Shown: in pieces, positions 1 to 43,945 of the stretch
Numbering within the stretch: position 1 is the first letter of the stretch
How the letters are laid out: each line of letters starts with the position of its first letter
Source: a virus
Virus record (IMG/VR): IMGVR_UViG_3300017698_000057
Span: 1-43,945 of that record
Length of the DNA: 43,945 nucleotides
Reading direction: 5' to 3' (one strand)
Translations under genes and position numbers: made by a program
Notes under the pieces: generated by a model
Told to the model about the DNA's origin: nothing
Database searches by the model: none
The model's input: the letters and a program-made list of their open reading frames with translations, nothing else

Positions 1-55
1 TTTCAGTGGTGAGCCGTGCAGGATTCGAACCTGCGACCCACTGATTAAAAGTCAG
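1..55. repeat. att direct repeat, left copy (displaced 3' half of tRNA-Lys)
   Basis: Bases 1-55 are identical to 43891-43945. The reverse complement reads anticodon loop CTTTTAA, T-arm GCAGGTTCGAATCCTGC, acceptor 3' strand and CCA. Bases 56-82 cannot supply the D-arm or a 5' acceptor strand complementary to ACGGCTC. Confidence 0.9.
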
Positions 56-100
56 CGGAACGTGTTTGCAACCGCCTGTTTTTGCACGGTTTTACGGAAA

Positions 101-133
101 AGTTGTGTTGTGACGAATGGGCTGAATTGTATC
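101..133. promoter_or_regulatory. Candidate integrase arm-type binding sites (left arm)
   Basis: AGTTGTG (101-107), GTTGTGA (107-113) and ATTGTATC (126-133) are reverse complements of the (G/T)A(T/C)ACAAC(T) repeats near the right att copy. Confidence 0.45.
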
Positions 134-144
134 AAAACGGATGA

Positions 145-648
145 TCACGAGAACCTGAACAGCACCAGCCCCAGGCTGACGGACCCGACAGAAACAGACC
201 CGCCGCTACTGTTCACCACGTCGAACTTCACGGTATCGGCGGCCGCAACATAGGCGCGGATCGACACTTCCTTGTTCAGACCGCCGGTGCCAAATCCAAC
301 GAGGACGAAATCCCCGACAAGGGCGCCGGTCACGGCCTGCGTGATCGACTGATCAACACCGTCGGCAATGCTGCCGAAGTCGATGCTGCCCGTCCACTTG
401 ATCACGGCAGTAAGGGACGCGCTGCCGGTGACGAAGTTCAAGGTCGAGATATTCGCCGTCGGGGCCGTCAGGCTTGTGATCGTCGACGTGCCGAAGTTGT
501 GATCCCCGCCGGCGTAGGCAATCCCCTCAAGCAGTTTCGACTTGGTGATCTTGTACGAGTTGCCCGTCGCAACGTCGAAGATCAGCAGGTAGTCGTCATC
601 CGAGATGTTGCCGCTGGGTATTGTAGAAAGGTCATCAAGTTCGGGCAT
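145..648 (-). CDS. Hypothetical 167-aa protein with a fibre-like N-terminus (possible accessory receptor-binding or cargo protein)
   Basis: ATG at 646-648 has an AGGAGA Shine-Dalgarno 6 nt upstream. The N-terminus PELDDLSTIPSGNISDDDYLLIFDVATGNSYKITKSKLL resembles phage fibre N-termini. It is the last gene before att and lies downstream of a hairpin. Confidence 0.6.
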   Translation of the reverse strand: MPELDDLSTIPSGNISDDDYLLIFDVATGNSYKITKSKLLEGIAYAGGDHNFGTSTITSLTAPTANISTLNFVTGSASLTAVIKWTGSIDFGSIADGVDQSITQAVTGALVGDFVLVGFGTGGLNKEVSIRAYVAAADTVKFDVVNSSGGSVSVGSVSLGLVLFRFS

Positions 649-709
649 TTTGCGTCTCCTTTGGGCGCCAATGTGGCACGCTTCCCTTCCCCCGTGTATT
701 CACAAGAAA

Positions 710-738
710 GCCCCGCCGGTGGACTAGACCGACGGGGC
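710..738 (-). terminator. Candidate rho-independent terminator after the lysis cassette
   Basis: 11-bp stem (GCCCCGCCGGT / ACCGACGGGGC, one mismatch) with a 7-nt loop. On the minus strand it is followed by CTTTCTTGTG. Confidence 0.4.
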
Positions 739-840
739 GGCAGGGATAGACGCCCGGAAGCGCCTGAATGGGGCCCTTTCTCTTGCTGTTGAAATGACGG
801 GTAAGCGACCCGCCGCGCATCCCCTTGCGGGATTTCTGCC

Positions 841-1137
841 CTACAAATTGGGCGGGTTTTCTTGCGGGCCGTAGGTTTGCCAGTACTGCCCGGCGGCGAG
901 GATGCAGGACGTGTGGTCCGGGCGGATCAGGACGAAGTTCCACATGCCGTTGTCCGGGTTCACCCATACCTCTGCCGCCATGTCGTTCTTGATCAGGCCG
1001 CTGTGCTGCCGCTCCATCTGGTAGGCGCCGGCCATCAGGGCCTCGGCCACGCTCGACGGGATGAAGTCACAGTTGAGGATGACCTCGGCCGATGCGGCCG
1101 TCCCGAGCATCGTCAGAAAGATCGTCAGAAGTTTCAT
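841..1137 (-). CDS. Secreted 98-aa protein of unknown function
   Basis: Signal-peptide-like N-terminus MKLLTIFLTMLGTAASA-EV. Its ATG overlaps the o-spanin stop as ATGA. Confidence 0.6.
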   Translation of the reverse strand: MKLLTIFLTMLGTAASAEVILNCDFIPSSVAEALMAGAYQMERQHSGLIKNDMAAEVWVNPDNGMWNFVLIRPDHTSCILAAGQYWQTYGPQENPPNL

Positions 1138-1331
1138 CGTCTGCACCCCGCGTCCAGTTTCTTGAGAAGCCGCGCCCCCGTCACCACCGACTTGTCGCCG
1201 CCATCCTCGGCCAGCGCCTTCGCATGGGCCGTCCGGTCGGCGCGGGTGCCATCACAGATCGCTTCTGCGTCCGCGCTCAGACAGCCAGCGACGGGCAGCA
1301 GCAGGGTCATCGCCCAGATCATCCGCATCAT
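1134..1331 (-). CDS. Putative o-spanin (outer-membrane lipoprotein, Rz1-like)
   Basis: 65 aa starting MMRMIWAMTLLLPVAGC, with lipobox VAG-C. It starts inside the i-spanin gene in another frame and extends beyond it. Confidence 0.55.
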   Translation of the reverse strand: MMRMIWAMTLLLPVAGCLSADAEAICDGTRADRTAHAKALAEDGGDKSVVTGARLLKKLDAGCRR

Positions 1332-1503
1332 CCATCCGTCTCCTTGTGTCCCGGTAGCCTTTGAGCGCCTTGCCGGCCTCGACCTGGCCGCGCTTGGACC
1401 ACCCCAGCAGGACGGCCCCGGCCAGCAGGGCAACAGCCGCGCCGACGATTGCCGCCCACCGCCCGATGCGTGTCCCGGCCAGCCATGCGAAGATGCCGGT
1501 CAT
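1252..1503 (-). CDS. Putative i-spanin (Rz-like, N-terminal TM helix)
   Basis: 83 aa with TM segment WAAIVGAAVALLAGAVLLGW followed by a charged tail. Its ATG overlaps the upstream stop as ATGA, and it encloses the o-spanin start. Confidence 0.5.
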   Translation of the reverse strand: MTGIFAWLAGTRIGRWAAIVGAAVALLAGAVLLGWSKRGQVEAGKALKGYRDTRRRMDDADDLGDDPAAARRWLSERGRRSDL

Positions 1504-1667
1504 CGCAGCGCCTCTTCCACCTGCTCTTTCGGCGTCAGCAAGGAAAATCGGCAGTCCGAAAAATCCCGCACCCTTTCCATCATCTCGCGGTAGCAGGCGC
1601 ACTGATCGCCCGGCAGGCCGCAGTTCACGAAGCAAACGGGGCGTTTGGTTTCTGCCTGATAGGTCAT
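1500..1667 (-). CDS. Cys-rich 55-aa protein inside the lysis cassette
   Basis: MTYQAETKRPVCFVNCGLPGDQCACYREMM... contains 5 Cys. ATGA overlaps occur at both ends, with the endolysin stop and the i-spanin start. Confidence 0.5.
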   Translation of the reverse strand: MTYQAETKRPVCFVNCGLPGDQCACYREMMERVRDFSDCRFSLLTPKEQVEEALR

Positions 1668-2416
1668 GACCGCCGTCCCTTCACCAGCCACCAGACGCCC
1701 GCCAGCGCCGCGATAACCAGCACAGCGGCGATGGCGTACTGCACCGGACCGTTGCCGCTCAGAAGCGCGCCAGAGCTACCCACGGCCCCCGAGATAGCCG
1801 CCATTGCGCGGGGGTCCGTCAGCACGTCCTTTGCGGTGGCCTTGGCGCTTTCCTTGCCCTCGGCCTTGGGCTGTGGTGCAACAGTCGTTTCCGGCACGTC
1901 AGCATCTGCCGCCCATGCCAGCGATTGCGCGCACACCTCTGCCACCCGGCGCGACCATCCCTTGCCGAACACGGGCCACGTCTTGAGGCGCTTCATGAAT
2001 GCCAGCCGCTTGTTGCAATAGGTGCCGATCACGGACAGCCAGTCAGAATCCATCGCCGCTGCGACGGTCTCTGAGCCGATCACGCCATCAACCGGCACGC
2101 CAAGGCACTCTTGCAGCCATCGTGCCGCACGCCCCGGCCCGCTGTTCACGGCGGCGTCGAACACGCAGTAGGCCATGCCTGGCGGCAGGTCGTCGGCACG
2201 AACGGTGTTCCAGTATTGGCCGCGATAAATGGCTTCCACCTCGGCGTCGGTGATGTTGCGCACCGATTGCGTCGGTAGGCCACGGCGGCGGCGATCCGCA
2301 TCATAGGTGCGCTGCGTTACGCCCTTCATCGTCGCCCCGCCCGGATCACGGGGATGGTTAGAGTAACCGCCCTCATGCACTTTCAGCAGCGCAAACGCGC
2401 GTGGAAATCTATCCAT
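1664..2416 (-). CDS. Endolysin, glycoside hydrolase family 108-like with PG-binding region and a C-terminal TM helix
   Basis: The HEGGYSNHPRDPGGATMKGVTQRTYD motif is typical of GH108/ZliS lysozymes. AAGGAGG lies 7 nt upstream of the ATG at 2414-2416. The C-terminus VQYAIAAVLVIAALAGVWWLV-KGRRS is hydrophobic. Confidence 0.8.
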   Translation of the reverse strand: MDRFPRAFALLKVHEGGYSNHPRDPGGATMKGVTQRTYDADRRRRGLPTQSVRNITDAEVEAIYRGQYWNTVRADDLPPGMAYCVFDAAVNSGPGRAARWLQECLGVPVDGVIGSETVAAAMDSDWLSVIGTYCNKRLAFMKRLKTWPVFGKGWSRRVAEVCAQSLAWAADADVPETTVAPQPKAEGKESAKATAKDVLTDPRAMAAISGAVGSSGALLSGNGPVQYAIAAVLVIAALAGVWWLVKGRRS

Positions 2417-2669
2417 TCCGGGCCTCCTTATCCAGTTCAAGGTGCTCGCGGGCTATCGCTATCCGTTCCCGCTCGTACCGGCGCAGTTCCCGCTTGTGAT
2501 ACCAACTGATGCACAGGCCACCGATGCCGATGGCAACACCGGCCCAGCCGATGAGGTTCTGGCCAGCCAGCCAGCCGCCTATTGCGCCCATGGCACCCCC
2601 GAATATCCCGGTGTTTGCGATTGCTGTGATGGCCTTGGCGGGTATCATGCTGTGGTCTATGGCGGTCAT
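2409..2669 (-). CDS. Holin (two TM domains, charged C-terminus)
   Basis: 86 aa with two Gly-rich hydrophobic helices and then KRELRRYERERIAIAREHLELDKEARNG. It lies immediately upstream of the endolysin and overlaps the fibre stop as ATGA. Confidence 0.7.
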   Translation of the reverse strand: MTAIDHSMIPAKAITAIANTGIFGGAMGAIGGWLAGQNLIGWAGVAIGIGGLCISWYHKRELRRYERERIAIAREHLELDKEARNG

Positions 2670-5023
2670 GATGTCAGCACGTCTACTGAGGCGGTCTTTT
2701 CAACTGTCATGGAATTGACACGACCGCGCAGATGGCCTTTTGCGTCACCATCGAATTTGACCTGTGTAGCGTCAGTCGGCCCCAATTTAGGCTCCACGAC
2801 ATAGCCTTCACCATCCTGCACCTGAATTAGCGGTTTGTCGCTGCGAGGCGCGTAGACAGTTGGTCGCCAGCTATAAGTGACCGTCGATGCGGATACATCG
2901 GCCAGAATGGGGCCTGAGCAATCGTAATATCTGCCTCCAATCCGAAGTACATTGCAGCCTGAATGCGCTGTGGATGCATTTGCTGTGCCGCTCTCAACGT
3001 CTTTTATATCCGTGTTGAACTTGTGATTGTAACTGACGACATTAACTTCCAACGCATGCGGAGTTGTGCTGTCATATGGAGTGTAATTGAAACCGTCTTT
3101 GGCGGATGTATAGTTTTGCGTCCCAATCGCCACGAAGCCGCCCACGTCGAGAACCTGCGCGTTGTCCCTGTCGCGCCGACCGATCAACCCGCCCCTCATC
3201 ATGCAGACCCGGCTGTCATCATTCCCGCCATCAGCGCGAACACCGCCGACAACCCAAACGTCCTGCATGTATATTTTTTTACTTTCGCGCCCCACGTCAA
3301 CATAGCCAGCTTGGAACAGCAGAACCGAAGACCGCGTGGGAGTTGTCGTAACCCCGTTTTTCCGCTTCATGTAAATACTGCTGGTTGACGAGATAAAATA
3401 CTGGCCTTCTTCCAGGTCGCCTGTGCTCTGAGAATCTTGGGCGGCGCTCAATTCATAGACGTAAGGATTTCCCTCGTCGTCCAGAACCTCGAAATCGACT
3501 AACCCGAATAGCGCATAATCCGCCTCCCAATCCGCTGACGAATACCCATCAGCCGTCAGCGTGATCCGCCATATATCGGGTACAGCCGTGGAAATCCAAT
3601 TGGTGGTCGGAGATTTGGCCTTTGCGAAATAAACAGGCGATGGATCACCGGATGCGTCTATACCGTAAATGCACAAATCGTTAGAACTGGTCCACGAATT
3701 GAGCTTCGAGTTATGGAGACCCTCAGCCGTTCGATATATCCCGCCCTTGACGCCAATCCTTTTAGTATCGGCCTGCGCCAGCGCATCATCAATTGTCTGG
3801 AATGCCGTTGACCATGTGAGGCCGTCCGTGCCGTCGCCCGCCGGATCGACCAGATAATCACCAGTAGACAGGCTCGTTGGGTCAAATGTGTCATAATTCG
3901 CGGGGAAATGATCGCCAGCAATTTGGGAAATGATATGATCTTCGTCCACCGAACCATCAGCACTTAAACGCACGTCCAGTTGCCCAAATCTGCTGCCTAT
4001 ATCCGGCGTCACAATACGATCCTGGACACCAATATCAAATTGCAGCAGACCTGCTGGCGAGTAATTTACAAAATCACCGGATGCGGCCCCGGTATAAAAT
4101 TTCACGCCCCCAGCGGTCTCAGGCCAGTCACCGGTCTCCGACGATGGTGCGACAGTACGCACGTGATCGCCAACAACGACCAACTGGCCATCCGCATAGT
4201 CCTGATTTGTATCAGCCAGCAGTTCGGCTTCATCCGCGAAAACACGAGACACAGGCAGCACTATATCAAACTGCACGCCGCCGCTGCCGGAATAATCCAA
4301 GTCACCGCCTGACGGCACGCGCTTGACCACCATGCCGGTTTCCGTCACCTGCGCATAGTCGCCTTCGTCAAGGTCGGAGGCGGTCAGGTTGGCAAGGTCG
4401 GAGAAGGTGTCAACGGCAAGGTTGCGGGTTGCGCCCGCTTCAATACCCGCCAGCTTATCAACGTCGATTGTGTCCGCAGCGGCCTCCGCCGCAGTTTGAG
4501 CCGCCTCCGCTGCCGACGCCGACGCCGACGCCGCCGTGGCATAGCCTTGGGCCGCCGTGATCTCGTCAGCCGTCGGCCCGTTCTGGAATACGCCGTCCTT
4601 GAACATGGGAACGGCGCCGTCATCGAAATTGACGGGCGGTTGCGCGGTGGTGGTGCGAAGGGAATTTGCCGCCTTGCCGACCGTCTCAACCAGCGTTGCC
4701 CACACCCGCGCCAGTTCTGCGTTGAGTTTGTCCGTTTGCCGGGGCTCCGTTGGCCCGTAGTCGGTTTCCCGCTCCGGGATCATCGACCCCTCGATCCAGA
4801 GAATATCGCCGCTGCTCAGATCATCGGCGAAGGTGATCGTGGCGGCATCGTCATGGCCGCTGTCCAGATCGGCGGTAAGGGTCCAATCCTCGCGCTTTTC
4901 GCCGTTCACATAGACGGTCAGGGCGTCGGACTCGAACAGCCGGAAGCCGACATTGAACGGGCCGGCGGTGTCCGATCCGAGCGTCGAGGCGGTGAAGCGG
5001 GGTGTTGATGCGACGGTAGCCAT
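2666..5023 (-). CDS. Tail fibre / tailspike, probably with a beta-helix depolymerase domain
   Basis: 785 aa. It has a fibre-type N-terminus, an Ala/Ser-rich segment with DKLAGIEAGATRN, and then GDGTDGLTWSTAFQTIDDALAQADTKRIGVKGGIYR, which resembles pectate-lyase-fold tailspikes. Confidence 0.7.
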   Translation of the reverse strand: MATVASTPRFTASTLGSDTAGPFNVGFRLFESDALTVYVNGEKREDWTLTADLDSGHDDAATITFADDLSSGDILWIEGSMIPERETDYGPTEPRQTDKLNAELARVWATLVETVGKAANSLRTTTAQPPVNFDDGAVPMFKDGVFQNGPTADEITAAQGYATAASASASAAEAAQTAAEAAADTIDVDKLAGIEAGATRNLAVDTFSDLANLTASDLDEGDYAQVTETGMVVKRVPSGGDLDYSGSGGVQFDIVLPVSRVFADEAELLADTNQDYADGQLVVVGDHVRTVAPSSETGDWPETAGGVKFYTGAASGDFVNYSPAGLLQFDIGVQDRIVTPDIGSRFGQLDVRLSADGSVDEDHIISQIAGDHFPANYDTFDPTSLSTGDYLVDPAGDGTDGLTWSTAFQTIDDALAQADTKRIGVKGGIYRTAEGLHNSKLNSWTSSNDLCIYGIDASGDPSPVYFAKAKSPTTNWISTAVPDIWRITLTADGYSSADWEADYALFGLVDFEVLDDEGNPYVYELSAAQDSQSTGDLEEGQYFISSTSSIYMKRKNGVTTTPTRSSVLLFQAGYVDVGRESKKIYMQDVWVVGGVRADGGNDDSRVCMMRGGLIGRRDRDNAQVLDVGGFVAIGTQNYTSAKDGFNYTPYDSTTPHALEVNVVSYNHKFNTDIKDVESGTANASTAHSGCNVLRIGGRYYDCSGPILADVSASTVTYSWRPTVYAPRSDKPLIQVQDGEGYVVEPKLGPTDATQVKFDGDAKGHLRGRVNSMTVEKTASVDVLTS

Positions 5024-5062
5024 GCCGGGAATATCGCCGAGACGATACCCGCGCCCTATGCA

Positions 5063-7651
5063 CTACTGCCCGCCGATGATCGCCCCGAGGTTCGGCGCCC
5101 GTTCCGGCAGGGTGCTGCCAATGGGCCAGAAGGCATCGTTGCCGGTGTTTCTCTTGCGGGCGGCGGCGGCCTTGCGCAGCGTTTTCTGCGCTTCCGGGTC
5201 GATGATCTTGTGCAGTTCGTCGAAGATCAGCCGTTGCACGGCGGGACCGGCAAGGGGTGTGTCGGCCAGAGGGGTATTCCGCCGAAGGATGCGGATCACG
5301 TCCTTCTGCCAGCGCGGGTCTTTGCCCTGCATCACTTCCTGAATGTTGCCGTAGGTGAGGGACATAAGGTCTTGCGATAGGCCAACGACAGGACCGGCGA
5401 GATAGGCAGCAGCGCCGCCGCCATAGCGCATCTCGCCCGTCTGTATGATGTCGCCAATCGGGCCAAGGCCGCCGCCGCGCAGCATAGCCTTCCACCAGAA
5501 GGCAGGTGTTGTGACGTTCGACGGATCGTTGCCGCCCAGCACGTCCAGCGTCACCTGCGCCACGGCCCCGAGTGCCGTCATCTCGCCCACCAGAAAAGCG
5601 ACATGTAACGCCCGCGATTTCATGTCCGGGGCGTATTGCAACAGCCTGATCTGGTTGACCGTGAACGCGCCGATGAAGCTTTTGAACATGGTGCCGGATT
5701 TCAAGAGTTCGTACATTGCTGTGCCCGGCTGCAAGCCCAATCCTACCGGGTCCATCATGGCCGCCTTGGCGCTCAAGCGTCCGGTTGGAACCGCCCGTTC
5801 CTGCCATTCCTCCACGAAGCCCTGGAACTTCATGAAGATGTCCATCGCCTCGCGGCGGGGCAGATCGGTGTTGGCAAGCCAGTGGTGCGGGTTCAGGAAA
5901 TCGGCCGCCGGGACCGCCTCGCCGTTGACCGGCGACCATACCTCCAGATCGCCCGTCTCAAGGCCCTGCGCCTCCAACGGATCGGCCACCTTGCGATAGA
6001 GCGGATCGTTGCGGTCGAGTTTCCGGCCCTGCGCCCCGGCGGTGTACTTCGGCCCGTTCCTGAATTTCTCCCAATCCTCGGCCCGGATGCCGTAGTCATC
6101 AAGAGCCCGGCGGAAATCCGGGTCGATGTTGTCGAAACTGTGCTTCGCTTCCCGCGCGAATGTGGCCCAAAATTCCATATTTACGGCCATCCGCGCAGCG
6201 TCCGTGTGCTGAGACAGCCCCTGCACCTTCATCGCCATAGACGACAGCATTTCGGCCCATTCCGCTCCGGGAACCTCATTTTGAAACCGGGCGACCGCGC
6301 CGCCGGCATCCGCCAGTGTGGACATGGCCCAACGGTGCTGCATCGCCATTTCCGTTGTCATCCGGCCCTCGGCAATCATGTCCCTGATGGTTTTGCCGTA
6401 GGTCGAGAAGATGTTTCCAGCGTTAAGTCCGGCGGCCCGTGCCGTCAGGTGGATCGACGCGAAATCCGACATCGACGGCACCACGGCCCGGTCAAGCATC
6501 CCCGCCGTCATCACATGGCGCATCGAGGACATGAACGAGGCGAACAGTTCCCGGTCCTGCGGCGCCATACCCGGCCCTTTGTAGACACGCGCCATGCGCT
6601 CTGCCCACTTGTCCCACTTGGTGTTTACCAATTCAGGACGGCCCTCGGCCTTCGCCCGCTCGCGCGCAACGTCGATCTCGAACTGCACACCCTTTTCCAT
6701 GTCGGCCCCGAAGGTCCGCAGCTCCGCAATGTCATGGGCCATCGCGTTCAGGTGGCCCATCAGCGTCTTGAAGAAATCACCGTCACCGAAATCCTTGTTA
6801 TATTCCATCCACTTATCGGCACTGGCGAATTTCAGGACGCGCGCCTCGGCCCGGCGGGTGACAAGCGACCGTCGGCCCTGACCTGCCTTGCCGAACACGA
6901 TGTTGTCCCAAATCTCGCCCAGGAACCGCTCAAGCGTTTCCCGCGGCGGCTTGGTTTCTCCGACCTGAAACGGGCGGCCCGTGGCGTAATTCTCAACGCC
7001 GGTCCAGTCGATCATGCCATCATCGAGAAGCCGGGCGACCCACGCATCCTTGCCGACCTTGCGCAGCGCCGACGGATTGTGCCGGTGCGGCACGTCGTAG
7101 TTTTCCAGCTTGCGGATCACGCCGCCGGCCTCGTTGAAGAACAACCGCAGATCCTCGACCACGCTGCGAATGGAATCGGCCATCGCGTTTGCCGCCGCGT
7201 CGTCCACCTTCTCACCGGACAGGGCCCGCACGATGTTCACCTGTTCGGCGGGCTTCGTCATCTTGTTCAGAAGGTTCTGGTGGTGGTCCCGCAGATAGTT
7301 CGTCAGCCGGTTGCGGGCGTATTGCAGCAGGCCGCGGCTTTCCATTTCCATCCGCTCGACGCTGGTTGCCGCCGACTTGTGCGGCTTTGCGTGATCCGCC
7401 ACCCGCTTCTTGATCGACTGACGCACCTGCGCCTCGGCCAGCGCCCGGTGCAGATCGTCGCCCGACTTGCGCTTGAAGTACTCCTTCACGTCGGCACCGG
7501 CCATTTCCTCGGCCGACCGGCGGGAATAGCCCTGGCGTTCATAGGCGGCGGCCTGTTCTTCCCAAATCCGCTGCGCCTCCTTGCCGTGGGCCTTGGACGC
7601 GGAAACCTCGGGGTCGTCCATCGCGTCCTGAATGCAGTCCTTGAAACTCAT
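5063..7651 (-). CDS. Internal virion / ejection protein (large)
   Basis: 862 aa. It sits between the core proteins and the tail fibre as in T7-like podoviruses. Its ATG overlaps the upstream stop as ATGA. Confidence 0.5.
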   Translation of the reverse strand: MSFKDCIQDAMDDPEVSASKAHGKEAQRIWEEQAAAYERQGYSRRSAEEMAGADVKEYFKRKSGDDLHRALAEAQVRQSIKKRVADHAKPHKSAATSVERMEMESRGLLQYARNRLTNYLRDHHQNLLNKMTKPAEQVNIVRALSGEKVDDAAANAMADSIRSVVEDLRLFFNEAGGVIRKLENYDVPHRHNPSALRKVGKDAWVARLLDDGMIDWTGVENYATGRPFQVGETKPPRETLERFLGEIWDNIVFGKAGQGRRSLVTRRAEARVLKFASADKWMEYNKDFGDGDFFKTLMGHLNAMAHDIAELRTFGADMEKGVQFEIDVARERAKAEGRPELVNTKWDKWAERMARVYKGPGMAPQDRELFASFMSSMRHVMTAGMLDRAVVPSMSDFASIHLTARAAGLNAGNIFSTYGKTIRDMIAEGRMTTEMAMQHRWAMSTLADAGGAVARFQNEVPGAEWAEMLSSMAMKVQGLSQHTDAARMAVNMEFWATFAREAKHSFDNIDPDFRRALDDYGIRAEDWEKFRNGPKYTAGAQGRKLDRNDPLYRKVADPLEAQGLETGDLEVWSPVNGEAVPAADFLNPHHWLANTDLPRREAMDIFMKFQGFVEEWQERAVPTGRLSAKAAMMDPVGLGLQPGTAMYELLKSGTMFKSFIGAFTVNQIRLLQYAPDMKSRALHVAFLVGEMTALGAVAQVTLDVLGGNDPSNVTTPAFWWKAMLRGGGLGPIGDIIQTGEMRYGGGAAAYLAGPVVGLSQDLMSLTYGNIQEVMQGKDPRWQKDVIRILRRNTPLADTPLAGPAVQRLIFDELHKIIDPEAQKTLRKAAAARKRNTGNDAFWPIGSTLPERAPNLGAIIGGQ

Positions 7652-9597
7652 GGCCGCCTCCCGCAAAGCTGAATGATCTCGGCAAATTCAACGCCGTCCT
7701 CGGCATAGCGCAGAAGGTCAGAGGCCGTGCGAACGTGCGTGCCGTCCTCCATCACCATGTCTATCTCGAAATCGCCGTCGCGCTCGATCTGCGCCCGCAT
7801 GTCGTCAAGCGCCGACAGGTTCGCGTCCACCGCTTCCTTCGATGCCGGATCGGAAAACCGCTCTACGCTTGGGGGCGTTTCTGCCGGGCGGCTTGCAGGG
7901 CTTTGGCCTGGGCCTTCACCTTCTGCGCGGTCTCGCGCTGCCGGGCGGTCAGGTTCTCTTTCAGGCGCCGGTCGAGATGCTGGATCAGGGCGTCCAGCCT
8001 CGTCGTCGAAGAATGGGATGTCGTCAAATTCCGGTTCATCGGCCAGCCTCGGGGATACGTCGTTCTCGACAGCCTGTATCAGTTCCCTTTCTACCGCAGA
8101 ATCCGCGTCACCGCCACTCTCTCGCAAAATACGGGCGGCGGCTGTGCGGATTTCGTCATCCAGTTTCAGGCTGTTTTCCCGCTCGAAGCGGTTGATTCCG
8201 CTGCGAACAAAGGCGTCTGGATCAGGGCTTGCATCAATGGCGGCCTTGCTGGCGACGAAGTTCCCGTCCTGTATGAAGCCGTCGATGTTGCGCGTCGAAG
8301 CAAGCCCCTCGATCTCGGCCATCCGGGCGGCGACCTCGGGCGATACCGGGGTTTTCCCGCGCCCGGACAGTTCATCGGCCAATGCGCGCAAGAGGGCGTC
8401 GGGCTCGAAATACCCGCTGCTTTGATCCACGGGCAGGACGAATTGCAGATCGCCGTACTCGGATGCCACCAGGTTGTCGAAGTCGGACAGGCCGTTCTTG
8501 TTGTCGAACAGGAACGGGTGCGTGCGCGGCGTGATGCCGGCGTTCGCCAGTTCCTGCGCGGCGGGCGTGCGGACCCGTTCGCCGTTCCGCATCATCGTGC
8601 TTTTGACCTTGGGCAGAGACTGCACCAGCGGGTACTTGTGCCGCATCTCGGGGAAATCGCGCTCGATCTCGGCCATCCGCTGATCGACTTCCGCCTCTAC
8701 CGTGCGGGCAAGGGCATCTTCGGCGTCGTCGAACGGAACGGCATCCCGGACTTCTTCCGGTGCTTCCCTACGGGCGTCCTCGATCGCCTTGCGGAAGAAA
8801 TCCGTGTCGCCTTGGACCAGCGCATCTTCCGCCGCATCAACGGCGGCCTGCGCCTCGATCGGGCCCGGCACATCGTTGCGGCCCATGTAGGCCTTCACCC
8901 CCCGGCCCAATGCCCTGATGCCGCGAAAGCCGAGTTCCAGCCCGCCGCCAAGCACGCCGCCGAACACCGCTGCCCCGGCCAGTTCCGCCAAGAGGTTCGG
9001 CTCCGGCTTTTCCAGACGCTCCGCCATGTCCAGCCGGTCAGGGACGTTCACAATTTCGGCCCCAAGGTTCAGGGCGGCCTCGCGCAGCATCACCCTGCCG
9101 ATGGACCCGCCGAAGCCGCCGAACACCAGAAATGGGGCGTTTTTTATGTCGGCAGTGGCGCCTGCCATGCTGGCGAGGAAATCGACAACCGCATTCCCTT
9201 CCGGCGACATGGCAAGGATGCCTTGAAGATCTGCATCTTCGGCTTTCAGGCTTTCGTTCAGGCGTTCCTCTATGGCTTCGTCGGATAGATCCACATCGGC
9301 CCACGCATCCGGGCTTTCCTCTGCCATCGACCGGGCGATGTCGAGGATTTCGCCCTCCGTGAAGGCGGCGTTCGGGCCTTCGCCAAGTTGTTCCCTTGGT
9401 ATGCGGGGCAGAACCTGATTGGCGAGATCGCGCTCAATCTCGGTACGGCGGCGCTGGCGGGTGAAGTTGGCGTTCTGTTCAAGCCCGGTCGAACGGAACA
9501 GCGCGGAAATACGGTCGCCAGTGTCAGCCGCGCGATCACCCTGCGCCGGGGCCGTGGCGATGCGCTTCTGCGGCCACGCTGGAAACAGGTCGGACAT
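7648..9597 (-). CDS. Internal virion / ejection protein
   Basis: 649 aa, acidic and Ala-rich, with a Gly-rich hydrophobic patch. The call rests on position within the core-protein block. Confidence 0.5.
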   Translation of the reverse strand: MSDLFPAWPQKRIATAPAQGDRAADTGDRISALFRSTGLEQNANFTRQRRRTEIERDLANQVLPRIPREQLGEGPNAAFTEGEILDIARSMAEESPDAWADVDLSDEAIEERLNESLKAEDADLQGILAMSPEGNAVVDFLASMAGATADIKNAPFLVFGGFGGSIGRVMLREAALNLGAEIVNVPDRLDMAERLEKPEPNLLAELAGAAVFGGVLGGGLELGFRGIRALGRGVKAYMGRNDVPGPIEAQAAVDAAEDALVQGDTDFFRKAIEDARREAPEEVRDAVPFDDAEDALARTVEAEVDQRMAEIERDFPEMRHKYPLVQSLPKVKSTMMRNGERVRTPAAQELANAGITPRTHPFLFDNKNGLSDFDNLVASEYGDLQFVLPVDQSSGYFEPDALLRALADELSGRGKTPVSPEVAARMAEIEGLASTRNIDGFIQDGNFVASKAAIDASPDPDAFVRSGINRFERENSLKLDDEIRTAAARILRESGGDADSAVERELIQAVENDVSPRLADEPEFDDIPFFDDEAGRPDPASRPAPEREPDRPAARDRAEGEGPGQSPASRPAETPPSVERFSDPASKEAVDANLSALDDMRAQIERDGDFEIDMVMEDGTHVRTASDLLRYAEDGVEFAEIIQLCGRRP

Positions 9598-9598
9598 G

Positions 9599-12500
9599 TC
9601 AGCCCCCTGCAAGTTTGCGAACGTCGAACTCGAAGATGCTCACGCCGTCGTCGTTCATCACGTCAACGAAGCCCATGCCGGTCTGGTACTGGATGCGGTA
9701 GAACCCGCCGCCAGTGGCAACGAAGCGCAGCCTGTCGGGGTCGGAAAATGCCTTCTCGTCCAGCGGCGTGCCCCGGAATGTCGGCAGGCTTTCATCGCGC
9801 GATGCGGCTTTCCAGCGGTCGGCGTCGAACTCTTGCTCCGGCACGGCATTGTCGGTTCCGGCCAAGGCATCCCCGATTTCGATCACGCTGCGGGCCATGC
9901 CTGCGATGAAGTCGTTCGGCGGCGGGAAAACCGCCTTATTGAACTCCTTCACGGTCATCCCGGTTGGCAGAAGGGTATCGAACCCGTTGACGCTCTGGAC
10001 GCCGCCAGCCACGCCTTTTGGCAGGGTTTCCTGTCCGAGAGCGCGATTTACGGCCTCGGCCATCAGTTCCTTGCGGTCCTCGTCGGTCTGAACGCCGCCG
10101 GCCTGTGTCGCATAGAGCGCCTGGGCGAACTTCATCACCCGCTTCTGCATGTTGCCGGCGTCAGGAAGCCCCGCCATAGCTTCGGCAACAGCCGGCGCAA
10201 CGACGCCCATCTTGCTTGCGCCCTGCGGGAACTGCACCTGCCCGGCGGCAACCAGTTCCTGCCCACGGATCGCTTCTTCCAGAAGGCCGACATTGCCGGT
10301 GACGGCGGCAAGACCGCCCCCATGCACCAGCACATCATCCGCGCCGGCCTGTTGCAGCATCGCCGGCAGGGCCTCTGGCGCCGCCTGCGCGATCATGCCG
10401 ACCAGCATCGCGCGGCCGGCGGGGTCTTGATCTGGCTTGAGTGCCGCCGAAAGCATCTTCGCCTCGTCCTTCGACAGCGGAACCAGCCCTTCGACATACC
10501 CGGCGGCCTGAAACCGCTCTGCCCATTGCGACCGGGCACGCAGCGATTTGGCGAACCCCGTGGGATCAGTGGCAACGGCCGCGAAGTCGATCTGCGGCGG
10601 CGGGCCGATCTCGGTGTCGTTTTGCAGGTTCTCCGCGGCGAATTTCACCGGGTCATCGCCAAGCGCCGCCAATGTCGTCTTGTGAAGGTCTTGCAGCGCC
10701 GAGAGGAAATCCATCTCGTATTTCGCGCCGACGGGCCGGGCCTTTTCCTCGGCCATCACCGCCTGTTGCTGCGCCGGGGGCAGGGCCATGAAATCGGGAT
10801 AGACATCTGCGGCGGCGATCCGCGCGGCCAGTTCCTGCGCCTTGTCCGGGTGCATCTGCCAGACGGCGGGATCGTCGATGATGTCCTCGCCTTCCGCTAC
10901 ACGCCCGCCCTTGCGCGCGGTGATCGCCAGATCGAGCCGGTCTCCGATTTCGTCCGACCGTTCCTTGTCCCGCCGGGCGCGAAGGCGATCCGCGTCATCA
11001 AGGGCGGCAAGGATGGTGTTCTCGCTCTGCGCGCGGGTCCATGCAACGCCGGGCAGGCTTTCGCGGGCCAGAAGGGCATCTTCCAGCCGGGCGCGGGCGG
11101 CGGCGGCTTCTTCCGTCCGTCCAGCGGCTTGAGCCTCGGCATACTCCGTCCGGTAGCGATCAATGAGCGCCTTGGAACTGTTCGAGGCCCGCGTCCTGAT
11201 TTCCCGGTGCCGTTCATCGACCATGCCGAGATAGCGGCGCTGCACTTCCTCGGTCAGTTCGTTGCGCAGATCGCCCTTGAACATGTCCGGGGCGCGCTCG
11301 ACCAGGCTTTCGACATAGGCTTCGGCCGCTTCCATGAAGCCGTCCGGGTTGCCTTCGTTCTCGAACGACAGCGCCATCATGTCCGTGGCGGCCGCCAGCT
11401 TCGTATCCGCAAGGAACGCCACCCCGGCGGCGGCGTTGTGGGCTTGCAGGATTTCGCCAGACAGCGGCGAATACAGGCGCGGCTCGATCTTGCCTTCCCG
11501 CGTCCGAACCGTGGTGGCGGGCTCAACCGTGCCCCGCGACGACACGCGCGGCTCGCCGTTGTCCTGCGGCGTGACAACGATTTCCTCCAACGGAATGTCG
11601 TCGTGCGCGAAGAACTCCTTGCCGTGAACGACCGGCGCCCCTTCCGGCACACCCGCCTCTTGGCGGCGGCGCTCGACCTCGGCGGTGTATTCCTCGGGCG
11701 TGCCTTCGCCGCCCTCCTTGCCGAAATCGCCGCTGGTGGGCATCGTGATCGGCTGCGCCTGCTCGTAGAGAGCCTTCACTTCGTCGCGGGTCGGAACCAC
11801 GCCGCCGCGCTCCTGGGCAAGTTGCTGCGCCTCTGCCGCCGATACAGACAGGTAGTTGCCGTTCTCGTCACGGGCATAGTCCGGGGCGGCATAGACGGTC
11901 CTGCCGTTGCGCTCGCCAACCGGAACCCATGTGTCATCCGGCGGATCGAACCGATATTCCCGGAACAGTTGGCTGTAATCCCGATAGGACGGATCGTGCG
12001 CCGTGCCGTCGCCGTCGAAGGATTGCCAAACCTCTCCGTTACCCTTGACGCCGCCGATCATGCCAACGGCACCCGGTGTCGGCTGGACCTCCACGTTCAC
12101 GCCGAGTTCCGACATGGCATCAGCCGCGATCTTGTCCGGGCTGTCGAAGCCGCCGCCGGTCAGGGTGCCGTCGTCGCTTACAGAAATCGCGCTGTTGTAT
12201 CGCCCCGTGACCTTGGCGACGTATTCTGGAACCGTGTTGTATCCGTCCGATGCCGAGCCTGCCGCGCTGAGGGGGCGGCCCGAAAACCACACCGACGCCG
12301 CATCCGCAAGCGATCCGTGCTGCTCATATGCCGCACCAAACTTGGCGTCGAACACTGCATCCTGCGCTTCCGGGTCGCTCAAGAACTCCTGCGGCGTCAT
12401 CCGCCGGCCAAGAACTTCCTCGGTCCACGGGCCGATGTTGAAATCCATGACCTGATAACGGCCATAGGCGCGGCCACCGTTCGAGGTTTCAGGTCCAACG

Positions 12501-12835
12501 GCATCGTATCTGTTGCCGCTTTCGACAAAGCCGACGGCATCCCGGAAGGTTCCGTCACCTATGCCCACGCCCACACCGACGCTCGACAGCCCTTCCCGGC
12601 CCGGTGTCTCGATCTCCGGCAACGGCATTCGGTTGTCGCCCATCACCCGGCGCGACCATTCGTGCCCCGCCTCAAGACCGGTCTGGCGCTTCTTCTCTTT
12701 CGCGCCCTTGGCAAAAAAATCGTATGCCTCGTTCGCAATCTCGGCCAGCGCGGCAAACCCGGTCCCGGCCTGCGGCGTCACCCGCTGGAAATTCGAGATC
12801 GGTGTGCTGCGACGGATTTTCGGAAGTTGCGCCAT
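9599..12835 (-). CDS. Internal virion protein with N-terminal lytic transglycosylase-like domain
   Basis: 1078 aa. Residues of about 95-190 read GFVESGNRYDAVGP...GRAYGRYQVMDF, an SLT-like pattern with a catalytic Glu followed by a Y/MQ motif. This is analogous to T7 gp16. Confidence 0.65.
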   Translation of the reverse strand: MAQLPKIRRSTPISNFQRVTPQAGTGFAALAEIANEAYDFFAKGAKEKKRQTGLEAGHEWSRRVMGDNRMPLPEIETPGREGLSSVGVGVGIGDGTFRDAVGFVESGNRYDAVGPETSNGGRAYGRYQVMDFNIGPWTEEVLGRRMTPQEFLSDPEAQDAVFDAKFGAAYEQHGSLADAASVWFSGRPLSAAGSASDGYNTVPEYVAKVTGRYNSAISVSDDGTLTGGGFDSPDKIAADAMSELGVNVEVQPTPGAVGMIGGVKGNGEVWQSFDGDGTAHDPSYRDYSQLFREYRFDPPDDTWVPVGERNGRTVYAAPDYARDENGNYLSVSAAEAQQLAQERGGVVPTRDEVKALYEQAQPITMPTSGDFGKEGGEGTPEEYTAEVERRRQEAGVPEGAPVVHGKEFFAHDDIPLEEIVVTPQDNGEPRVSSRGTVEPATTVRTREGKIEPRLYSPLSGEILQAHNAAAGVAFLADTKLAAATDMMALSFENEGNPDGFMEAAEAYVESLVERAPDMFKGDLRNELTEEVQRRYLGMVDERHREIRTRASNSSKALIDRYRTEYAEAQAAGRTEEAAAARARLEDALLARESLPGVAWTRAQSENTILAALDDADRLRARRDKERSDEIGDRLDLAITARKGGRVAEGEDIIDDPAVWQMHPDKAQELAARIAAADVYPDFMALPPAQQQAVMAEEKARPVGAKYEMDFLSALQDLHKTTLAALGDDPVKFAAENLQNDTEIGPPPQIDFAAVATDPTGFAKSLRARSQWAERFQAAGYVEGLVPLSKDEAKMLSAALKPDQDPAGRAMLVGMIAQAAPEALPAMLQQAGADDVLVHGGGLAAVTGNVGLLEEAIRGQELVAAGQVQFPQGASKMGVVAPAVAEAMAGLPDAGNMQKRVMKFAQALYATQAGGVQTDEDRKELMAEAVNRALGQETLPKGVAGGVQSVNGFDTLLPTGMTVKEFNKAVFPPPNDFIAGMARSVIEIGDALAGTDNAVPEQEFDADRWKAASRDESLPTFRGTPLDEKAFSDPDRLRFVATGGGFYRIQYQTGMGFVDVMNDDGVSIFEFDVRKLAGG

Positions 12836-12841
12836 GAAGCC

Positions 12842-13258
12842 CTACCTAAGCAATTCGTACAGATCAAAGAGGGGCTGACCGGCCTTTGCCAAGCCGACTG
12901 GAAGTGCCATCTTCGCCATCTGCCCGGAATTGCGCGCCTTGGTTCGGAAGTCCGCCGCCTCCATCATGCGGTTGCCGAACTCGATGCTGCGTTCGCGGTC
13001 GCGTGTCTTGCGGAAGTCCTGGAACAACTCGAACGTGCCGGCATTCATCGGCTGACCGTTGGCCCCCAGCGCCGCCCGCATCGACCCGAGTTCCGATTCC
13101 AGCCCCTGACGGGCGCCAATGTCCGTCTGGATTGCCCGCGTTCGGGCGATGAAGGCGTTGCGGTTGTCGGCGTCCTGCTGAGCCTTGGCCTGCTGCCGCG
13201 CGCCCATAGCCCCCATAATTGGGCCCGCTGCTTGCGATACGAGTGCGACGGTCTCCAT
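12842..13258 (-). CDS. Small internal virion protein
   Basis: 138 aa starting METVALVSQAAGPIMG. Its ATG overlaps the stop of the upstream gene as TAATG. Size and position resemble T7 gp13/gp14. Confidence 0.5.
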   Translation of the reverse strand: METVALVSQAAGPIMGAMGARQQAKAQQDADNRNAFIARTRAIQTDIGARQGLESELGSMRAALGANGQPMNAGTFELFQDFRKTRDRERSIEFGNRMMEAADFRTKARNSGQMAKMALPVGLAKAGQPLFDLYELLR

Positions 13259-15501
13259 TATCCTTGAACCTCCTGTGCGAGATACAGAACCCGCAATTTG
13301 GCGGGTTTTTCCTTCACAACGGCCAATTCCGGGTAGGTGCGCCGCCCGAACACGGGGATGCGGTACTCTTTCGTCCTGAGCGGCGGCGCTTCGCCAAGAA
13401 TATCGCCGAAGTCGTAGCCCCCAAGCGGGCGGCTGTCGTTGTTGGCCTGCGCGGTGAACTCGCCCGAGTTCTGCACGGCGACGATGAACGTGATGCACCG
13501 CTCGTCGAACGTGCCGGCGCGGGCGCTGTCCAGCATCTCCGCCGGCCACGGCCGCACTTCCGCCTGGAAGTTCAGCCCGATCTGCCGGGTGCCGATGATG
13601 TCTGGCAGATCGGTGATCGTGCCGTCGCTGTTGACCGTGAACGGCCCCTGTATCCGTGATCCCTCGACGATATAGACATCCTTGCCCGCAAGCCGGATCG
13701 CGTGCGGAACACCGACATAGAGGGGATTGCCGTTGACCTCGAAGCCCGATCCGTTCGTCTCAAGCTGGTCGTAGGAGTTGCCCAGCGTTTCGACCTCCAT
13801 TCCGCAATCCACCAGAAACCCGTCCTCGAAGGTTTCCAGATACCGAACCGGGTTGCCGTCGATGGTCCGGTCCACCAGCGCCCAATACTTGCCGAACACC
13901 GGGGCCACATCGACGAACTCGCCCTGCGTGTCCCACGGCGCCGCGCCGATCACCTGTTCATCAAGCGACTCGTTGTAGCTGAGCGCGGCCAGCGTGCCGT
14001 CGCTGTTGACGATGAGAAGGTATTTCTCTGGGGTCGCGGATTCCACGGCGGGGCCGCACAGGTTGACCGGGCTGTTGATCAGGTGGTTGCTGGCCGCCGT
14101 CAGTGACCGCACCTGCCACCGCAACTGCACGTTGCCGCTCAGAACAGCGGCGGAAACCTGCTCGTTGTTCGATTCCACGAACACCACGCCATCATTCACC
14201 CGCACGGGCTTCACATCGGACGCGCCCCTGTCGTCGAACAGGATCGGGCTGAAATTCGACGGCGTGATGGCAACCTGCTCGCGCAGAAAGACGACGTAGC
14301 TGCCCTTGTCGGAAAAGATCAGAAGATCGCCGGAGTTGACCACATGCTTGAGCCGCGGCTTGCCGTCGCCGATCTCGCGCAAAATGGCGTCGTCATCCTC
14401 AAGCCCAACGTCGAAATCGTCGAACCCGCGCGCCGATGACACCGCGATTGCAGAGGGAACTTCCGGAAAATCGGTGAAGAACAGGCGCTGACCCGCGACG
14501 GCCGCCGCACGGGGCCAGCCATGCGCCGCCGACATCATCTGTTCATCCCAAACATCGGTCGGCTGTGGCGCGATCTCGGTCTTGCCGCCGGCGATCAGTT
14601 TGCTGCTGGTGTTCGGCCCCGATAGTTCCTCCGCGATGGTTGCGCCCGTTTCCGGCCCCTCGAAGCGATGAAGGGTCACAACTTCGAGCGTATCCTTGGA
14701 AAATAAACCACCAGATGCCTTGTAAACCGCCGTCACGCGCCCCTGCCAGTTGGAGTCGTTGCCTATGACGGCATCGCCCACGCGAAAGCCGCTGCTGTCC
14801 GTGATGCTCAGACGATAGGACGGCGGCAGTTCGTTGATCACCGTACCCTTGAGGGTGTTTGCGGCGATGAACTCGGTGATGGCGATCTCGCGATTGAGAT
14901 ACCGAATGCGGGTGCCGACATGCGAGGCGGTGAACACGTCCTCTGTCGCCGTGATCGTGATCGTGCCGGTCTTTCCCGACGGCTGGATCTTCACCTTGGG
15001 ATTGAACGCCCAGTAGGGTTGCGCGATCTCGCCGCCTGTGCTGTCAGCAAACGACCATGATCCGCCTTCCCATTCGCCATCATCATACCGGATATAGTAG
15101 ATGCCGAACGAACCGCCGATCAGAACCGTCGGCCCGATGGGCGTCACATAGACACCTTCCGCCGACGACCACGGCACCGCCGCGAACGTCTTGATCGCGG
15201 CGCCGGAATGATCGAACACCACCAATGAACTGTCGGTCACGTATATGCCGAAGGTGGTGTCCTCATCAGGCTTGTATTCCACCAGCTTGTTCGCGGTCAG
15301 AGGCACGTTCGCACGAAACGCGGTGCCGGGCCGGGCCTCGATCGCGCCCGTCGCCAGGGACCGCATGTTCCGCGCCCCCTTGAGCGCCAGTTTCAGCATG
15401 TCGGAATCGGTGCGGCCGAGGAAATCCTCACGGACCTCCATCAGCCGCATGTCCCGCTGAGATATGACCCGCTTCCGCCTAGCCACGTCCGAACCTCGCA
15501 T
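13258..15501 (-). CDS. Tail tubular protein B-like (nozzle)
   Basis: 747 aa. Size and position after the adaptor gene match T7 gp12. The start is uncertain, with alternative ATGs at 15450 and 15441. Confidence 0.55.
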   Translation of the reverse strand: MRGSDVARRKRVISQRDMRLMEVREDFLGRTDSDMLKLALKGARNMRSLATGAIEARPGTAFRANVPLTANKLVEYKPDEDTTFGIYVTDSSLVVFDHSGAAIKTFAAVPWSSAEGVYVTPIGPTVLIGGSFGIYYIRYDDGEWEGGSWSFADSTGGEIAQPYWAFNPKVKIQPSGKTGTITITATEDVFTASHVGTRIRYLNREIAITEFIAANTLKGTVINELPPSYRLSITDSSGFRVGDAVIGNDSNWQGRVTAVYKASGGLFSKDTLEVVTLHRFEGPETGATIAEELSGPNTSSKLIAGGKTEIAPQPTDVWDEQMMSAAHGWPRAAAVAGQRLFFTDFPEVPSAIAVSSARGFDDFDVGLEDDDAILREIGDGKPRLKHVVNSGDLLIFSDKGSYVVFLREQVAITPSNFSPILFDDRGASDVKPVRVNDGVVFVESNNEQVSAAVLSGNVQLRWQVRSLTAASNHLINSPVNLCGPAVESATPEKYLLIVNSDGTLAALSYNESLDEQVIGAAPWDTQGEFVDVAPVFGKYWALVDRTIDGNPVRYLETFEDGFLVDCGMEVETLGNSYDQLETNGSGFEVNGNPLYVGVPHAIRLAGKDVYIVEGSRIQGPFTVNSDGTITDLPDIIGTRQIGLNFQAEVRPWPAEMLDSARAGTFDERCITFIVAVQNSGEFTAQANNDSRPLGGYDFGDILGEAPPLRTKEYRIPVFGRRTYPELAVVKEKPAKLRVLYLAQEVQG

Positions 15502-16072
15502 CCGCCAGACGGCTGCGGCGGAAGGGCTCCTGCGCTTTCCGGGCCTTGCTGGAATTGGTGCGGGCGCGCTGGAACTGTGCCTCTGCCATCTGTTCCATGT
15601 TCGACGCTTCGCCGGTTTCCTCCTTCACCGCGCGCAGAAGGGCCGCTTCCAGCTTCATCTGCACGCCGCGGGCGAAGTTCGCCGTCCAGAAGGTCGGCTC
15701 TGTCACCTTGACGTACTCGACGATCACGCCGTCGGTGCTGTCGAGATAGACATAGCGATCATCCTGCACCCATTCCGGTTCCCAACGGCTGCCCGATGAT
15801 GCCTCAAGACGGGCCTTGCGGACATGAAGGGCGTCACCGGGCAGAAGATAGGCGTCGTCGAACCCGAATTTCCCGTCCGTTCGGGTGTTCAGCGTCGTCT
15901 CGACCTTGGTGAAGTGATAGGCGCCGTCCTCAAGTTCCGCCTCGACAATGAGCGGCCAGTTGCGGGACAGAACCCGGTGTTCGGGCAGGGAAACGCTCTC
16001 GTTGATTTCTTCGAGCCCCTGAGAAATCAGGGCCGCGTTCATGATGCCGGTCATGGAAAATTCGGTAGCCAT
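15479..16072 (-). CDS. Tail tubular protein A-like (adaptor)
   Basis: 197 aa. The N-terminus MATEFSMTGIMNAALISQGLEEI, together with size and position, resembles T7 gp11-type adaptors. Confidence 0.55.
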   Translation of the reverse strand: MATEFSMTGIMNAALISQGLEEINESVSLPEHRVLSRNWPLIVEAELEDGAYHFTKVETTLNTRTDGKFGFDDAYLLPGDALHVRKARLEASSGSRWEPEWVQDDRYVYLDSTDGVIVEYVKVTEPTFWTANFARGVQMKLEAALLRAVKEETGEASNMEQMAEAQFQRARTNSSKARKAQEPFRRSRLADARFGRG

Positions 16073-16185
16073 GCCGCGAATATCCGTGCGGGGCCGTTGT
16101 TCGGCTATGCACATGGAAGCGGCGGCCGGGCTCCGCGCGTCCCGGCCGCCGCAAGAGGGGCCACCATTTGGGGAGGAGTCGGCCC

Positions 16186-16521
16186 CTATTCGTCGAGAAC
16201 TTCGACCTTCTCAAGCCGGTTGCGGATCAGGCGGATGATGTCGGTTTTCTTCATCACCTTCTCCGTCTTGATGCCGAGAGACAGCATCATCACCTTGAGA
16301 TCGGCAATGTCGATCGATTCAAGGTCGGGCAGTTGCGGCTTGGCCGGGCCCTTGCTTTCCTCGATCTTGTACATGCCGCCGGAGCGCCGCACGTTCTCAA
16401 GTCCGGTCTGGTAGCTGACCGCAACGGGGCCTTTCTTCTTGGCGGCCTCGTACTGCGCGCGATCAGCGTCATCCTTGGGCTTGTAGGCCGGATCGGGCTT
16501 GCAGATCACCATTTTCGGCAT
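16186..16521 (-). CDS. Hypothetical protein with C-terminal SAP/Rho-N-like helix-extension-helix motif
   Basis: 111 aa. The C-terminus reads IDIADLKVMMLSLGIKTEKVMKKTDIIRLIRNRL. Its ATG overlaps the upstream stop as TGATG. Confidence 0.55.
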   Translation of the reverse strand: MPKMVICKPDPAYKPKDDADRAQYEAAKKKGPVAVSYQTGLENVRRSGGMYKIEESKGPAKPQLPDLESIDIADLKVMMLSLGIKTEKVMKKTDIIRLIRNRLEKVEVLDE

Positions 16522-16955
16522 CACAGAATCTCCTTCGTGATGTAGGCGCCGAACGTGATCGACGGGGACGTTCCCCCAACATCGAGGTGCAGGTCGATGT
16601 AGCGGAATGTGGTTTCATTCCGCTCCGTGCGCGCCCGCATGATGAACTGATTGCCCGCCACCGTGTCGACGGTTTCGATTGCCAGCGTCCCGGCATCGCC
16701 GAGTTCCAGCGTGTCGAGGATCTGGGCGTCGGAACGGTCAGAGACGTTCGATCCGACAAGGCGGAAGGTATAGGTCTCGTCATTTGCCGAGACCTTGCAG
16801 GCTTCCACGTTGATGACGCAGGCGATGTCGGTTGCTGCCGCACCGCCCTGGTCGTGCTGGGTGCCGATATAGCCATCGGCGGTGACGGCGACCGAACCGA
16901 GTTCCCGTTTGATCAGGCCGGTTGCCGCGTCCATTGCGTAGGTTTTCATGGGCAT
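16521..16955 (-). CDS. Hypothetical virion protein (possible capsid decoration protein)
   Basis: 144 aa, immediately downstream of the major capsid gene. AAGGGA Shine-Dalgarno is present. Confidence 0.5.
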   Translation of the reverse strand: MPMKTYAMDAATGLIKRELGSVAVTADGYIGTQHDQGGAAATDIACVINVEACKVSANDETYTFRLVGSNVSDRSDAQILDTLELGDAGTLAIETVDTVAGNQFIMRARTERNETTFRYIDLHLDVGGTSPSITFGAYITKEIL

Positions 16956-16967
16956 GGTCGGTATCCC

Positions 16968-17933
16968 TTACTTGGTGATTGCAGCGTTGGTGATCGACGA
17001 AAGCCGGATCGCCGCGAACGGGTCGAGAACCGCCATGCCAACGTCATGCTCGACGTTGACGCGGTGGTAGACACCATCTTCGAGAAGGCCGAAGTCCTGA
17101 ACCTCCATCGGCTTCACTTCGAGGCCGCACACGCCGTCCTCGGCAAAGCGCACGATGTAGATCGAACTGGTCACGGCAGAACCGCCGCCAGCCGCGACTT
17201 CATTGAACGGCAGGAACTCGCCGAACTTGGTCACGCCGTAGCCGGTGTAGATCGGCAGATCGCCGTACCGGGTGACGCGCCGGCCCATTTCGTCCTTGTC
17301 GAACGTGATGAAGCCGCCGATGGACGTGTCGCGCTGCGCCGCGCCGAAGCGATCCTTGAGCGCCTTCGGCATGATGATGGCGTTCGGGCTTTCGACGAGG
17401 CCGATGGCCCGGTCAAGCTGTGCCAGCGAAAGGGCTGCACCGCCGCTGCTGGACGAGTTCGCCAGGATGCGCGACATGTAGTTGGAGCCGTCCGTCGATC
17501 CGCCGACCGCCTTGAGCCGGGCTTTCAGGCCGGTGAACTCGCGCGGCTGCGACTGGTTGTCGCCGTCGATGAAGGTGTCGGCCCAAACCTTCGCCTTCTT
17601 CTTGATCGACATGCGTTCGTCGATCGACTTGCGGTCGGGGCCGTGGCGGCGCAGCAGGGCGCGGTCAACGTCGATGTTGCCGGCGATGGGGAACGTCTGT
17701 TCCACCTTGTCGTTCAGAAGGCCGTGGCCTTCATCCGGCGTTTCGTTGATCGCCCGGAAGCCCATGTTGTCGGGCAGTTCCGCTTCCTCAAGGTAGCGAT
17801 ACACGCCGCCGGGCGCCGTGTGGTAGGGCAGAAGCCCCATGAAATCCACGGCTTCCGGGAACAGTTCGATGATCGCCCGTTCCTTGGAATCCGCCGGATA
17901 GCTTTTCGCATATTCGATCAGAGTTTGAACCAT
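16968..17933 (-). CDS. Major capsid protein
   Basis: 321 aa between the scaffold and decoration genes, with an AAGGA Shine-Dalgarno. Length and composition fit an HK97-fold capsid protein. Confidence 0.75.
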   Translation of the reverse strand: MVQTLIEYAKSYPADSKERAIIELFPEAVDFMGLLPYHTAPGGVYRYLEEAELPDNMGFRAINETPDEGHGLLNDKVEQTFPIAGNIDVDRALLRRHGPDRKSIDERMSIKKKAKVWADTFIDGDNQSQPREFTGLKARLKAVGGSTDGSNYMSRILANSSSSGGAALSLAQLDRAIGLVESPNAIIMPKALKDRFGAAQRDTSIGGFITFDKDEMGRRVTRYGDLPIYTGYGVTKFGEFLPFNEVAAGGGSAVTSSIYIVRFAEDGVCGLEVKPMEVQDFGLLEDGVYHRVNVEHDVGMAVLDPFAAIRLSSITNAAITK

Positions 17934-17936
17934 GAT

Positions 17937-18719
17937 CTATCCTTTCGCCTGATTGGCATTGATGTGTTTCAGTCGCTCGAAGGGTGGCAATTTTTCGAGA
18001 TCGACCGTGGTTTGCGCGCGGGGAACGTCGGACCCAGGCCCGCGCGGGGCGAAAAGGGTCTCAAGGGCTCGAACGCCTTCATAAGTGGTCGCTGCGGCGG
18101 CCAGGGCGTTCACTTGGTCGGTGGGAAGGCGGGTCTGCATCGCCCGCAGCACGCGGTTCAGACGGGCTTCGCGCTGTGCGTCGTTGGCGCCGAGTTTCGC
18201 GGCCTCGGCTTTCGCGGCCTGGTACAGCTTCGCGGTTTCCGCCGCCTTGTACTTGGCGAGAAGGCCCATGACCTTCTGCGAGGCTTCCGCCGGGGCACCA
18301 AGGTCTTTCAGGAACTCGCCGAGTTCGCCGAACAGCGGTTTGAAATCCTCGTCATCGGTCGCCAGGTCGACGGCGAACCCTTCGGACAGGTCCAGTTCGC
18401 CGAAGTCCATGTCCTCGGGAACGGAAAAGTCATATTCGCCGTTCTCGGGAACCAGCCCGTCCGCTTCCGCGCGGCGGGCCTGTTCGGCCAGAAGTTCCTG
18501 GTAGTGGTTCTTGAAACCGTCCAGATCGGGGTTTCCATCATCCGTGCGGTAATCGTCCGGGATGAAGGACAGGTCCGGGCCAGTATCCGGTTCGGTGGCC
18601 ACGGGCGGATCAGCGGGCGGGTCCGCAGGCGGGTCGGCGGGAGTCGGATCACCCCCGCCGCCCGCGCCGGGCTCCGCTGTGTCCCTCGGAATGTCTGTCC
18701 AGTTCAGTCCGTATTTCAT
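17937..18719 (-). CDS. Scaffolding protein
   Basis: 260 aa, acidic, with PADPPADPPADPP repeats and an Ala/Lys-rich helical C-terminus. AGGAGGA lies upstream of the ATG (MKYGLNW). It sits between portal and capsid. Confidence 0.7.
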   Translation of the reverse strand: MKYGLNWTDIPRDTAEPGAGGGGDPTPADPPADPPADPPVATEPDTGPDLSFIPDDYRTDDGNPDLDGFKNHYQELLAEQARRAEADGLVPENGEYDFSVPEDMDFGELDLSEGFAVDLATDDEDFKPLFGELGEFLKDLGAPAEASQKVMGLLAKYKAAETAKLYQAAKAEAAKLGANDAQREARLNRVLRAMQTRLPTDQVNALAAAATTYEGVRALETLFAPRGPGSDVPRAQTTVDLEKLPPFERLKHINANQAKG

Positions 18720-19047
18720 CGCTCGCAATCCTCCTCAGATCGAGGGCGATGAAACGCTGAGAGTTGAGCGCGTCCAATGCACAGGCATCGGCATCCGGCG
18801 GAAGGAAAAATTCTTGGGTCGATTTTTCCAGCAATTCCAACAGCATAGCGCCGTGTTCCGTTGCCGCGACGGCTTGAACCGCCGCAACCGCCTGATCGGC
18901 TTTCTCCTTCAATCCCTTGCCGGGGGTGATGCGGTCGGCCTGGTAGAGATGCAGCAGGTAGTCGATGACGGGTCCGGGTTTACTCAGCCGGCGGGGCAGC
19001 CTGTTGGGCAACGTCCTGTTCCTCCTTGCGCAGCACGACGAGTTCAT
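18649..19047 (-). CDS. Possible small ORF in the portal-scaffold gap (start unresolved)
   Basis: Third-codon-position GC is high downstream of the portal stop (DYLLHLYQADRITPGKG...). The only upstream start (19047) lies 68 nt inside the portal gene. A TTG exists at the Leu of GKGLKEK. Confidence 0.25.
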   Translation of the reverse strand: MNSSCCARRNRTLPNRLPRRLSKPGPVIDYLLHLYQADRITPGKGLKEKADQAVAAVQAVAATEHGAMLLELLEKSTQEFFLPPDADACALDALNSQRFIALDLRRIASDEIRTELDRHSEGHSGARRGRRG

Positions 19048-20488
19048 CGCCGGATGCGTCGATGATGTTGGTGAAGGTCTTGATCGGGTCGATGAAGCCG
19101 AACACGTTGTCTTGGAACACGCTGAATGCCAGATCGAGGTTGGAGCGCGCGACCAGCACCTTGTCGTTGTTCTGGGCCCGTTGCAGGGGCGAGACGGGCG
19201 TTACCTTGATGTCGGTGCCGTTGTGGCTCAGGGCCTCGGGGATGCGGCCCATCGTGACGCCGAGATATTCGACGCGCTGGATGAAGGGGATGAACAGTTC
19301 GGTCCAGAGGGGGGCGGAAGGTTTGCCGATCCGCTGTTGCACGCGGCGCCGTTCGTCCACCCACTGCGTTGCCGACGGCGGGGTGTCGCCACGCTGGCGC
19401 GGGCCGTCCTGGTAGAAGGCGGCGCGAAGCCGTTCCTCGATCTTGCCTTCCTGGAAATAGCCGGCGTCGGGGGCCGGCGACTGCGGAAACTCGTAGATGC
19501 GATCTCGGGTGAAGCCGCGCGATGCGGGATAGGCCCGGCCCCGTTCAAGGCCCTCGGACATGTCGATGAAGCCGTCATCGGGATAGATGATGGTGTCCTT
19601 GAGCGTGTCCTCCATCGCCGTCAGGACGTATTCCTCGACGCGATCGAGCGTGCGCATGTCGGGCAGGGCCTTCCACCCGGCGCCGCGGCCCCAAGGCCGT
19701 CCGGGTTGGGGGTTGAAGCGGCCGACCAAGAGCGGGCAGACGCCGCCCGACAGGTCGCCAAGCGTTTCGGTGCCGGTGACGGGGTGCCCATCGACGGTGA
19801 TTTCCATCATCCACATGGGCCGAACGGGATCTGACCAGTCCACCCAGAAGCCCCAGACCACGCTGACCTCGGCATCGTCCTTGTTCATGGCCGTCTGGAT
19901 TTTGCGGTCGGACAGGTCGATCTCGATGCCGGGCATCATCAGCAGGTGGTTCAGGTCGCGGGCCATCACCTTGACCTCGCGGAATCGGTCGAGAATGCCG
20001 CGGTGGCCGCAGATCACGTAGAGTTCGTGCGGCGGGACGATCTCGACGTGCATCTGGTCGCCGATGGATGATTGCGTGACCCACATGCCGGGGGTGCCGT
20101 GGGTTGCGGCCTCGAAGCCCCATTGCGGCGCCACGTCGTTGTAGTTGGACGTGCTGATCAGGTCGAACAGGTCGTTCTCGCGGCGCTGCACGATCTCGCG
20201 CACTTCGTTTGCGTCCGCCTCATCGACCTCGGAAATCACGGCATATTCGGCCCATTGTGCTTCCGGCGGCGTGTAGTAGGACACCAGGTCGGCGGCGAGA
20301 TCGGACGCCAAATCCTCGGGCAGAGAATGGAAGTTCTGCGGCTCGTAGGTGGACATCGACTTGGTGAAGTCGAACTCGCGGCCGGGCGCGCAGAACTTGA
20401 AGATTTCCTCGATGGTCGGGCGCACGACGTTGCGCCACTTCTTCGCCGCCGCAAAGCGGGTCTTGAAGGCTTTCGACGGCTCTTTCAT
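18980..20488 (-). CDS. Portal (head-to-tail connector) protein
   Basis: 502 aa located upstream of scaffold and capsid. The sequence resembles T7-type connectors. Confidence 0.75.
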   Translation of the reverse strand: MKEPSKAFKTRFAAAKKWRNVVRPTIEEIFKFCAPGREFDFTKSMSTYEPQNFHSLPEDLASDLAADLVSYYTPPEAQWAEYAVISEVDEADANEVREIVQRRENDLFDLISTSNYNDVAPQWGFEAATHGTPGMWVTQSSIGDQMHVEIVPPHELYVICGHRGILDRFREVKVMARDLNHLLMMPGIEIDLSDRKIQTAMNKDDAEVSVVWGFWVDWSDPVRPMWMMEITVDGHPVTGTETLGDLSGGVCPLLVGRFNPQPGRPWGRGAGWKALPDMRTLDRVEEYVLTAMEDTLKDTIIYPDDGFIDMSEGLERGRAYPASRGFTRDRIYEFPQSPAPDAGYFQEGKIEERLRAAFYQDGPRQRGDTPPSATQWVDERRRVQQRIGKPSAPLWTELFIPFIQRVEYLGVTMGRIPEALSHNGTDIKVTPVSPLQRAQNNDKVLVARSNLDLAFSVFQDNVFGFIDPIKTFTNIIDASGDELVVLRKEEQDVAQQAAPPAE

Positions 20489-20655
20489 CAGCGGGATACG
20501 GTGCTGAACAGGCTCGGGCGGCTGTAGACTGCCGACAGGTCTTTGGTCAGGCTGGCGGCGTTTTTCTGCGCGGCATCGCGCCGATCAGCTTCCGCTCGCT
20601 TGCGTTGCCGTTCCCGTTCCGCCTTCGCCACTGGATCTTCCTTCGGACCTTTCAT
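20488..20655 (-). CDS. Possible 55-aa highly charged protein (not in the ORF track)
   Basis: MKGPKEDPVAKAERERQRKRAEADRRDAAQKNAASLTKDLSAVYSRPSLFSTVSR. GGAGA lies 6 nt upstream. Its stop overlaps the portal ATG as TGATG. It overlaps the 3' end of the 153-aa ORF by 71 nt. Confidence 0.4.
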   Translation of the reverse strand: MKGPKEDPVAKAERERQRKRAEADRRDAAQKNAASLTKDLSAVYSRPSLFSTVSR

Positions 20656-21046
20656 GAACTATCTCCGCTCCATTTTCGAGCAACATGCGCCGGAAACCTC
20701 GCAGGGTGTATGCACGCCACCCCAAGAGGGCCGCGCATTGGGTTCCGCAGTGCAGGTGCGGGCGGATCATGGGGTAGGTGATGCGGTCGGTGCGGTGGCC
20801 GATCTTGAGGATTTCGCGGCACCGCATGAAGCGTTCCTGCCCGAAATCAAGGATTTCCTCGTAGAGATGCGTGATTTCGATGATCGTGTGCCGGCCGCGC
20901 GGGTCGAAGAACAGCCATGTCCCGTCGATGGTGTATCCCCATGCCTCGACGTGGCCGAACATGGTGGTGACGCTTTCCCGGCCGCGGGCGATGTCGATCA
21001 GCGAGCCCCGATCATGGAAGCCGAAGTACCATTCGTGAATGTTCAC
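20585..21046 (-). CDS. Hypothetical 153-aa protein between terminase and portal
   Basis: The GTG start overlaps the TerL stop as GTGA and has AGGAGG 6 nt upstream. No family was recognised. Confidence 0.55.
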   Translation of the reverse strand: MNIHEWYFGFHDRGSLIDIARGRESVTTMFGHVEAWGYTIDGTWLFFDPRGRHTIIEITHLYEEILDFGQERFMRCREILKIGHRTDRITYPMIRPHLHCGTQCAALLGWRAYTLRGFRRMLLENGAEIVHERSEGRSSGEGGTGTATQASGS

Positions 21047-23496
21047 GCGCGCCTCCTGATGGATGATCTGCGCACGGGCGAGGGTGCCGCGCGCTTCGTG
21101 GTGGCGCGGCTGACAATGGCATCACCTTCGCCGCCGCCCATGAGGCCGTTTTCCAACGCCTCGACGATATGGGAATAGCGGTTCTTGACGGGCCGGGGCG
21201 AGTAGAGGCCGGCGGTGCCCTGGATTTTCTTGTAGTGGTAGCCGCCTGCCATGCCGGTTCGCAGGGTGAGGCATTTGGGGTTGATGCGCATACCGTTGCG
21301 GCGGGCCAGAACGCCGTCGACGGTGGAGCGCCGCATTTCGGGGTTATTGTCCGTGGTGGCGGGAAAGACCGTGATGCCTTCGCGCTCGAAGATGTCGTAG
21401 GCGGTGGTTTCGTCGCTTTGGGTCCGGTCGGCGCCGCGCGGGTCGCCCCACGCCTCGAAGTCCATGCCGGGAAATTTCGTCGCAAGAACGCGCTTCACGC
21501 GCGGCGCGAACAGGGTGGCGCTTTCGTTGTCGCCGATCAGTTCTTCGAGGACATTCCACTGGCCGTTGACGCATTGCATGAATGCGGCCGCCGGGTCGCG
21601 CCCGAAGTCCAGGCCTATGATGACGGGGAAGCCAGCGACCGGCTCGACATCGTAGCTGTGAACGTGATCCTGCTGCGAAAACGTGGGATATACCGCCTTG
21701 CCGCCGACGTAGAGGCCGACGCGGTTCATCACCCGCTGGTCGATCCAGTCCTTTTTCTTCGCCCGTATTTGCTGCATGTACGACTTCTTGAGATGCCGTT
21801 GGTTTTCGGCTTCCGGGTTCGGCTGATAGACAAGGTTGCCGTCGGCATCGCGCGTCTCGATCAGGCCCGGCGGCTGGACAAGGAACCGCCATAGCGGCTT
21901 GCCGTCCTCGTCGCGCGGGATCTCCATCATCGCCTTTTCCTCGTCCGTCCATTCCGGCGGAAACGGAATGTCGCCGCGCATGTAGGGTATCCAGTGCCCC
22001 TCAGACGGCGCGTTCAGGTCGATCATGCCGCCGTACCATGTCGCGCCGGGGCCACCCTTCGTCGAGGGATACCGGCCGCACCGCGAAAGAAGTTCGTCAA
22101 CAACCTCCTTCTCGACGAACTGACCTTCGTTGATCCAGAACCCGGTGATCTCGAACGACGCCGCTTCCTGTTCCGCCGTCTCCGGCCCGTCGATCGCTAT
22201 GAAGATCACCTCGCACTCGACCTTCGTTCCATCCCCGGACGGATGCCCGCGCCGCAGCACATGCGACATCGGCTCCGACCGGATCATGTCGCCCCACTCG
22301 TGTTCAGGAAACCAGTCCAGCCAGGTCTTGATCGTCGTTTTCTTCAACTGACGGTACGAACTCCGCACCACAAGCCATCGCGTCCGTCGAACGCCGTCGA
22401 AATCCGGCTCCTGCTCAAGCGCCAGCTTCCATATCCGGTGGCACGAACACGTCGACGTTCCGGAGTTCCCGGTCACGAAGATGCGCCCGTTGTGGCGCGC
22501 AAGAAAGAACCCCGTTGATGTGGTGAAGCAGTATTTTCGGGCCGCTGGAACGCGCTCGATCTGGATTCCGTCCGCCCTGATGCCCACAGAAGATTTCGCG
22601 CTTCCCTTGTGTGTGATGTGGACACTGTAGATCGGCGCCCAATCGGGATTGCGGCTGTCGATCTTCTTCGTGATCGTAGCTCGCCGGCCTGTGGCGTGAG
22701 CGCAATATTGGATGAACTCCGCGGTGCGCAGGCAGGTTCCGTCAAATCGAACATCGTCACCGCTGAAAAGACCGTCCCAGTGCTTCACTTCGTCGAGAAC
22801 GACCTCGCACTTGGCAGACCCACACCCGATGAAGTTCAACTCCTTGCTCATCCAAGGCTGGCGTTGAAAGGCGAACGTCAACTCCGTCGGCCTGGTCGAG
22901 TGCTGATGTTCATCGAACGGGATACCGGCCCGGATCAAGAGTTGCCGAAGGCGATCCTTCTTTCGCTCCTTCCGAACCGTGACGACGACCTGATTTCCCT
23001 GCTTCGGGAAGCAACCGTCGGCAGCAATTGCCACCGCCAACCGGAGCTGTGCCTCATCGAACGGTGCGCCGCGCGCATGGAACGTCGTCGGCAGCGTGTA
23101 CCGCCCAGGCGCCGCCGCAACATCGGAAGCCAGCCGCACGCGGAAATCGCCGTTCCGATCATACAGTGCCACGCGATGTTCATCGGACAGCATCATCGAA
23201 AGCGAGTGCTGGTTGTGAAACCACCACATTTCGGAGCACGGCTTGTCCACGTAGGCAGACGGATGCTCGAACCACGCCTCGCCAGTTTCCGACCAAACGA
23301 AAACACGGTCGCCGTCCGACCATTCATCCATTCGCTTCCAGCCGTAGGGCGTCAGGAACTCCGTATCGCCGCTCAAACAGCCGATCGGCCCCTGGATCAC
23401 CACCAACTCGCTCTTGTCGTGAAGATACTGCTCAAGAACACGCCCGTCGGGCTCATAGACCAGGTTCCCCCGCGGCGTCCGCGCCAGACCCGCCAT
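21043..23496 (-). CDS. terL: Terminase large subunit, interrupted by an intein
   Basis: 817-aa precursor starting MAGLARTPRGN, with its ATG overlapping the upstream stop as TGATG. It has an ATPase N-terminus and a nuclease-like C-terminus. Removing residues 40-344 leaves 512 aa. Confidence 0.8.
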   Translation of the reverse strand: MAGLARTPRGNLVYEPDGRVLEQYLHDKSELVVIQGPIGCLSGDTEFLTPYGWKRMDEWSDGDRVFVWSETGEAWFEHPSAYVDKPCSEMWWFHNQHSLSMMLSDEHRVALYDRNGDFRVRLASDVAAAPGRYTLPTTFHARGAPFDEAQLRLAVAIAADGCFPKQGNQVVVTVRKERKKDRLRQLLIRAGIPFDEHQHSTRPTELTFAFQRQPWMSKELNFIGCGSAKCEVVLDEVKHWDGLFSGDDVRFDGTCLRTAEFIQYCAHATGRRATITKKIDSRNPDWAPIYSVHITHKGSAKSSVGIRADGIQIERVPAARKYCFTTSTGFFLARHNGRIFVTGNSGTSTCSCHRIWKLALEQEPDFDGVRRTRWLVVRSSYRQLKKTTIKTWLDWFPEHEWGDMIRSEPMSHVLRRGHPSGDGTKVECEVIFIAIDGPETAEQEAASFEITGFWINEGQFVEKEVVDELLSRCGRYPSTKGGPGATWYGGMIDLNAPSEGHWIPYMRGDIPFPPEWTDEEKAMMEIPRDEDGKPLWRFLVQPPGLIETRDADGNLVYQPNPEAENQRHLKKSYMQQIRAKKKDWIDQRVMNRVGLYVGGKAVYPTFSQQDHVHSYDVEPVAGFPVIIGLDFGRDPAAAFMQCVNGQWNVLEELIGDNESATLFAPRVKRVLATKFPGMDFEAWGDPRGADRTQSDETTAYDIFEREGITVFPATTDNNPEMRRSTVDGVLARRNGMRINPKCLTLRTGMAGGYHYKKIQGTAGLYSPRPVKNRYSHIVEALENGLMGGGEGDAIVSRATTKRAAPSPVRRSSIRRRA
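22465..23379 (-). mobile_element. Intein (Hint domain plus LAGLIDADG-like endonuclease region) in the TerL P-loop
   Basis: It starts with Cys (TGT at 23377-23379) in CLSGDTEFLT, has block B LSDEH and the motif LAVAIAADGCF, and ends IFVTGN (AAC at 22465-22467) followed by Ser. Length is 305 aa. Confidence 0.7.
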
Positions 23497-23753
23497 CAGT
23501 CCGTCCCCCGTACAACATCCAACAACTCGGCGTGAGCCGCCGTCAAAGCGCCAAGCATCACGAACCCGCCGCACATCCCAGCAAGACGAAAACCCGCTGT
23601 CCCGTCAAAATGCTCGAACGCAAACACACCACCGACAATCTCGCCAGACCGCGCTGCCTCCAAAGCTGCCTCCAAAGCCGCAACCAACGTCGCATTCGGC
23701 TCCAAAACACCCGTAGGACCACCGCAAAGGCTCACAACTTTCCCGTCACTCAT
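23496..23753 (-). CDS. Hypothetical 85-aa protein immediately upstream of TerL (small terminase candidate)
   Basis: MSDGKVVSLCGGPTG... with GGGAGG 9 nt upstream. Its stop overlaps the TerL ATG. Its size is comparable to T7 gp18. Confidence 0.5.
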   Translation of the reverse strand: MSDGKVVSLCGGPTGVLEPNATLVAALEAALEAARSGEIVGGVFAFEHFDGTAGFRLAGMCGGFVMLGALTAAHAELLDVVRGTD

Positions 23754-23777
23754 ACCAAAATCCTCCCAAAATGTTCG

Positions 23778-23846
23778 GTTTGTGAAAGAAAGCACCCCAA
23801 AACACCCATACCCGCCCCGGAACATGTGTTGAATTTGTGAAAGAAA
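23778..23846. repeat. Two copies of a 13-bp AT-rich direct repeat, TTTGTGAAAGAAA
   Basis: Perfect copies at 23778-23790 and 23834-23846, with 17 of 20 bases matching when extended. A tandem CACAAAACC repeat follows at about 23859-23880. Confidence 0.85.
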
Positions 23847-23925
23847 TCGCCCTTCCAGCACCACAAAACCCACAAAACCCCAGCAAAATAAGGCGAAAAT
23901 ATAAAAAAATTTCGGACAATGGCGC

Positions 23926-23983
23926 GGGGGGGGGTGGTATACGCACTTTTGCCGCGCGCGATTTTAGCCCCCCCCCCACCCCC
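23926..23983. repeat. Opposed homopolymer tracts G9-T-GG and C10-A-C5
   Basis: G9 at 23926-23934 and C10AC5 at 23968-23983 flank an alternating GC core. They are partly complementary over an 8-bp stem. Confidence 0.85.
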
Positions 23984-24125
23984 GACGATGGGCCGCCCCC
24001 TGCCAGTGCAGATCGGGGCCGAGATGGGGCCGAGCCGGGCTGTTGTATCGCCCAGCATGTCACAACTATGGGCGCAAACCCCTTGTTTCATTGGCTCTGG
24101 CATGGCTGGTCCCACTGACTGCACA

Positions 24126-24665
24126 TCAGTTGCCCGCATCATCTGGCCCCTGACCCGTCACATCCTCGGCCGATCCCTCGATCTCTACCACGCGCTGCCC
24201 AGGTCGGGCATACTCGTAACCCCCTGAATTTACGGTGTTATTTATCGTGATCGACGCCGCCGGAGACGCCTCGCGCCTGAAGAACTCGACCATGCGCGCC
24301 TTCACCTGTTCGCTTTTTGCGTTGTCAAGGAGGTAAGCAGCTACCTCAAGTGCGCGTGCTTTGTGCCGCAGCGCGAGGTCTTCACAGTGTTGAATATACT
24401 TGTCTTTTTCGATTTCGTAGAGGGCTTTAACATGCTCTTGCCTGAACGCCTTGTGCCATGCAGCTTCGGAGAGGTCAGCGAGGGCGCATGCTTCCTTGAT
24501 CGTCAGGCCCTTGTGGACCCTGTTCTTGATTGCCTTGCGTAGTTTTGCGCTTACGCGCCGGGCTCCGCCCCGCTTCACTCCCCCTGTAGGTGGTTTATCG
24601 TGGCATATCTCGACGGGCCCGGCCCTGGTCTCGATGGTGGTAAATCCGCGCGGTTCTTTTGTCAT
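24126..24665 (-). CDS. HTH DNA-binding protein (small terminase or late-gene regulator candidate)
   Basis: 179 aa with the HTH-like segment GLTIKEACALADLSEAAWHKAF followed by a helical region. It is the first gene of the minus-strand late block. Confidence 0.45.
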   Translation of the reverse strand: MTKEPRGFTTIETRAGPVEICHDKPPTGGVKRGGARRVSAKLRKAIKNRVHKGLTIKEACALADLSEAAWHKAFRQEHVKALYEIEKDKYIQHCEDLALRHKARALEVAAYLLDNAKSEQVKARMVEFFRREASPAASITINNTVNSGGYEYARPGQRVVEIEGSAEDVTGQGPDDAGN

Positions 24666-24752
24666 GCGGCGGATGATGCGGCGGCGGCGTCGGTCTTATC
24701 TATGCACGATGGCGGCGCGGCTCTTTCCCGATCATTTTTTTCGCTTTTGGTC

Positions 24753-24781
24753 TTGACCGGCGGTTTTTCTGTTCTTATATC
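24753..24781 (+). promoter_or_regulatory. Sigma70-like promoter for the plus-strand island
   Basis: TTGACC (24753-24758), a 17-nt spacer and TATATC (24776-24781), 50 nt upstream of the ATG at 24831. Confidence 0.5.
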
Positions 24782-24830
24782 TCGGTCATGGGCGCCGGAA
24801 ACGCCCGACCACACAGAGAGAGGAAAGACC

Positions 24831-25052
24831 ATGAGCATCATTGACCGCCTCAATTCCGGCGAACTGCACGCCGCCGCACGCGCCCGCCGTCCCGATTGTG
24901 TGGATGGCAACGGCAACATTCACGTTTCGCCCGAACGCGCGCGCTTTGTTGATTGGCTGCGCCGGATGAAAACCATCTACGGCGATGACGTGGCCGAGTG
25001 GCCGCCGATCCCGCGCGCCGAATACGCCCGCAAATATGTGCCGTCGCACTGA
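24831..25052 (+). CDS. Hypothetical 73-aa protein
   Basis: Preceded by CACAGAGAGAGGAAAGACC before the ATG. Third-codon-position GC is high. Confidence 0.6.
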   Translation: MSIIDRLNSGELHAAARARRPDCVDGNGNIHVSPERARFVDWLRRMKTIYGDDVAEWPPIPRAEYARKYVPSH

Positions 25053-25144
25053 CCCATCTACGGCGGCTTTCCGAAGCCGTCGCTACATGGGCCAGACCAT
25101 GACCCGGACGGAAACCGGGGAAACACAGAGAGAGAGGATTAAAG

Positions 25145-25741
25145 ATGGCAACTCGCGCAACGTACACAATCGACGGCGTAAACTTTTACTGCCACTGGGA
25201 CGGCTACCCCGCTGGCGCGGCGGGCCGCTTCATCGCCATGATTGAGGCAATGACCGCCATAGAGGATGACCCCAAGCGCGCATGGTGCGGGCCTTTCCAA
25301 GATCGGCGCGGCGGCGCGGCCTTCGCGTTCATCCGTGGCAATCTCGATGCAGAGCCAGCTTGGCCGGGCGGCCACGGCGACACCGAATTTCATTACGAGA
25401 TCTGGACCGCCGACGATGGCCGCCTGCACATCCACTACAAAGAACGCCACTACGGCGACGACTGGAATCCGGTTGATACCCTGACGCTGGCCGAGTTCTG
25501 CAATCGCCACGGCCGAAAGTTCGATTTGCCGCGCGTGGTCGAGATGCGGGAAGATGCCTACGGCGTCGCCGGCCACGTGACCCGGTACAAGATCGCCACT
25601 GCACCCACGGCAGAGCGCGCGGTTTCGCACCAAGTCGCACGGGCCGAGGAATACGGAGACCAGAACCCGAACGCCAAAGAATGCCTCAAGCGCGCCGACG
25701 CATGGCGTATCGCCTTGGAACTGGACGGCCAACCGGCCTGA
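25145..25741 (+). CDS. Hypothetical 198-aa protein (contains YCHWDGYP)
   Basis: Preceded by CACAGAGAGAGAGGATTAAAG before the ATG. No family was recognised. Confidence 0.65.
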   Translation: MATRATYTIDGVNFYCHWDGYPAGAAGRFIAMIEAMTAIEDDPKRAWCGPFQDRRGGAAFAFIRGNLDAEPAWPGGHGDTEFHYEIWTADDGRLHIHYKERHYGDDWNPVDTLTLAEFCNRHGRKFDLPRVVEMREDAYGVAGHVTRYKIATAPTAERAVSHQVARAEEYGDQNPNAKECLKRADAWRIALELDGQPA

Positions 25742-25812
25742 CGCATCGCCGGCGGCCCCGTGCGGGCCGTCGCACCATGCGCCAGAGCATGACAACCAGA
25801 GGAGATAGACAG

Positions 25813-25980
25813 ATGACCAATCAAGCCACCGGAGCCAGCCAGCATGACATTGGGCGGCAAGCAATCGTCAAGGGGTTCTCGGGGACGGGAACAGTCTCGC
25901 GCGTCATTGGCCGCACTGTTGAGATTGAACTGCCCTACGGCAAGGTCTCTGCCGACCAAGATAACGTCATAGTCAAATGA
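25813..25980 (+). CDS. Hypothetical 55-aa protein
   Basis: AGAGGAGA Shine-Dalgarno 7 nt upstream. The sequence is MTNQATGASQHDIGRQAIVKGFSGTGTVSRVIGRTVEIELPYGKV... Confidence 0.5.
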   Translation: MTNQATGASQHDIGRQAIVKGFSGTGTVSRVIGRTVEIELPYGKVSADQDNVIVK

Positions 25981-26163
25981 CCCCCGCTGAAATCCCCACC
26001 AGCGCACCCTACGCCCGGCCCATCAAACAGGCCGGGCAAAATCCTGCGCTCCATTTTGCGGGGTTTCCTGTTGCCCCGGCCCCATCCGGCAAGACCGGAT
26101 CGGAAAGGGGGCCAGGGCGGTTCCACAGAGAGCGGAACGGCCGCACCATAAAGGACGGATACC

Positions 26164-26451
26164 ATGCTGACCAGAGATCAGATTGACCAACTGTCGCCGG
26201 CGGAACGCACCGCCCTGCTGCGCGACCTGCTGCAAGCCGTTTTCGGTGATGCCAGCCAGCCGAAAATCTGCCACGCCCTCGACATTACACCCGTGACACT
26301 GCGGCGCTGGCTAAGGCAAGACGCCGTGCCCGCATGGCCGTTGATGCTCCTTGACGAGTGGCGGCAGTCGCACCGAACCGCCGAAATCCTTGATCAACTT
26401 GGCGAACTGGAATCGCAGATCAGCGCCTTGCGCGCCGCCGCTTCTGCCTGA
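26164..26451 (+). CDS. Small HTH DNA-binding protein
   Basis: 95 aa with the HTH-like segment KICHALDITPVTLRRWLRQD. Its 3' end overlaps a minus-strand gene convergently by 32 nt. Confidence 0.55.
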   Translation: MLTRDQIDQLSPAERTALLRDLLQAVFGDASQPKICHALDITPVTLRRWLRQDAVPAWPLMLLDEWRQSHRTAEILDQLGELESQISALRAAASA

Positions 26452-26920
26452 GAAGTTCCGCGCGCCTCTTGCGGGACTCGTAGCGGTCCCGCGTTTCCTC
26501 GATGAGACGGCAGGTAATCGGCGGCAAGGTGGACGGCCGCAGCACCACTTCATAGCCCAAGGTCTGCGCCCAGATCAGATAGGTGACGATGTTCGGCAAC
26601 CGCGTCGGCTCGTCCCGCTCGAATTTCAGCATCTGATCCGTTGCAATTCCCGCCGCCGTCTCGACTTCCTCGATCGACAGCCCCAACTGTTCACGGCGCC
26701 GCCGCAGCACCTGGCGCGCGTCGTCAAAGCTTTCGATCACTTCATCAAGGCTCAACCGTTGATCAACTTCGCGCTTCGGTATCACGCCGCCCGGCTTGAT
26801 CCGCAGCCGCATCGAGCATCCCGGCTCCTTGCAACGGGCGATGCACGACGAGTCCTTGTCGGCCACCTCGATCATCCAGCCGCGGGCCTCTATCGCGCGA
26901 AAGAACTTCGCATCCGACAT
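26420..26920 (-). CDS. XRE-family HTH regulator with a Cys-containing N-terminal domain
   Basis: 166 aa. The HTH_3-like core is LRRRREQLGLSIEEVETAAGIATDQMLKFERDE. The N-terminus contains CIARCKEPGC. Confidence 0.65.
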   Translation of the reverse strand: MSDAKFFRAIEARGWMIEVADKDSSCIARCKEPGCSMRLRIKPGGVIPKREVDQRLSLDEVIESFDDARQVLRRRREQLGLSIEEVETAAGIATDQMLKFERDEPTRLPNIVTYLIWAQTLGYEVVLRPSTLPPITCRLIEETRDRYESRKRRAELLRQKRRRARR

Positions 26921-27120
26921 CACAATTCCCCTCGCACGATCCTGATCTGGTACGCCTTGAGATTGGAGATATGCAGCGCCCGCACCCGGTCAAATTTGGC
27001 AATCTCTTTCACGCGGTCCCGTTCCTCATTGGCGACGGCGGCAATCTCTGCCTCCGTCTTGCATTCGATCAGGCGGTTCTTGATCCGCCTGACCTCGGCA
27101 AAGATTTCGTCATCGGTCAT
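26920..27120 (-). CDS. Hypothetical 66-aa helical protein
   Basis: MTDDEIFAEVRRIKNRLIECKTEAEIAAVANEERDRVKEI... It is coupled to both neighbouring genes. Confidence 0.55.
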   Translation of the reverse strand: MTDDEIFAEVRRIKNRLIECKTEAEIAAVANEERDRVKEIAKFDRVRALHISNLKAYQIRIVRGEL

Positions 27121-27475
27121 CTACCAGTGTCCAGACGGTCGGCTTGCCGTTCATCTCTGCCACCCGCTCGCTGGTGATGTATCCGTTTTGCCGCAGCGCA
27201 CATAGGCGCGTGCTGGTCGTGTCGATCCGTTCATCCAGGGCGACGGCGATCTGCCGGGTGGTCGACGGCCCGTGATCCCTGAGAAATTTCAGCACCGGGC
27301 GATAGTTCGGCCGCTCGTGCATCAGGTCAGACGTGCGGTTTTCCGGCAACTTCCCCCTGGTTCCGACCTTGCGCTGCATGAACTCGGCAAACCGTTCCTC
27401 GCCGATCATCGACACAAACGCATCCATCGGATCGGCCACAGGCCGGCGGCTCGAAATAATCACATGGTCACGCAT
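27110..27475 (-). CDS. Winged-helix (MarR-like) DNA-binding protein
   Basis: 121 aa containing LKFLRDHGPSTTRQIAVALDERIDTTSTRLCALRQNGYITSERV. Confidence 0.55.
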   Translation of the reverse strand: MRDHVIISSRRPVADPMDAFVSMIGEERFAEFMQRKVGTRGKLPENRTSDLMHERPNYRPVLKFLRDHGPSTTRQIAVALDERIDTTSTRLCALRQNGYITSERVAEMNGKPTVWTLVDDR

Positions 27476-27626
27476 CGTTTTCCTCCATTGCTGCCTTGAC
27501 GGCACCCGCCGCCCATCCCGCCGCGATCAATCCCGCGCGGATCATCCGATCTTCGGCACCACCGGCCCGCATCCGCTCGACCAACGGCTTGATCTCGGCA
27601 ACCTGCCGCTTCTGTTCCGGGGTCAT
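27468..27626 (-). CDS. Possible 52-aa protein (not in the ORF track)
   Basis: MTPEQKRQVAEIKPLVERMRAGGAEDRMIRAGLIAAGWAAGAVKAAMEENDA. It overlaps the upstream stop as ATGA, has GGAGATGGAGGG upstream and has high third-position GC. Confidence 0.5.
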   Translation of the reverse strand: MTPEQKRQVAEIKPLVERMRAGGAEDRMIRAGLIAAGWAAGAVKAAMEENDA

Positions 27627-27958
27627 CCCTCCATCTCCTTCAGCTTCGCCACGATCACGCCGACGATTGTTGCCGGGTAAATCTCTCCGAACAGCCGCAC
27701 CACGGACAGGTTGCGCCCGATTTCCTCAAGGGTCGCCCCGTGCTGCAACAGCAGTGAAATGAGGATGCAGGCGTCCTGTACGGTGTCGCGCAGGTTCGAC
27801 CCCGTGCGCTGGCCGTCCGCATAAAAAACCTCCCTAATTGCGCCGGTTTCTGGCTCAAAACCCGCAGTCACATGAAAGGGATGCTCTGCCATCTCGGATT
27901 TCCACACCGCGCGCACCGTCATCGACGGCCGCCGGTTCGGTAGGTGTTGCCGGGTCAT
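27623..27958 (-). CDS. TSCPD-like (ribonucleotide reductase C-terminal-like) domain protein
   Basis: 111 aa with the pattern LPNRRPS...EVFYADGQRTGSNLRDTVQDACILISLLLQHGATLEEI, as in small alphaproteobacterial TSCPD-domain proteins. It overlaps the methyltransferase stop as ATGA. Confidence 0.5.
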   Translation of the reverse strand: MTRQHLPNRRPSMTVRAVWKSEMAEHPFHVTAGFEPETGAIREVFYADGQRTGSNLRDTVQDACILISLLLQHGATLEEIGRNLSVVRLFGEIYPATIVGVIVAKLKEMEG

Positions 27959-29346
27959 TCTTCCATCCTCACAAGAGTTCCAGTTGATCCGCCGATTTCG
28001 TTTCCGCAGGCGGCTTCCAGATCCACGGGGCGCAGGCCGTGGGCAACCGCCAGAGAGCGCCACGCATGGCCCGCTGCCAGTGGGCAAACTCCGTTGCCGA
28101 GCAGTCGCAAAGCGAATGACCGGACGGCCACCCCATGAGCCATTCGACGAACACGGGGTTCAAACGGCGCTTCCTGCCGTTTGCCGCCATCCGTTTCCAC
28201 GCGGCCCGGTAATTCACTTGCTCTTGCAAAGTCGAACAGATCACGAGCCGACGCAGCCGGCGCCATGTCTGGCGCGGATCGGATGACGGCGCCCCATGCT
28301 TCGGTTTCGTTTGGTCCGGGTGGGAAAAGAGGAATGCCACGGCATTCGGCAACTGGTCCATGTGCAACCTGCCCGTTCCGTTGTTCAGGTGATCCGGGCT
28401 GTTCTCGCCCTTGTGATCCCGACTGGCCGGCGTCGGCCAGTTCGCCGCGTCCCGCGCCAGGCAGGCATTCCCCGCCTTGCTGGTCGGCACCTGACCGCTG
28501 CCCCGCATCGTTACATCGTGGGCTTGTGGGGTGGTCCAGTTCGCCGCTTGCGCTGGCAGTGGAGTTCCGCCTGCTCCGAACGCCATGTTCGGACCGCCCT
28601 TCGTTCCGTCCGTCGATCGAGGCGTTCCCCACACCCGATCCGCCATCGCCTCTGCCTTCCTGCTGAAATCGCTGTTCCCCGCTGCGCTGTTGCCGTTCTG
28701 CGCCGGGGTTCCCGCCATCGGCGTCTGCCACTGTCGCGCCGCATTTCCCAGCCCCACCGTCACCTTGCGGCCATCCGGAGTGATCCCGGTTGCCGACGTT
28801 CCTGGTGGAAGAGCTCTCCCGCCGCTTGGGGTGTCCGCCGTAGGCCACGCAGAACCACCGGAGCCGTTCGTGCGGAGCGCCTGTTTCTTGCGCTGAGAAT
28901 AGGCCAGTCGCAGGCGTCCAGCCCATGTCCCATAACTCTCGCAACACGGTTTCCGCACCCAGGCTGACATGACCGGCGACGTTTTCGAGAAACACCCATC
29001 GAGGCTGGACTTCGCGGATGATGCGGGCGACTTCCGGCCACAGGTGCCGTTCGTCATCTTCGCCCTTTCGCTGGCCCGCCTGGCTGAATGGCTGGCAGGG
29101 GTAGCCTGCAAGGATGGTGTCGATATGCCCGCGCCACGGGATGCCGTCGAAGGTGCAGACATCGTCCCAGATCGGGGCCGGGGAAAAGTATCCGGCACGC
29201 TGGGCGGCGATGATGGATTGCCGCGGGTATTCCTCCCATTCGACGTAGCAGCGGGTGTGAAATCCGGGCTCTGCGAGTTGCAATCCCATGTCGAGGCCAC
29301 CGCCGCCGGCACACAGGGACAATCCGTTTTCGGGACGTAGCACCAT
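27955..29346 (-). CDS. DNA (cytosine-5) methyltransferase with an apparent reading-frame disruption
   Basis: In this frame: motif I LSLCAGGGGLDMG, motif IV GYPCQPFSQAG, motif VI FLENV and motif VIII APHERLRWFCVA. The middle part is low-complexity here. The overlapping ORF 27969-29486 carries WxTP repeats and LNPVFVEWLMGWP. Confidence 0.7.
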   Translation of the reverse strand: MVLRPENGLSLCAGGGGLDMGLQLAEPGFHTRCYVEWEEYPRQSIIAAQRAGYFSPAPIWDDVCTFDGIPWRGHIDTILAGYPCQPFSQAGQRKGEDDERHLWPEVARIIREVQPRWVFLENVAGHVSLGAETVLRELWDMGWTPATGLFSAQETGAPHERLRWFCVAYGGHPKRRESSSTRNVGNRDHSGWPQGDGGAGKCGATVADADGGNPGAERQQRSGEQRFQQEGRGDGGSGVGNASIDGRNEGRSEHGVRSRRNSTASASGELDHPTSPRCNDAGQRSGADQQGGECLPGAGRGELADAGQSGSQGREQPGSPEQRNGQVAHGPVAECRGIPLFPPGPNETEAWGAVIRSAPDMAPAASARDLFDFARASELPGRVETDGGKRQEAPFEPRVRRMAHGVAVRSFALRLLGNGVCPLAAGHAWRSLAVAHGLRPVDLEAACGNEIGGSTGTLVRMEE

Positions 29347-29347
29347 G

Positions 29348-30721
29348 TCAAAACTCGTCTCCCAAATCCCAAAATCGGTTCGTCGCCAGGTCGCAGCCGA
29401 CCGTGACGGTTCCGATGTCGCCCATGCGGGCCTTTTCGATGATGATTTCGGCGCGGTTCTTCCACCGCTCGCAATCCGCTTCCCAATCGGCGCGTTCGTC
29501 GATCTTCTGCGGCGGCGTCTGCCGTTTCAGGTAGTACTCGGGCCGGTGAATGAACATCACGTTGTCCGGTGCGTTTTCCAGATCTCCCGATCCGCGCAGA
29601 TGCGCCAGCCGGGGCCGCGCCATCTCGAAACTGTCCGACGCGCTGATCTTGCGGTCCACCTGGGCCAGCGCCAACACATGCACGTCGAGGATTTTGGCAA
29701 CCTGCTTGAGATCGTTCGCTACCTGCGACAGCCGCACGAAGGCGCTTTCACCCTTGCCACGGACCAACTGGATGTAGTCGATCACCAAAAGCTGAAAGCC
29801 GCGGAACTTGTCATTCGCCGGCATCCGGTGTTTGAGCCGCTTCGCTTCCGACAGGATCGCCGGCACGTCGCGCACCTTTTGCGAAAATATCTCGATCGGC
29901 AGAGAGTCCATCGCCTTTGCCGCCTCGATCACCTGACGGAAAACCGCGTCACTGGTGGCCCGGTCCATCGCCTTGTACGGGATCTGCGACTCGATGGATT
30001 TCACCCGCTTGGCAATATCTTCCTCGCCCATCTCCAACGTGAGATAGCCGACGCCATGCCCGGCCTTCGCCGCCGCGTACATCAGCCAGATCGCAAGCGC
30101 GGTCTTGCCCATCGACGTGCTGCCGCCGAGAACCGTGTATCGCTTCGGCGAAAACGAGATCATGTTGTCCAGCGACGGCAGGCCCGTGGGAATGCCGATC
30201 TCGCGCCCCTCGCGCACCGCCTGCATTTGCTCGACGGATTGCCGTAGAGCCTTGAGGAACGACATCGACCGCGGCGCCGCGCTGTCATCCTCACGCTGCA
30301 TCAGCATGATTTCCAGCTTGCTGACGGCATCGGCCAGATCGCCGCCGCCCGTCAGATCGGTTTCGATCCCCCGAACTTCTTCCAGAACCGCCCGCTTGCC
30401 GTGGAAGTCTCGGACCATCGCCGCATAGTGCCGAACCGCGCCGGGATCGGCCGCCGCCGCCAGCCGCACCAGGTAGCCCGGCCCGCCGAGTTGATCGAGC
30501 CCTTCATCCCCTTCCAGCGCGGCCTTTGCCGTGATCGGCGATGCAAGCTGATCCGCCTCGATCCGGGACGCCGCGTGCGCCCATATCCGGGCGTGTAACG
30601 GCTCGTAGAAATGCTCCGGCCGCAGCCGCTCAATGGCATGATAGGCGTCGTTGTTCACCAGAACCGCGCCAATTACCTGCTGTTCCGCCTCGATCGAGTG
30701 CGGCTCGATCTGTTCCGTCAT
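29348..30721 (-). CDS. dnaB: Replicative DNA helicase, DnaB family
   Basis: 457 aa with N-terminal HSIEAEQQVIGAVL, Walker A GGSTSMGKTA, and typical DnaB motifs LVIDYIQL and LAQVDR. Confidence 0.9.
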   Translation of the reverse strand: MTEQIEPHSIEAEQQVIGAVLVNNDAYHAIERLRPEHFYEPLHARIWAHAASRIEADQLASPITAKAALEGDEGLDQLGGPGYLVRLAAAADPGAVRHYAAMVRDFHGKRAVLEEVRGIETDLTGGGDLADAVSKLEIMLMQREDDSAAPRSMSFLKALRQSVEQMQAVREGREIGIPTGLPSLDNMISFSPKRYTVLGGSTSMGKTALAIWLMYAAAKAGHGVGYLTLEMGEEDIAKRVKSIESQIPYKAMDRATSDAVFRQVIEAAKAMDSLPIEIFSQKVRDVPAILSEAKRLKHRMPANDKFRGFQLLVIDYIQLVRGKGESAFVRLSQVANDLKQVAKILDVHVLALAQVDRKISASDSFEMARPRLAHLRGSGDLENAPDNVMFIHRPEYYLKRQTPPQKIDERADWEADCERWKNRAEIIIEKARMGDIGTVTVGCDLATNRFWDLGDEF

Positions 30722-31137
30722 GCCTCGATCCCGCGATAGATTTTCAGCCAGTGACGCGCGGCCCGGTTCGGCTTCCCGTCCACCTGCATCGACGGCGGAA
30801 CCAGCCCGTCCCGAAGAAACGACTTCTGGTGAACCGTCAGATCATCCTCGGAATAGCCACGGTTCAGGATCGAAAGGATCGCGCCCGGTGTCGGGCGAAC
30901 GCGGGGCTCCGTCGAAAGGTACTGGCGGCAAGCGTCCTGAATTTCATCCTGCGAATACGGCTCAAGCAGGTCGATCCAGTCATCCATTGCCGCTTCTTCC
31001 TGGTCCCGCGGCATGTTCGGCTGGAAGTAGTGGGAGAGAAGCACCTTCACCCGGCCCACAATCCATTCGGCGTGCTGCACGGCGTTCGGCGATGCGACGT
31101 GCGAAGTCGGCGGTGCTTTCATCGGCGGATTGTGCAT
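30718..31137 (-). CDS. Hypothetical replication-module protein (helicase-loader position)
   Basis: 139 aa starting MHNPPMK, with AGGAGG 9 nt upstream. This frame has high third-position GC. It overlaps the DnaB start as ATGA. Confidence 0.55.
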   Translation of the reverse strand: MHNPPMKAPPTSHVASPNAVQHAEWIVGRVKVLLSHYFQPNMPRDQEEAAMDDWIDLLEPYSQDEIQDACRQYLSTEPRVRPTPGAILSILNRGYSEDDLTVHQKSFLRDGLVPPSMQVDGKPNRAARHWLKIYRGIEA

Positions 31138-31864
31138 TTCTCGGGCCTCCTGATCCGTTTGGAGTTTTGTCAACCAGCGGTCGGAAGAACTCGCTATCCA
31201 ACCACGTCACGAAAGCCCGGTCCCAATCGAGGAAGAGCTTTCCTTTTGCCAAGGCGTCGTTCTTGAATTTCTGGAATTGCGCTTCGGCCTCTTGCAGCGA
31301 GTGCCCGCGCTTGCGAGCCGCCCTGATCTGAGCATCTGAAATCACCGCGTCCTCAGACATTCGGGATTTTCGTTTGGGCCGAGTTTTCTTTTCGGTAGCC
31401 CGTTTCTGTTTCTCAGGAAGCGAATTGGCTGAGAAAAGATCGGAAGAAGATTCGTTAGAATCTTCTGTTACTGACGTTACTGACGGTTTGGGTGACATGG
31501 GCGTCACTTCAGAAGTGACATGGGCGTCACCTCTGAGGTGACATAATGGCACTTCGGGTTTCTCCGAAGGTGGTGACATAATGTCACTTCGCCACGCATG
31601 GGCTGGCGCGATCTGATAGAGGTTGGTCTTGAGCGGGGAGCCGTTTCTCCGAACCGAAATTATGCCATTCGCTGCGAGGTCAGATAGGCACCTTTTGACC
31701 TGTCGTGGGCTCAATCTGGTCTTTGGCGCAAGCGTCTCATTGATGCCCGGATAGCACATTCTAGACCGCTCATCCGCACTATCGGCCAGGGCCAAAAGAA
31801 CCAGCAACGTTCCTTGATCGACCGGAGCGTGTTTCCAGACTTCATTCATGATCTCGATACTCAT
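30980..31864 (-). CDS. Replication initiator-like protein (N-terminal winged HTH), containing origin-like iterons
   Basis: The N-terminus MNEVWKHAPVDQGTLLVLLALADSADE...LSPRQVKRCLSDLAANGIISV is HTH-like. A Ser/Pro-rich linker is encoded by the iteron region. The last 158 nt or so overlap the next gene and have low third-position GC. Confidence 0.6.
   Translation of the reverse strand: MSIEIMNEVWKHAPVDQGTLLVLLALADSADERSRMCYPGINETLAPKTRLSPRQVKRCLSDLAANGIISVRRNGSPLKTNLYQIAPAHAWRSDIMSPPSEKPEVPLCHLRGDAHVTSEVTPMSPKPSVTSVTEDSNESSSDLFSANSLPEKQKRATEKKTRPKRKSRMSEDAVISDAQIRAARKRGHSLQEAEAQFQKFKNDALAKGKLFLDWDRAFVTWLDSEFFRPLVDKTPNGSGGPRNAQSADESTADFARRIAERRAARRMDCGPGEGASLPLLPAEHAAGPGRSGNG
31445..31587. repeat. 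Origin-of-replication-like repeat cluster inside the initiator gene
   Basis: A palindrome AGAAGATTC-GTTA-GAATCTTCT (31445-31466), tandem GTTACTGAC x2 (31467-31484), and four GTGAC-N5/6-G(T/G)CAC sites at 31492-31507, 31515-31530, 31538-31552 and 31573-31587. Confidence 0.6.
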
Positions 31865-32094
31865 CCCGCCCTCCTAAAAATAACCGCAAGGCACCCTTCG
31901 GCCCGCAGTATTGAAACCTCGCGCCGCACGTCCTCGACGGCGCAATTCAGTTCGATCGCTATGTCCTCGACCCCCAGTCCGCTGGTCAGAAGTTCGCGGA
32001 CCCGCACGATCCAGGCGCTGTTCTTGCATCTCACCGGAACAACTCCAGAACAACTCCCCCAACGGCATCGACTGGTGGCGAACAAATTCTCCAT
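31861..32094 (-). CDS. Small HTH-like protein
   Basis: 77 aa starting MENLFATSRC and containing VRELLTSGLGVEDIAIELNCAVEDVRREV. It overlaps the initiator start as ATGA. The start is uncertain. Confidence 0.45.
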   Translation of the reverse strand: MENLFATSRCRWGSCSGVVPVRCKNSAWIVRVRELLTSGLGVEDIAIELNCAVEDVRREVSILRAEGCLAVIFRRAG

Positions 32095-32572
32095 GGAGCT
32101 TTGCTTTTGCGCTTTCATAGGCGGCGGACGCTTCTTCAGCGCAATCAAACACCCCTAAGTGGATAAGCTTTTTTTGGTGCCTTATTTGAGCTCTAAAACG
32201 ACCGTTTCCGTAGTGCTGAACACCCCTGAAACCAGTTGAATTGTTTTTATAATCTTTAAGGTTTTGCGCGTTGTTTATCGGGTCACAAATTCGCAGGTTA
32301 GATCGGACATTGTTGAGGCCATTTCCGTCGATATGATCAACAACTCTATCATCTGGACACCTTGCAATAATGCGGTGAAGTTGAATTGTTTTCCTCACCC
32401 CACCTGCCAGCCGATCTGTTCTGCGAGCATAGGCATTTGTCTTGTCAATAAATACGTGCCAGACGTAGCCTTCGACCAACTTCAAATCATCGCAGTCGAT
32501 TACCGTTACTAATCCCTGAGACAGCGGTATGAACGCTCTGCTTCCAATGATCTTCGGTCGCCTGTTATTCAT
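31874..32572 (-). CDS. HNH endonuclease with AP2 DNA-binding domain (homing-endonuclease type)
   Basis: HNH_3-like VDHIDGNGLNNVRSNLRI and AP2-like STGFRGVQHYGNGRFRAQIRHQKKLIHLGVFDCAEEASAAYESAKAKLHGEF. The recognisable domains end at about 32110. The ORF then runs on over the next gene with low third-position GC. Confidence 0.7.
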   Translation of the reverse strand: MNNRRPKIIGSRAFIPLSQGLVTVIDCDDLKLVEGYVWHVFIDKTNAYARRTDRLAGGVRKTIQLHRIIARCPDDRVVDHIDGNGLNNVRSNLRICDPINNAQNLKDYKNNSTGFRGVQHYGNGRFRAQIRHQKKLIHLGVFDCAEEASAAYESAKAKLHGEFVRHQSMPLGELFWSCSGEMQEQRLDRAGPRTSDQRTGGRGHSDRTELRRRGRAARGFNTAGRRVPCGYF

Positions 32573-33098
32573 GATGAACTCCAAAAAGCTCGCCGAGCGG
32601 CCGGGATTGATATCCCGAGGCAAAGGTTGCTTGAGCCCAATCCCAGATCGCATAGGAATCAGCCTCGTCATGCGTCTCCGGCGTCCAGCCGAGAAGCTGG
32701 CACCTGGCGATGACTTCCTGCTTGATCGCCTTCTTTGCGGCTGCCGGTTTCAGGTGCGGAAAATGCTTTACGGACAGGCTCTTGCCGAGAAAGTGCTTCC
32801 GCACCGTTGCCAGATGCGCCGTCTCGCACTTCACGCCGTGGCGCCATGCAACACCGCGCACACAGGCTACGAGCCCGATCAGGTACGCGGATGCCTTTGG
32901 CCCGCCGACGGGTGCCTCTGCCACGATCAGGTCGGGCCGGTGCTTGTCGATGATGGTTTCCGCCAGTGTGGCGACATTGGAAAACCGCCGGTCATCCGGT
33001 GGCTTGCCAAGATCGCACGTCCATGCGGCAGGGTCCGCACCGGACTCGCCGATGCAGACCCCCGTTTTGCTCGCTATGTCGAGCGCGCAGATCAGCAT
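32565..33098 (-). CDS. ruvC: RuvC-like Holliday junction resolvase
   Basis: 177 aa with ICALDIASKTG near the N-terminus, LIVAEAP, and DEADSYAIWDW near the C-terminus. These are the typical RuvC acidic residues. Confidence 0.7.
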   Translation of the reverse strand: MLICALDIASKTGVCIGESGADPAAWTCDLGKPPDDRRFSNVATLAETIIDKHRPDLIVAEAPVGGPKASAYLIGLVACVRGVAWRHGVKCETAHLATVRKHFLGKSLSVKHFPHLKPAAAKKAIKQEVIARCQLLGWTPETHDEADSYAIWDWAQATFASGYQSRPLGELFGVHHE

Positions 33099-33475
33099 TA
33101 CTGCACGACTTCCAGCGATGCCGGTTCGGCGTCGAAGTCCATCTCCGACTGGCCGGCAATGTGCGCCTTCACCATCGGCAGGCCGAGTTCCAGCGACCGG
33201 ATCACGTCCATTGCCTTGTCCCGCGACTTGTCGCCGGTTTTCATGATCTGCCGCAGGATCGAGTACGCCTTCTTGTTGAAGCCGGTCTCGTCGATGAACT
33301 GGCCAATGTCGGCACGGGTTTCCGCTGCCGACGATACCCGTTCAGCATCTTCGCGGTTGTGTTGCACGGCCCGCCCGATCAGCGTGTCGTGGTCGATGTC
33401 GAGTTCTTCTTCGTCCATTTCCGATCCTTTCCGTTGTTGCCAGATCTCGCTCGGGCGTGCGCCTGTTGACGACAT
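33098..33475 (-). CDS. Hypothetical acidic protein
   Basis: 125 aa, or 106 aa from the ATG at 33418, which has AAAGGA upstream. Its stop overlaps the RuvC ATG as TAATG. Confidence 0.5.
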   Translation of the reverse strand: MSSTGARPSEIWQQRKGSEMDEEELDIDHDTLIGRAVQHNREDAERVSSAAETRADIGQFIDETGFNKKAYSILRQIMKTGDKSRDKAMDVIRSLELGLPMVKAHIAGQSEMDFDAEPASLEVVQ

Positions 33476-33614
33476 TTGCGGCTAATGCGGGTAATCAGCC
33501 CCGGCGGCCCGCGGCATGTCGTCGTTGAGCCCTCAGCGAGCGGGCTTGAGGTTGCCGCCGTGTTGGAATTTCGTGTGGAAACGTGCTTTCCTGCCCGGCA
33601 CAGGAGGAACCGAC

Positions 33615-33806
33615 ATGCTGGACAGACTTGTTGAGGTGCTTGCCTGGTACGGCGGGATCATGGCTGCCGTGCAGGTCATGGCCTACGCCAACCGACACAA
33701 TCACGACCCTGCCGAATTTATCTTTTTTCAGAGCATCTACTGGGGCGCGCTTACCCTCTTTGGAGCCTTGTTCTACATCCCAAGCGGCATGATCCTCGGG
33801 TACTGA
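33615..33806 (+). CDS. Small 2-TM membrane protein, antisense to the early operon
   Basis: 63 aa starting MLDRLVEVLAWYGGIMAAVQVMAYA, with a second helix IYWGALTLFGALFYIPSGMILGY. AGGAGG lies 7 nt upstream. Third-position GC is about 75 percent, against about 46 percent for the overlapping minus-strand ORF. Confidence 0.6.
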   Translation: MLDRLVEVLAWYGGIMAAVQVMAYANRHNHDPAEFIFFQSIYWGALTLFGALFYIPSGMILGY

Positions 33807-33889
33807 CCGACCGCCGGAAACCGATTGTTTCCAGACTTGGCCGTGCAATGCAGGCCGGGAAACCCCACGTATTTCAGCGGGTTGGGGCA

Positions 33890-34123
33890 TCAGTCACCCC
33901 CGTTTATCGGGGTGGATGCGGAGCGTTCGATATGATCACCAGCCCAGAAAGACAGCGGCACTGCGCCCTCAGTGATGCGCTCAAGGGCCGCGGCCTTCTC
34001 CCAGTTCGGTTTTGCTTGTCCCGTGATCCAGCGGTGGATCGTTGGTTGGGTGACGCCAAGTTCCGCAGCAAGAGCGGCTTGGGTCATCTTGGACTGTTCC
34101 AGATATACAGCGAGCTTTGACAT
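33890..34123 (-). CDS. Cro / YdaS-like HTH protein, first gene of the minus-strand early operon
   Basis: 77 aa with MTQAALAAELGVTQPTIHRWITGQAKP. It is divergent from the XRE gene and has no Shine-Dalgarno upstream. Confidence 0.7.
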   Translation of the reverse strand: MSKLAVYLEQSKMTQAALAAELGVTQPTIHRWITGQAKPNWEKAAALERITEGAVPLSFWAGDHIERSASTPINGGD

Positions 34124-34129
34124 GCCCGG

Positions 34130-34159
34130 ACCATACGTCCAACGTATTTATACAGTCAA
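34130..34159 (-). promoter_or_regulatory. Candidate early promoter (PR-like) for the Cro-like gene
   Basis: On the minus strand: TTGACT (34159-34154), an 18-nt spacer, TATGGT (34135-34130), and then 6 nt before the ATG. This implies a leaderless or near-leaderless transcript. Confidence 0.4.
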
Positions 34160-34173
34160 TACGTCACGCGGAT
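34133..34173. promoter_or_regulatory. Two operator-like 15-bp inverted repeats (ATACG-N5-CGTAT type)
   Basis: ATACGTCCAACGTAT (34133-34147) and ATACGTCACGCGGAT (34159-34173) overlap the candidate -10 and -35 elements. Confidence 0.5.
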
Positions 34174-34227
34174 ATTTATACGCGCAGGGCTATAGGTCTC
34201 CTGCCGACTGCGCGGCATAAGGCGCGC

Positions 34228-34491
34228 ATGAAGAATCTTCGCGCCATCCGCAAATCCAAGAACCTCTCTCAAGCCAACTTGGCTGAGATGGTGGGCGTCA
34301 AGCAGGCCACGATCTCGCGCATCGAGAAAGGAGTGAACCACCCCTCTCTTGATGTCGTGATAAAAATTGCGGATGTGCTGGACGTTACCGAGGTGGAGTT
34401 GTTCAGGAGTTGTTCGGCTTGCCAGAGATGGAGCAGAAGGTCTTACAGGCTTTCCGCGAAGCAAGCCCAGAACGGCGCGCCGCGCTGCTGA
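34228..34491 (+). CDS. XRE-family repressor in the CI position, C-terminus altered by an 11-bp duplication
   Basis: HTH_3 core LRAIRKSKNLSQANLAEMVGVKQATISRIEKGVNHPSLDVVIKIADVLDVTEVELF. The tail RSCSACQRWSRRSY... is out of frame relative to a better-looking C-terminus. Confidence 0.7.
   Translation: MKNLRAIRKSKNLSQANLAEMVGVKQATISRIEKGVNHPSLDVVIKIADVLDVTEVELFRSCSACQRWSRRSYRLSAKQAQNGAPRC
34395..34416 (+). repeat. 11-bp tandem duplication GGAGTTGTTC(A/G) x2
   Basis: GGAGTTGTTCA (34395-34405) and GGAGTTGTTCG (34406-34416), inside the repressor gene. Confidence 0.9.
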
Positions 34492-34659
34492 CGCTTCTTT
34501 CCGACGATCAGTAAGGGCGGGATCGCACCCGCACCCTGTAAGGTATTTCAGCGCGGCCCATAGCTGCCGTTTGTAATCCTCTTTCATTTGTAACCTCCCT
34601 TAATCGCTACACCTGCGGTTTATCCAAAAATACCTTTGCGCGACACTTTTTTTCAAAAT

Positions 34660-34702
34660 ATACGCCACACGCATTGACAGGCATATACGCACGACGTATT
34701 TT
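34660..34702 (+). promoter_or_regulatory. PL-like promoter with two operator-like sites
   Basis: TTGACA (34674-34679), a 17-nt spacer and TATTTT (34697-34702). It is overlapped by ATACGCCACACGCAT (34660-34674) and ATACGCACGACGTAT (34685-34699). Confidence 0.55.
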
Positions 34703-34751
34703 TCTCCCCACATCCCGCCGAATCTGACAGGCGGCAAACGGGAGAGAGACG

Positions 34752-35123
34752 ATGCCGAAGCCCAAAATCACACCCGGCATGAACTATGCCACGCTCACGG
34801 ATTTCGGTGATCCGACCGCGCCGGTTTGGAGCGACACGCTCATGCGGTTCGATGACGCCTGCACGGTGTTCGCGGAACACATGGATGCGGGCCGCGATAC
34901 CACGGTTTTCCGCGTCGATCCTGCCGTTGGCTATGCCGCCGCAGTGATGATCGACGTGACCGACGATGCCGAAGCGCGCGTCACCAAGTGGCTCATGAAG
35001 CGCGGCGATGATCTGCCCGAATGGCTGGGCGGCGATCCCGAAACCTGCCCCGACTGTCACCGCGAACACTGCAACTGCGACGAGGCATATGACCTGCGCG
35101 CGGAAGCCGGTGAGATAGCCTGA
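34752..35123 (+). CDS. Hypothetical 123-aa protein (C-terminal CPDCHREHCNC)
   Basis: First gene after the PL-like promoter, with a GGGAGAG Shine-Dalgarno. Confidence 0.6.
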   Translation: MPKPKITPGMNYATLTDFGDPTAPVWSDTLMRFDDACTVFAEHMDAGRDTTVFRVDPAVGYAAAVMIDVTDDAEARVTKWLMKRGDDLPEWLGGDPETCPDCHREHCNCDEAYDLRAEAGEIA

Positions 35124-35186
35124 ATGCCCCGCCAACTACCCGGCGGGGTTCACGCCTCGCCGGGGATTTTCAGAAGGGAACATGAT

Positions 35187-35594
35187 ATGAACAACGCAAA
35201 GTGGATTGAAAGCCTTCGTGGCAAGCGGCACACCGACATGTCGCTGGACGAGGCGTGGACTGTCCAGAAGATGATCGTGGACGGCGACCTACTGCACGTT
35301 GACGGCCAGGTTGTCCGAGCACTCGATGAACTGGCGACCACGGGACGGGCCGAATATCTCGGCATCTCCATTTCCCGCGAAAGCAACGGCATCTTTGAGG
35401 TCAATGACGGTGGCGACATTGCCATCGCAGACAGCGCGCTTGAGGCCATCGACATGTGCGAGGCCCACCGCAGCAAGTTCCGGGACACGCCACTGCGCGA
35501 ACCAGAGCCGCCCACCTACGACGAAGCCCTTGCCACGAAATGCGATGCAGAGGCGCGGGAATGGGAAGCGATGAAGCTCAAGGGGATGCTGTGA
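35187..35594 (+). CDS. Hypothetical 135-aa protein
   Basis: Starts MNNAKWIESLRGKRH with AAGGGA upstream. Its stop overlaps the next ATG as TGATG. Confidence 0.55.
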   Translation: MNNAKWIESLRGKRHTDMSLDEAWTVQKMIVDGDLLHVDGQVVRALDELATTGRAEYLGISISRESNGIFEVNDGGDIAIADSALEAIDMCEAHRSKFRDTPLREPEPPTYDEALATKCDAEAREWEAMKLKGML

Positions 35595-36742
35595 TGATCC
35601 TATTCAAGAACCCAGGGCTGATTGATCTTCGCGGCCTGAAAACATTCGGCCTCTCAAGCAAAGGGCAAGACCAGATCGGTCGCTTCGGTACCGGCCTGAA
35701 ATACGCGACGGCTGTTATCGTGCGCAATGGCGGGGCCGTCTCGATCTGGGCAGATGGACGCTGGAACGAGATCACTACCCGGACAGACAGCTTTCGCGGC
35801 ACCGACATTCAGCATGTCACCATGAACGGCGACGATCTTCCTTTCACGACCGATCTTGGCCGTGATTGGGAAGTTTGGATGGCATTCAGGGAACTCTACG
35901 CCAACGCCCTCGATGAAGGCGGCGACGTTGACCGCTCCGATGAATGCCCAGAGCCGGACCAAAACGAAACGATCATTGCTGTCACCCTCGACGCTTTCGA
36001 GGCGATCTTTTTCTCGATGGAAGAGCACTTCATCGGCGGCGACGAAACTCCGATCTGGTCCAGCGATGACATGGACGTGTATCGTGGCCGGTCGCCGTTC
36101 GTCTTTTATCGCGGCATCGCCGTTCAGAAGCTAAAGACGCCCGCCGCCTATCGGTATAACTTGAAAGGCTATGTCGATCTGACAGAGGATCGAACGGCCA
36201 AATATTCCTGGCAGGTGCAGAACCGCATCGCGTCGGCATTGCTCAAGTGCGACGACGCGTCGATCACCGACGCCGCCTGCGACCAGCGGAACGAGTTCGA
36301 GGCCAAGATAGATTTCACGGACGTTTCTGAAACGCCCTCTGAGGTATTTCTTGGTAGCGCAGTGAAGGCAGGGGCGAATTGCAACCCGACAGCCACGGCA
36401 ATTGTACGGTCTCAACTGCCATCAGACGGCAGTATGGCGACTGTACTGCAAAAGGGCGCGCCGGGCGCTGAGTGTCTGAGCAACGCACTTACCACACTGC
36501 GAGCCATTGGGGCCGACCTATCCAAAGCGAAGTTTGTTTTGGCAGAGGGCATCCCGATCTACCGCGACTATGACGTGCGTGGCGATGCCGTGTTCTTGTC
36601 TGAAAGCATCTTCGAGAACGAAACCCGCATGACGATTGCAGTGATCGAAGGCTATGCGGGCGTCGTTGGCGGTGGGTGGATGGCGAAACGGTTAATCGAA
36701 CTGTCATCCGCTGGGGCCGACCAATGGCCCTCACCACCATAG
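35594..36742 (+). CDS. Hypothetical 382-aa protein
   Basis: Starts MILFKNPGLIDLRGLKTFG. It contains IGRFGTGLKYA and RELYANALDEGGD. No family was confidently recognised. Confidence 0.6.
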   Translation: MILFKNPGLIDLRGLKTFGLSSKGQDQIGRFGTGLKYATAVIVRNGGAVSIWADGRWNEITTRTDSFRGTDIQHVTMNGDDLPFTTDLGRDWEVWMAFRELYANALDEGGDVDRSDECPEPDQNETIIAVTLDAFEAIFFSMEEHFIGGDETPIWSSDDMDVYRGRSPFVFYRGIAVQKLKTPAAYRYNLKGYVDLTEDRTAKYSWQVQNRIASALLKCDDASITDAACDQRNEFEAKIDFTDVSETPSEVFLGSAVKAGANCNPTATAIVRSQLPSDGSMATVLQKGAPGAECLSNALTTLRAIGADLSKAKFVLAEGIPIYRDYDVRGDAVFLSESIFENETRMTIAVIEGYAGVVGGGWMAKRLIELSSAGADQWPSPP

Positions 36743-36840
36743 CCATAGCCATCGGATGCATCGCCGTTCTGTGCGTGGCGGTGGATTTCATGGCCGGGCT
36801 TCTGGCGCTGCTGCATGACGATTGGAGCGACGATGACTGA
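36724..36840 (+). CDS. Possible 38-aa TM peptide (not in the ORF track)
   Basis: MALTTIAIAIGCIAVLCVAVDFMAGLLALLHDDWSDDD. Third-position GC is high and the Shine-Dalgarno is weak. Confidence 0.35.
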   Translation: MALTTIAIAIGCIAVLCVAVDFMAGLLALLHDDWSDDD

Positions 36841-36940
36841 CCGCCGCCGCACCCCGTCTGGCTGGTGGCTATGCCCCGTGGCGGCCCTAGGCCTGCTGTG
36901 CTGGGCCATCGCCGGCGTAATCATTTGGAGCGTAATCTGA
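36833..36940 (+). CDS. Possible 35-aa TM peptide (not in the ORF track)
   Basis: MTDRRRTPSGWWLCPVAALGLLCWAIAGVIIWSVI. GGAG lies 6 nt upstream. Its stop overlaps the exonuclease ATG as TGATG. Confidence 0.4.
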   Translation: MTDRRRTPSGWWLCPVAALGLLCWAIAGVIIWSVI

Positions 36941-37938
36941 TGGCATTGAACATTCAGGAAATCCCTGACGGCCATGTGATCGAGGAACCGGGCGCGTACC
37001 GCTGTTCGATGGCGGCCTATCACAGCCAGGACATTTGCCCCGGCCCGTCCGTTTCTTCGACGGGCCTGCGGAAGCTGGCCCTGCAATCGCCGTGGGCATT
37101 CTGGAAAACATGGGACGGCAACCCTGATCGGTATCCCGAGAAAGAGCCGTCACCGAGTTTGATCCTTGGCCGGGCCGCCCATGCCCTGATCCTTGGCGAC
37201 GAGGTTTTCGACGAGCATTTCATCTACGTTCCCGACGATGCGCCGCCCCGGCCCACGGCTACGCAGGTCGCCGCCTTTGAACGGACGGGCAAATGGTCTG
37301 ACAGCGCCGCGCCCCGTGCCGAGTTCTGGGATGCCTTCGATGCGCGGGCCGAAGGCCGGCACCTGCTGACGGCGGATCAATCCGAGAAGATCGTCTACAT
37401 GGCGGAAAGCCTTGCCGCGAACCCGCAGTGTGTGGAGTTGCTGCGCTCCGACCTGATCGAGATCAGCATGATCTGGCAGGATGCGCCGACGGGGATCTGG
37501 GTCAAGAGCCGCCCGGACTGCCTGCCGACGAACGGCGCCGATGTGTCTGACCTGAAAACCATCGCGCCGAAGGGGGCCGACTTCCGCTTGGCCGTACAGC
37601 GCGCGACCACCGACCACGGCTATTACATTCAGATGGCGCTGGCCCTGATGGGCGCGGAAGAAGTCTTGGGCGCCACGGCCGCAGATTGCGCCCTGGTGTT
37701 CCTGCAAACGACGGAGCCCTACGAGTGCGCGCCGCTGTTTATCGACCAGGACACGCTTTATCTCGGCCGCGTTCTTATCCGGCACGCATTGGACACGATG
37801 GCGCGGTGCCTTGAGACGGGCGACTGGCCGGGCATCGGCGTTGATCCCGTCACCTACGCATTGCCGCCGAGCATGGCGGGACGGCTCTACGAACTGCAAT
37901 CCGCCGGCGAAGTTCCCAAACTAGAGGACCACCCATGA
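36940..37938 (+). CDS. PD-(D/E)XK family exonuclease (RecE / DUF3799-like)
   Basis: 332 aa with VKSRPD...VSDLKT...GYYIQMALA, matching the D-(D/E)xK and QxxxY nuclease pattern. It lies immediately upstream of RecT. Confidence 0.7.
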   Translation: MALNIQEIPDGHVIEEPGAYRCSMAAYHSQDICPGPSVSSTGLRKLALQSPWAFWKTWDGNPDRYPEKEPSPSLILGRAAHALILGDEVFDEHFIYVPDDAPPRPTATQVAAFERTGKWSDSAAPRAEFWDAFDARAEGRHLLTADQSEKIVYMAESLAANPQCVELLRSDLIEISMIWQDAPTGIWVKSRPDCLPTNGADVSDLKTIAPKGADFRLAVQRATTDHGYYIQMALALMGAEEVLGATAADCALVFLQTTEPYECAPLFIDQDTLYLGRVLIRHALDTMARCLETGDWPGIGVDPVTYALPPSMAGRLYELQSAGEVPKLEDHP

Positions 37939-38912
37939 ACGACCAACCCAAACAGGTACACCCGATTGTTCGCTTCAAGGGCGATCTGGAAGCACTGCAC
38001 GAGCGCGGTGAACTGGACATGCTGCCGCAGACGATCCCCTACGCGGCTTTCAAGAACGCGGCAATCGTGGCGGTGACGGACAATCCCAGCATCCTGTCAT
38101 GCGACCGTGGCAGCGTGTTCAAGGCGGTTCGGACACTGGCGGCGGCGGGGCTTGTTCCCGATGGTCGGGAAGCGGCGATCGTGCCGTTCAAGGGAACCGC
38201 ACAGGCAATGCCGATGGTGGCGGGGCTGATCAAGGTCGCGCGCAACTCCGGCAAGATCATCTCTCTGTGGTCGGAAGTGGTCTACGAGGGCGAGGAATTT
38301 CGCGTCTGGATCGAGGACGGCGAACGGAAGTTCGAGCATAACTATGACCCGCTGGAACGCGGCGGCGAAATCCGTGGCGCCTATGCCGTGGCAAAGTTGA
38401 AGGACGGCTCCGTGGACATGGAACCCATGTCGCGCAAGGAGATCGAGAAGCGGCGCAAGGCGAGTTCCAACCAGAAGGGCGACAACCCGACGGGTATCTG
38501 GGCGCAGTGGTACGGGGAGATGGCCCGCAAGACCGTGATCCGGGCCCTGTGCAAGCGGTTGCCCATGTCCACCGAGGACATCGACCGGATGATGGTCGAG
38601 CAAGACCCGGTGCCGATGAAGGACGTGACCCCGGAGCGCGATAAGCCCACCCGTACCCTCGCCCAACGGCTGCAAGAGCCGGAAGAACCGGAAGGGCCGA
38701 TCGACGGCGAGGTAATGCCGGAACAGGACGGCCCGCACTGGACGGAAGAAATCGACACGTCAGAGGCATTCCCCGGCGACGATGTGTTCACGGAGGGCGT
38801 CAACGCATTCCAATCCGGCGCTGACCGTAAAACCTGCCCATATAGCGACCCCTCTGTTGCGTGCCACTGGCTTGGGGGGTGGGATCAGGCGAAGGCGGCG
38901 GCCGAGAAATGA
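37935..38912 (+). CDS. recT: RecT-family single-strand annealing protein with C-terminal Rmf/CrpP-like extension
   Basis: RecT-like core (AAIVPFKG...MPMVAGLIKVARNSG...GAYAVAKLKDG). The C-terminal FTEGVNAFQSGADRKTCPYSDPSVACHWLGGWDQA resembles ribosome modulation factor. Confidence 0.8.
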   Translation: MNDQPKQVHPIVRFKGDLEALHERGELDMLPQTIPYAAFKNAAIVAVTDNPSILSCDRGSVFKAVRTLAAAGLVPDGREAAIVPFKGTAQAMPMVAGLIKVARNSGKIISLWSEVVYEGEEFRVWIEDGERKFEHNYDPLERGGEIRGAYAVAKLKDGSVDMEPMSRKEIEKRRKASSNQKGDNPTGIWAQWYGEMARKTVIRALCKRLPMSTEDIDRMMVEQDPVPMKDVTPERDKPTRTLAQRLQEPEEPEGPIDGEVMPEQDGPHWTEEIDTSEAFPGDDVFTEGVNAFQSGADRKTCPYSDPSVACHWLGGWDQAKAAAEK

Positions 38913-39103
38913 CCCGCGATTTTGCCGCCATTCCCGCCGTCAGGAACCAGCTTGCACAGGCCGAGGAAAAGGCCCGCGCGGCGGCGAAGATCGCGCGGGA
39001 TGCCGGCCTGACGGATACCGCCGAGGAAATCATGATCATCTTCCGGCGGATGCGGGTTCTGACGGGCAAGGACGGTTGGCTCGACTGGATGGAGCGGGAT
39101 TGA
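38909..39103 (+). CDS. Hypothetical 64-aa protein
   Basis: Overlaps the RecT stop as ATGA. Starts MTRDFAAIPAVRNQLAQAEEKARAAAK. Confidence 0.5.
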   Translation: MTRDFAAIPAVRNQLAQAEEKARAAAKIARDAGLTDTAEEIMIIFRRMRVLTGKDGWLDWMERD

Positions 39104-39318
39104 TGTGGACCGACGCGGAGATGCTGACGGCGCTGCATCTTCGCTACGTCGAGGGGCTGTCAGCACGGGCCGTCGCGGAACGCCTTGGCCGTAGCTGGAA
39201 CGCAACGCGGGCCATGTTGAGCAAGATCAACCGCGAGACAGACAAACACGACCTGTCACCGCACCTGAACGGGACGATGAAGGCCGATTGGTGGAAGGAA
39301 GGACTGCGGAACCGATGA
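39103..39318 (+). CDS. GcrA-N-terminal-like HTH protein
   Basis: MWTDAEMLTALHLRYVEGLSARAVAERLGRSWNATRAMLSKINR resembles the GcrA N-terminal domain. It is coupled to its neighbour as TGATG. Confidence 0.55.
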   Translation: MWTDAEMLTALHLRYVEGLSARAVAERLGRSWNATRAMLSKINRETDKHDLSPHLNGTMKADWWKEGLRNR

Positions 39319-39563
39319 AGTACCTGGAACCATCGAAGCACTTGGGCGACGGGGGAAACCTGGTGGGCAAATTGCCGTCGCAAATCTCGAAGGAAGATCT
39401 TCGCGACCTTGGGCACCCGGAAAGCCCGATCAAGGCAATCCGCCGTAATTGCGTGGAATGTTCGGGCGGAAGCGAAGCCGAGGCGCGCAAGTGTACGGCG
39501 ACCATGTGCCCGCTCTGGCCGTTCCGCATGGGCCGCAACCCGTTTCATGGGAGAGCGAAATGA
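39315..39563 (+). CDS. Small Cys-rich (zinc-finger-like) phage protein
   Basis: 82 aa containing IRRNCVECSGGSEAEARKCTATMCPLWPFRMGRNP. It is coupled to its neighbour as ATGA. Confidence 0.55.
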   Translation: MKYLEPSKHLGDGGNLVGKLPSQISKEDLRDLGHPESPIKAIRRNCVECSGGSEAEARKCTATMCPLWPFRMGRNPFHGRAK

Positions 39564-39922
39564 ACCCGGCGCTTCTTCCCAAGGTGCGGTCTGACGATCT
39601 GCGGAACTCGGCCAAGCAAATGCCCTGCACACTGCGGATCGGCACGTTCATCGGCCTGCCGTGCGCACCGCAAGAAACCAATGTTCATTGCCACCTTCCC
39701 GTTCACGGAAAAGGCGTGTCGACCAAGGTTTCCGACCTGCACATGGCCTGCGGATGCGCCGTCTGCCACGACCTGCTGGATGATCGGGACGCCCGCGGCC
39801 TGATGATCCGCGAGAGATACCCCCGTGCATTCTATGAGCGCCTGTTCCTGGCGAATGCCGAAACCATAAGCTGGTGGGTCGAAATGGGCCTGCTGAACGG
39901 AACCGATTGGAACGTGATCTGA
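39560..39922 (+). CDS. DUF1364 / YbcO-like putative nuclease
   Basis: 120 aa containing CTLRIGTFIGLPCAPQETNVHCHLPVHGKGVSTKVSDLHMACGCAVCHDLLD. Confidence 0.55.
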   Translation: MNPALLPKVRSDDLRNSAKQMPCTLRIGTFIGLPCAPQETNVHCHLPVHGKGVSTKVSDLHMACGCAVCHDLLDDRDARGLMIRERYPRAFYERLFLANAETISWWVEMGLLNGTDWNVI

Positions 39923-39935
39923 GAAGGAGCGCCCC

Positions 39936-40169
39936 ATGATTGACCCCCGACTGCAACGGATACCGGGCTGTGAGGATCGTCGCCCGGATACTCATACAGC
40001 CTCGATGATGGCGACGGATGCAATGGCCGCGCTGCCGTTCGATACACTCTGCGATGTGATCGAGGCGCATCTTGAGGCCCGGCCAGACATGCACTGGCGG
40101 CGGCTGCACGGTCTCGCCACGGCGCTCGATCGCAAAGCGTGGGCCGGGATGCCGGTGGAAAGCCAATGA
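39936..40169 (+). CDS. Hypothetical 77-aa protein
   Basis: GAAGGAG Shine-Dalgarno 6 nt upstream of the ATG. Confidence 0.5.
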   Translation: MIDPRLQRIPGCEDRRPDTHTASMMATDAMAALPFDTLCDVIEAHLEARPDMHWRRLHGLATALDRKAWAGMPVESQ

Positions 40170-40258
40170 CCCGCCTCGCCATTCTCGCCGCCCTCGCCCT
40201 GTCGGCCTGCGCCGCAGGAAAATCCTGTGGTTATGGAAGCCTACCGGAAAGGAACTGA
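40166..40258 (+). CDS. Possible 30-aa lipoprotein (not in the ORF track)
   Basis: MTRLAILAALALSACAAGKSCGYGSLPERN with lipobox LSA-C. It overlaps the upstream stop as ATGA. Confidence 0.35.
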   Translation: MTRLAILAALALSACAAGKSCGYGSLPERN

Positions 40259-40261
40259 GCA

Positions 40262-40663
40262 ATGACTGACTCATTTCAGAAGAAGGCCATTGAAGCACTG
40301 CGGCAAGAGCAGGCCGCGCTCGCTGCAAGGCGCGAAGCGGAAGCCAAAGAGCGTGCCGAGATCATGGGCTATGTTCGCAAAAACGTCTATCTCTGCGACG
40401 ACTGCGGCGCGGGCTGGGTGTCCGTCGATATGGACGAGGGCGTGACACCGTTCAAGGACAAGTGCCCGATCTGCGAAGTGGGCACTGGCACCAGCCTCTT
40501 CTACAATATCCCGCAGGAAATCCTTGCAAAGAAGCCGCCGCGCGTGGCGTGGCAGAAGCCTACGGCCAAGGACATTCGGAAAGCCCGCCCTGTCCTGAAA
40601 CAGCACTACGAAAATGGCGGGTTGAAGCGCGTGGTCTTGGACGAGGAATGGGCCGACCAATGA
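40262..40663 (+). CDS. Hypothetical zinc-ribbon protein
   Basis: 133 aa with an N-terminal coiled coil and CDDCGAGW...CPICEVG. Confidence 0.55.
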   Translation: MTDSFQKKAIEALRQEQAALAARREAEAKERAEIMGYVRKNVYLCDDCGAGWVSVDMDEGVTPFKDKCPICEVGTGTSLFYNIPQEILAKKPPRVAWQKPTAKDIRKARPVLKQHYENGGLKRVVLDEEWADQ

Positions 40664-40929
40664 CCGAGATTGACACAAGCCGGGAAGCGGTGGAGCGCGT
40701 CATCGCCAGCCTCAATGAGCATGACCCGCAGGACATGGAAATCATCGCGCCAATGCTGCGCGGCCTGCTGGACGAGATAGAGCGGATGCGGGGGCTGCTG
40801 GATTTCGCCATTGAAATGACCGGCGAGCCTGATTGCTGGTATGACCACCACGGATATTGCCAAGCGCACAACCTGCAACCGAAAGGCGAATGTTGGGTGG
40901 AGTTGGCCAAGAAAGGAGCCGACCAATGA
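40660..40929 (+). CDS. Hypothetical 89-aa protein
   Basis: Overlaps the upstream stop as ATGA. Starts MTEIDTSREAVERVIASLNEHDPQDMEII. Confidence 0.5.
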   Translation: MTEIDTSREAVERVIASLNEHDPQDMEIIAPMLRGLLDEIERMRGLLDFAIEMTGEPDCWYDHHGYCQAHNLQPKGECWVELAKKGADQ

Positions 40930-41052
40930 CAACTGACACAGAAGCCCGTGAACTGTTGTCGCAGCTGACAAGATTCACGAAGCAACATCGCGCATGTAGT
41001 CGAAGATTCTGACTATATCGTAAATGGGAACATCATCGCCGCCGCCCCCGAC

Positions 41053-41394
41053 ATGCACCGCCTTCTCACCGCCCTGCTGGACGAGAACGAGCGGCTGCGA
41101 CGGCTCGATGAGCAATATGGCCGCGTAGAAGAGGCCATCATATTTGCCGACCCGGAGTTTGATGGGAACAGCGCACACGCTGATTGCGGCGACAGGCTGG
41201 TTGCGTCCGTACAGCGTCTAGCCCTCCGCGCCGAAAAGGCCGAGGCCGAGCGAGCCGCAGCATGGAACGACGCGATAGAGGCGGCGGCGAAAGCATACGC
41301 TGAACACCAATGCGTGCAATTAGAGCGGTGGGAGGATGTGCCGACGTCGCTGCGTCATTCCATACTCCGCGCTATCCTCGCCCTCCGCAAATGA
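41053..41394 (+). CDS. Hypothetical protein, possibly the 3' part of a split gene
   Basis: 113 aa from the ATG. The frame is open from 40969 and there encodes VVEDSDYIVNGNIIAAAPD with no start codon. A 28-aa ORF (40926-41012) in another frame overlaps it. Confidence 0.5.
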   Translation: MHRLLTALLDENERLRRLDEQYGRVEEAIIFADPEFDGNSAHADCGDRLVASVQRLALRAEKAEAERAAAWNDAIEAAAKAYAEHQCVQLERWEDVPTSLRHSILRAILALRK

Positions 41395-41553
41395 ACACCC
41401 GGCCCATATCCACGCCCCGGCAGTCAGCGCACAGGGCCATGCGTGTAGCTGCCGTTACAACGACACAGGGACTGAATCTCGGAGAATGGCACGGTGGGGA
41501 TGGGCACCCGCCGCGCCGATTAAAGGAGAGTGAACGATGGAGGAACAAGCAGA

Positions 41554-41931
41554 ATGAACGACCACCCCCGCCGCGTACAGCTGCGACGCACCAAGGGATG
41601 GCGGATGCCAGATGGCGCGATAAAAGTTGACCGCTCGACGCCCTGGGGCAATCCGTTCCGCGTGGGCGATCCGGGCGTGGCTGATGCGCAGACGGCATGT
41701 GATCTGTTCAGGGCCGCGATATTGCTGGCCGATTACGGCCGCCGCTGCACAACCGAACAGCCATCTATGATATTCGGGACGATAATTAGTGCGATGCCCG
41801 GCCCGATCCCCCGCATCGGCGCCATCCACCAGCACCTGCGCGGCCGCGACTTGGCTTGCTGGTGCCCGCTTGATCAACCCTGCCATGCAGACGTGCTTCT
41901 CGAAATTGCGAACGCACACCAAGAGACCTGA
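41554..41931 (+). CDS. DUF4326-like protein
   Basis: 125 aa containing IKVDRSTPWGNPF and GRDLACWCPLDQPCHADVLLEIAN. GGAGGA lies 9 nt upstream. Confidence 0.6.
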   Translation: MNDHPRRVQLRRTKGWRMPDGAIKVDRSTPWGNPFRVGDPGVADAQTACDLFRAAILLADYGRRCTTEQPSMIFGTIISAMPGPIPRIGAIHQHLRGRDLACWCPLDQPCHADVLLEIANAHQET

Positions 41932-41932
41932 C

Positions 41933-42172
41933 ATGACCCTGCACTTTACACCACCGAGCTACCCGACTGACAGGCGCGTGGCGATGTCCGGATCGCTCGA
42001 GGTCGGTGCGGTGTTCCCGCCTATCGGGCAGACCGAGAATGCGTGGCGCTGGCAGGTATTCCTGAAACCGGAGGTGTTCGGAAAGGCCAGAAGCGAGTTG
42101 GCTGCCAAGAACATCATCGAAAACTGGTGGGCCGATTGGATTCGCGCCGCCGGACTTGAGCCGAAAGGATAG
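41933..42172 (+). CDS. Hypothetical 79-aa protein
   Basis: The ATG lies 1 nt after the upstream stop. Starts MTLHFTPPSYPTDRRVAMSG. Confidence 0.5.
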   Translation: MTLHFTPPSYPTDRRVAMSGSLEVGAVFPPIGQTENAWRWQVFLKPEVFGKARSELAAKNIIENWWADWIRAAGLEPKG

Positions 42173-42176
42173 CGCG

Positions 42177-42440
42177 ATGCCCGCCAAGCCAGACCGCACC
42201 TTTGCCGCCGAAAGCCTGTACGGGTCGAACGAGTGGGTTTCGCTCCGCTTGGGCATGGCGAAGGATACGTGGTTTCGGAAGCGCGGTTGCCTGTACGAGC
42301 GCGGCTTTCCGAAGCCCGACAAGGACACGGGGCTCTACCTGAAAGCGGACGTTGACGCATGGATCGCACGGCAAAGCCGCTTTGGCGACGGGCATGGTAT
42401 GGTGTCGGCACCAAGGGGAGTACGAATCGATGCGATATAA
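42177..42440 (+). CDS. xis: Excisionase / AlpA-family DNA-binding protein
   Basis: 87 aa containing NEWVSLRLGMAKDTWFRKRGCLYERGFPKPDKDTGLYLKADVDAWI. It lies immediately upstream of the integrase and overlaps it. Confidence 0.6.
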   Translation: MPAKPDRTFAAESLYGSNEWVSLRLGMAKDTWFRKRGCLYERGFPKPDKDTGLYLKADVDAWIARQSRFGDGHGMVSAPRGVRIDAI

Positions 42441-43611
42441 ATCCGCGCTATTTGACGGCTCTGATCCCGGCTACGCTCCGGGGCTGAACTGGTCCGGGCG
42501 ATACGCCTACTGGAAACCTACCCGCAAATATGTGGACTTGGGGCACCCGACGGCCCCAATACGCCTGCCGGGCACCAAGGGCGACGGCCGGGACGCAGAG
42601 AGGGCCGCAGAGGCCCGCCGCCTGACACGGGCGATGATCGAGAATTACCAGCCAGACGACGGCCCGACGCCCGGAACATGGTCGTGGGTGATCCGTCGGT
42701 GGAAGGAAGATGCCTACAGCCGTTACAACACCTGCGGCGCCAACACCCGCGCGGATTACGACTACCGCACGAAGAAGTGGGACGCGATCATCGGGCACAT
42801 GCAGATCGACGCCCTGACCTACGACCAGATCAACGTGATCCGTCGGGCGATGGACGAGAAGGATTACTCGGACAGCCTCAAGCAGAAGCTGTTCGGAATG
42901 CTGCGGCACCTTGCCCGGTATTCTCTTGGGCCGCTGCAACAGAAGCAGACGCGCGACCTGGTGGACATTCTCGGGGAAATGCGGTTCCGGTCGCCGTCGA
43001 GGAAGGACTCGGCGCCAACGCGGGAACAGATCCGTGCGGTGATCGACGAAGCCGATGCCCGCGGCATGTTCGCCTTTGCAACCGGCATCCTGTTCCAGTG
43101 GACTTACGCGCTGCGGGCCGTCGACGTGCGGGGCCAGTGGCTTCCCGCCGACGGAGAGGGCGGCATCGTGCGCGACGGCAAGCGGTGGCAGGACGGGCTG
43201 ACGTGGGACATGTTCGACAAGGATTTGACGGAGTGGGGCAAGGTGATCTCCAAGACGCAGACAGCCGTTGAGGGCGTGCGCCTGACGCCGGAACTGCGCT
43301 GCCGCCTGCGGCTTCTGCGGAACGTGTGCGGCACCGGCCCGGTGATCGTGTCGGAGCGGCTTGATGCGCCGTACACCAAGCACGGGTGGTCACGGGCATT
43401 CCGCCGTATCCGCGATGATCTCGGTATTCCCGACACCGTGAAGATGATGGACACCCGCGCCGGGGCCCTGACGGAAGCGAAGAACCTGGGCGTTGATCCG
43501 TTCGCCCTGCGCGATCTCGGCACGCACGCACATGTCAGCACGACGGACGGCTATGCGAGGGGCCGCAGCGAGAACATCAACAAGGTGGTCGAACTGAGGG
43601 GGCGGAAGTGA
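42430..43611 (+). CDS. int: Tyrosine integrase
   Basis: 393 aa. The C-terminal catalytic region has ALRAVDV (Arg), DTRAGALTEA, and LGTHAHVSTTDGYAR (His and the Tyr nucleophile). It is adjacent to the att/tRNA. Confidence 0.85.
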   Translation: MRYKSALFDGSDPGYAPGLNWSGRYAYWKPTRKYVDLGHPTAPIRLPGTKGDGRDAERAAEARRLTRAMIENYQPDDGPTPGTWSWVIRRWKEDAYSRYNTCGANTRADYDYRTKKWDAIIGHMQIDALTYDQINVIRRAMDEKDYSDSLKQKLFGMLRHLARYSLGPLQQKQTRDLVDILGEMRFRSPSRKDSAPTREQIRAVIDEADARGMFAFATGILFQWTYALRAVDVRGQWLPADGEGGIVRDGKRWQDGLTWDMFDKDLTEWGKVISKTQTAVEGVRLTPELRCRLRLLRNVCGTGPVIVSERLDAPYTKHGWSRAFRRIRDDLGIPDTVKMMDTRAGALTEAKNLGVDPFALRDLGTHAHVSTTDGYARGRSENINKVVELRGRK

Positions 43612-43832
43612 CGGGCGATAACATCATATACCTGCACGATTTCATCAAGAATTGTCCCGACAGCGCGGTACTGGAAAAGGTCTCTACGCAACTTGCACGT
43701 CTATCCGTCGCTGCCAGGGCCTTGTCGGCGCGGGACGACATGACCGATACCGAGAAATGGAACGCTTTTTTTGCCGAACTCGAAGATTCGATCTTCACGA
43801 TTAAGGACGAGAACGAGTCGGAAACGCTTTGA
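43608..43832 (+). CDS. Hypothetical 74-aa acidic protein between int and att
   Basis: The GTG start overlaps the int stop as GTGA. The region is visibly AT-richer than the rest of the phage. Confidence 0.45.
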   Translation: MTGDNIIYLHDFIKNCPDSAVLEKVSTQLARLSVAARALSARDDMTDTEKWNAFFAELEDSIFTIKDENESETL

Positions 43833-43869
43833 TACAACTCCGATACAACTGCCCGTTTTCGTCACAACT
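43831..43869. promoter_or_regulatory. Candidate integrase arm-type binding sites (right arm)
   Basis: GATACAACT at 43831-43839 and 43842-43850, and TCACAACT at 43862-43869. They lie between the last ORF and the att repeat. Confidence 0.45.
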
Positions 43870-43890
43870 ATTTTCCGGCTAAGTCTTTGA

Positions 43891-43945
43891 TTTCAGTGGT
43901 GAGCCGTGCAGGATTCGAACCTGCGACCCACTGATTAAAAGTCAG
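43891..43945. repeat. att direct repeat, right copy
   Basis: Identical to bases 1-55. The repeat is cut by the window edge, so its true length may be greater. Confidence 0.9.
43897..43945 (-). tRNA. tRNA-Lys(UUU), 3' portion only (gene continues beyond the window end)
   Basis: The minus strand reads CTGA-CTTTTAA-TCAG (anticodon TTT), variable loop, T stem-loop GCAGG-TTCGAAT-CCTGC, acceptor ACGGCTC, discriminator A and CCA. The 5' half would lie to the right of the window. Confidence 0.75.

Follow-up and report, generated by a model that had tools for sequence, protein, structure and literature searches.

[quoted passage not shown]

The AceL NrdHF-1-1 intein (6zgq; Hoffmann et al. 2020, PMC7891396), found on a phage-like contig from an Antarctic lake, is split in nature and is a proven member of class 3, albeit an "unusual" one. 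Its residues S65, H68, R69, M70, C124, T144, G145, N146 and S+1 are documented, and mutational analyses have shown that C124A/S and G145H abolish splicing and that R69A slows it (PMC7891396). The same study explained the penultimate Gly experimentally, Arg69 replacing the missing His, and called the Thr at G:5 characteristic of class 3 (PMC7891396).

Inteins have also been described in terminase large subunits (TerL). Those of actinophages and mycobacteriophages carry LAGLIDADG endonucleases and are inserted in the ATPase domain, including the Walker A loop; phage TerL inteins often lack the penultimate His, Gly being among its replacements (PMC5050341; Gosselin et al. 2025 preprint). At the "classic" TerL1-a site, the insertion separates the Walker Lys from the Thr (PMC5050341). 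More generally, the residues assisting class 1 splicing (Asp F:4, His F:13 and the penultimate His) are common, not obligatory (PMC4031507). The canonical class 3 inteins carry a WCT triplet (Trp B:12, Cys F:4, Thr G:5), as in MP-Be DnaB and Msm/Mch DnaB-1; MP-Catera gp206 keeps Ser1/Cys1, and in 3 of 37 WCT inteins the first residue is Ser or Cys (Tori et al. 2010, PMC2807308). Two views compete on how class 3 arose: the Perler laboratory holds that a phage intein lost its nucleophile once (PMC3196547), and Beyer et al. (2020; PMC7664689) propose that class 3 originated separately, by convergence.

The locus analysed here lies in a window of 43,945 nt, positions 1–43,945 of the IMG/VR virus record IMGVR_UViG_3300017698_000057. 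The TerL precursor gene (21,043–23,496, minus strand) encodes 817 aa plus a stop codon, with N-extein, intein and C-extein in a single reading frame. The minus-strand frame extends to a GTG (23,574–21,043), the ATG at 23,496 being the real start, in agreement with the N-terminus of the homologue P0009. The N-extein (39 aa; 23,380–23,496, minus) runs up to the first half of the Walker A motif (...VVIQGPIG), and the C-extein (473 aa plus stop; 21,043–22,464, minus) starts with the second half (SGTST). The host could be identified as a TerL because a tblastn search matched annotated phage TerLs at 36–43%, the C-extein matched the TerL family phrog_2 (E 6e-15), and the fold agrees: the Foldseek top matches of an AlphaFold (AF2) model of the spliced form are the D6E, T4 gp17, Sf6 gp2 and HK97 TerL terminases, and an N-terminal ASCE ATPase is followed by a C-terminal RNase-H-like nuclease. 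Downstream genes encode portal, major head, tail and virion proteins, and the intein host is the TerL of a podovirus-like phage or prophage. This TerL is not detected by Pfam. Relatives were found in Rhodobacteraceae genomes, and related TerLs are present in bacterial chromosomes of Phaeobacter, Primorskyibacter and Pseudooceanicola. In 50,697 phage genomes, blastn gave no nucleotide match to the gene, its relatives there being found at the protein level only.

The initial annotation had proposed that a 305-aa in-frame insert splits the TerL P-loop and that its removal leaves a 512-aa terminase. Both statements were reproduced. The intein (CLSGDTEF...IFVTGN) occupies 22,465–23,379 on the minus strand, its codons 1–305 corresponding exactly to 23,379–22,465, with the junctions ...ELVVIQGPIG|CLSGDTEF and ...RIFVTGN|SGTSTCSCHRIW. 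The 512 aa that remain (817 minus 305) match in length the intein-free allele P0009, encoded by L001, from which precisely this segment is missing. The alignment to L001 falls into two blocks, window positions 25,147–23,381 and 22,461–11,065, with 919 window bases (23,380–22,462) between them. The empty site is clean, at about 2350–2410 of L001 (...ATCCAGGGACCGATCGGT|TCTGGAACCTCGACG...), and the window carries silent variants of it; the exteins are 98.2% identical and become colinear once 915 nt are removed. When spliced in silico, the gene aligns with the intein-free one over 1539 nt without gaps; the two are 95.0% identical and differ synonymously at 62 codons and nonsynonymously at 9. A wider comparison gave the same picture: 98 of the 120 best TerL relatives have no intein and are not colinear through this segment, and the other 22 have one. 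Within the Walker A loop (GPIG|SGTS), Gly39 is the last residue before the insertion and Ser40 the first after it. The AF2 model of P0009 has a strand at residues 31–35 and the loop at 36–41, which places the insertion between strand 1 and helix 1.

The rebuilt loop reads G-P-I-G-S-G-T-S(-T), with Thr where the Walker A Lys is expected, and thus departs from the canonical GxxxxGK[ST]. This substitution, already pointed out in the initial annotation as unusual, is real and is found clade-wide, with or without the intein, rather than being peculiar to this copy. Among the 120 best TerL relatives, 116 have Thr or Ser instead of the Walker Lys, always with a Lys or Arg seven residues further on; the Lys-less loop GPIGSGTS and the co-varying basic residue occur together in all 98 intein-free relatives. 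Here this residue is R49, in the C-extein (22,435–22,437). The Lys-less P-loop is the usual condition in this TerL clade. Nothing useful on terminases whose Walker A motif has no Lys came out of a literature search. The combination with a downstream Lys or Arg stands apart as an unusual feature of ATPase design that lends itself to testing.

The splicing domain is made of two segments. The HINT N-terminal part (intein aa 1–100; 23,080–23,379, minus), delineated by family conservation and by its end-to-end match to AceL NrdHF 6zgq, contains block A, with Cys1, Thr6 and Glu7, and block B, the core of which is S65-D-E-H68-R69-V70 (23,170–23,187, minus), where Ser65 is B:7, His68 B:10, Arg69 B:11 and Val70 B:12. 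The C-terminal part (aa 262–305; 22,465–22,596, minus) contains block F, K-Y-C284-F (22,525–22,536, minus), and block G, T303-G304-N305, which together with Ser+1 forms the C-terminal splice junction (22,462–22,473, minus) and is the same T-G-N|S as in AceL NrdHF. C284 occupies F:4, where class 3 inteins have their obligate nucleophile, and aligns with Cys124 of AceL NrdHF, an Ala in the crystallised mutant. Conservation was counted over 182 family members: His B:10 is invariant (182/182), the terminal Asn is present in 181, Cys F:4 and Gly G:6 in 180 each, and Thr or Ser G:5 in 178. The +1 residue is Ser in 117 relatives, Thr in 38 and Cys in 26. The Cys1, block A CLSGDT, block B S65-D-E-H68 and terminal Asn followed by Ser listed initially are therefore all there, and the splice-junction residues Cys1, S65-x-x-H68, Asn305 and Ser+1 are conserved in the family. 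Its signature, as read from the aligned members, is Cys1...S-x-x-H-R...K-Y-C-F...T-G-N|S/T/C. The penultimate Gly had been singled out as unusual; it is present, and it is the rule in the family rather than a peculiarity of this copy. By analogy with AceL NrdHF, Arg69 (B:11) is a likely stand-in for the missing penultimate His, and Thr303 would by homology hold His68. The block-F Cys and block-G Thr, the feature that makes the splicing chemistry interesting, had been overlooked in the initial annotation.

The AF2 model of the intein is of high confidence (pLDDT 95, pTM 0.91), and its HINT fold was recognised by Foldseek with probability 1.00 to endonuclease (HEN)-containing inteins, to the hedgehog Hog domain 1at0, to a mini-intein and to 6zgq. 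Detection by sequence was more demanding. Among the Pfam profiles, LAGLIDADG_3 passed marginally (23.0 bits for a cut-off of 22.5), whereas Hint, at 11 bits, stayed below its cut-off and Hint_2 and Intein_splicing were not significant either; the HINT domain was recovered by structure and profile instead. The NCBIfam intein models gave no significant match to the insert. A single-sequence search of PDB sequences retrieved nothing relevant, and a family profile was needed: restricted to the HINT part, it matched 6zgq end to end (E 6.6e-14), the second-best match being at 5.6e-4. In PHROGs, the intein is matched only via phrog_32482 ("PhoH-like"), which itself contains a related intein. The absence of a Pfam Hint call is the one point that could favour a permanent domain, retained in the mature terminase. 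Such a reading is extremely improbable, because 305 residues placed inside the P-loop, after strand 1 and before helix 1, would block nucleotide binding, the HINT fold comes with a complete set of splice-junction residues, and related inteins interrupt unrelated ATPases at this P-loop site too (GxxG|SGK[ST]), and also occur in RtcB.

Between the two HINT parts lies the LAGLIDADG homing endonuclease domain (intein aa 101–261; 22,597–23,079, minus), which consists of two pseudo-symmetric halves and yields Foldseek matches to I-DmoI and I-Tsp061I. Its first motif, LAVAIAADG (aa 114–122; 23,014–23,040, minus), had been correctly identified; it closes the helix 109–121, and its Asp121 is found in 178 of the 182 relatives. 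The second had been placed at CAHATGRRA (aa 226–234; 22,678–22,704), but this segment is just a regular helix within the second half of the endonuclease. The genuine second LAGLIDADG helix carries VVLDEVKHWDG (aa 193–203; 22,771–22,803, minus), at the end of the model helix 188–201, with Asp202-Gly203; Asp202 is conserved in 179 and Trp201 in 181 of 182 relatives. Both LAGLIDADG helices thus end with an acidic residue followed by Gly, as in a single-chain endonuclease. On the whole chain, the best structural matches are the HEN inteins TliVMA 7qsu, PhoVMA 7qst, PI-PfuI 1dq3 and PI-SceI 1vde (E 2e-14 to 3e-11, TMq 0.6–0.71, 8–14% sequence identity). These archaeal and yeast inteins share the two-domain arrangement of HINT and LAGLIDADG, but they are larger (about 360–450 aa, with extra DNA-recognition regions) and belong to class 1. 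The empty site, the HINT fold and profile, and LAGLIDADG_3 together support the initial proposal of an intein with a LAGLIDADG endonuclease in the terminase P-loop.

An open reading frame of 308 aa on the opposite strand (22,609–23,535, plus) was considered as a free-standing or antisense endonuclease gene. Its length is near that of the intein, and antisense LAGLIDADG genes have been reported inside actinophage inteins (bioRxiv 10.1101/2025.01.02.630785). It belongs to no Pfam family, and long spurious frames abound on both strands of the window (about 61% G+C). In contrast, the minus-strand product has a confidently modelled fold with an in-frame endonuclease, and is conserved as a protein in more than 1600 clusters. 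The candidate was rejected, a real gene on this strand being hardly credible.

The family to which this intein belongs is large. At E<=1e-10 it has matches in 1605 protein clusters, and about 3200 clusters are related overall; counted at 50% identity, there are at least 1600. The TerL insert is not a chance feature, because so many clusters were matched and its boundaries in the DNA are exact. The intein is of a known kind, a homing-endonuclease intein in a phage TerL, and its family is poorly annotated: it was not flagged as a large family in the literature examined and is missed by the Pfam and NCBIfam intein models. Intein and extein relationships look discordant. The closest extein overall (P0009, 98.2%) has no intein, so that presence and absence are polymorphic at 98% extein identity. 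The closest intein-bearing extein (P0001) is 83.8% identical, its intein only 59.4%; conversely, the closest inteins (P0006, P0002 and P0003, 75–76%) are found within exteins that are only 59–65% identical. The dN/dS values of HINT-N (0.11), HEN (0.14) and HINT-C (0.06) are rough, dS being saturated (about 1.6), and point to purifying selection on both the HINT and the endonuclease domains. Given this discordance and the purifying selection that seems to act on the two domains, the element is probably active and mobile. We hold with high confidence that a genuine intein (HINT plus two-motif LAGLIDADG) of this sort occupies the TerL Walker A loop. A decayed, non-splicing fossil within a dead TerL gene is very unlikely. 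The related TerLs of bacterial chromosomes would be compatible with it, and the contig could be a defective prophage that no longer needs its TerL; but the 817-codon frame is intact with all splicing and endonuclease catalytic residues present, dN/dS is low across the intein, and the structural module is complete, with 93.5% identity to another contig.

Among solved structures, AceL NrdHF is the only one with clear sequence similarity to the TerL intein. Both have Ser65, His68, Arg69, the F:4 Cys and T-G-N|S, with near-identical numbering, both lack the F:13 and penultimate His, and both have a hydrophobic residue other than Trp at B:12 (Met70 and Val70, respectively). They differ at position 1, which is Ala in AceL NrdHF and Cys in the TerL intein, and in their organisation: AceL NrdHF is split, has 146 aa and a separate GIY-YIG gene, and interrupts a ribonucleotide reductase (NrdHF) outside any P-loop, whereas the TerL intein is contiguous, with 305 aa and an in-frame LAGLIDADG domain, and lies in a P-loop. 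Set against the actinophage TerL inteins by description, the insertion site of the family is two residues upstream of TerL1-a. With the WCT inteins, the TerL intein shares Cys F:4, Thr G:5, a +1 residue that is mostly Ser or Thr, the location in phage ATPase P-loops and a proposed phage origin, but it lacks their Trp B:12 and penultimate His. Two of the three triplet positions are thus retained (Val70/Cys284/Thr303). Since the solved class 3 DnaB inteins are absent from the profile matches at E<=10, the TerL intein lineage is at most distantly related to them. Tori and Perler (2011) reportedly found residue 1 to be dispensable in Catera-type inteins.

The splicing chemistry predicted for this intein does not fall neatly into one class. 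Cys1 is the N-terminal residue of class 1, and class 3 inteins have no Cys, Ser or Thr there; the class 1 assisting positions are occupied by Cys at F:4 (not Asp), Gly290 at the F:13 equivalent (not His) and Gly at G:6 (not His). By analogy with AceL NrdHF, we lean towards Cys284 (F:4) being the required catalytic nucleophile or branch point, which a retained Cys1 would feed through a linear thioester, unless Cys1 acts redundantly. Against Cys284 acting first stand the retention of Cys1 in 176 of 182 members, which suggests that Cys1 itself is selected and may be a class 1-type initiating nucleophile, and the Val, Met or Ile found at B:12 rather than the class 3 Trp. It is quite conceivable that the intein is an ordinary class 1 one, in which Cys1 forms the linear thioester, Ser+1 attacks it, Asn305 cyclises and Cys284 is no nucleophile but just replaces the usual Asp or acts with Cys1 as a redox or metal switch. 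Besides the frequency of Cys1, class 1 splicing is favoured by the member P0200, which has Phe at F:4 and still keeps Cys1, and by the Bethlehem gp51 intein, which splices as class 1 with a penultimate Gly (PMC5050341). It is opposed by the conservation of Cys F:4, which exceeds that of Cys1 (180 versus 176), by the absolute requirement for this Cys in AceL NrdHF, the only characterised member of the family, by the class 3-like Thr at G:5 (PMC7891396), and by the members that lack Cys1.

There are six such members, five with Pro1 and one with Ala1. All keep Cys F:4 and every other catalytic residue, and they are scattered among Cys1 relatives. Two of the Pro1 members (P0201 and P0184) are only 60% identical, so that the Pro1 state has persisted. 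These metagenomic variants could be dead copies or errors; their 90% clusters held no independent sequences, only the same ones translated from another start codon. A tentative reading of this distribution, possible at best, is that the family combines the class 1 nucleophile (Cys1) with a class 3 set (Cys F:4, Thr G:5, His B:10) and has shed Cys1 independently several times. If so, the switch from class 1 to class 3 can go stepwise and repeatedly, which bears on the dispute between a single nucleophile loss and a convergent class 3 origin. The natural variants (Cys1, Pro1, Ala1 and the one F:4 Phe) form a ready test set for class 3 origin.

In the proposed scheme, returning to the active intein favoured here, the unspliced precursor would be unable to form the ATP-binding loop, so that TerL could not bind ATP until the intein leaves, and phage DNA packaging is predicted to depend on post-translational splicing. 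Excision of the 305 residues would join GPIG to SGTST and yield the 512-aa TerL, as in intein-free relatives. During co-infection, the endonuclease would cleave TerL alleles that lack the intein, at the conserved codons of the P-loop, and the element would be copied in (homing). AceL NrdHF needs only minutes to splice and shows few side reactions, and its contiguous Cys1 relatives may serve as cis-splicing tools.

For annotation, the consequence is that TerL and splicing domain both escape Pfam and NCBIfam, which leaves an 817-aa hypothetical protein in pipelines; related inteins of P-loop ATPases, thousands in number, are affected in the same way. Next to the TerL gene, a 92-nt tRNA-Cys call (20,720–20,811) falls within a conserved protein gene and is a probable false positive.

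The initial annotation had placed a 305-residue insert at 22465-23379 in the gene of the large terminase subunit (TerL), and these limits were reproduced exactly. The gene lies in a long minus-strand open reading frame (23574..21043); its start is placed at ATG 23496, since the N-terminal MAGLARTPRGN thus encoded is also that of the homologue P0009 (the intein-free TerL allele of contig L001), and its product has 817 residues. The intein corresponds to product residues 40-344 (CLSGDTEF...RIFVTGN), with codons spanning exactly 23379..22465 on the minus strand and splice junctions, marked here by a slash, reading ...VVIQGPIG/C and N/SGTSTCSCHRIW. A whole-protein search retrieved 381 relatives, the best 120 of which were scored for the insert: it is present in 22, each about 800-880 residues long, and absent from 98, each about 500-525 residues long. 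P0009 is 98.2% identical to the window exteins and its site reads ...VVIQGPIGSGTSTCSCHRIW. The alignment of contig L001 covers window positions 25147-23381 and 22461-11065, two blocks separated by 919 window bases (23380-22462), with only 4 unaligned L001 bases opposite. Intein-free homologues are therefore not colinear with the window through this segment, in line with the insertion first proposed. The expected 512-residue product of its removal is borne out too, since P0009 has precisely this length and the two TerL genes, after in-silico deletion of 22465-23379, align gap-free over 1539 nt at 95.0% identity, 62 of the codon differences being synonymous and 9 nonsynonymous. On the downstream side of the insertion site (11065-22461), which holds the C-extein and the structural genes, identity to L001 is 93.5%, against 85.8% on the upstream side (23381-25147), with the N-extein and the upstream small genes; this drop suggests a mosaic boundary near the TerL start.

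The Pfam check of the insert gives a divided answer, with LAGLIDADG_3 at 23.0 bits, above the cut-off of 22.5, and Hint at just 11 bits, the similarity to the HINT splicing domain coming from structure instead. An NCBIfam search with the intein and a PDB search with its single sequence gave no match. The AlphaFold model (33 homologues; pLDDT 95, pTM 0.91) is decisive and identifies the insert as an intein that carries a homing endonuclease. Foldseek matched the whole chain to the endonuclease-containing inteins TliVMA, PhoVMA, PI-PfuI and PI-SceI in the PDB (E 2e-14 to 3e-11, TMq 0.61-0.71), the middle domain to I-DmoI, and the splicing domain to the hedgehog autoprocessing domain and the AceL NrdHF intein. 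The modelled endonuclease consists of two pseudo-symmetric halves, opening with helices 109-121 and 188-201, each directly followed by Asp-Gly (D121-G122 and D202-G203). Asp121, Asp202 and Trp201 are conserved in 178, 179 and 181 of 182 full-length relatives, respectively. The second LAGLIDADG motif is thus VVLDEVKHWDG (22771-22803, minus strand), because helix 188-201 ends at Asp-Gly and Asp202 and Trp201 are near-invariant; CAHATGRRA, to which this role was first assigned, forms the next helix (217-229). Since both acidic residues are conserved, the endonuclease is probably active.

The usual intein HMMs overlook what is a large family: in an exhaustive HMMER search, the 305-residue query reached 3200 clusters (formed at 50% identity) with an E-value limit of 1e-3, and 1605 with a limit of 1e-10. 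Its signature was read from 182 full-length copies cut out of their hosts, 181-182 being scored per column. Residue 1 is Cys in 176 copies, Pro in 5 and Ala in 1. Block B shows Ser (145) or Thr (34) at B:7, His (182) at B:10, Arg (139) at B:11 and Val, Met or Ile, never Trp, at B:12. Further on are found Cys (180) at F:4, Thr (147) or Ser (31) at G:5, Gly (180) at G:6 and Asn (181) at G:7, flanked by Gly at -1 (151) and by Ser (117), Thr (38) or Cys (26) at +1. The penultimate Gly had been described as unusual; it is present but not peculiar to the window copy, and its frequency at G:6 marks it as a family signature rather than a defect. The C-extein usually starts with [STC]GK[ST], so the main site of the family is GxxG/SGK[ST] within Walker A loops; the 'classic' Lys/Thr P-loop site of mycobacteriophage TerL lies two residues further downstream (PMC5050341). 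Family members are carried by TerL-like, AAA_28 and Terminase_6N proteins, among others, and away from P-loops by RtcB. Two separate inteins of this family occur in each of ten large proteins that rank with the best matches (P0157, P0161, P0174, P0177, P0182, P0185, P0198, P0207, P0254 and P0260), at 148-450 and 605-928 in P0157; the second copies are often outside a GK[ST] context, with Cys at +1.

A profile restricted to the splicing domain (alignment A2) gave a single strong PDB match, 6zgq (E 6.6e-14; next 5.6e-4), whose alignment spans block A through the C-terminus. This split intein, AceL NrdHF-1-1, splices by the class 3 route, starting at a block-F Cys and not at residue 1 (Hoffmann et al., PMC7891396). 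According to the same study, it has Ala1, an 'MCT' triplet (M70, C124, T144) replacing WCT, neither F:13 His nor penultimate His, and a T144-G145-N146/S C-terminus. The C124A and C124S mutants are dead, as is G145H, whose His would clash with Arg69; Arg69 is hydrogen-bonded to the C-terminal scissile carbonyl, R69A slows splicing, and T144 holds His68 (PMC7891396). The window intein matches this set with Ser65, His68, Arg69, Val70, Cys284, Thr303, Gly304, Asn305 and Ser+1, the numbering being near-equal in the N-terminal part, and these common residues would explain how it can dispense with a penultimate His. [quoted passage not shown]

The catalytic signature of the window intein thus looks like a hybrid, Cys1 being combined with the AceL-type class 3 set. 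On balance, we lean towards Cys284 being required, with Cys1 either feeding Cys284 or redundant. Cys is better conserved at F:4 than at position 1 (180 vs 176 family copies), and AceL NrdHF-1-1 absolutely needs its F:4 Cys; the Thr at G:5 and the predominance of Ser/Thr at +1 are likewise typical of class 3 (PMC2807308). A plain class 1 intein, starting at Cys1, is a serious possibility without being the favoured one: Cys1 occurs in 97% of very divergent family members and would therefore be under selection, B:12 is not Trp, and the relative P0200 has Phe at F:4 together with Cys1. This reading fits less well with the F:4 conservation, and with six relatives in which residue 1 is Pro or Ala while every other catalytic residue is kept. 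Four of the six have Cys1 inteins as nearest relatives, which points to several independent losses of Cys1, and the paired Pro1 inteins P0201 and P0184 share no more than 60% identity, so that the Pro1 state seems to have persisted; a cluster look-up found no independent second sequence for the Pro1/Ala1 variants. Conversion from class 1 to class 3 has been argued to be improbable (Beyer et al., PMC7664689). A family with both nucleophiles, repeatedly shedding Cys1, might represent such a switch made stepwise, a tentative and somewhat doubtful scenario which, if true, would bear on that question.

Intein and extein histories, as judged from identities, disagree. The closest extein of all (P0009) has no intein; the closest intein-bearing one (P0001, 83.8%) carries an intein only 59.4% identical to that of the window, and the closest inteins (P0006, P0002 and P0003, 75-76%) reside in exteins only 59-65% identical. 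Relative to P0006 (locus L003), dN/dS is 0.11 for HINT-N, 0.14 for the endonuclease, 0.06 for HINT-C and 0.36 for the exteins, rough values as dS is saturated. GC3 is 72.8% in the intein versus 80.9% in the exteins. When the insertion-site flanks are compared (window 23368-23391 and 22453-22476 vs L001 2366-2389), occupied and empty alleles show four synonymous differences no more than 12 nt from the insertion point (GGG/GGA, GGC/GGT, TCC/TCT and ACG/ACC), against about 1.2 expected from the gene-wide mismatch rate; this is weakly suggestive of target-site divergence, or may be chance.

The spliced protein is a TerL. It shares 36-43% identity with phage TerLs (tblastn), its C-extein matches phrog_2, and the top PDB matches of the AF2 model of P0009 (pLDDT 88) are the D6E, T4 gp17, Sf6 gp2, HK97 and T7 terminases; downstream on this strand come the genes for portal, major head, tail and virion proteins. 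Pfam detects no terminase domain in the 512-residue spliced protein, and TerL relatives in the protein collection are nearly all unnamed or 'hypothetical protein'. There is thus an annotation blind spot, the terminase domain and the Hint domain of the intein both being missed by Pfam, and the intein also by NCBIfam.

In the P0009 model, a strand (31-35), a loop (36-41, PIGSGT) and a helix (42-56) follow each other, a layout which identifies GPIGSGTS as the Walker A loop, with the intein in its middle; SGTST, the second half, is encoded at 22450-22464 (minus strand). Where Walker A normally has Lys, the rebuilt loop has Thr (GPIGSGTST); this substitution, reported at the outset, is real but not peculiar, the best 120 relatives having SGTS (113, including all 98 intein-free proteins), SGSS (3) or SGK[ST] (only 4), and it is no junction artefact. 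Seven positions past this Thr lies Arg49 of the spliced TerL (22435-22437, minus strand). The residue there is Lys (63) or Arg (54), with no exception, in the 117 proteins with Thr/Ser in the Lys place, and mostly Glu or Ala, basic in only 7, in the 95 with the canonical Lys. This basic residue in helix 1 could be a relocated positive charge, the co-variation belonging to one clade and so to one evolutionary event.

Inteins of this type are already well documented in phage TerL. The terminase ATPase loop was correctly named as an intein hot spot: for LAGLIDADG-endonuclease inteins in these loops, one study lists 50 TerL1 inteins (Kelley 2016, PMC5050341) and a 2025 actinophage survey 293 TerL inteins (bioRxiv 10.1101/2025.01.02.630785). 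Less ordinary here are the size of the family and its invisibility to the usual intein HMMs, the site shifted upstream by two residues from the classic position, and the hybrid signature. In two TerL relatives, P0069 and P0080 (845 and 840 residues), a different site is occupied by an intein unrelated to that of the window (residues about 73-405; ...WIITRD/CFDDQTEILT...RAFWCSQ/TYKELR), which scores 29 bits with LAGLIDADG_3 and weakly matches Hint_2; comparison with relatives lacking an intein suggests a terminal Gln instead of Asn, followed by Thr at +1.

In the window, TerL adjoins a 153-residue open reading frame (20585-21046, minus strand), conserved at the same place in L001. A 92-nt tRNA-Cys (GCA) called by ARAGORN antisense inside it (20720-20811, plus strand) is a probable false positive. 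This frame, of unassigned function, is all that the window and L001 have at the position where L003 carries, between TerL and portal (5772-6035), an 87-residue gene with a Pfam match to the Acb2/Tad1-hairpin family of anti-defence sponges.

Follow-up and report, generated by a model that had tools for sequence, protein, structure and literature searches.

Paired 11-bp insertions in the repressor and HNH-AP2 genes of a marine temperate phage genome

In lambdoid phages, the clear-plaque (c) frameshift mutants of CI carry small insertions in a repressor gene located between divergent early promoters and operators, and in lambda the cro-like and replication genes run one way while the repressor, the recombination genes and the integrase run the other way. 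The locus described here resembles these systems in both lesion and layout. It differs from the lambdoid CI mutants in that its repressor has 91 amino acids and no S24 domain, and in that its lesion, of 10+1 bp, is paired with an identical one elsewhere in the genome. A five-helix HTH followed by two extra helices is also found in SinR-type proteins, as well as in ClgR, C.Csp231I and the repressor of the arbitrium phage phi106. The hairpin of SinR serves in multimerisation and antagonist binding; for the present repressor such a role in oligomerisation would be one by analogy, the full-length alignments being loose and sequence similarity limited to the HTH.

Duplications at paired breakpoints are known from the staggered-break model, in which two staggered breaks followed by fill-in and end-joining duplicate the between-nick sequence at both breakpoints (Ranz et al. 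2007, PMC1885836). The insertions described here are alike in this respect but the middle segment is uninverted, and the duplicated blocks measure 10 bp and themselves form an inverted repeat. They also contain an extra untemplated base, which is typical of end-joining polymerases; in Ku/LigD end-joining, the bacterial LigD polymerase performs both templated and non-templated nucleotide addition (PMC8068969). The phage described here is one of a marine alphaproteobacterium. Free-standing phage homing endonucleases of the HNH-AP2 type (IPA-HNH class, PMC10448857) combine an N-terminal HNH with a C-terminal AP2 domain. The putative endonuclease gene affected here appears to share this arrangement, is present or absent at a fixed point of a conserved gene among relatives that are 90-96% identical, and carries the recoded end of the host gene that it displaces, but its Pfam scores are below the gathering cut-offs (HNH_3, 21.6 bits against 24.8; AP2, 22.5 against 33.3).

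Two further comparisons concern the form of the repeat. Scaffold joins with unmerged overlaps likewise leave a short repeat astride a one-base junction that is missing from another assembly, but they need contig ends made of the 10-bp repeat, which are not produced at normal k, and Ns are absent here. Phase-variation contingency loci are perfect tandem tracts changing by templated slippage, whereas the present locus has two copies and an untemplated junction.

The immunity region and its XRE gene

The window, meaning the whole stretch of 43,945 nucleotides analysed (IMG/VR record IMGVR_UViG_3300017698_000057, an entire JGI/IMG contig), holds the full genome of a temperate phage. The genome is bounded by a 55-bp direct repeat corresponding to the 3' half of a tRNA-Lys-like gene, the right-hand copy of which adjoins the integrase gene (42352-43611), and it encodes an endolysin, a terminase (gene 21046-23574) and a T7-like portal. 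The contig ends coincide with the att core, as expected for a free phage, an integrated one or both, and are thus neutral on the lysogeny of this genotype. The features of the immunity region are as follows.

33890-34123, minus strand: Cro/YdaS-like HTH gene, divergent from the XRE gene and first gene of the leftward replication operon
34133-34178 (starts 34133 and 34159): pair of 15-bp palindromes resembling operators (ATACG-N5-CGyAT), located together with a promoter-like site that faces left in the gap separating the cro-like gene from the XRE gene
34228-34491, plus strand: XRE/HTH_3 repressor gene as written, 87 aa, with an intact five-helix HTH (aa 1-59) and a 28-aa out-of-frame tail
34395-34415, plus strand: site 2, GGAGTTGTTC at 34395-34404, junction A at 34405 and GGAGTTGTTC at 34406-34415; 11 bp are inserted here in comparison with a near-identical genome (the twin), which has one copy
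34416-34514, plus strand: ancestral C-terminal segment, encoding GLPEMEQKVLQAFREASPERRAALLTLLSDDQ followed by a stop and no longer in frame; it corresponds to the predicted helices H6 and H7
34660-34704 (starts 34660 and 34685): a further two copies of the operator-like motif, on the downstream side of the XRE gene, together with a promoter-like site (TTGACA-17-TATTTT) that faces right

The operator-like motif thus occurs in 4 copies, two on each side of the XRE gene, each pair with an outward promoter-like site. Leftward, the cro-like gene is followed by genes for RuvC, an O-like initiator and DnaB; on the plus strand, the genes 3' of XRE include those of a PDDEXK exonuclease, RecT and the integrase. 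In related genomes the same slot holds a different XRE gene (L008) or no XRE cassette (L006). The placement of the gene at the CI position, as proposed in the initial annotation, agrees with the divergent cro-like gene and with the repeated operator-like palindromes on both sides, and "CI position" is a fair description of this slot.

As written, the XRE reading frame extends from an ATG at 34228 to a TGA at 34489-34491 and encodes 87 amino acids ending in ...VELFRSCSACQRWSRRSYRLSAKQAQNGAPRC, with the tail RSCSACQRWSRRSYRLSAKQAQNGAPRC. Removal of either 11-bp unit gives a protein of 91 amino acids that reads ...VELFGLPEMEQKVLQAFREASPERRAALLTLLSDDQ and stops at 34512-34514. The units themselves, GGAGTTGTTCA at 34395-34405 and GGAGTTGTTCG at 34406-34416, match at 10 of 11 positions; on re-reading the sequence, the 11-bp tandem repeat annotated at first proved correct in this match, in all its coordinates and in both translations.

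A protein search retrieved the repaired 91-aa protein verbatim from Logan contig SRR5917977_3273 (P0001), which belongs to the twin genome, together with 46 further relatives of 51-78% identity in Roseobacter-group bacteria, including Roseibacterium, Pseudooceanicola, Seohaeicola, Roseivivax and Salipiger. Every aligned relative (14 in one alignment, 30 in the other) keeps the motif VELFGLPELEQRxLxAFREASPERRAALLTLL, and few parts of the family are as well conserved as the C-terminal 32 residues (11 invariant columns in 31 sequences). For the C-terminal 42 residues as written, the protein search found no protein sharing even three common 5-residue words. Since the RSCSACQ tail is common to no orthologue, and occurs in no other protein, the frameshift reading stands. 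Comparison of the alleles as assembled has shown that the XRE gene of the window is a loss-of-frame allele derived from a CI-position repressor of 91 amino acids. The initial annotation had anticipated a recent frameshift with an ancestral C-terminus still encoded out of frame: the derived nature of the two-copy state is borne out by the 91-aa form found verbatim in the twin, and the ancestral tail by its conservation in some 45 Roseobacter-group orthologues. One of its arguments failed, namely that high third-position GC marks the ancestral frame, as GC3 of the tail is 0.72 in the frame as written and 0.66 in the restored frame and does not discriminate between them.

The XRE repressor is a member of a newly delineated, conserved family of 90 amino acids with a predicted C-terminal hairpin. 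Residues 4-58 of the protein cover the whole HTH_3 profile (PF01381, positions 1-55 of 55; E = 8.9e-20, 70.9 bits against a cut-off of 23), and PHROG families of transcriptional repressors and regulators match it at 1e-16 to 1e-17. A profile search gave no match to Peptidase_S24 (the LexA-like autocleavage domain) in this protein, 91 amino acids long in its ancestral form. AlphaFold2, run on the 91-aa protein with a 31-sequence alignment (pLDDT 89.8), predicts a five-helix HTH (residues 4-59) followed by helices H6 (61-74) and H7 (77-88), the two forming a hairpin with pLDDT of 82-90; the helical character first ascribed to the lost segment is thus matched by two confidently predicted helices. 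The five-helix fold superposes on solved XRE/HTH_3 members, with Foldseek rmsd values of 0.8-1.4 A over 55-58 residues to CylR2, C.AhdI, SinR-N, P22 C2 and 434 Cro. Full-length Foldseek alignments were obtained with SinR, ClgR, C.Csp231I and the phi106 repressor only and are loose (rmsd 8-11 A), that with SinR (1b0n) having a TM score of 0.54-0.60 and an rmsd of 10.8 A. The frameshift deletes exactly the two extra helices, H6 and H7, and spares the HTH.

By analogy with these proteins, the lost hairpin probably mediates oligomerisation or partner binding, and the two-copy allele would be expected to encode a weakened or null repressor that keeps its HTH. Immunity would then be weakened or abolished, giving a clear-plaque or unstable-lysogen variant that coexists with the unaltered genotype. 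Such a loss of function is not certain, because XRE dimers consisting of the HTH alone exist: in structure, residues 1-59 are matched best by CylR2 (66 aa) and C.AhdI (74 aa). The two-copy allele could accordingly be real yet harmless, either because the HTH alone represses or because the hairpin is translated separately from a TTG at 34410, where a 34-aa reading frame (34410-34514, MFGLPEMEQ...) begins and where the duplication places a GGAG 11 nt upstream of the start. The strong conservation of the C-terminal 32 residues, a GGAG-to-TTG spacing that is poor for initiation and the fact that no relative found has the split arrangement make us regard a harmless allele as having little chance of being right. 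Rescue by a ribosomal -1 frameshift was rejected, as inspection of the sequence found no slippery heptamer at G-TTG-TTC-A.

A second insertion in the HNH-AP2 gene

A two-copy array with an 11-bp period alone is not rare. Tandem Repeats Finder (TRF) reports 27 short arrays in the window, site 2 among them (34395-34415, period 11, 1.9 copies), and a scan with at most one mismatch found 3 period-11 loci against about 0.4 expected by our own estimate under uniform base composition. The exact 10-mer GGAGTTGTTC is another matter: it is present 4 times where about 0.08 would be expected, a count reached in 0 of 100 shuffles, and its copies form two tandem pairs in inverted orientation, at 34395/34406 on the plus strand and at 32037/32048 on the minus strand. 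Two observations place site 2 beyond chance: comparison with the near-identical twin shows it to be a true insertion, and the exact 10-mer occurs fourfold as inverted tandem pairs. Four copies with 1 mismatch (3060, 11609, 13022 and 42070) are not doubled, and the 8-mer ACAACTCC within the 10-mer recurs in a natural repeat of 11-bp period (43831-43852) beside the att core. The second pair lies among the following features.

31861-32034, minus strand: 57-aa gene with a GTG start, overlapping the HNH stop as GTGA in the single-copy genome
31874-32572, minus strand: HNH-AP2 homing-endonuclease gene as written, 232 aa against 176 aa (ending ...PLGELFR-stop) in the single-copy genome
32037-32057, minus strand: site 1, GGAGTTGTTC T GGAGTTGTTC, reading GAACAACTCC A GAACAACTCC on the plus strand; the other of the two 11-bp units that the twin lacks
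32565-33098, minus strand: RuvC-like resolvase gene, its native 3' end (...YQSMPLGELFR-stop) displaced by the endonuclease cassette

At site 1 the two copies (32037-32046 and 32048-32057) again have an 11-bp period, and the insertion shifts the frame of the HNH gene, adding 56 codons that extend into the next gene, the 57-aa gene for which the 10-mer provides a GGAG Shine-Dalgarno-like sequence. The HNH-AP2 protein is matched by phrog_99 "HNH endonuclease" at 1.4e-37. Its homologues, which carry PF13392 and PF00847, have 155-180 amino acids, and none has the read-through tail. Three otherwise collinear relatives, L005/L009 (R. amoyensis), L006 and L008, lack the endonuclease segment (32077-32623), a presence/absence polymorphism at a fixed point about 20-30 bp from site 1. 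In these endonuclease-less relatives RuvC ends in ...YQSMPLGELFR-stop, the same sequence that closes the HNH frame here; the displaced 3' end of the RuvC gene is now the 3' end of the HNH gene, site 1 included.

BLASTN of the twin locus against 24217-35160 of the window gave 0 mismatches and 2 gaps, the latter being the two 11-bp units (22 bp), and two further Logan loci extend the comparison by 26 kb with 4 SNPs (16891, 18386, 36727 and 37912) and no gaps. Over the approximately 31 kb compared with the twin, the only differences are thus the two 11-bp insertions and the 4 SNPs. A single copy at site 1 is likewise seen in the relatives without the endonuclease gene, namely L006, L008, L009, the prophage of R. 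amoyensis GCL-8 and an IMG/VR UViG. The two-copy allele found no second example in any collection searched. Scans of viral, genome and metagenome contigs with the 21-mer and with a 30-mer (flank plus 10-mer) returned nothing, the 22-mer at site 1 retrieved single-copy relatives only from the contigs scanned, and a megablast search of 31800-34800 against INPHARED phages gave no match.

Both sites, 34395-34415 and 32037-32057, contain a direct duplication of fixed length, 10 bp plus 1 base. Identity between them amounts to exactly 10 bp, inverted, with flanks that differ on both sides, and the duplicated block is those exact 10 bp at each. With X for the 10-mer, site 2 goes from T-X-G to T-X-A-X-G and site 1, in motif orientation, from G-X-C to G-X-T-X-C; the 11th base copies neither flank, and on the plus strand of the contig it is an A in both cases. 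The intervening segment of 2.36 kb keeps its orientation, with no inversion. In the single-copy sequence the pair was not special, since hundreds of inverted pairs are comparable: of about 3,400 such pairs of 10-mers, 417 lie within 3 kb.

Several origins could be discarded from this anatomy. Replication slippage or a plain 11-bp tandem duplication, the origin first suggested for site 2, is excluded because the 11th base is templated by neither flank at both sites, and it is further contradicted by the identical insertion 2.36 kb away on the opposite strand. Copying from one site to the other, through a quasi-palindrome template switch or gene conversion, is excluded because the two centres would then be complementary and are instead A and A on the same strand; the flank sequence of the other site is also absent. 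An inversion followed by re-inversion could move copies, but the total would stay at three and could not reach four. Cutting of cos ends by the terminase was rejected because the sites are two in number, inverted and located in the early region, a long way from the gene of the terminase, as was escape from CRISPR or restriction, given flanks with no consistent PAM and a duplication that removes no site. No extended similarity links the XRE site to the endonuclease homing site past the 10-mer. Two independent accidents appear very unlikely from the identity of the two lesions.

The proposal in the initial annotation of a reversible on/off switch did not survive this comparison. A programmed contingency locus gaining and losing the 11-bp unit would agree with the one- and two-copy states seen in near-identical genomes, and RecA-independent deletion between 10-bp direct repeats is mechanistically easy. 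Against this, there are only two copies and no tract of repeats, and only two states were seen, in two assemblies; with an untemplated junction base, the step from one copy to two cannot be slippage; all 47 XRE relatives that were found are single-copy, and so are all relatives at site 1; and the identical change affects an unrelated gene with no obvious role in a repressor switch. We hold a programmed switch to be highly improbable. Reversion is plausible, through deletion of a copy across the 10-bp direct repeats, and the label of switch is nevertheless unjustified because the forward step cannot be repeated by slippage.

Variant or assembly artefact

An error of assembly must be weighed against a biological variant. 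The contig may have been joined from three pieces, the left flank, the 2.36-kb middle and the right flank, with 10-bp inverted-repeat overlaps left unmerged and a one-base placeholder written as a forward-strand A; the real phage would then be single-copy with its repressor intact. Several observations point in this direction. Both sites are single-copy in an essentially identical genome that was assembled independently, the duplicated block corresponds exactly to the shared inverted sequence, as it would at junctions defined by a graph or an overlap, and both insertions break conserved reading frames. The A on the plus strand at both junctions favours an artefact by about 4 to 1, for that feature alone. 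In a collection of 15 billion proteins, in which other proteins of the same contig do occur, the frameshifted products are absent, with 0 of 18 start variants spanning either site found; searches with the two tails were negative as well. One SRA run only in the Logan collection carries this phage (SRR5917977, for which a literature search found nothing), and the twin and the window may be the same sample assembled twice.

Other observations oppose an artefact. The window has no Ns or join scars. Judged from the assembled sequences, the 4 SNPs show the two assemblies to be different genotypes and not one consensus. De Bruijn or overlap assemblers at k >= 21 do not see a repeat of 10 bp, and their contigs hold only k-mers present in reads; we can name no pipeline that would separate 10-bp overlaps by a single-base gap. 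An artefact has, in our view, a substantial chance of being the explanation, though one short of even, while the existence of a real variant, whatever its mechanism, is somewhat probable. Should the insertions be an artefact, they would stand as a warning that an assembly error can mimic a meaningful frameshift in an immunity gene, and that such cases come to light when the duplicated unit is looked for elsewhere in the contig.

A proposed breakage and repair at the two arms

A process that fits the data treats the two arms as a pair, or recognises the 10-mer, and duplicates the sequence between staggered cuts. The reading we favour, which on the structure of the two sites we consider evenly poised between right and wrong, is a real one-off event of staggered breaks at both arms, fill-in and end-joining. 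Both insertions would have arisen together in this single event. Staggered breaks would bracket the 10-mer at both arms and leave 10-nt 5' overhangs, which would be filled in with one extra base added, and the ends would be rejoined in parental order, as in an aborted inversion or "open-and-shut" joint. Such a model must assume rejoining in the parental orientation, because the middle segment is not inverted. A related genome without the entire XRE cassette speaks for a real event, as it indicates that loss is tolerated. Several points weigh against it: the same A on the plus strand at both sites would be expected in only about 1 in 4 cases under strand-symmetric biology, to our knowledge no nuclease makes 10-nt staggered cuts at the 10-mer, the many comparable inverted pairs leave nothing that would have singled this one out beforehand, and the collections searched hold no further two-copy allele. 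In the window, one base only lies between the copies, no transposase was found and no nuclease with a 10-nt stagger was identified.

A site-specific enzyme recognising the 10-mer could alternatively have hit the two sites independently and repeatably. Candidates would be the HNH-AP2 protein, the integrase or an excised element with target duplications of 10-11 bp. This would account for both perfect 10-mers being affected and the four 1-mismatch copies being spared, and the ACAACTCC motif is also found in the 11-bp-period repeat beside the att core (43831-43852). Homing enzymes cut at a distance from their insertion point, so that a target would be expected near site 1, which lies in the native 3' end of the RuvC gene at the short distance from the endonuclease insertion point given above. 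The two sites have, however, no common sequence beyond the 10-mer, and doubling gives no protection from an enzyme needing the 10-mer alone. The single-copy genome possesses the same endonuclease gene and both intact sites, nothing is left between the copies, and the footprint is seen in no other genome searched. Among HNH enzymes, integrases and IS enzymes we know of none that cuts with a stagger of 10 nt, and we consider repeated, independent action of this kind quite unlikely.

Between these two readings stands a protein that pairs the two inverted GGAGTTGTTC copies and cuts both with a 10-nt stagger in a single event. The HNH-AP2 protein or the integrase would be candidates, the latter possibly acting via arm-site-like ACAACTCC motifs. 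This version strikes us as a long shot, albeit one with consequences: if it were true, a selfish nuclease or recombinase could turn a temperate phage virulent by inactivating the phage's own repressor.

To return to the favoured break-and-repair event, a frameshifted repressor allele is in itself ordinary in kind, and the paired insertion is the unusual part. If real, the window would represent a natural repressor-defective variant beside its intact twin in one marine community, useful for the study of a shift to virulence in a roseophage, and the two insertions would be an unusually clean phage footprint of two-break repair or of a site-specific nuclease. An inversion between the arms, for its part, would give the junctions ...GAGGT-GGAGTTGTTC-CGGTGAG... 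and ...GTTGGG-GGAGTTGTTC-GGCTTGCC....

Repressor cassette and the hairpin ORF

The whole cassette carrying XRE, the CI-position repressor gene (~505 bp, window 34167-34672), is missing from Logan SRR15311596_18708 (L006), a relative at 86-96% identity. Two inverted arms lie on either side of the gene in the window, and at the L006 junction both are joined as a perfect 16-bp palindrome, GTCAATACGTATTGAC.

34155-34177 / 34656-34678: inverted arms flanking XRE; fused junction in L006 at 9905-9925

These arms are the -35 boxes of divergent early promoters, placed back-to-back. XRE thus acts like a cassette that can be taken out from between the two promoters.

Within XRE, the 11-bp duplication creates a short reading frame that codes for exactly the C-terminal hairpin lost from the repressor and that is preceded, 11 nt upstream, by GGAG; separate translation of this hairpin is conceivable but unlikely.

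34410-34514: 34-aa ORF with a TTG start

Attachment core and adjacent repeats

The contig extends exactly from core to core, the core being a terminal repeat identical to the 3' half of a minus-strand tRNA-Lys(UUU)-like gene.

1-55 and 43891-43945: 55-bp terminal direct repeat, the att core
43831-43852: natural direct repeat of 11-bp period, GATACAACTCC GATACAACTGC, adjoining the att core
43863-43869 and 100-107: other CACAACT copies, in both arms

Such ends would be expected had the assembly graph split at this core, as when free and integrated forms, or host tRNA genes, occurred side by side. The 11-bp-period repeat and the CACAACT copies are probably arm-type sites for the integrase or an excisionase. 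The 8-mer ACAACTCC of the att-adjacent repeat also makes up the core of the 10-mer that was duplicated. The window has 7 copies of it, 5 of them predating the insertions, versus 0.9 expected; this may be chance or a clue to the responsible enzyme.

Endonuclease insertion and other features

The RuvC-like gene carries within its 3' end a presence/absence insertion, an HNH-AP2 endonuclease gene, which is lacking from R. amoyensis, L006, L008 and L009, all otherwise collinear relatives. The insertion brings a recoded RuvC C-terminus (ending SRPLGELFGVHHE-stop). The endonuclease ORF is fused in frame with the native RuvC end (SMPLGELFR-stop).

32077-32623, minus strand: HNH-AP2 endonuclease gene insertion; corresponding point in L005 (R. 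amoyensis), 6469-6482
31467-31600: 23-bp unit GTGACATGGGCGTCACCTCAGAA, 2.3 copies, inside the O-like replication-initiator gene
20720-20811: phage-borne tRNA-Cys(GCA) gene, between the portal and terminase regions
21046-23574: 843-aa ORF with PhoH-like and terminase large subunit family matches

The 23-bp repeats, beside which more GGTGACATAATG.CACTTCG copies are found within the initiator gene, look like an iteron-type origin such as lambda ori. In the 843-aa ORF, N-terminal residues 51-373 match the PhoH-like family and C-terminal residues 371-806 the terminase large subunit family, which is an unusual combination for a single ORF, or perhaps two genes read as one.

Relative to the near-identical Logan twin (SRR5917977), a SNP at window position 36727 changes TGA (stop) to TGG, through which a 388-aa ORF (phrog_8203, unknown function) is a few codons longer in the window.

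16891, 18386, 37912: remaining SNPs between the window and the Logan twin

At position 37912, the Logan allele is matched by the R. amoyensis outgroup.
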